Below are positions 1-18,204 of a DNA stretch of 18,204 nucleotides, piece after piece. The stretch covers positions 1-18,204 of the forward strand of contig JBDKRC010000008.1 in assembly GCA_039683575.1 (NCBI GenBank), in the 5' to 3' direction. A program made the translations under genes and the position numbers. The notes under the pieces were generated by a model. It did not search any database. It had not been told where the DNA came from and saw only the letters and a list, made by a program, of their open reading frames with translations. Within the stretch, counting starts at the first letter, position 1, and each line of letters opens with the position of its first letter. The stretch comes from Armatimonadia bacterium (lineage in GTDB: Bacteria > Armatimonadota > Zipacnadia > Zipacnadales > UBA11051).

Positions 1-16
1 GACGCTCACACATTCC

Positions 17-79
17 GGCACACGGGGTGTGCCTCCCACGCGGCTATAATGTGCCTCCCACGCGGACAAAACGTGCCTC
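17..79 (-). repeat. REP-like hairpin plus short 22-nt-period direct repeat
   Basis: The minus strand 39->17 reads GTGGGA-GGCACAC-CCC-GTGTGCC (GTGG tetramer, then a 7-bp palindrome). TGTGCCTCCCACGCGG occurs exactly at 28-43 and 50-65, with a partial third copy GTGCCTC at 73-79. Confidence 0.6.
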
Positions 80-121
80 TGACACGAGCAACACTTTGTC
101 ATGCACAGGCACAACACCCTC

Positions 122-147
122 TGTCATGCTGAGTGCAGCGAAGCATC
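122..147 (+). repeat. Short extragenic element of the TGTCATNCTGAGCGNAGCGAAGNATC type
   Basis: TGTCATGCTGAGTGCAGCGAAGCATC lies just beyond the stop codon of the 160-2988 gene. It resembles, from memory, a widespread small extragenic palindromic repeat. Only one copy is in the window. Confidence 0.45.
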
Positions 148-159
148 CAGTCTCCTCCG

Positions 160-2988
160 CTACTCCACCGGCACAAGTTGCAGCGCATCGAACCACGCGC
201 TGCCCGCGCTGATCAGTCGCAGCGAGGCGCTGAGGCGGGGCTTCGCCGGGTCGGAGGCCACGAACTCGACCGCGTACTCCTTCCACTCCGTCGTCAGCGC
301 GTGGGTGCCCTCTTCGCCCTTCACGGTGTCAATCGCGAACGAGAACTGTTGCCCCTCGCGCTCGCCCCGCGCCCAGATGGATAGCCGGTACTTCTGCTTG
401 GCCGTGAGGCGCACCGGGAAGGGCTGCACGCCGATGCCCTGGCCCTCGACCGGTGTGCGCAGGCGCAGCGACTGCCGCCCGTGTGCTGCCGTGCGCGGGT
501 CCACATACCACGAGGCCGACTTGTCCGCGCCGTAGCCTATGTAGCACCCGTCCGGCGTCCCCACGTTGTGCATCTCTTCCCAACTCGGGTTCACGATCAG
601 GCTCTTGGGGTTGAGTGTTGTCAGGTCGGCAGGCGCGGCCGCCACCTGCAGCCGGTATACCCGCGTGCCGAACGGCTCGATCGTGTCCGTCAGCACACCG
701 TCCGTGACCCTCACCTGCCGGTTCTCGAACACCACCTCGGCGTCACCGGACCACTTGTCCGCCAGCGTCAGCGTCATCTGCTGCGGTTCGTTCTTGGGAT
801 TGGCGCAAAGCACCGTTACCGCCCCGCGTTCATTGAAGGCAGCGACGTGGATGCTGGCCGGGAGCACCGTGGGCGCCGGGCGTTGCTCGCCCGCGAGGGC
901 CGGGGTGAGCTGTCCAAGCTCGAACATCAACCGCCGGCACTCGCTCCACAGGTCAGGGGAGTTCGGGTTGCTTGCCGGGGGGCGGCGGATGAAGTACTGG
1001 ATGCCGCGGCTGTTGTGGATCAGCGCCAAATACGTCATGCACCGCATTTCCTGCCGCGATGGCTCGCGCTTCCACCACTCGCCGCCCCCAAACGCCTGCG
1101 GCACCACCCACAGCGGCAGCGCGTCCGCCAGATCCCGGTTGATGCGGTCGCAAAAATCCGACACGTTCGTCACCGGCGAGTTCGGGATTGGGTATGGATC
1201 GGTCATGCAAATGTCCATCCCCCGCGCATAACGCGCCGCCGCCTCGGACTGGCAGAAAACCATCGTGACTGGGTGCCACGGATCGAGTTCCTTGATCTTG
1301 CGGTACGCGATCTCGCAGTCCTCCGCGCTCGCCGACCCCAGTTCCGGCTCATCGGCCAGATAGTACGCCAGCAGCGCCGGATGGTCGCGGAAGGCCTCGA
1401 TCTCCTCCTTCAGCCACGCCCACTTCTCCTCAGTATGGGGCGGGCGGGCCGCTCCGTGCAGGCATAGCTGCACATACAGCCCCACCTCGGCGCAGCGGTC
1501 GAACATCTTCCGCAGGCTCTCGCGGGTCTTGCGCCTTTCCTCAATACTGGTGGGCAGGTAGGGGGCAATGGTGTTGAACCCGAAGACCGGCTCGTCGCGG
1601 ATGACATCATCCACTGAGCGCAGGTCGGCATAGCAGGACTGCGGGCAAAACGGCAGCCCGCCGACCAGCAGCGTCTGGCTGCGGTTGTCTATCACCACAC
1701 CATTCGCCGTCGGTGTGGCGAGGGTGAGATCGCCGCGCGCCGAGCCGAGCTTCTGGCCTTTGCGGTACAGTTCGGCCGTGAGCGGCGTCTGGCCCACTGG
1801 CAGCCCCTCGGTCTTCAGCGGCAGGACTGTCAGGGCATCTGCCTTCACCGCACCCTCGGCGACCTTGCCGGACGGTCCGGTGATCTGCACCGTCAGGTCC
1901 TCTCCCGCCTCCTCCGCCACTTGCACGAGCACCGTCGCGGCGTCAGTCTGCGTATACGGCACCCGCCCCGGCCTGATCCCCACCAGCCGCGGCACCGTGA
2001 TCGTCAGCGGCGGCGACTGGTACAGCGGCTTCTCGCCGTCGAGCAGCGCCAACTGCACCGGATACGTCCCCGGCCCAGGCAGCGCGAGGCTGAGCTTCAC
2101 CGGCGTCGCCCTATCCGTCAGCGCCAACGCCCGCTCGTCCTTGACCTCAGGCTGCTTCACCAGCGACAGCCGCGCCGTCACCTGCTTCGGCCCCTCGCCC
2201 ACCCGTCGCAGGCTCAGCCCAAAGTCCAGCTTTTCGCCGAGCAGCCGGTCGGTGAACTCAAGCCGCGAGACTTCTACCCCGCCGATCACGTACGGCTGCG
2301 GCTCGTAGGCAAACTCCACCGACCACTTCTGCTCCTCACCCTTCGGCAACGGGGCGTCCCGCCCCAGCCACAGTTGCTTGCGGTGGGCGTAGTCAAAGAG
2401 CGTCAGGCCCGCGGTGGAGTTGAAGGTGAGTTTGCCGAAGAAGCTGGAGAATTCGCCGCTGGTGGCGTCGCCGAAGGGGTTGCTCGCACCGGCGAAGGTG
2501 AAGGGGATCTCGCCGGACTTCTCACCGGCCGGGGTCTTGACCCTGAACTGCGAGCCCACGAACCACGTCGGCGTTGGCATCGCCGCATTGACTTCGTAGT
2601 TCATCGGCTCATCCCAGCCGCGCCCCGTGAAGAAGTACTCGATGCGGAAGCGGTCGCCGGGGCCGGCGGTGATGATCTCTCGCCAGGGGAGCTTCTCGTC
2701 GGCGCACGTGACCGTCAGGACCTGCTGGTTGCCCTGCTTGGCCAGGGCCGTCTTCAGCGTGTCCTGCCGGTTGGCCTGATAGCTCCACGTCCAGCCGTTG
2801 GGATAGGCCACTACAGGGCTGCGCGTGCCCGCAAAAAGAGTGCGCCCGTCACAGGTCACGGAGAGCAGGCTCTCCGGGTCCCAGCGCAGGCGCAGGTGGT
2901 TCAGCGGCAGGTCGTACTCCATCTGCGCCGAGGCTGCCGCCGCCGTCAGAATGAGCGTAGCCAGTACGACCTGCCGTAGAATGTGCAT
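160..2988 (-). CDS. Secreted multidomain glycoside hydrolase-like protein (TIM-barrel domain, C-terminal CBM4/9-like beta-sandwich)
   Basis: 942-aa ORF with a Sec signal peptide (MHILRQVVLATLILTAAAASA-Q). TIM-barrel-type motifs: GFNTI, HPALLAYYLADEPE, DPYP, PLWVVPQAFG, RGIQYF. The C-terminus LIVNPSWEE...AAHGRQSLRL...YRLSIWARG...WFDALQL is typical of CBM_4_9-like domains. The start ATG directly abuts the upstream gene's TAA. Confidence 0.8.
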   Translation of the reverse strand: MHILRQVVLATLILTAAAASAQMEYDLPLNHLRLRWDPESLLSVTCDGRTLFAGTRSPVVAYPNGWTWSYQANRQDTLKTALAKQGNQQVLTVTCADEKLPWREIITAGPGDRFRIEYFFTGRGWDEPMNYEVNAAMPTPTWFVGSQFRVKTPAGEKSGEIPFTFAGASNPFGDATSGEFSSFFGKLTFNSTAGLTLFDYAHRKQLWLGRDAPLPKGEEQKWSVEFAYEPQPYVIGGVEVSRLEFTDRLLGEKLDFGLSLRRVGEGPKQVTARLSLVKQPEVKDERALALTDRATPVKLSLALPGPGTYPVQLALLDGEKPLYQSPPLTITVPRLVGIRPGRVPYTQTDAATVLVQVAEEAGEDLTVQITGPSGKVAEGAVKADALTVLPLKTEGLPVGQTPLTAELYRKGQKLGSARGDLTLATPTANGVVIDNRSQTLLVGGLPFCPQSCYADLRSVDDVIRDEPVFGFNTIAPYLPTSIEERRKTRESLRKMFDRCAEVGLYVQLCLHGAARPPHTEEKWAWLKEEIEAFRDHPALLAYYLADEPELGSASAEDCEIAYRKIKELDPWHPVTMVFCQSEAAARYARGMDICMTDPYPIPNSPVTNVSDFCDRINRDLADALPLWVVPQAFGGGEWWKREPSRQEMRCMTYLALIHNSRGIQYFIRRPPASNPNSPDLWSECRRLMFELGQLTPALAGEQRPAPTVLPASIHVAAFNERGAVTVLCANPKNEPQQMTLTLADKWSGDAEVVFENRQVRVTDGVLTDTIEPFGTRVYRLQVAAAPADLTTLNPKSLIVNPSWEEMHNVGTPDGCYIGYGADKSASWYVDPRTAAHGRQSLRLRTPVEGQGIGVQPFPVRLTAKQKYRLSIWARGEREGQQFSFAIDTVKGEEGTHALTTEWKEYAVEFVASDPAKPRLSASLRLISAGSAWFDALQLVPVE

Positions 2989-5900
2989 TTACTTTACCGT
3001 CCAGGTTCCCTCCGCGGAGGAACTGCTGAAGAGCTCCGTCGCCCGCACGCGCCACTTGCCCGGCTGGTCATTGAAAGCCACCGCAATCTGCGCCTGGCCA
3101 ACGCCCTTCTCGAGCATGACCACTTGCTGGCCCCACAGCGGCACCTGTCCCTGCGGGTCAATGACTTCGACCCACACCGGGTGCTTCTCGGTCGCCCGCG
3201 CGGGGATCGGGAGCTTGAGGTTGGCGGTGATCGTGTCGCCGGCCTTCGGCGCCGCGCTCGACAGCGTCACACTCAGGCCCTTGAGCTGGTACGGCAGCGC
3301 CGCATAGAAGCTGGCGCGGCCCCATCGGAGCTTGCTGTTGACCTCTTTCGTGGTGCCGAGGTACTTGTGGTTGCGCAGGTCGTAGACGTGCATGGCCTTC
3401 GGCAGCGCCATCTTCGCGGCCACTGGCTCACCGGCCAGCGTCCCGCTCTTGGGGCCGAACCACGCGCACTGCATCTGCCGCCACGAGCCAAACACGTACC
3501 CGTCGCCATTGCGCCAGATGCGGCTCTCAACGGCTGGCAGCGGCTCGCCGGCAGGGGACGCGATCTTGATCGGCGCGGCAGCCCCGGCAGCGCCGCAAAG
3601 CGCCGCCATTAGCTCCCGCACCTTCGCGGTCGCCGGATCGTCCGCCTTGGGCGTCTCGATCTGGAAGTTGAGCAGGATGGCCTGGCCCTTGCCGACCTTG
3701 TTGACGAGCCCGACGGGCACGCCCTCTACTGTGCCGAGCGGCTGGGCGGTGGTGGCCTTCACATCGAGGTCCACGCGCACCTGCGGCAACTCGACGTCCA
3801 GCTTCTGCCCGCCCAGCATCCCGCTGAGCTTCACAGCCGTCGTCTTCGCCTTGCCGCGCCCGGGGCGCTCGATGCCGAAGAGTTCGTCCATCGAGGCGGG
3901 GGAAACCGGCTTGCAGTGTCCGTCCAGCATTCCGGTGCGGACGTCCGCGATGACCGTACCGCCTGCTTCGACGAAGCGCCGGATCGTCTGCGCCTGCTCA
4001 GCCGACAGCGCCTGCGTCATGGGCAGGACCAGGGCCTTGAACTCGCTGTTCGTCAGCGCGCCCTCCTTGAGCATCTGGTCGGTCACATAGCGGAAGTCGA
4101 GGCCGCATTCGTAGATAAGCTGCGTCCATACCTCGTGCGTCGGCTGCGGCTGGATGAACTCGCGGCTGTTCTCGATCTGCCCCGACAGGGCCGATGGCAG
4201 GGAGTACAGAACCGCAATCCCGCTGTGCTGTACCGGCGTCTGCAGCAGCAGGTCGCCGAGGCCCTCGCGCACCGGCTTCATCTCATCGGTCACGTCCTGG
4301 ATAAACGGCCAGAAGTCGATCGTGGGGCGGATATACCCGCGCCAGCTTCCGAACCCGTCCCACATCCAGTACCACACGCTGTCCATGTTCTTCATGACCA
4401 TCCGCCACGCCGCGTCCGATATTGCATCGCCGGTCTTCGAATACCCCATCCAGTTCGAGCGCACCTGATCCCGGCTCGCCCGCGAGCGGACGATATCGTC
4501 GCCGATGCTCGGGTACGGGCCGTAGAAGGGGTTCGTGCCCAGGATGGCGTCATAGTCGTCCCCGAAGTTGCCTGTACCCTCAAAGCCCGTCTTGGCCAGC
4601 GGGTCGAGTTGCTTGTAAGCGTCCACGAACCGCCCGGAGAAGTGCATCAGGTTGTAGCGTGCAAACGCCTCGCGGTCATACCACCGCGCCGGCGCGGTCT
4701 TCAGCGCCTGCTTCTCCATGTTATCCTTCGGGTCGAGGAGGTTCACATCCTCAAACGAGGCATACTTCTCGCCCCACGAGGCGTTCAGTTTGTCGATCGT
4801 CCCATACTGTCCCTGCAGCCACTTGCGGTACGCCGCGATGCAGTCCGGGTGGACGCAGCAGCCCTTGGTGACGCCCTCGTCACCCAGCGAGTACACGAAC
4901 ACGCCCTGCTCCCGCTGGAACTTCTGGTTGTCCACGATCTTGTTCACATACTCACTCACCACCGGCTCGTGGTTCCAGCACATCGGCTTCATGTAGCCGT
5001 TCTCGTCCTTGTCGTCCAGAATCCGGGTGCTGTAGGGCACAATCGAGGCATCGCAGGCCGCGAGGACCGCCGCCTGCTTGCGCGGCTGGCCGCCCATCGT
5101 GCCGAGCAGGCAGACATTGTACCCCGCCGTCTGGAGTTGCCGCCACGCGTAGTAGCCCAGCGGGTCCAGCCCGGCGTCCCACATTACGAAGTTCATCTGC
5201 CCGTGGCGACGCTTGGGGACGGTGAAGGAGGTGTCCTTCATCTCGACCTCGCGCTTGTCGGCGATCAGCGAGGCTTCCACGCGCATGAGAATGGTCGAGA
5301 AGGGATCGGACTTGTAGGAGAAGGTGTAGTCGGCGGCATTGCCGACGGGGATATTCTGGGTCTTGAGCACGCGGTCATACGAGTCGCGGAAGCGGATCTG
5401 CAGCACGCTGCCCGCCGGCGGCGTCCCGCGCAGCACCGCGCGGCCGTTGATCGTCTCGCCGCGCTCGATGAAGCTACGGTCCATCTGCACGTTGTCCACG
5501 CCGAAGTCGCTTACCACGTTGATCGTGCCTGCCGCCGCGGTCTCAGTGCCCTTGGCGCTCTTCACGACCACGTCAGCATAGTAGGTCCCAGCCCGCAGCA
5601 CCGGCACGGCCACCGGCACCTGCACCGGCTGGCCTGCCGTCAGCGTCTGCTTGCTGGTCATGCCCACGACTTCCTTGCTGCCATCGGCCGCCCGCCGCAG
5701 GTTGGTTGTGACAGTGACCGGCAGCGGCTGGGCCGCCGTCGTAGTCAGCGTCAACTGCCCCGCAGTGGGATTCTCAACCCGCCCGACTTCGAGCGGCTTG
5801 TCATCGAAGACCGTCACGGCCACTGCCGGCTCTTTCGCCGCCGCCCACTGCGCCGCGCGGCCCAGTAGCAACTGCCAGTAGTCGTATTCGACCAGTCGGG

Positions 5901-6576
5901 GGAAGCTGAACTCCTGGCGTGGCCCGAGCGCGGGGCTGTCATACTTCAGCCATACGCCGCGGCCCTTGCCGAGCTTGTAGGTGTTGATGAAGTCCGAGAG
6001 CTTCTTCTCGAGCGTCGGGAGGCCGTTGGTCAGCGAGGCGGGGGCCTGTAGTTTCCGGCCGGGCGTCATGAACTCGCTGCCCGCGGTTCCCACACACAGG
6101 AGCCCGGCGCCCTTGGCTACCTGTTCGAGGATCTGGTACTGCATCTTGGCGGGGAGCTTGTCGAGGGGGAAGCCGCCAATGACGTAGAGGTCATAGGGCT
6201 TCTCCAGCAGCTTCTCAGCGCGCTCAGCGCCGGTCTTCAGGCCGTGGAAGTTCCACGCGCCACTGCCGCCGCCGCTGGCGTACAGGACTGCATCGCCCTT
6301 GATGTCGAAGCGCTGCCCGAGTTCCACTACCTCTCGCATGCGCATCCCCGGCTCGCTCCACTGGCCGCCATAGGAGCCCGCATAGATGAAAAACAGCGCC
6401 CGGATCGGTCCGCCAGTATAGCCTGTGCCCCAGTCAGTGTGCGGCGTCACAATCGCCGTCTGCAGCGAATGGTCTTCCTCCACCTCCTGCGCGTCCTCAG
6501 CAGCGGCGGCATAGGCGGTCGTGGCAACCATGGCCACCAGCACGGCGAGCAGCAGCGGGACATATACACTCTTCAT
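2989..6576 (-). CDS. Secreted GH42-like (beta-galactosidase-like) protein with trimerisation-type domain
   Basis: Long ORF. The best start is ATG at 6576 (MKSVYVPLLLAVLVAMVATTAYA, signal peptide), preceded by a GGGGAGG Shine-Dalgarno at about 6584-6590. GH42-like segment CCVHPDCIAAYRKWLQGQYGTIDKLNASWG. Trimerisation-like segment LDFRYV...FKALVLP...IRRFVEAGGTVIAD...NKVGKGQAILLNF. The C-terminal beta-sandwich ends NDQPGKWRVRATE. Confidence 0.8.
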   Translation of the reverse strand: MKSVYVPLLLAVLVAMVATTAYAAAAEDAQEVEEDHSLQTAIVTPHTDWGTGYTGGPIRALFFIYAGSYGGQWSEPGMRMREVVELGQRFDIKGDAVLYASGGGSGAWNFHGLKTGAERAEKLLEKPYDLYVIGGFPLDKLPAKMQYQILEQVAKGAGLLCVGTAGSEFMTPGRKLQAPASLTNGLPTLEKKLSDFINTYKLGKGRGVWLKYDSPALGPRQEFSFPRLVEYDYWQLLLGRAAQWAAAKEPAVAVTVFDDKPLEVGRVENPTAGQLTLTTTAAQPLPVTVTTNLRRAADGSKEVVGMTSKQTLTAGQPVQVPVAVPVLRAGTYYADVVVKSAKGTETAAAGTINVVSDFGVDNVQMDRSFIERGETINGRAVLRGTPPAGSVLQIRFRDSYDRVLKTQNIPVGNAADYTFSYKSDPFSTILMRVEASLIADKREVEMKDTSFTVPKRRHGQMNFVMWDAGLDPLGYYAWRQLQTAGYNVCLLGTMGGQPRKQAAVLAACDASIVPYSTRILDDKDENGYMKPMCWNHEPVVSEYVNKIVDNQKFQREQGVFVYSLGDEGVTKGCCVHPDCIAAYRKWLQGQYGTIDKLNASWGEKYASFEDVNLLDPKDNMEKQALKTAPARWYDREAFARYNLMHFSGRFVDAYKQLDPLAKTGFEGTGNFGDDYDAILGTNPFYGPYPSIGDDIVRSRASRDQVRSNWMGYSKTGDAISDAAWRMVMKNMDSVWYWMWDGFGSWRGYIRPTIDFWPFIQDVTDEMKPVREGLGDLLLQTPVQHSGIAVLYSLPSALSGQIENSREFIQPQPTHEVWTQLIYECGLDFRYVTDQMLKEGALTNSEFKALVLPMTQALSAEQAQTIRRFVEAGGTVIADVRTGMLDGHCKPVSPASMDELFGIERPGRGKAKTTAVKLSGMLGGQKLDVELPQVRVDLDVKATTAQPLGTVEGVPVGLVNKVGKGQAILLNFQIETPKADDPATAKVRELMAALCGAAGAAAPIKIASPAGEPLPAVESRIWRNGDGYVFGSWRQMQCAWFGPKSGTLAGEPVAAKMALPKAMHVYDLRNHKYLGTTKEVNSKLRWGRASFYAALPYQLKGLSVTLSSAAPKAGDTITANLKLPIPARATEKHPVWVEVIDPQGQVPLWGQQVVMLEKGVGQAQIAVAFNDQPGKWRVRATELFSSSSAEGTWTVK

Positions 6577-6640
6577 GGCAAAACCTCCCCGAATTCTGCA
6601 GATGTTGGGGCCCCTTCGCATTTGCACCTGCATTCTCCTC

Positions 6641-6668
6641 TTGGCAGCGGCGAGAATGATTGTACAAT
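6641..6668 (+). promoter_or_regulatory. Putative sigma70 promoter for the DUF362 gene, overlapping a 10-bp palindrome
   Basis: TTGGCA (6641-6646), 16 nt, TACAAT (6663-6668) in the divergent intergenic region. ATTGTACAAT (6659-6668) is a perfect palindrome. Confidence 0.4.
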
Positions 6669-6731
6669 ATGCATAGTGCCGCTATTGTTCAGAGGTGGGC
6701 GCAGTTCCTTCCGCCCACGGAAGTGGAGACC

Positions 6732-7703
6732 ATGGATCGTCGTGACTTCCTGAAAAGCCTCGCCCTCGCCGGCCTCGGTACAACCCTCCTCGCCGGCTGC
6801 CGTTCAGGCGGGTCCGGTGGCGGTTCGGCTGCCGCGCAAGCCGGCGGCAAAGTCGGCAACAACCGCCTGGTGCCGGCCCCCGTCAACGGCGTTCATATCG
6901 CCGTGGCCCGCAACAAGGCCCCCGCCGAACTCGTTGCCGCGGCCCTCGCGGCCTTTGGCGGCATGTCGGCCTTCGTAAAGCCGGGCGACCGCGTGGTCAT
7001 CAAGCCCAACATCGCCTGGAGCCGTACCCCCGAGCAGGCCGCCTGCACCAGCCCCGAAGTCCTCACCGCGGTCATCAAAGCCTGCCAGGAAGCGCAGGCG
7101 GCGGAAGTCCTCGTCGCCGACCACACCTGCGACACCAGTTCCATCACCTTCGACCTCTCCGGCCTCGCCGCCGCCTGCAAAGACGCCGACGTGCCGCTGG
7201 TGGACTGGGGCAATGAGCAGCAGTACCGCGAGGTTGAGCTGGCTCGCGGCCAGAACCTGAAGACCGACCGCGTGCCGCTGGACCTCCTGGACTGCGACGC
7301 CTACATCAACCTGCCCACCCTTAAGCACCACGCGGCTACCACGATCACGCTCGCGCTCAAGAACCAGATGGGCTGCGTTTGGGATCGCGGCCGGTATCAT
7401 TCCACCCAGGGCGCCGCCGGGGGCAACAACCTCCACCGCAACATCGCCGACCTCGCCACTGCTTTGCGCCCGACGTTGAACATTCTTGATGCCACTCGCG
7501 CCCTCAAGACTAACGGGCCCAAAGGTCCGGGCCTCGTTGAGGAGCTCAATACCGTCTGCATCAGCCCGGACATCGTCGCGCTGGATGCCTATGGTGCGAG
7601 GCTTCTAGGGCACGATCCGGCTTCCATTCCGCATATCAAAATGGCCGCCGCCGACCAGATCGGGGAAATGCAGCCCGACGCCTCCTTGATTAGGGTGGTA
7701 TGA
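6732..7703 (+). CDS. DUF362 domain protein with Tat/lipoprotein signal
   Basis: Start at ATG 6732 after GGAG. Twin-arginine motif MDRRDFLK and lipobox LLAG-C. DUF362-type motifs: FVKPGDRVVIKPN, TSPEV, YINLPTLKHH, TLALKNQMG, RPTLNILDA, GPKGPG, DIVALDAYG. Confidence 0.88.
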   Translation: MDRRDFLKSLALAGLGTTLLAGCRSGGSGGGSAAAQAGGKVGNNRLVPAPVNGVHIAVARNKAPAELVAAALAAFGGMSAFVKPGDRVVIKPNIAWSRTPEQAACTSPEVLTAVIKACQEAQAAEVLVADHTCDTSSITFDLSGLAAACKDADVPLVDWGNEQQYREVELARGQNLKTDRVPLDLLDCDAYINLPTLKHHAATTITLALKNQMGCVWDRGRYHSTQGAAGGNNLHRNIADLATALRPTLNILDATRALKTNGPKGPGLVEELNTVCISPDIVALDAYGARLLGHDPASIPHIKMAAADQIGEMQPDASLIRVV

Positions 7704-7776
7704 GCCTCGATACAATAAGGAAATACGTTGCGGCTGTCGAATACTTAGCCAACAGCACGCAGGAAAGTGGATCGCC

Positions 7777-8181
7777 ATGACCGCTTCCGACCACCTTGAC
7801 CCACGAGTAGTGGAGTTCGTGGAGACCGTGGCCCAGACCATCGTCGGTCTGGATGTAGCGCTGTTCTTCCAGAATAACCCCCGTACGTTCGATACCCCCG
7901 CCGGTCTCGCCCTGCGCACCCATCGCGGCGTCAAGGAAGTCGCCGAGGTCCTTGAGCGCATGGCTGCCCATGGCATACTCGAAGCCTTCACCCGCGCCGA
8001 AGGCCGCTACACCTGCTATGCGTTGCCCAGGGATCCCAAGATCTGGAACCTGTTGTGCCTGCTCAGCGAAGCGTACCTCGACGACCTCAACAGCCGTAAA
8101 GAGATCATCAGAATCATTATCCGCCGTCAGGCTCAGCATACCGAGGCTGAAGGCACTGATTCCGGGGGAGAGAAGGTCTAA
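7777..8181 (+). CDS. Small winged helix-turn-helix-like protein, partner of the KaiC-family ATPase
   Basis: 134-aa ORF. LFFQNNPRTFDTPAGLALRTHRGVKEVAEVLERMAAHGILE...RYTCYAL fits a three-helix plus wing pattern. It ends 3 nt before the ATPase start. Confidence 0.7.
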   Translation: MTASDHLDPRVVEFVETVAQTIVGLDVALFFQNNPRTFDTPAGLALRTHRGVKEVAEVLERMAAHGILEAFTRAEGRYTCYALPRDPKIWNLLCLLSEAYLDDLNSRKEIIRIIIRRQAQHTEAEGTDSGGEKV

Positions 8182-8184
8182 CCA

Positions 8185-10824
8185 ATGGCCGAGCTGCTAC
8201 GGAGTGGAATACCGGGGCTGGATTGCCTGCTCGGTGGGGGAATCCGCCCGGGAGCCTGCCTGCTGCTAGAGGGCGTTCCCGGTGTCGGCAAAACCACCTT
8301 CGGCATGCAATTCGCCGCCTTCGGTGCCTCCACCAATGAACCCGCCATCATCGTCACTTTCGAGCAATTCCCCGAACAGATCTACAACGATGCCCTGAAC
8401 CTCGGCTGGGACTTGCGCTCGCTCGAGGACAAGGACCGCCTGCGCGTCGTCTGCACCTCACCCGACGTCTTTCTCGACCAGCTCAGCGACGTCGGCGGGA
8501 TGATGGATAGCCTCATCGCCGAGATCGGCGCGCGGCGGCTGATGGTGGACAGCGTGGCCCATCTGGCTCACATCGCCAGCGGCCCCGGCGAGTTGCGTCC
8601 GCTCGTCTACGGCATGCTCAATGGCATTCGCCGCGCCGGCCTCACCGCCATGATCACCAAGGAAGTCGAGTCGGCCTCCCCTGAGAACATTCCCTTCGAG
8701 GAATACCTCGTGGACACGGTCATCCGGCTGTCCTTCGAACTCCAGCACAGCCTCTACCGCCACCGCAACGTCGAGATCATCAAGTCCCGAGGTCAACATC
8801 ACTCCCACGGTCGCCACACCCTGGTCATTGACGGCTGCGGGGCCACGATCTACCCGCGCTACGAACCCAAGCGCCGCGAAATCAGCACCGAAGCCTGTGC
8901 CTCCAGCCGCGTCAGTACCGGCATCAGCGGCCTCGATGCCATGCTCGAAGGTGGGATAGGATCGGGCCATGCGACGCTTCTCGCCGGCAGCGCCGGTGTC
9001 GGCAAAACGACTTTCGCCCTGCAGTTCCTGGCCGCTGGCGCTCAGCGGGGCGAGCCGGGCATCCTTGTGACCTTCGAGGAGAAGCCCGACAAGCTCTGCG
9101 AGCTTGCTGCCGGCTTCGGCATAGATATCCGCAGCCTCCAGGAGCAGAAACTCCTCAGCATCCTCCACCGCTCTCCGCTGCACCTCTCGAGCGATCAACT
9201 GCTTTGCGAACTGCAGGAGGAAGTGAAGCAGCTTGGCGCCCGCCTCGTCGCCATCGACAGCCTTACTGACCTGACGATGAGCACCTACGAGCCCCGCCAG
9301 TTCCGCGAGACCGTCTTCATGATCAGCGACATGCTGCAGGAGGCGGGCGTGACCTCGTTGCTCACCGTGGAGGTCCCCGAACTCTTCGGCCAGACCTACG
9401 TCACTTCCGAGCACGTCTCGATCATCGTGGACGGCATCATCCTCATGAAGTACGTCGAGATGGAGAGCGAAATCCAGCGCGCCATCTCCGTGCTCAAAAT
9501 GCGCGGCTGCAACCATGACAAGGGCATCCATCGCTACACCATAGACAACAACGGCATCAACATCCGCGCCCGCTTTGAGGGTACCTCGGGCGTCATGGGC
9601 GGCAGCCCCATCCAGACGCCCGTCACCCTCTCGGTCCGTAGCTTCACCGAGTACGACGAAGCACTCAACAACGAACTGATGGAGCGCTTCTCGCAGCTCT
9701 ACCCGCACGTCAAACCGGTTTCCCTGACGATTCCCTACAACCCGGATGATGTGCGGGAGACGGTGCGGGGCGCCCTGGAGGCGAGTTCCACCAGTCTGAG
9801 CGTCGCTCCGCTATGTCTGTACTGGTTGCCGGAGGTCATTGAGCTCGGCAGGCTGCTCCCGCTCGACAACGTCATTCCTCCCCGCGAGACCAAGCTGCAT
9901 CTGCCGGACCTGCTGGACGCGGGCAAGGCGAACGGGCGTCTCTGGGCAGCCCCCGCCATGGCTCTGTGCGGCGTGATGCTCTACCGCAAGGACCTGCTGG
10001 AAGAGTACGGCTTCACTCACCCGCCCCGCACCTGGGACGAGCTGATCGAGCAGGCGCAGACCATTCTCAAGGGCGAGAAGGACCCCAACCTCATCGGCTG
10101 CCAGTTCCCAGCGTATCACTACGAGGGCCTCACAACCTCGTTCCTGCAGAATCTGTGGAGCAATGGCGGCGAGCTTCTGGTGGACGGCCAGCCGGCCCTG
10201 CAGACCGAGAACTCCTTGCAGGCCCTGAAGTACATGCGCAGCATGATCTTCGACCACGAGCTAAGCCCCCGGAACCTCACGAGCGCCGCGCACGGCCTCG
10301 AGCCTCAGTCTGACTTCATCGCCGGTCGCACGATCTTCCTGATCATGTTGCCGAGTGTCGCGCAGGCCTGCCAGAGCGAGGGCTCGCACATGCGTGGCAA
10401 GGTAGGGATTGCCCCGCATCCGATGGGACCTTTGGGCACCGAATCAATCACCTTCCTCGGTGGCTGGCACTACGGCATCCCGACAGGAGCGCGTTCCCCC
10501 GAGGCGGCAGGCAACTTCATCCGCTTCATGACCAGCTACGAGGTCCAGAGGGAACGCTCGCTGCGGGGTGGTCCGATGCCGACCATACCCAGTCTGTACT
10601 CGGATCCGGAGATCATCGCTTTCAACCCGGATTACCCGCTCCTCCAGCGCCTGCTCAAGACTGCGCGCAAGCGCCACGAGATTCCGCACTACAGCGAGAT
10701 CTCGCGGCTGATCCAGGCGCACCTCCACCCGGTCCTGACCGGCGACACGGAGCCCGAAGCGGCTCTCGCGCAACTCAGCGAAGAGATCAGCATCGTCCTC
10801 ACCGAGAAGCGCCCAGCGAACTAA
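8185..10824 (+). CDS. KaiC-family double RecA-type ATPase fused to a C-terminal sugar solute-binding (trehalose/maltose-type) domain
   Basis: 879 aa. Domain 1: SGIPGLD, Walker A GVPGVGKT (8272-8295), TFEQ, MVDS, EEYLVDTVI, KSRG. Domain 2: STGISGLD, Walker A GSAGVGKT (8986-9009), TFEE, AIDS, HVSIIVDGII, KMRG. From about residue 479 there is a family-1 SBP pattern: LYRKDLLEEYG..PPRTWDEL, YEGL, WSNGG, GKVGIAPHP, LGGWHYGI, FIRFMTS. No signal peptide or transmembrane helix is evident. Confidence 0.9.
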   Translation: MAELLRSGIPGLDCLLGGGIRPGACLLLEGVPGVGKTTFGMQFAAFGASTNEPAIIVTFEQFPEQIYNDALNLGWDLRSLEDKDRLRVVCTSPDVFLDQLSDVGGMMDSLIAEIGARRLMVDSVAHLAHIASGPGELRPLVYGMLNGIRRAGLTAMITKEVESASPENIPFEEYLVDTVIRLSFELQHSLYRHRNVEIIKSRGQHHSHGRHTLVIDGCGATIYPRYEPKRREISTEACASSRVSTGISGLDAMLEGGIGSGHATLLAGSAGVGKTTFALQFLAAGAQRGEPGILVTFEEKPDKLCELAAGFGIDIRSLQEQKLLSILHRSPLHLSSDQLLCELQEEVKQLGARLVAIDSLTDLTMSTYEPRQFRETVFMISDMLQEAGVTSLLTVEVPELFGQTYVTSEHVSIIVDGIILMKYVEMESEIQRAISVLKMRGCNHDKGIHRYTIDNNGINIRARFEGTSGVMGGSPIQTPVTLSVRSFTEYDEALNNELMERFSQLYPHVKPVSLTIPYNPDDVRETVRGALEASSTSLSVAPLCLYWLPEVIELGRLLPLDNVIPPRETKLHLPDLLDAGKANGRLWAAPAMALCGVMLYRKDLLEEYGFTHPPRTWDELIEQAQTILKGEKDPNLIGCQFPAYHYEGLTTSFLQNLWSNGGELLVDGQPALQTENSLQALKYMRSMIFDHELSPRNLTSAAHGLEPQSDFIAGRTIFLIMLPSVAQACQSEGSHMRGKVGIAPHPMGPLGTESITFLGGWHYGIPTGARSPEAAGNFIRFMTSYEVQRERSLRGGPMPTIPSLYSDPEIIAFNPDYPLLQRLLKTARKRHEIPHYSEISRLIQAHLHPVLTGDTEPEAALAQLSEEISIVLTEKRPAN

Positions 10825-10940
10825 CGGCCAGGCCCCGCCCGCCCTGCTGTCGCTGCTCGGAAGGGCCGAATGCCGACAGCTTCACCGTCGGCCTCCGGTT
10901 CGTGGCAATCCACCATACTAGTAACCGCAGACCGTCGTCA

Positions 10941-11021
10941 GGGCCGAAGGCCCGTCAGCCTCTAGCCGGGGGCGCAAGCCCCCGGTCGCAACGCCGCTCA
11001 CAACCAGAGCCCCGAAGGGGC
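10941..11021 (+). repeat. Three-hairpin REP/MITE-like extragenic element (copy A)
   Basis: GGGCC-GAA-GGCCC (10941-10953); TAG followed by CCGGGGGC-GCAA-GCCCCCGG (10966-10985); GCCCC-GAA-GGGGC (11009-11021). Same layout as 16151-16235 on the minus strand. Confidence 0.65.
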
Positions 11022-11130
11022 GGCAGCGCCGTTATCAACGACCCACACCGCCCGCCGTCTTCTCCGCCTGGCAGGAATACCCCCCACCAAAGACGAAGAC
11101 GCTCCCCAACACGCTGCACGGGAGACCCCA

Positions 11131-13455
11131 ATGCCACGCCATACCCTCCTCCTGCTCCTCACCCTCATCACCTTCGTCCCGCTATGCCATGCCGCCGACC
11201 AGCCGGTGAAGGCTGCCTTCATGTACTCTGGTTGGCCCAATGGGACGGCGTCCTTCAAGGACGAATTCGACCGCACCTTCGCCACCCTCGGCTGGCAGGT
11301 CACCAAGTTCGAGAACACCCAGGCCAAAGACCTCAGTGACCGCCTCAGCGAGTTCAACGTTGTTGTCGGCAGCAGTGTCAGCAACTACGCCAACCCGCAG
11401 GACTTCAAGCCCTTCGCCGACAAATGGCAGGCCTTTCTCGAAAACGGCGGCATCGTCCTGGCCACCGACGCCTCCTACGCTCCGATCAACGTCCAGTGGA
11501 TCGGTGGGATCAACCCTGCCTTCAGCACCTCCCCCGCGATCTGCAGCGCCCACTCCAAGCCTAGCGCCCAAACCGCGATCTCCAAATTCGCCGACGCGCC
11601 GCTGCTGACCGTCCCCGGCGACCTCCGCCCCGCCCTGCGCGCCAAGACCAACTGGTCCCACCTCGGGACCCTCGGCTCCGGCTGGACCACCGCCGTCACC
11701 TGCTATGATGACAAGCCGGTGCTGGTCTACCGCCCGGTGGGTAAGGGCCTGCTGATCGTGACCAACTACTTCGGCCTGAGAGGCGATAGCGAGATTGCCC
11801 GCGGCCTGCTCCAAAACGCCCTCACGATGACTCGCCTGCGCGCCCGCGGCCTGGAGTTGACTGCCCTCGAAGCGCAGGAGGGGCGTCTGACCGGCAACCA
11901 GCTCACGGTCCGCCTGAAGAACGTTCAGGACCAGCCCGCCAGCGTCTCGGCTCGGCTGGCGCTCAATCTCGGCGACAAGAAGCTCGAGACGTCCGCCGCT
12001 GCGACCGTCCAGCCCGGCGCTGAGGCTGTGCTGCCCCTTAAGTATGATCTACCCGCCCGCGGCCAGTGGGCCGGCACCCTCGATCTGCTTCAGGGGGACC
12101 AACTCGCCCTGTCGAGTAAGCACGAGATCATCGTTCCTGAACTGATTGCGATCCGGCTTCCCTCGCGCCACCAGTATGTCCATCGTCCTCTGCTCCGTGT
12201 GGGCGTTACCCTCGCCCCCGAACTGGGCGAGCGCCTCGCTGGCCTCACCGTGCGCCTGAGCCTCGGCAAGGGCTCACCGCTCATTGTGAAGCCGACGGAA
12301 CTCGACTCGCAGGCGCAACTCTCGCTCGACAAGCTTCCGCCGGGCGACTACACCCTGACCGCGACGCTGCTCGAAAACCAGAAGCAAGTTGCCAGCGCCG
12401 GGGCGCCCTTCATCATCCACCCGCGGCCACCCATCACCTATGACCCGAACAACATCACGTACGTGAACGGCAAGCCCTTCTTCCCGCTGGGCATGTACCA
12501 GGTCGGCTGGAGCCGCACGAAGGAGCAGAAGATCGCTGCGTTGCAGGAAATGGCCGCCGCGGGGTTCAACTGCGCGCACATGAGCTGCACGAGCCTCGAC
12601 GACTTCCAGCCCGTGCTCGACGAGGCCCAGCGCCTCGGCATGATGCTCCTGATCGAGGGCCTCGGGGCCAACTACGCCACCGTCCACCGCTTCAAGAACC
12701 ATCCGGCCGTACTCGGCTGGAATTCCGGTGACGAGCCCGACTGCAGCAACACCCCGCCGGAGGAGGTCGGACGCACCGTTGAGGCCCTCCGCGACGCCGA
12801 CTGGTCCCGCCTCATCTACACCACCGTCGCCAGCCCGGACGCCCTCGCCCGCTATGCGCCCTATGCCGACGTTTTCACCAATGACCCCTATCCCGTCACC
12901 GCCAAAAACACCAACACCATCGCCGTAGCCCGCCAGACCGCGCGCGCTCGCGAATCTGTGGCCGGGGCCAAGCCGCTTTGGATGGTGCCCCAGTGCTTCG
13001 GCTATGCCGATGGTCACTGGGCGGTGCCCACACCCGCGCAGGAACGCAGCATGACCTACCAGACGGTCATCGAGGGCGCTCGCGGTCTGGTTTGGTATAC
13101 CTTCGACGACAAAAGCTTCATGGTCCTCGACCACCCTGAGCTATGGGCGATGATGAAGCAGCTTGTGACCGAACTGAAGGCCCTCACGCCCGTGCTGCTG
13201 CAGCCGGAGGGCAAGGTCAAGCGCTTCACGGCCGGTCCCGAGGACGTGATCCGCGCGGCCGCCATCGGCGACACCATAATGGCCGCCCACACCAACGACA
13301 AAGACCTCGGCCCCCAGGAGTTGACCATCCCCGGCCTCAAGGGCAAAGCCCAGGCCGAGGTGCTGTTTGAGGACCGGACAGTGAGCCTGACCGACGGCAA
13401 GCTGACGGACAATTTCGCGCCATATGCGGTGCATGTATACAGGGTGAAGCAGTAA
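11131..13455 (+). CDS. Secreted multidomain glycoside hydrolase-like protein (C-terminal TIM barrel paralogous to the 160-2988 protein)
   Basis: 774 aa with GGAG upstream and a signal peptide (MPRHTLLLLLTLITFVPLCHA-A). N-terminal class I glutamine amidotransferase-like segment (FLENGGIVLATD...GKGLLIVT). Barrel motifs: VNGKPFFPLGMY, AGFNCAH, HPAVLGWNSGDEPD, DPYP, PLWMVPQCFG, GARGLVWY. The tail AEVLFEDRTVSLTDGKLTDNFAPYAVHVYR resembles AEVVFENRQVRVTDGVLTDTIEPFGTRVYR in the 160-2988 protein. Confidence 0.8.
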   Translation: MPRHTLLLLLTLITFVPLCHAADQPVKAAFMYSGWPNGTASFKDEFDRTFATLGWQVTKFENTQAKDLSDRLSEFNVVVGSSVSNYANPQDFKPFADKWQAFLENGGIVLATDASYAPINVQWIGGINPAFSTSPAICSAHSKPSAQTAISKFADAPLLTVPGDLRPALRAKTNWSHLGTLGSGWTTAVTCYDDKPVLVYRPVGKGLLIVTNYFGLRGDSEIARGLLQNALTMTRLRARGLELTALEAQEGRLTGNQLTVRLKNVQDQPASVSARLALNLGDKKLETSAAATVQPGAEAVLPLKYDLPARGQWAGTLDLLQGDQLALSSKHEIIVPELIAIRLPSRHQYVHRPLLRVGVTLAPELGERLAGLTVRLSLGKGSPLIVKPTELDSQAQLSLDKLPPGDYTLTATLLENQKQVASAGAPFIIHPRPPITYDPNNITYVNGKPFFPLGMYQVGWSRTKEQKIAALQEMAAAGFNCAHMSCTSLDDFQPVLDEAQRLGMMLLIEGLGANYATVHRFKNHPAVLGWNSGDEPDCSNTPPEEVGRTVEALRDADWSRLIYTTVASPDALARYAPYADVFTNDPYPVTAKNTNTIAVARQTARARESVAGAKPLWMVPQCFGYADGHWAVPTPAQERSMTYQTVIEGARGLVWYTFDDKSFMVLDHPELWAMMKQLVTELKALTPVLLQPEGKVKRFTAGPEDVIRAAAIGDTIMAAHTNDKDLGPQELTIPGLKGKAQAEVLFEDRTVSLTDGKLTDNFAPYAVHVYRVKQ

Positions 13456-13457
13456 CC

Positions 13458-14564
13458 ATGGATTTCACTCAGATCAAGTACCAGGACGCAGCAACGAAGA
13501 CCTACATCGGCAGCCCCAGCCTCCTGCGGCTGGACAATGGCGACCTGCTGGCCACCCATGACTACTTCGGCCCCGGCTGCCCCCGCAACCTCGAGAACGA
13601 AGAGCACTTGACGTCCGTGTACCGCTCCAGCGACGATGGCGCGACATGGGTGAACGTCACCCATGTCGCCGGGCAGTATTGGAGCAACCTCTTCGCTCAC
13701 GGCGGCGCTGTGTGGCTCCTGGGGTGCTCCCAGCAGTTTGGCTCCATCGTCATCCGCCGCAGCGACGACGGCGGCAACACGTGGACCCATGCGCGGGACG
13801 AGCAGAGCGGATGGCTGTTCCGTGGCGGCTACTACCACGAGAATCCGAACTACCACTGCGCTCCGATGCCGGTCTTGAAAAAGGACGGCTGGCTCTACCG
13901 TGCCTTCGAGGACTGCCGCGACGCCCGCTGGGGAACGGGCTTCCAATCGCTGGTAATAGCCGCGCCGGAAGACGCCGACCTGCTTGAAGCCAGGAACTGG
14001 ATCATGAGCAACAAGCTGCCCTTCGACACGGCCTGGCTGCCGTCAGATTGGCCGCAGCTAATGGCCCCCGGCTACCTCGAAGGAAACGTCGTAGAGACCG
14101 CTGAGGGCGGCCTGGTGAACATTCTGCGGTGCAACTCCACCCCCGTAGTGGACAAGGCGGTCATACTGCGGATTACTCACGAGGGGGAGACACTGAAGCA
14201 GGAGTTCGACAGCCTCATCGACTTCCCGGGTGGGATGACGAAATTCACAATCCGCCGCCATCCTCAAACAGGAAAGTACCTCACGCTGGCGAATGGGAAC
14301 ACGGACCCGCAATACCCCAGCCAGCGCAATATACTGTCGTTGTACGAGTCAGATAATCTGCGAGAATGGCGGCATGTGAAGACCCTGATCGAGGACGATT
14401 CGCCGCTGCCGTGGGAGGAAGCGGTGAGGCTGGTCGGGTTCCAGTACGTGGACTGGCAGTTCGATGGCGAGGGCATAGTCTACGCGGTGCGGGTGGCTTA
14501 CGACGGGGCCCACAACTTCCATGATGCCAACCGGCTGACGTTTCACCGCATTGATCGTCTTTAG
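13458..14564 (+). CDS. BNR/Asp-box repeat beta-propeller protein (sialidase family-like), cytoplasmic
   Basis: 368 aa starting 2 nt after the upstream stop. Asp-box repeats SSDDGATW, RSDDGGNTW and degenerate ESDNLREW. YIGSPSL sits where sialidases have the FRIP-type motif, and FQYVDW lies near the C-terminus. No signal peptide. Confidence 0.8.
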   Translation: MDFTQIKYQDAATKTYIGSPSLLRLDNGDLLATHDYFGPGCPRNLENEEHLTSVYRSSDDGATWVNVTHVAGQYWSNLFAHGGAVWLLGCSQQFGSIVIRRSDDGGNTWTHARDEQSGWLFRGGYYHENPNYHCAPMPVLKKDGWLYRAFEDCRDARWGTGFQSLVIAAPEDADLLEARNWIMSNKLPFDTAWLPSDWPQLMAPGYLEGNVVETAEGGLVNILRCNSTPVVDKAVILRITHEGETLKQEFDSLIDFPGGMTKFTIRRHPQTGKYLTLANGNTDPQYPSQRNILSLYESDNLREWRHVKTLIEDDSPLPWEEAVRLVGFQYVDWQFDGEGIVYAVRVAYDGAHNFHDANRLTFHRIDRL

Positions 14565-14788
14565 GGTAGAGAAATGTCGCGAAGGAAAGCTCCAACCGCG
14601 CAGAAAGCAGCCCTTGTTGATCATTTTGGGGGCTGAAATGCACAGTTGGAGTTAACCAATGTAACGATTCGGGCCCCAAATCGGCATCATCAGGACCCGG
14701 ATCGAGGGGTCTTTTCGGAGCCCGCTGGAGCACTACTTAAGGATTGTGTTGAATACTTGTCGGGGTACTTTTCGGCTAACGGAGGCCA

Positions 14789-16000
14789 ATGATGAGTGAC
14801 CAATTTGTGTACGTCGGCAAGGAAGAACTGGACCTGATTACCGAGGTCGTGAAGTCGCAGGAATTGTGGCGAGGACTCGCCGACCGCATGGTCGCGAAAT
14901 TCGAGGACGCCTTCGCCGCGCACAATAATCGCAAGTACGTCCACGCCAATAGCTCGGGCACCTGCGCGAACGAAGCCGCCGTGGCCGCCCTGGGCCTTGA
15001 GCCGGGCGACGAAGTCATAGTCACCCCCTGCAGCTTCATCGCCTCCTCCATCGCCCCTGTAGGCCTGGGGCTGGTCCCGGTATTCGCCGATGTGGACCCG
15101 CGGAACTTCGTTCTGACCGGTGAGACCATCGAAGCGGCCATTACGCCAAGGGCCAAAGCGGTCATGGTAGTGCACCTGTGGGGCCAGCCGGCGGACATGG
15201 GGCCGATTCTGGCAGTGGCCAAGAAGCATGGGCTGAAGGTAATTGAGGATTGTGCACAATGTTACGACGGGTACTGGCAGGGCAAGATCACCGGCAGCAT
15301 CGGCGATGTGGCCTGCTGGAGCCTGCAGCAGAGCAAGCACCTGACCTCGGGCGAGGGTGGCATCATGGCCACGGACGACCCGGAGATGTACAAGCGCATG
15401 GTCCTGTTCAGCAACTGTGGCATGCCCTGGTACCGCTACGGGCTCGAAACGGACAAGGCCCAGCCGGTGGGGGACCTGATCACGCGCGGGCATTTTGGCT
15501 TCGGGCACAACTACCGCATGAGCGAGCTACAGGGGGCGGCGGCGCTGGCGCAGCTTGGCAAGATCGAGTATCTCAAGGCCCGCAGGCAGCAGATCGCCGA
15601 CATCATCGAGACCACGCTACAGGGCACTCCGGGCCTGCTGCTGGCCCGGCCGTATGCCGACACGGTGCCGAATTATTGGGCGTATCCGGTGTTCGTTGAC
15701 CCGGCGACGGGGTTCAAGGCGGCCGACGTGGCGAAGTGGGTCAGCGAGGCCGGAGCAGGCGTCGGGCGGTATGCGGAGATCAACTACCTCGAGGCCGTAT
15801 ATCAGCAGATGGAAGCCAAGCGGCAGACGTCGGTGGGTGTGGCGCTGCCGGATTATGTCCACTACAAGCAGGGCGTGGCACCGATGGCGGAAGAGGCGGC
15901 GACGAGGCTGCTGATGTTCGGGATCATGCCGTGGAATGATGATGAGGGGCTGAGGAGGAATTGTGAGGTGCTGCGGAAGGTGATGGAGGAGAAGGCGTAG
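14789..16000 (+). CDS. DegT/DnrJ/EryC1/StrS family PLP-dependent aminotransferase
   Basis: GGAGG SD at 14781-14785; the start may be 14789 or 14792. Motifs NSSGT, GDEVIVT, PVFADVD, VHLWGQPADM, VIEDCAQ, the PLP-lysine motif SLQQSKHLTSGEGG, and GHNYRMSELQGA. Confidence 0.93.
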   Translation: MMSDQFVYVGKEELDLITEVVKSQELWRGLADRMVAKFEDAFAAHNNRKYVHANSSGTCANEAAVAALGLEPGDEVIVTPCSFIASSIAPVGLGLVPVFADVDPRNFVLTGETIEAAITPRAKAVMVVHLWGQPADMGPILAVAKKHGLKVIEDCAQCYDGYWQGKITGSIGDVACWSLQQSKHLTSGEGGIMATDDPEMYKRMVLFSNCGMPWYRYGLETDKAQPVGDLITRGHFGFGHNYRMSELQGAAALAQLGKIEYLKARRQQIADIIETTLQGTPGLLLARPYADTVPNYWAYPVFVDPATGFKAADVAKWVSEAGAGVGRYAEINYLEAVYQQMEAKRQTSVGVALPDYVHYKQGVAPMAEEAATRLLMFGIMPWNDDEGLRRNCEVLRKVMEEKA

Positions 16001-16055
16001 GGTCGTAATAAAGGCGAAAACAGAAGGACAGAAAACGGAAAACAGGGGGAGGGAC

Positions 16056-16129
16056 GCGTGGTAGGCATGCTCCGCATGCCGGATCCAGTTTTGAGACGAG
16101 TTCCGGCATGCGGAGCATGCCTGCCACGC
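16056..16129. repeat. REP doublet (REPIN-like) inverted repeat
   Basis: 28-nt arms at 16056-16083 and 16102-16129 match at 27/28, with an 18-nt spacer. The left arm carries GTAG overlapping the palindrome GGCATGC-TCC-GCATGCC; the right arm has GCAG at that position. Confidence 0.75.
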
Positions 16130-16150
16130 CTAGAGGGGGGCTCGCGGCGG

Positions 16151-16235
16151 GTGACCCCTTGGGGGCAGGGAGTTGGGTGGGTGCCGCTTCCAGGGGTTTC
16201 ACCCCTGGCTATACTCGGTGACCCCTTTGGGGTCA
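16151..16235 (-). repeat. Three-hairpin REP/MITE-like extragenic element (copy B)
   Basis: Minus strand: TGACCCC-AAA-GGGGTCA (16235-16219); TAG followed by CCAGGGGT-GAA-ACCCCTGG (16208-16190); CCCC-CAA-GGGG(TCAC) (16165-16151). Confidence 0.65.
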
Positions 16236-16257
16236 AACGACGGGAGAAGCGCAGAGA

Positions 16258-17109
16258 ATGGCGGCAATGATCGGTTTCAGTAATGCAAGCCTCGCCCGGC
16301 ACTCGCTTGGCGAGGCTTGTTTGGTTGGGCATGAGCTTGGGTTTCGGGCGGTTGAGTTCCTGGCCTTCGATGGCTTTCGGCATAGCGCGGGGCCGCTGGC
16401 GGGGTTCTATTTTGAGCGGATGACGGAGGCGGAGAGGGAGGAGTTGCGGGAACTGGCGCAGGGGTTTGAGCGGGTTTCGCTGCATGCGCAGTTCTATGAG
16501 GTGCCGATTCTATCGCCCTCGCCCGCACTGCGGGAGGTGGCCTGGGAGCAGTTGGTGGTGTCTCTGCAGGCAGCGGCTAACCTGGGGGCGAGCACGGTCA
16601 CGACCCATGCGGCGCTTAAGGCTTCCTATTCGCTGGAGGAGAGTTGGGATGAGCTGGTGGCGCATTACCGGCGATTAGGGGACGTGGCGGCTGATCTGGG
16701 CGTGACGGTGACCATCGAGACGATCTTCCCGCCGACGATTGAGGATTTCGCGCGGCTCGTGCATGAGGTGGATCACCCGGCGGTGGGGGCCAATGTGGAT
16801 GTGGGGCATCTGCGGCACCTGGTGCCGGTGGAGGTGCGTGAGGCGGGGACGGTGGCGGAGTTCTATAACGATCTGCTGGAGCGGCACATACGGTCGCTGG
16901 GGGAGAAAGTGTGGCATTTTCATCTGCACGATGTGCGCGAGGAAGGGCTGCGCGACCACCGGGCGTGTGGGCGGGGGATCATTGACTATGGGCGGGTGAA
17001 GCGGGTGGCGGCGGAGGTGGGGTTTGACGGCGCGATGGTGTTTGAGCTTGAGGAGCCAGACGTGGTGGAGGCGTTGCGGGAGAGTTTTGAGGTGGTGCAG
17101 AGGGCGTAG
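16258..17109 (+). CDS. Sugar phosphate isomerase/epimerase (xylose isomerase-like / AP endonuclease 2 TIM barrel)
   Basis: 283 aa with GGAG upstream. Metal-binding pattern VTIET, NVDVGH, HFHLHDV, RDH, GRGIIDY, VFELEE. N-terminal ELGFRAVE. Confidence 0.88.
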   Translation: MAAMIGFSNASLARHSLGEACLVGHELGFRAVEFLAFDGFRHSAGPLAGFYFERMTEAEREELRELAQGFERVSLHAQFYEVPILSPSPALREVAWEQLVVSLQAAANLGASTVTTHAALKASYSLEESWDELVAHYRRLGDVAADLGVTVTIETIFPPTIEDFARLVHEVDHPAVGANVDVGHLRHLVPVEVREAGTVAEFYNDLLERHIRSLGEKVWHFHLHDVREEGLRDHRACGRGIIDYGRVKRVAAEVGFDGAMVFELEEPDVVEALRESFEVVQRA

Positions 17110-17123
17110 GATGGTCGGTGATT

Positions 17124-17147
17124 GCCCGACAGGAATGTCGGGCGTAC
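17124..17147 (-). repeat. REP-like hairpin (GTAC plus 8-bp palindrome)
   Basis: Minus strand GTAC-GCCCGACA-TTCC-TGTCGGGC, just downstream of the isomerase stop codon. Confidence 0.6.
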
Positions 17148-17171
17148 ATGAGAGACAGAGGCAGGGGGGCG

Positions 17172-17259
17172 GGGAAATGGGGACAGACACCATTTTCGCG
17201 CGATGGTTTCCGGGGGGAGTCTTGGTGGGTTGCGAAAGTGGTGTCAGTCCCCATTTCCC
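17172..17259. repeat. Long inverted repeat (REP doublet-like) between convergent genes, possibly also a bidirectional terminator
   Basis: Arms GGGAAATGGGGACAGACACCATTTTCGC (17172-17199) and GCGAAAGTGGTGTCAGTCCCCATTTCCC (17232-17259) match at 26/28, with a 32-nt spacer. Confidence 0.7.
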
Positions 17260-17277
17260 AGGTTGGTCGGGGATGCG

Positions 17278-17781
17278 TCACTCTGGCGCGGTGGTAGTGG
17301 CGGGGAGAACTTCGGCGTATTGCGGCTCGGGGTTCCCGTCGGTGCCGCCTGGATATAGGGTTATCACGGCGCGCACGACGTAGTATTGGCTTGTCGGCGA
17401 CTCGATGTGGACGATGCTGACCCCTTCGCCCCAGCCCGTCTTCCTTACGGCGATATCGAAATGGATGGGCTCGCCGGGTGTGTCCTCGAAAACGTCCGTG
17501 CTGCTGCTCCAGTTGGCGAGCCAGCCCTGCCAGGCGGTAGGGAAGTCGGTCCCCAGTGGCTCGAAAGTCTCCTGAGTCGGCCAGTCGTACCTGTCCCCAT
17601 CCACGAATACCCGCGCATTGGCAATCGGGTTGCCGTCGGGGTCCTGCACGCGGAGGCCCAGCGTCAGGGTGCGGTAGTCCGGGTAGTTGGAGTCGCCGGG
17701 GCCATAGCTTCCTCCACAGCCGGAAAGGAGGACCAGGATGCCTAACAACGCTGGGACGAGGATCAGGGATGTGCGGGACAT
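17278..17781 (-). CDS. Hypothetical lipoprotein with a prealbumin-like / carboxypeptidase-regulatory-like beta-sandwich
   Basis: The likely start is ATG 17781, with GGAGG at 17790-17794 on the minus strand. MSRTSLILVPALLGILVLLSG-C is a lipobox. LRVQDPDGNPIANARVFVDG and IAVRKTGW fit this fold. Confidence 0.7.
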   Translation of the reverse strand: MSRTSLILVPALLGILVLLSGCGGSYGPGDSNYPDYRTLTLGLRVQDPDGNPIANARVFVDGDRYDWPTQETFEPLGTDFPTAWQGWLANWSSSTDVFEDTPGEPIHFDIAVRKTGWGEGVSIVHIESPTSQYYVVRAVITLYPGGTDGNPEPQYAEVLPATTTAPE

Positions 17782-17910
17782 GGGAGTAGCCTCCAAGGGC
17801 TGACGGTGGCGCGATAGTCGGTCTATGGCTTAGTGCAGGGCGGAGGGGGGATTCTTCCCGTGGTGTTTGAGGGTGGGGGGCGGTGGGAGAAGGGCAGGAG
17901 GAGGGGCGAG

Positions 17911-18081
17911 GGTTGGTCGGTGATGGTCGCGATCAGTGATCGCTCGTACAGATGGGTCTGAAGGGATGTGGCGGTAGGGAGGTTGGTCGGTGATAACGGC
18001 GGGCCGGCTGAAGCGCGGCCCCTCCGGACGGCGAGAGAGAAGCGGAGGGTTGGTCGGTGATAACGGCGGGCCGGCTGAAGC
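17911..18081 (+). repeat. Cluster of REP-like units with an exact 34-nt direct repeat
   Basis: GGTTGGTCGGTGATAACGGCGGGCCGGCTGAAGC occurs at 17981-18014 and 18048-18081. Its first 14 nt also occur at 17911-17924, followed by the hairpin GCGATCA-G-TGATCGC and GTAC (17929-17949). Confidence 0.7.
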
Positions 18082-18083
18082 TC

Positions 18084-18204
18084 CTACCCATTACACACAT
18101 TTTGGTTTTTGGCAGGAGGTTCTGGACACCTGCTCAAGAATAGACGATGCTTGAGGTGATTCAAGCATGTCTGATTGGGTATCTCACGAGTTGGCAACGG
18201 TGCA
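18084..18204 (+). mobile_element. Probable left end of an IS4-family (IS50/Tn5-like) insertion sequence, truncated by the window edge
   Basis: CTACCCATTACACACATTT (18084-18102) matches the IS50 outside end CTGACTCTTATACACAAGT at 12/19 positions, including CT...TTA.ACACA. Composition switches abruptly to AT-richer here, and a transposase-like start follows. Confidence 0.6.
18167..18204 (+). CDS. Probable N-terminus of an IS4-family transposase (partial)
   Basis: GAGGTGA SD, then ATG 18167 giving MSDWVSHELATV..., which resembles the W-x-x-x-E-(F/L) start of the Tn5-type transposase DNA-binding domain (usually followed by LGD-x-R). Only 12 codons are visible. Confidence 0.5.
   Translation, partial: MSDWVSHELATV

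Follow-up and report, generated by a model that had tools for sequence, protein, structure and literature searches.

A winged-helix protein and a KaiC–solute-binding protein fusion in Armatimonadota: a gene pair that may form a so far unstudied type of intracellular switch

KaiC homologues are widespread beyond the cyanobacteria, and most of them are without a known input or output; the cassette described here would offer both in compact form. In cyanobacterial KaiC, the A-loop is the site of KaiA action. One domain is common to KaiB, which is free and encoded beside kaiC, and to the histidine kinase SasA, which carries a KaiB-like version at its N-terminus. Archaeal KaiC-like ATPases, mostly single-domain forms, were reportedly proposed as signal-transduction hubs by Makarova, Galperin and Koonin in mBio in 2017, and are said to be combined with varied input and output domains. 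The available text of one report describes the A-loop and C-terminal extensions as taking part in KaiC regulation (bioRxiv 10.1101/2022.11.28.518275), and that of another summarizes the role of SasA (bioRxiv 10.1101/2022.01.26.477890).

The window, i.e., the whole stretch of DNA that was analyzed, comprises 18,204 nucleotides from an Armatimonadia bacterium (GCA_039683575.1 JBDKRC010000008.1:1-18204). The features considered here are as follows, with the basis of each in brackets.

7704-7776, + strand: intergenic region of 73 bp between a DUF362 gene and the small gene (sequence)
7777-8181, + strand: small gene for the winged-helix protein P0002, 134 aa (ORF call)
8164-8176, + strand: purine-rich, Shine-Dalgarno-like run in the 3' end of the small gene (direct reading)
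8185-10824, + strand: fusion gene, 879 aa, no internal stops (ORF call)
8185-8874, + strand: KaiC CI domain, residues 1-230 (Pfam, structure-chain alignment)
8905-9582, + strand: KaiC CII domain, residues 241-466 (Pfam, structure-chain alignment)
9583-9627, + strand: linker, residues 467-481, A-loop region of low model confidence (alignment, pLDDT)
9628-10800, + strand: SBP_bac_1-fold domain, residues 482-872, with a remodeled pocket (Pfam, alignments)
10801-10824, + strand: disordered C-terminal tail and stop codon (pLDDT below 50 for residues 875-879)

The small gene stops with TAA at 8179-8181 and the fusion begins with ATG at 8185, which leaves a spacer of 3 nt, and the Shine-Dalgarno-like run lies 8-20 nt ahead of this ATG; longest-ORF calls give a 4-nt overlap of the gene pair at 7 of 17 related loci. 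No sigma-70-like match was found on the + strand of 7704-7776, and a promoter and terminator scan of 7500-11300 gave nothing on the + strand exceeding shuffled expectation. The initial annotation had described an 879-aa frame with two KaiC domains followed by a solute-binding protein (SBP) domain, and a 134-aa winged-helix-like gene ending 3 nt upstream. Pfam confirmed both KaiC domains and the SBP_bac_1/8 assignment, and the ORF coordinates together with an AlphaFold2 model bear out the description of the small gene.

Pfam recognizes KaiC (PF06745) over two stretches of the fusion at 337.7 bits against a cut-off of 26.6 (E 3.9e-101), and each of the two domains exceeded the cut-off in the genome search. 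Among 72 aligned sequences, the Walker A residues K36/T37, E60 and D122 of CI are invariant and residue 61 varies between Q (57) and E (15), while in CII K274/T275, E299 and D358 are invariant and E298 occurs in 69. Against the catalytic set of KaiC (Lys/Thr of Walker A, Asp of Walker B and the paired Glu), CII is complete and CI almost so, residue 61 of CI being the exception. Ser412 (codon 9418-9420), which aligns with Ser431 of KaiC, is invariant in all 72, and the position of Thr432 is occupied by I (61), V (10) or M (1), i.e., only the Ser position of the Ser431/Thr432 phosphosite pair is retained. The circadian clock KaiC equivalog models of NCBIfam (NF006799 and TIGR02655) were missed, with scores of 320 against 408 and 232.5 against 546.25. 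Pfam matches to KaiB or KaiA were absent genome-wide (the genome is 96% complete), and no permease, KaiA or KaiB was present among the 12 window ORFs scanned, as had been stated for the window at the outset. A timer, namely an hourglass or oscillator in which a slow cycle of KaiC phosphorylation is reset by a metabolite, would be compatible with the KaiC fold and the retained Ser431 equivalent, and hourglass behavior of KaiC homologues free of KaiB or KaiA is discussed in the available text of two reports (bioRxiv 10.1101/2022.01.26.477890, 10.1101/2022.11.28.518275); nevertheless, with neither KaiB nor KaiA matched in the genome, a phosphosite pair reduced to one site, and scores under the NCBIfam KaiC cut-offs, we regard it as very improbable.

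Residues 460-480 of the fusion align to KaiC 480-499, which is the A-loop region, and by this alignment the SBP domain begins exactly at the A-loop position. A free A-loop and C-terminal tail for KaiA are thus missing, as the A-loop region continues into the SBP domain. The linker shows pLDDT blocks of 60 and 55 and a mean identity of 45%, compared with approximately equal values of 58-59% across CI, CII and SBP (58.6% for the latter). The Kyte-Doolittle mean over 19 residues peaks at 1.54, in a strand from the core of the SBP fold, and the N-terminus pairs in alignments with residue 13-21 of solved KaiC chains; therefore, the fusion has no signal peptide or membrane helix, in agreement with the cytoplasmic location originally assigned to it. 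When the PADLOC anti-phage defense models were searched, the sole match was that of residues 260-352 to mad8 (E 1e-8), a P-loop-level similarity, and P0002 gave none.

The same architecture was recovered in 71 full-length relatives with 47-94% identity, all of which fall in one Armatimonadota order, and this sharing far exceeds chance. In a sample of 401 genomes of the phylum, in which distribution was taken from the matches listed, the fused form was confined among those matches to the window's order (10 of 11 in family f1, 4/4 in f2, 13/13 in f4, 2/2 in f5 and 2 of 11 in f3), where it was found in 30 further genomes; KaiC matches outside this order, again among those listed, end near residue 480-508. 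The 72 fused KaiC parts form one clade (SH-aLRT 97) in a quick maximum-likelihood tree with a midpoint root. Concerning the assembly itself, an independent DNA contig, X1 (4949 nt, 69 differences), covers 7500-10426 and with it both junctions. The KaiC/SBP junction is also crossed by X3, an RNA-library contig (record 13, 9543-9923, 0 differences). The RNA-library contigs cover the stretch in part, with record 10 ending 16 nt beyond the gene junction, and the contigs from runs X1 and X2 depart from the window sequence after 10813. That the fusion is an assembly chimera, or the result of a stop codon lost in this genome, is virtually impossible: it is refuted by the 71 full-length relatives from many sources, by the 30 further genomes and by the contigs across the junctions, and there is nothing in its favor. 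The fusion is real and old. A literature search for KaiC with solute-, substrate- or periplasmic binding protein and for Armatimonadetes, covering articles without their supplements, returned no description of the architecture, and within that literature the supposition that it is uncharacterized is upheld.

The SBP domain matches SBP_bac_1 (PF01547) over residues 487-788 at 83.6 bits (cut-off 26) and SBP_bac_8 at 74.1 bits (cut-off 27). Its nearest free homologues begin with signal or lipobox-like sequences, and the fusion domain possesses neither the export signal or lipobox nor the partner permease of an ABC-type SBP. The pocket was assessed through sequence alignments of 72 fusion proteins versus the 102 nearest free SBPs. 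At four pocket positions the free proteins have D (102/102), W (102/102), Y (100/102) and W/Y/F (102/102), whereas the fusions have C (70/72), L (72/72), S/N/T/H and L/A/M, such that the Asp, Trp, Tyr and Trp positions are changed in 70-72 of 72. In addition, Tyr546 has been gained in 72/72 fusions alongside a new invariant Asn495, and W547, R601, D603, Y646, E647, a GG pair, W761 and R830 are kept. The conserved pocket residues of alpha-glycoside SBPs are D69, F119, W243, G278/G279 and R351 in Athe_2310 numbering, according to the available part of the source (PMC12096829); of this set, as mapped by us between numbering schemes from printed alignments, Gly-Gly and Arg are kept in the fusions, and Asp is replaced by Cys (70/72), Phe/Tyr by Ile/Leu/Met, and Trp by Leu (72/72). 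The Asp and Trp among the replaced positions are named pocket residues of solved relatives in the same available text (PMC12096829). Judged by these substitutions, the pocket is rebuilt rather than decayed. Since residues invariant in the free SBPs have been replaced, the ligand is probably not maltose or trehalose and is unlikely to be a conventional sugar. The description of the domain as sugar-binding in the initial annotation suits the fold, which is that of the alpha-glycoside SBP group, yet conflicts with the replacement of the pocket residues in 70-72 of 72 fusions.

The lost sugar contacts could also mean that the domain binds no ligand. It would then act as a structural cap, holding the A-loop region permanently extended or stabilizing the hexamer. 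KaiC would be constitutively kinase-active, as Rhodobacter KaiC is through its C-terminal coiled coil, and regulation would be left to ATP/ADP or to the small protein by itself. Such a role, which we consider unlikely, would be in line with the loss of the sugar contacts found throughout the 102 nearest free SBPs, with the position of the join at the A-loop, and with the precedent of Rhodobacter, where a C-terminal coiled coil exposes the A-loop and stabilizes the oligomer, as given in the available text (bioRxiv 10.1101/2022.11.28.518275). Likewise, lineage G113 has lost the SBP part of the fusion and has kept KaiC and the small gene, and hence the SBP part is dispensable in G113. However, the replacements are themselves conserved (C 70/72, L 72/72) and accompanied by the new invariant residues Tyr546 and Asn495, the hinge and cleft residues W547, R601, D603, Y646, E647, W761 and R830 are invariant, and the domain is conserved to the same degree as the ATPase domains, where a spacer alone would be expected to drift more.

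The carbohydrate-enzyme neighbors of the cassette in the window are GH42-like, DUF362 and BNR-like genes, none of which is conserved beside it in 25 loci. The recurrent gene elsewhere is that of a GH2 glycosidase, which adjoins the cassette in divergent orientation in 13 of 17 related loci and is found 3.7-4.0 kb off in 2 more, as assigned by Pfam on 2 loci and by BLAST clustering on the remaining ones. It is absent from the window and lies on other contigs in this genome, and no GH2 gene was found near the small gene in loci without the fusion. The carbohydrate-enzyme neighborhood that the cassette had been said to fit is therefore not a conserved one. Taken as a whole, the earlier interpretation stands as regards a genuine, cytoplasmic and conserved fusion that is tightly coupled to a winged-helix gene, and falls short as regards sugar binding and the carbohydrate neighborhood.

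P0002 has no Pfam or NCBIfam match above cut-off; below it, family members match MarR_2 (11 of 45, best E 9.4e-4), HVO_A0114 (28) and DnaD_N (25). AlphaFold2 modeled P0002 (pLDDT 90.4) as a MarR/ArsR-type winged helix with flanking dimerization helices, for which Foldseek returned Rv0880, PefR and MarR at E 4.6e-4 to 1e-3 (TM about 0.5). VIA returned MarR-like chains at Z 8-8.7 and, as its best match, CzrA at Z 9.0, which is middling on the tool's own scale. The predicted fold says nothing about function. The protein is acidic (pI 5.55), and in its family the recognition helix is the least conserved helix and the basic residues R47, R50, R61 and R73 are invariant. An Atlas search with the small protein returned unnamed clusters, some of which carry a minority MarR_2 label and are commonest in Chloroflexota or Planctomycetota; this provides no more than a lead.

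The small gene adjoins the fusion upstream in 25 of 25 loci, at least 4 of which are the same contigs counted twice, and in 18 of 18 wider loci; the linkage that was to be sought in other genomes is accordingly present at every fusion locus examined. The family profile also matches ORFs directly upstream of unfused KaiC matches, in 24 places in 22 genomes, as well as the N-termini of histidine kinases. Six of the eight long library matches scanned were kinases. G000:C150, G397:C2 and G092:C2 likewise have a P0002-like domain at the head of a histidine kinase, and this genome carries such a kinase as well. In 28 genomes the family matches a kinase-sized frame (at least 328 aa), with three confirmed as kinases by Pfam, and 28/28 of these genomes have a KaiC match compared with 186/401 overall, although kin are not independent in this count. 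G397 has the gene order small ORFs, KaiC and P0002-domain histidine kinase, and among the loci seen such a kinase adjoins KaiC in one only. Because it is present in 5 of 11 f1 genomes and 1 of 13 f4 genomes, the P0002-domain kinase cannot be what the fused form generally uses as its output. Of 93 genomes in which the small protein has a match, ten are without a KaiC match at E <= 1e-30, namely eight from f3 (including all five of genus g8), G342 and G357, and KaiC was not found near the small gene at four loci inspected (G027, G080, G122 and G342); the small protein can thus work without KaiC. A complex prediction with fusion residues 1-872 and small-protein residues 1-126, run without controls, scored 0.24 against a mark of 0.32.

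P0002 might instead be an ordinary DNA-binding repressor of MarR/ArsR type that controls the operon and the divergent GH2 gene unaided, with the KaiC-SBP protein being co-transcribed cargo or serving other targets. The predicted fold, the sub-threshold MarR_2 matches in 11/45 members, the divergent gene arrangement typical of such regulators, the invariant R47, R50, R61 and R73, and the persistence of the small gene in ten genomes without KaiC would all accord with this. On the other hand, the head of a histidine kinase is an odd place for DNA binding, the relatives are paired with KaiC homologues in 24 places, the two genes either lie 3 nt from each other or share 4 nt, and the protein has an acidic net charge and a recognition helix of low conservation. 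Furthermore, a search of 18 upstream regions for a common operator motif, as k-mer or palindrome, found none, and AT-rich imperfect repeats occurred only in subsets of close relatives. A simple repressor therefore appears distinctly improbable. The original suggestion that the winged-helix protein is the output could still hold, with the qualification that its family also precedes unfused KaiC homologues throughout the phylum and heads histidine kinases. Its distribution favors a KaiC-docking module no less than a plain DNA-binding output.

We tentatively favor, with a confidence just short of even, a reading in which the cassette is a cytoplasmic KaiC-type signaling switch with a built-in input domain, so far apparently unstudied as a type. 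The fusion would assemble as a hexamer whose CII face carries six SBP-fold domains, and a cytoplasmic small molecule, presumably other than an alpha-glucoside disaccharide, would open or close these domains on binding. This movement could shift CII, via the A-loop linker, between autokinase and autophosphatase or ATPase states, in which case the SBP domain would be the cis counterpart of the trans-acting KaiA. Whether the winged-helix protein is bound would in turn depend on the state of the rings and of Ser412. A first putative output is this protein acting as a regulator once released or captured, with the divergently linked GH2 gene as a candidate target; a second, in the genomes having it, may be the P0002-domain histidine kinase and its single-domain response regulator. 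A more specific joint reading, which is rather doubtful, takes the winged-helix family as a reader of KaiC state that is analogous in function to KaiB and the N-terminal domain of SasA but has another fold, the SBP domain, captured at the A-loop in one order, as a metabolite-dependent KaiA in cis, and the whole as a metabolite-gated KaiC switch or hourglass for glycan use. As such a reader, the family would possibly serve as both a free adaptor and a histidine-kinase docking domain in Armatimonadota and perhaps in other phyla.

As the input domain is joined to the loop that sets the kinase/phosphatase balance of KaiC, the proposed allosteric route is directly testable with one protein and ligands. 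The partner domain family would tie KaiC homologues to two-component kinases without KaiB, and a family-1 solute-binding fold inside the cell with a rebuilt pocket would be an unusual case of sensor recruitment and a possible biosensor scaffold. A natural control is also at hand in one lineage from which the binding domain has been lost and in others that no longer possess the KaiC gene.

Cyanobacterial KaiC (Synechococcus/Thermosynechococcus; PDB 1tf7, 2gbl, 7dy1 and 8zn5) shares with the fusion two RecA-like domains with Walker A/B motifs, the two catalytic Glu of CII along with the first such residue of CI, and the serine at the Ser431 position (sequence E 2.9e-74; Foldseek E 9.5e-46, TM 0.8 on the KaiC chain). 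In contrast, the two are about 30% identical, the position of Thr432 is taken by Ile/Val and the CI pair is Glu-Gln in 57/72, a 400-residue domain stands in the fusion where KaiC has the A-loop and KaiA-binding tail, and the fusion genome has no KaiA or KaiB match. The alpha-glycoside SBPs TmMBP3 (6dtq), TMBP (1eu8) and TtMBP (6j9w) have the same fold and many of the same family motifs as the SBP domain (E 1.1e-54, 2.8e-52 and 6.8e-47, respectively), but they bind maltose or trehalose and work with ABC permeases in secreted or lipid-anchored form, whereas the fusion domain is without signal peptide, permease and the shared Asp, Phe/Tyr and Trp pocket residues. The likeness to KaiB/SasA is one of logic only, in that a small domain is found free next to kaiC as well as at the N-terminus of a histidine kinase with a response regulator as its target; the fold is thioredoxin-like there (PF07689) and a winged helix here, KaiC docking is putative here, and the kinase form is missing from most genomes with fused KaiC. 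The KaiC of Rhodobacter sphaeroides (PDB 8dba; bioRxiv 10.1101/2022.11.28.518275) is, in the available text, likewise KaiA-less and has a C-terminal extra part, starting from the A-loop, that regulates autophosphorylation, a role that the SBP domain may by analogy share. Its extension is a coiled coil of about 50 residues that joins two hexamers, with KaiB present, whereas that of the fusion is a globular, two-lobed binding-protein fold, with KaiB absent. Finally, the KaiC-like proteins of Pseudomonas (bioRxiv 10.1101/2022.01.26.477890), for which the available text describes no SBP fusion or winged-helix partner, are KaiB-less and have a histidine kinase and a single-domain response regulator nearby; they are linked to two-component output and serve stress or physiology rather than a clock, and by analogy the same may apply to the cassette described here.

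The two-gene cassette is a conserved variation, restricted to one order, on a broader module that pairs a winged-helix partner with a KaiC homologue; in this variation a solute-binding-protein (SBP) fold with a rebuilt pocket is attached at the regulatory loop of KaiC. The window is the entire 18,204-bp contig C8 of a 6.2 Mb genome (352 contigs, 96% complete), and its features include the following:

160-2988, minus strand: ORF without Pfam match, 942 aa
2989-6633, minus strand: GH42-like gene, 1214 aa, matching GH42 and GH42M only weakly, in the middle and C-terminal regions
6660-7703: DUF362 gene
7777-8181, plus strand: ORF of the small winged-helix protein P0002, 134 aa
8185-10824, plus strand: ORF of the KaiC-SBP fusion P0001, 879 aa, starting 3 nt after the P0002 ORF
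11131-13455, plus strand: ORF without Pfam match, 774 aa

A BNR-like ORF, a DegT-type aminotransferase gene and a xylose-isomerase-like TIM-barrel gene also lie in the window. P0001 has two Pfam KaiC matches (E 3.9e-101), an SBP_bac_1 match over residues 487-788 that scores 83.6 bits (cut-off 26), and an SBP_bac_8 match, as the initial annotation had proposed in placing two KaiC domains and a solute-binding domain in one ORF, with a small gene ending 3 nt upstream. Its claim that the fusion lacks a membrane helix also held: no hydrophobic segment of membrane-helix strength was found in P0001, the highest 19-residue mean (1.54) lying within a core strand, and the N-terminus aligns to where solved KaiC chains begin.

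Among 5.8 billion proteins searched, 71 full-length relatives of P0001 (868–889 aa, 47–94% identity) carry an identical Pfam set, and four more are partial; at source they are labelled either 'extracellular solute-binding protein' or 'circadian clock protein KaiC', and those that carry a name belong to Armatimonadota. Across 401 genomes sampled evenly from the phylum, the fused form is confined, among the matches listed, to the window's own order, where matches occur in 10/11 genomes of family f1, 4/4 of f2, 13/13 of f4, 2/2 of f5 and 2/11 of f3; outside the order, the matches listed span the KaiC part alone, at 28–45% identity. The search for the same architecture in other genomes, proposed as a check, thus found it. 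Contigs from sequencing runs give independent support for the junction itself: a DNA contig of run X1 (4949 nt, 69 differences) covers 7500-10426, both junctions included, and a metatranscriptome-library contig (X3) bridges the KaiC/SBP junction at 9543-9923 with 0 differences. Further RNA-library pieces are identical to both genes, with DNA carry-over in these libraries possible. An assembly chimera or a lost stop codon, either of which would make the fusion spurious, is ruled out by the 71 relatives, the presence of the fusion in other genomes of the order and the junction-spanning contigs. One of the two f3 matches, in genome G113, is a 477-aa KaiC without the fusion, terminating within the linker; a quick, midpoint-rooted tree places it within the clade of fused forms (clade support 97, subclade 100), and it reads as a probable secondary loss of the SBP part. 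For the orthologues on G250:C6 and G243:C125, search rows report one TAG read through within the open frame; the ORF call at the G250 locus (L060) is intact at 874 aa, and the TAG probably lies outside the gene. Contigs of DNA run X1 and of RNA-library run X2 depart from the window after 10813, sharing one loose end, and therefore a co-occurring strain differs in the last codons and the downstream neighbour. No description of the KaiC-SBP architecture was found in the main-text literature searched, and within that literature the expectation that it is uncharacterised stands.

Over 72 aligned fusion sequences, the Walker A Lys/Thr pairs (K36/T37, K274/T275) and Walker B aspartates (D122, D358) are invariant, as are Glu60 and Glu299, while Glu298 is found in 69/72; in the first KaiC domain (CI), the Glu pair has Gln at its second position in 57/72 and Glu in 15/72. 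Ser412, aligned with KaiC Ser431, is invariant, and the Thr432 position is occupied by Ile, Val or Met. The P0001 model (pLDDT 87.9) matches KaiC structures at a Foldseek E of 9.5e-46. No KaiB or KaiA match was detected in the whole genome, which is 96% complete, nor does this genome hold a second double-domain KaiC. NCBIfam circadian KaiC equivalogs align to residues 5-482 with scores below their cut-offs (320 vs 408; 232.5 vs 546.25). P0001 is therefore a KaiC-family ATPase outside the circadian KaiC equivalog. In all likelihood its KaiC part hydrolyses ATP; it may also phosphorylate a single serine.

Residues 460-480 of P0001 align to KaiC 480-499, which we take to be the A-loop region in cyanobacterial numbering, and the first SBP-fold strand (LSVRSF, from residue 482) comes directly after this stretch. 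The linker has the lowest model confidence and lowest conservation in P0001 (45% mean identity vs 58–59% in the domains). According to one preprint, KaiA switches KaiC to its autokinase state by keeping the A-loop exposed, and in Rhodobacter KaiC a C-terminal extension beginning at the A-loop holds the loop exposed without KaiA (bioRxiv 10.1101/2022.11.28.518275).

The closest solved relatives of the SBP domain are TmMBP3 (E 1.1e-54), TMBP (2.8e-52) and TtMBP (6.8e-47), a group reported to bind alpha-linked disaccharides and to have the pocket residues D69, F119, W243, G278/G279 and R351 in Athe_2310 numbering (PMC12096829). The closest free proteins share only 28–38% identity with it, and the short matches that score above them are fragments on short contigs; free homologues start with signal or lipobox-like sequences, which the fusion domain lacks. 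When 102 free homologues were aligned with the 72 fusions, the pocket Asp (102/102 free) proved to be Cys in 70/72 fusions, and the pocket Trp (102/102) Leu in 72/72. Two positions further on, Tyr (100/102) gives way to Ser, Asn, Thr or His, the following aromatic position (Trp, Tyr or Phe in 102/102) to Leu, Ala or Met, and the pocket Phe/Tyr to Ile, Leu or Met. The domain had been called sugar-binding: the fold is indeed nearest to alpha-glycoside SBPs, but with these residues replaced it is probably not a plain sugar binder. The main rival reading of such replacements is that the domain no longer binds any ligand. Bearing on the same question, Tyr546 and Asn495 are invariant in the fusions, where free SBPs have Ile, Ala or Val and mostly Trp, respectively; W547, R601, D603, Y646, E647, the Gly-Gly pair, W761 and R830 are retained in both sets; and in conservation the domain equals CI and the second KaiC domain, CII. 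Our reading is that specificity has probably shifted toward another, cytoplasmic ligand.

P0002 belongs to no curated family in Pfam or NCBIfam. It has 93 close relatives (at least 50% identity), the named records being Armatimonadota, and its model (pLDDT 90.4) shows a winged helix flanked by N- and C-terminal helices, nearest to MarR- and ArsR-type regulators, in agreement with its first description as winged-helix-like. The linkage sought in other genomes was also found: the P0002 gene immediately precedes the fusion in 25/25 loci, at least four of which are the same contigs twice, and in 18/18 wider loci. When the longest ORFs are called, 7 of 17 relatives show a 4-nt overlap between the two genes.

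None of the window's neighbours is conserved with the cassette in the 25 loci, some of them duplicated, and the carbohydrate-enzyme neighbourhood invoked as context does not hold in that form; what recurs elsewhere is a divergent gene for a 900–970-aa GH2-family glycosidase, next to the small gene in 13/17 wider loci (assigned by Pfam for two genes and by BLAST clustering for the remainder). The gap is 29–238 bp in 11 of those 13, and in 2 the longest-ORF call overruns the small gene; the GH2 gene lies 3.7–4.0 kb upstream in 2 more loci and is absent from L057 and L059. In the window's genome, the GH2 orthologue is split between two contig ends (C130 and C166). No operator common to the upstream regions was found. 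The three large ORFs (942, 1214 and 774 aa) may be novel glycan-active proteins. At about 13500-14500, GC skew turns from negative (about -0.1 to -0.2) to positive (+0.15 to +0.29), and the GC content drops to 0.575.

A P0002-family profile retrieved 217 representatives at E <= 0.001 and matches 93/401 genomes of the phylum sample. The family shares a core in helices 2-3 (L-D/E-x-x-x-F/Y ... N-P ... D/E-T/S ... G-x-A), and the putative recognition helix varies. By coordinate comparison, 22 genomes hold 24 places at which a family match immediately precedes an unfused KaiC match, for example (genome:contig) G024:C11, G008:C11, G038:C1, G092:C1, G094:C400 and G397:C2. Six of eight long profile matches scanned are histidine kinases with the P0002-like domain N-terminal, and PAS between in some. 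The window's own genome carries, on contig C150, a 373-aa kinase of this type, in which a P0002-like domain at the N-terminus (profile E 3.3e-11) is combined with HisKA and HATPase_c. A single-domain response regulator comes next, and the pair is flanked by two proteins of right-handed beta-helix type (NosD/pectate-lyase-like; 1039 and 358 aa) at locus L063, 692-6680. At L069 (G397:C2:175000-182500), two tandem small P0002-like ORFs are followed by an unfused KaiC and then a P0002-headed histidine kinase; with a 447-aa protein without Pfam match, all run in one direction, and no fuller form of the module was encountered. A profile match in a kinase-sized open frame (at least 328 aa) occurs in 28 genomes, and every one of them has a KaiC match too, vs 186/401 overall, only three of these frames being Pfam-confirmed kinases and related genomes not being independent. 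Other results point the opposite way. The kinase form occurs in just 5/11 f1 and 1/13 f4 genomes. Ten of the 93 genomes lack a KaiC match at E <= 1e-30, namely eight f3 genomes, including all five of genus g8, together with G342 and G357; no KaiC was found near the small gene at the four loci inspected (G027, G080, G122, G342). The profile also matches P0357 (5191 aa) at three places and P0391 (836 aa, DUF7530) at its N-terminus, two more settings in which the domain occurs in fused form.

The likeliest mechanism, offered tentatively, is a metabolite-gated KaiC switch read out via the winged-helix protein, in which a ligand at the SBP domain would act on the A-loop, the loop on Ser412, and Ser412 on binding of the winged-helix partner. 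KaiC-like genes beside histidine kinases and single-domain response regulators are described for Pseudomonas in a preprint (bioRxiv 10.1101/2022.01.26.477890). The P0002 family follows the same logic as KaiB and SasA, but on another fold.

Follow-up and report, generated by a model that had tools for sequence, protein, structure and literature searches.

The A-loop of cyanobacterial KaiC is the loop that turns its kinase on. KaiC contains catalytic glutamate pairs in both of its domains, E77 and E78 in CI and E318 and E319 in CII. KaiB is a small KaiC-binding protein encoded upstream of kaiC, and SasA is a histidine kinase whose N-terminal part is that same domain. Outside this family, Venus-flytrap or solute-binding protein (SBP) domains are fused as sensors to signaling proteins, e.g., the BvgS-type kinases and the class C receptors. 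Makarova, Galperin and Koonin reportedly described KaiC-like ATPases in 2017 as signaling hubs, with KaiC-REC among their domain fusions. Their work is cited in PMC5847659. The KaiC of Rhodobacter sphaeroides works without KaiA, and PMC10076222 proposes a C-terminal coiled-coil extension just past the A-loop as the regulatory part. The extended loop is taken there to account for KaiA-independent autophosphorylation.

The subject here is P0001, a KaiC-SBP fusion encoded by an uncultured Armatimonadota bacterium. The window is the whole stretch of DNA that was analyzed, 18,204 nucleotides in length. P0001 is composed of KaiC CI, KaiC CII, and a MalE/trehalose-type SBP domain, in that order, and appears to be a cytoplasmic nutrient sensor of an undescribed kind. 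No mention of a KaiC-SBP fusion, or of a partner like the one encoded beside it (P0269), was found in full-text literature with subscription journals mostly outside its scope, and the 2017 work may list it. The gene and its domains are as follows.

8185..10824, plus strand: KaiC-SBP fusion gene P0001, a stop-free ORF of 879 aa plus stop
8200..8859, plus strand: KaiC CI domain, PF06745 match, Walker A GVPGVGKTT, E60-Q61 in place of E-E
8911..9567, plus strand: KaiC CII domain, PF06745 match (2.3e-56), Walker A GSAGVGKTT, catalytic E298-E299
9619..10821, plus strand: SBP (Venus-flytrap) domain of MalE / trehalose-maltose type, residues 479-879, Pfam SBP_bac_1 and SBP_bac_8

Both halves of the protein are readily assigned. 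Pfam finds the KaiC family (PF06745) twice in P0001 (E 3.9e-101; 337.7 bits against a gathering score of 26.6), with the best stretch at residues 243-461, and SBP_bac_1 (PF01547) at residues 487-788 (83.6 bits, cut-off 26). In a phmmer search against the PDB, residues 5-480 match residues 21-499 of Synechococcus elongatus KaiC (1u9i) with an E-value of 8e-64, and CI-CII is about 30-33% identical to cyanobacterial KaiC. Structural alignment of the AlphaFold model pairs residues 1..478 with residues 17..497 of S. elongatus KaiC 1tf7_A (Z 39.7, rmsd 3.8, 465 aligned) and likewise with 2gbl (Z about 40). Model residues 477..876 pair with residues 3..405 of the Thermus alpha-glycoside-binding protein 6j9w_A (Z 49.9, rmsd 1.9, 391 aligned). 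The end of the KaiC fold thus coincides with the start of the SBP fold. With E-values and Z-scores of this size, chance is ruled out as the source of the KaiC and SBP matches. The whole monomer model has a pTM of 0.63 and a pLDDT of 56-61 over residues 461-480, which makes its placement of the SBP against CII uncertain.

The CII domain runs directly into the SBP through a segment that corresponds to the A-loop. Its parts are listed here.

9571..9603, plus strand: conserved motif RFEGxxG(V/L)(M/L)xG, residues 463-473, the CII end and first half of the A-loop equivalent
9589..9618, plus strand: GVMGGSPIQT, residues 469-478, equivalent of KaiC A-loop 488-497 by sequence and structural alignment
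9604..9621, plus strand: six-residue connector, residues 474-479, constant in length (no indel in 78/78) but not in sequence (entropy 1.91)

The sequence-only reading had quoted a CII end of ...KMRGCNHDKGIHRYTIDNNGINIRARFEGTSGVMGGSPIQT followed by PVTLSVRSF. Both are present in the translation of positions 9565-9660 (residues 461-492), and GVMGGSPIQT lies at residues 469-478 (nt 9589-9618), as that reading had placed it. Residues 460-480 of P0001 align gap-free with residues 479-499 of Thermosynechococcus KaiC (7dy1; phmmer against the PDB), the two segments reading irarfegtsgvmggspiqtpv and irdsfrnfegiisgtptrisv, respectively. The proposal that GVMGGSPIQT is the A-loop equivalent is borne out twice, by its phmmer match to KaiC residues 488-497 and by the fold, in which residue 478 corresponds to 497. 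Alignment with S. elongatus KaiC, suggested as a check on this proposal, gives ranges that agree with the S. elongatus CII end quoted in that reading. The SBP fold begins at residue 477-479, with strand beta1 at residues 478-482 of the AlphaFold model, and the near absence of a linker was therefore read correctly. The KaiA-binding tail (KaiC 498-519) is wholly substituted by the SBP, again without a linker because of where the SBP fold starts. To this extent the SBP is grafted at KaiA's site of action, as was claimed. The word "exactly" carries less weight, since any C-terminal fusion to KaiC must attach at its C-terminal end and the position is partly forced by topology.

The fusion is not confined to the window. 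Among the 120 matches listed, 81 have both KaiC and SBP domains. The comparison set drawn from the 120 (n=78) is made up of P0001 and 77 full-length Armatimonadota relatives with 46-94% identity to it. The same uninterrupted ORF occurs in these 77 other full-length sequences, which come from several sources, in 22 named-MAG loci, and in another 9 genomes sampled from the phylum. This recurrence refutes an artefact, i.e., a chimeric assembly or two genes joined by a sequencing error, the probability of which is negligible.

Members of the fused family have a junction of strictly constant length. The block 440-500 is gap-free in 78/78 sequences and the stretch without indels spans positions 367 to 566 in 78/78; by contrast, the CI-CII linker (231-240) has indels. 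R463, F464, E465, G466, G469, and G473 are invariant, and mean column entropy is 0.47 for motif 463-473 compared with 1.38 across the whole protein. Strand beta1 of the SBP is highly conserved, as is RFEGxxGxMxG, and variation within the junction is greatest at residues 474-479. The SBP part (entropy 1.36) is about as conserved as the KaiC part (1.40). Most conserved of all are the CII regulatory loops, in segments 422-441 and 397-416.

More distant relatives have KaiC-SBP and KaiC-SBP-AraC architectures. Four of them (P0163, P0209, P0167, and P0181) keep the junction spacing of P0001 at 25-29% identity, and P0231, the fifth, has 10 extra residues. An AraC DNA-binding domain forms the C-terminal end in 4/5 distant relatives, which points to a KaiC-SBP module that feeds transcription control. 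S412 and the CII Glu pair are missing from the KaiC-SBP-AraC proteins, whose KaiC part therefore cannot be an autokinase. Other C-terminal fusions are KaiC-REC P0150, where REC strand beta1 starts about 8 residues past the loop, KaiC-REC P0168, which has a long linker, and KaiC-cupin P0091.

These relatives bear on the possibility that the fusion site is a topological accident, a serious but improbable reading. KaiC would then be a constitutive or ATP/ADP-sensing hexameric scaffold with its loop always extended, and the SBP would act alone, e.g., by governing a partner or a DNA-binding output as an SBP-AraC, with the A-loop equivalent transmitting no signal. All C-terminal fusions attach at this site, including the REC and cupin forms, and the KaiC-SBP-AraC proteins without an autokinase agree with a scaffold role. 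The nearest free SBPs, P0276 and P0277, have a hydrophobic, signal-like N-terminus when read by eye, and in free SBPs beta1 starts right past it; replacement of such a signal peptide would yield a linker-free join. The free variation at residues 474-479 also fits. However, length is strictly kept in 78 sequences and down to 25-29% identity, whereas the CI-CII linker varies, and the conserved RFEGxxGxMxG and beta1 flank the variable residues. The CII catalytic residues and S412 are also conserved in the fused family, and two loop residues covary (E468 and R476, below); all of these argue against an accident.

The KaiC core retains much of what is found in cyanobacterial KaiC (S. elongatus, T. 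elongatus). The two share the CI-CII arrangement, the Walker A motifs, the CII Glu pair, the A-loop equivalent, the equivalents of S431 and T426, and the 422-loop and 438-444 segment, which are of equal length and well conserved in P0001. P0001 differs in its 400-aa SBP in place of the KaiA-binding tail, a hydrophobic T432 equivalent, E-Q rather than E-E in CI, and S468, G469, and I476 at the positions of E487, R488, and T495. In CI, the invariant E60 is followed at position 61 by Q in 59 of the 78 sequences and by E in the other 19; in CII, E299 is invariant and position 298 is E in 71/78. P0001 also falls under the NCBIfam KaiC equivalog cut-offs (NF006799, 320 vs 408 bits; TIGR02655, 232.5 vs 546.25). 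The window's genome, at 96.4% completeness, yields no hit to KaiB (PF07689) or KaiA (PF07688) with E-values up to 0.1. The phosphosite equivalents are located as follows.

9418..9423, plus strand: S412-I413, equivalents of KaiC phosphosites S431-T432 by phmmer alignment

S412 is invariant in 78/78. The neighboring T432-equivalent position 413 is I in 66, V in 11, and M in 1, and never S or T (n=78).

The residues that bury the A-loop are informative. E487, R488, and T495 keep the loop buried in S. elongatus, and single E487A or T495A changes lead to constitutive phosphorylation (PMC8538168). In PMC5520375 and PMC10076222, changes at such residues are interpreted as giving KaiA-independent phosphorylation, and KaiA-less KaiCs as KaiA-independent with a constitutively exposed loop. 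In the fused family, E468 and R476, at the E487 and T495 positions, occur together in 52/78 members. R476 is present in 52/52 sequences with E468 and in 6/26 without it, a contrast confounded by relatedness, with about two losses on the tree. This covariation suggests that the loop is structured. P0001 itself lacks the pair (S468, I476).

One natural relative has no SBP. It ends exactly after the loop, at the junction, with its KaiC motifs intact, so a KaiC core can persist without the SBP. On a quick IQ-TREE family tree, with support values from SH-aLRT only, it is nested among fused proteins.

These observations weigh on the mechanism that the sequence-only reading had proposed, in which the SBP would be a built-in, ligand-dependent KaiA substitute. 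Closure of the flytrap would pull a buried A-loop equivalent from the CII channel and switch the autokinase on. In its favor, sequence and fold both equate the junction with the A-loop, the KaiA-binding tail is replaced, KaiA was not found in the window's genome, and the fixed connector length suits mechanical coupling. The 422-loop and 438-444 equivalents, which pack on the buried loop in S. elongatus, keep their length and conservation, and E468 and R476 covary. We nevertheless consider it doubtful. P0001 has S468, G469, and I476 at the burying positions, and the constitutive E487A and T495A forms and the reading of KaiA-less KaiCs as constitutively exposed, as given in those sources, count against it. 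The T432 equivalent is missing in 78/78, the SBP-less relative terminates exactly past the loop, and the connector is the most variable part of the junction. Judging from the fold, attachment is through N-lobe strand beta1, so cleft closure alone would leave the attachment point unmoved and extra contacts would be needed. Given the geometry of KaiC, six domains of about 45 kDa crowding together at the pore would probably hold the loops out in any ligand state.

The SBP domain itself matches MalE3 (6dtq, E 9.7e-55) and 1eu8 (E 2.8e-52) in a phmmer search of PDB entries, and aligns structurally with 1eu8 at Z 50.3 (rmsd 2.0, 396 aligned). Its two-lobe periplasmic-binding-protein fold is complete in the model, which is closer to liganded closed forms (Z about 50, rmsd about 2) than to open forms (rmsd 4.2-5.0). 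The domain is internal, follows a cytoplasmic ATPase, and has no signal peptide, and no ABC permease was found among the 12 window ORFs scanned with Pfam. The public annotation "extracellular solute-binding protein" is misleading for P0001, as the domain is cytoplasmic. P0274 was considered as a free-standing close SBP and rejected; it starts inside the KaiC end motif on a 1.9-kb contig and is a fragment of a fused gene.

Pocket positions were mapped from mutant entries of the Thermus protein, with sugar contact taken from entry titles only. Thermus W287 and R356 correspond to W761 and R830, both invariant in 78. Thermus D118 corresponds to L594, a position listed as L 41, V 28, T 4, and A 4 of 78, with no Asp. 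The D118-type Asp is common to MalE3, TMBP, and the nearest free SBPs, so ligand binding may be altered in P0001. Y546, W547, W617, Y646, and W658 are further invariant aromatics whose location relative to the pocket is unmapped. Loss of this Asp to L or V, and the wide separation between the fused SBPs, which share 50% identity or more, and the transport type, the nearest free SBPs being 35% identical or less, would suit a domain that no longer binds a small ligand and acts as a structural cap, oligomerization surface, or docking surface. Such a role is very unlikely given the invariant W761, R830, and aromatics, the complete two-lobe fold at Z about 50 to liganded SBPs, and conservation equal to that of the KaiC part.

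Directly upstream of the fusion is a second gene.

7777..8181, plus strand: partner gene P0269, 134 aa, predicted winged helix and long C-terminal helix, stop 3 nt before the KaiC-SBP start

A P0269 homolog lies directly upstream on the same strand in 23/23 loci (the window and 22 Armatimonadota loci). Its AlphaFold model (pLDDT 92.7, pTM 0.83) moderately resembles ArsR/MarR-type winged-helix proteins in Foldseek (best 4yif_C, E 9.8e-4, TM about 0.5) and in structural alignment, where winged-helix matches have Z 8-9 overall (1r1u_A: Z 9.0, rmsd 4.0, 91 aligned). All Pfam and NCBIfam families stay below their cut-offs; MarR_2 is sub-threshold in 7/23 members, with a best E of 0.051. ESM Atlas clusters give only "hypothetical protein" names. 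Lectin matches from a profile search against PDB sequences were rejected as chance-like, with no aligned stretch.

Complex prediction gives P0269 and KaiC-SBP an ipSAE of 0.42 (runs 0.42, 0.44, 0.39), against 0.00 for the best of 3 controls. The runs share at least 97% of contacts, with a partner pLDDT of 82. The ipSAE mark is passed by 116/157 solved complexes and 2/215 mismatches, a calibration that is rough here since own alignments were used. Values past the mark but at or below 0.60 include 18/157 solved complexes and both passing mismatches. The prediction lends weak support to binding of P0269 to KaiC-SBP.

In other families of the phylum, P0269-like genes also immediately precede stand-alone KaiC genes, e.g., in genomes G051, G038, and G094 (twice), and further in G092, G024, and G008. 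A KaiC-family match is present in 49/50 genomes with a P0269-like match and in 63/151 without one (raw counts, relatedness ignored). In G027 and G080, whose P0269-like genes are orphans, tblastn found no KaiC remnant alongside (best E 0.23-0.57). The P0269-like domain also forms the N-terminus of histidine kinases, one of which is encoded in the window's genome. Of the 10 sampled genomes that encode the fusion, only that one showed the kinase form, and 5/5 checked genomes with P0269-domain kinases have a double-domain KaiC. The likeness to KaiB and SasA lies in gene order and domain use: a small gene precedes kaiC (23/23 loci) and is translationally close to it, and the same domain is N-terminal on histidine kinases. 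The predicted winged helix of P0269 differs from the thioredoxin-like fold of KaiB.

The surroundings of the gene are rich in glycosidase-like genes. In 15/22 other loci the upstream region holds a glycoside hydrolase gene on the opposite strand, with 3/3 scanned being GH2, and Pfam finds many glycosidase-like genes in the window. No GH2 gene adjoins the operon in the window, which counts against the sensor reading set out below. A promoter and terminator scan of 7500-11400 gave nothing above shuffled expectation on the plus strand.

We put at about even the prospect that P0001 is a cytoplasmic carbohydrate-sensing KaiC-family signaling ATPase, with SBP input coupled through the junction and output through P0269. 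The protein would probably be hexameric, with the carbohydrate-type SBP as its input domain. Given a fixed-length, six-residue connector at each A-loop-equivalent segment, the CII ring would be topped by six SBPs. Occupancy of the SBP by its ligand would be passed through the short rigid junction, probably also through SBP-CII or SBP-SBP contacts, and may alter CII nucleotide turnover and autophosphorylation of S412, the sole conserved serine. The signal would exit through the co-transcribed P0269, and perhaps also through a histidine kinase with the same domain, and its targets would be glycan-utilization genes. The Leu at position 594, the low model confidence around the junction, the absence of the E468-R476 pair from P0001, and the SBP-less relative weigh against this reading.

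Such a sensor differs from the described systems. In R. sphaeroides the addition is helical, some 50 residues long, and links a pair of hexamers, whereas that of P0001 is a globular domain of ligand-binding type; KaiB is present in the former system and was not found in the window's genome. BvgS-type and class C sensors likewise use a periplasmic-binding-protein fold wired to an effector, but theirs is extracytoplasmic and N-terminal, whereas the SBP of P0001 is cytoplasmic, C-terminal, and joined by its own N-terminal strand to a KaiC ring. The signaling hubs likewise pair a KaiC-family ATPase with input or output domains, and KaiC-REC and KaiC-cupin relatives were found here too. By analogy, and as a rather long shot, Armatimonadota may have a KaiC system of non-homologous parts that mirrors the cyanobacterial clock, with the winged-helix-like P0269 in the place of KaiB, the kinase form in that of SasA, and, in one taxonomic order, the SBP at the A-loop in that of KaiA. 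A metabolite instead of a protein would then gate the phosphorylation state of KaiC, as a nutrient-triggered timer or switch.

The P0269 domain, conserved beside KaiC and on histidine kinases, suggests a whole unrecognized output route. If the sensing role of P0001 is true, the protein would be a ligand-controllable natural KaiC in which to test how loop conformation sets kinase versus phosphatase activity. It would also be an example of KaiC-type ATPases wired as general signaling hubs beyond clocks, and a candidate for the control of glycan use by an uncultured lineage.

P0001 is composed of a tandem of KaiC ATPase domains, CI and CII (PF06745, E 3.9e-101), with the second at residues 243-461, and behind them a family-1 solute-binding domain (SBP) at 487-788 (SBP_bac_1, 83.6 bits against a Pfam cut-off of 26). 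The genes needed first are:

7777-8181, plus strand, partner gene P0269, directly upstream of the KaiC-SBP gene
8185-10824, plus strand, KaiC-SBP fusion gene (P0001), an unbroken ORF of 879 aa

A sequence-only reading had placed the fusion at the A-loop of KaiC, within 9565-9660. This span is residues 461-492 of P0001, the proposed loop GVMGGSPIQT is residues 469-478 (9589-9618), and the strings quoted in that reading are found in the translation. The name A-loop for KaiC residues 488-497 reportedly comes from Kim and colleagues in 2008. In phmmer searches of PDB chains, S. elongatus KaiC 21-499 aligns to P0001 5-480 (E about 1e-63 to 1e-71), and T. elongatus KaiC 479-499 aligns to 460-480 without gaps. 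Residues 469-478 correspond to KaiC 488-497, the equivalence that the sequence-only reading had predicted. The other correspondences are S468 to E487, G469 to R488, I476 to T495, T407 to T426, S412 to S431, and I413 to T432.

The fold agrees. An AlphaFold2 model of P0001, made with an alignment of 78 sequences, has a mean pLDDT of 88.8 and a pTM of 0.63. S. elongatus KaiC (1tf7_A 17..497) superposes on residues 1..478 (Z 39.7, rmsd 3.8, 465 aligned). Two sugar-binding proteins superpose on the remainder, 6j9w_A 3..405 on 477..876 (Z 49.9, rmsd 1.9, 391 aligned) and 1eu8_A from 477 onward (Z 50.3, rmsd 2.0, 396 aligned). Residues 478-482 form SBP strand beta1 of the model. The KaiC fold therefore stops where the SBP fold starts, and the KaiA-binding tail (498-519) is missing from P0001.

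Relatives share this architecture. Among the 120 matches listed in a word-indexed search with P0001, 81 have KaiC and SBP domains; those with a named source come from Armatimonadota MAGs and are labeled "extracellular solute-binding protein" by NCBI or "circadian clock protein KaiC" by JGI. The family alignment is made up of P0001 and 77 full-length matches at 46-94% identity, excluding the partial P0021, P0065, P0081, and P0082. Block 440-500 is gap-free in all 78 sequences, and indels, present in the CI-CII linker (231-240), are absent across 367-566. R463, F464, E465, G466, G469, and G473 are invariant. Column entropy is 0.47 at 463-473 and 0.70 at 480-491, against a mean of 1.38, and the most variable stretch of the junction is the six residues 474-479 (1.91). 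Gap-free and variable between two conserved elements, the six residues thus act as a connector whose length is fixed and whose sequence is free. The observation of a fusion at the A-loop is confirmed, and sequence, fold, and conservation all support this position. The fixed connector length and the conserved flanks also favor the further proposal that the SBP is a built-in, ligand-dependent substitute for KaiA.

The residues of the loop itself give a divided answer on this proposal. According to PMC8538168, the A-loop of KaiC is kept buried by hydrogen bonds of its residues E487, R488, and T495, and E487A or T495A singly lets S. elongatus KaiC phosphorylate without KaiA. Glu468 and Arg476, at the E487 and T495 positions, are both found in 52 of the 78 family members, a point for KaiA substitution in most relatives. 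R476 accompanies E468 in 52/52 sequences, compared with 6/26 of those without E468. The tree suggests that the two residues were lost together about twice, so the covariation, and with it a structured loop, is suggestive only. P0001 belongs to a subclade missing both residues (S468 and I476 instead), and the R488 position is G469 throughout the family; the absence of the burying residues from P0001 counts against the proposal. Model pLDDT is 61 at 461-470, 56 at 471-480, and below 50 at 400-404, the equivalent of the 422-loop. Given the low values at the junction, loop burial is not decidable from this model. Other systems also speak against a switch in P0001: PMC5520375 interprets the altered A-loops of KaiA-less KaiCs as KaiA-independent, and PMC10076222 attributes the fast autophosphorylation of R. 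sphaeroides KaiC to an extended loop and not to its added coiled coil.

Family members retain both Walker A motifs. CI keeps E60 in every sequence and has Gln at position 61 in 59/78; CII keeps E299 in every sequence and has Glu at position 298 in 71/78. S412 is invariant and the T432 equivalent is Ile, Val, or Met in every sequence, and this single retained phosphosite is another point against a KaiA substitute. Over the full length of the protein, conservation in 20-residue windows is highest at 422-441, at the Walker A region of CII, and at 397-416, among others. P0001 falls under the cut-offs of the NCBIfam KaiC equivalog models and is the one double-domain KaiC of the window's genome (96.4% complete), in which KaiB and KaiA profiles have no match.

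Among solved structures, the SBP is closest to proteins that bind maltose, trehalose, or alpha-glycosides and to a sulfoquinovosyl-glycerol binder. The modeled domain is nearer closed, liganded forms (rmsd about 2) than open forms (4.2-5.0). Pocket positions were mapped by comparing wild-type with mutant entries of a Thermus protein. D118 of that protein corresponds to L594 (family listing L 41, V 28, T 4, A 4 of 78), and W287 and R356 correspond to the invariant W761 and R830. By these positions, the pocket seems to be preserved in a modified form. SBP identity is at least 50% within the fused family and at most 35% to the nearest free SBPs. In the latter, beta1 starts directly past a hydrophobic N-terminus, by eye a putative signal peptide, and thus the connector residues derive from the KaiC side. 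The SBP is joined through a strand of its N-lobe, at an attachment site common to any C-terminal fusion; both features weaken the case for KaiA substitution.

A relative without the SBP exists, which also speaks against that proposal. It is found in G113, a genome of the window's order and a different family, where a P0269 orthologue (60% identity) is followed by a KaiC 54% identical to P0001:

L033:5005-6435, minus strand, KaiC without SBP
L033:6447-6866, partner gene, upstream of KaiC

This KaiC ends in ...RFEGTEGVMIGQGHRAR, exactly at the SBP start position. Downstream lies a convergent pentapeptide-repeat gene, and no SBP remnant was found there. A quick maximum-likelihood tree built from the KaiC parts, with SH-aLRT support, groups it with the fused P0070, P0071, and P0067 (96 and 100) within the fused clade (98), a placement that suggests the SBP was lost secondarily. 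The protein has kept its Walker, Glu, and Ser motifs; the KaiC-partner core is therefore able to persist without the SBP. The G113 form shows that the SBP is dispensable and fits an accessory input module.

When 50%-identity representatives were searched exhaustively, more distant proteins matched P0001 in one stretch over the junction. By Pfam, P0163 and P0209 have two KaiC domains, an SBP, and an AraC HTH; P0181 and P0231 have one KaiC domain, an SBP, and an AraC HTH; and P0167 has one KaiC domain and an SBP. Between the FEG motif and SBP beta1, four of the five have exactly as many residues as P0001, and P0231 has 10 more. P0167 aligns ungapped over the junction at 29% identity (BLASTP). 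S412 and the Glu pair of CII are missing from all five. The four with AraC domains seem to be one-component regulators whose KaiC module is degenerate. Other C-terminal KaiC fusions carry a cupin (P0091, named as from Armatimonadota) or receiver domains (P0150 and P0168); the first receiver strand of P0150 begins about 8 residues past the A-loop equivalent.

The partner is a constant neighbor. In 23/23 loci (the window and 22 Armatimonadota loci, excluding fragments L027 and L028), a gene of about 130 aa immediately precedes the KaiC-SBP gene in the same orientation and abuts or overlaps its start. Pfam and NCBIfam profile searches assigned P0269 to no family. Its predicted fold (pLDDT 92.7) is a winged helix with a long C-terminal helix, matched with middling scores by ArsR- and MarR-type regulators. 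Complex prediction with KaiC-SBP scored 0.42 against 0.00 for the best control, with runs agreeing on at least 97% of contacts and a partner pLDDT of 82; the tool's mark was reached by 116/157 solved complexes and 2/215 mismatches, and passing scores of 0.60 or less comprised 18 of the 157 solved complexes and both of those mismatches. The prediction weakly supports binding of P0269 to KaiC-SBP.

Among 201 sampled genomes of the phylum, 10 have the full-length fusion, all from the window's order, 50 have a P0269-like match, and 112 have a KaiC-family match. KaiC is present in 49/50 genomes with a P0269-like protein versus 63/151 without, in counts that ignore relatedness. P0269-like genes lie directly upstream of stand-alone KaiC in other families (G051, G038, G094 twice, G092, G024, and G008), with weaker matches in G187, G071, G032, G142, G178, G148, and G124. 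Orphan P0269-like genes with no adjoining KaiC occur at L036 (G027) and L037 (G080); the family that includes G113 seems to be losing the module piecemeal.

The P0269-type domain is also the N-terminus of histidine kinases, arranged as domain-PAS-HisKA-HATPase_c in the four scanned with Pfam. The window's genome has one, P0271 (373 aa, E 5e-9 to P0269 by BLASTP), on contig 150:

L040:2821-3942, P0271 kinase with P0269-like N-terminus
L040:4093-4590, receiver-only response regulator, next after the P0271 gene

A double-domain KaiC is present in 5/5 genomes checked that have such kinases, and the kinase form is present in 1/10 sampled genomes with the fusion. A domain found both beside KaiC and on kinases may repeat the logic of KaiB and SasA, although its fold differs, being winged-helix-like.

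The surrounding genes concern glycans. In 15/22 other loci, the opposite strand carries a homologous ORF (about 850-1060 aa) upstream, mostly at a distance of about 100-650 bp; 3/3 scanned encode a GH2 glycosidase. The window lacks this divergent GH2 gene, found in most related loci, and a DUF362 gene occupies its place. Glycosidase-like ORFs are abundant in the window. Genes around the operon are:

160-2988, minus strand, 942-aa ORF, below-cut-off matches only (GH42, carbohydrate-binding module)
2989-6633, minus strand, 1214-aa ORF, GH42 beta-galactosidase domains (PF02449, 39.7 bits vs 21; PF08532, 35.9 vs 25.8)
6660-7703, plus strand, DUF362 protein, weak below-cut-off twin-arginine signal match (PF10518, 18.7 bits vs 22.7)
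11131-13455, plus strand, 774-aa protein, weak GH2/GH42 barrel matches
13458-14564, plus strand, BNR-repeat-like protein, weak match
14789-16000, plus strand, DegT-type aminotransferase
16258-17109, plus strand, xylose-isomerase-like TIM barrel

The 942-aa and 1214-aa ORFs are probably glycan-degrading enzymes; both are very large and they abut each other. The four genes downstream of the fusion are a sugar-modification and degradation neighborhood. About 3.5 kb before the operon, 10/23 loci encode small DUF1559 proteins that carry a prepilin-type methylation motif at the N-terminus, e.g., L011:3831-4490 (minus strand).

Ligand-dependent KaiA substitution by the SBP is a mechanism that could operate at this junction, and the points for and against it are both real. 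With about even confidence, P0001 may be read as a cytoplasmic, carbohydrate-sensing, KaiC-type signaling ATPase that works with a winged-helix-like partner.
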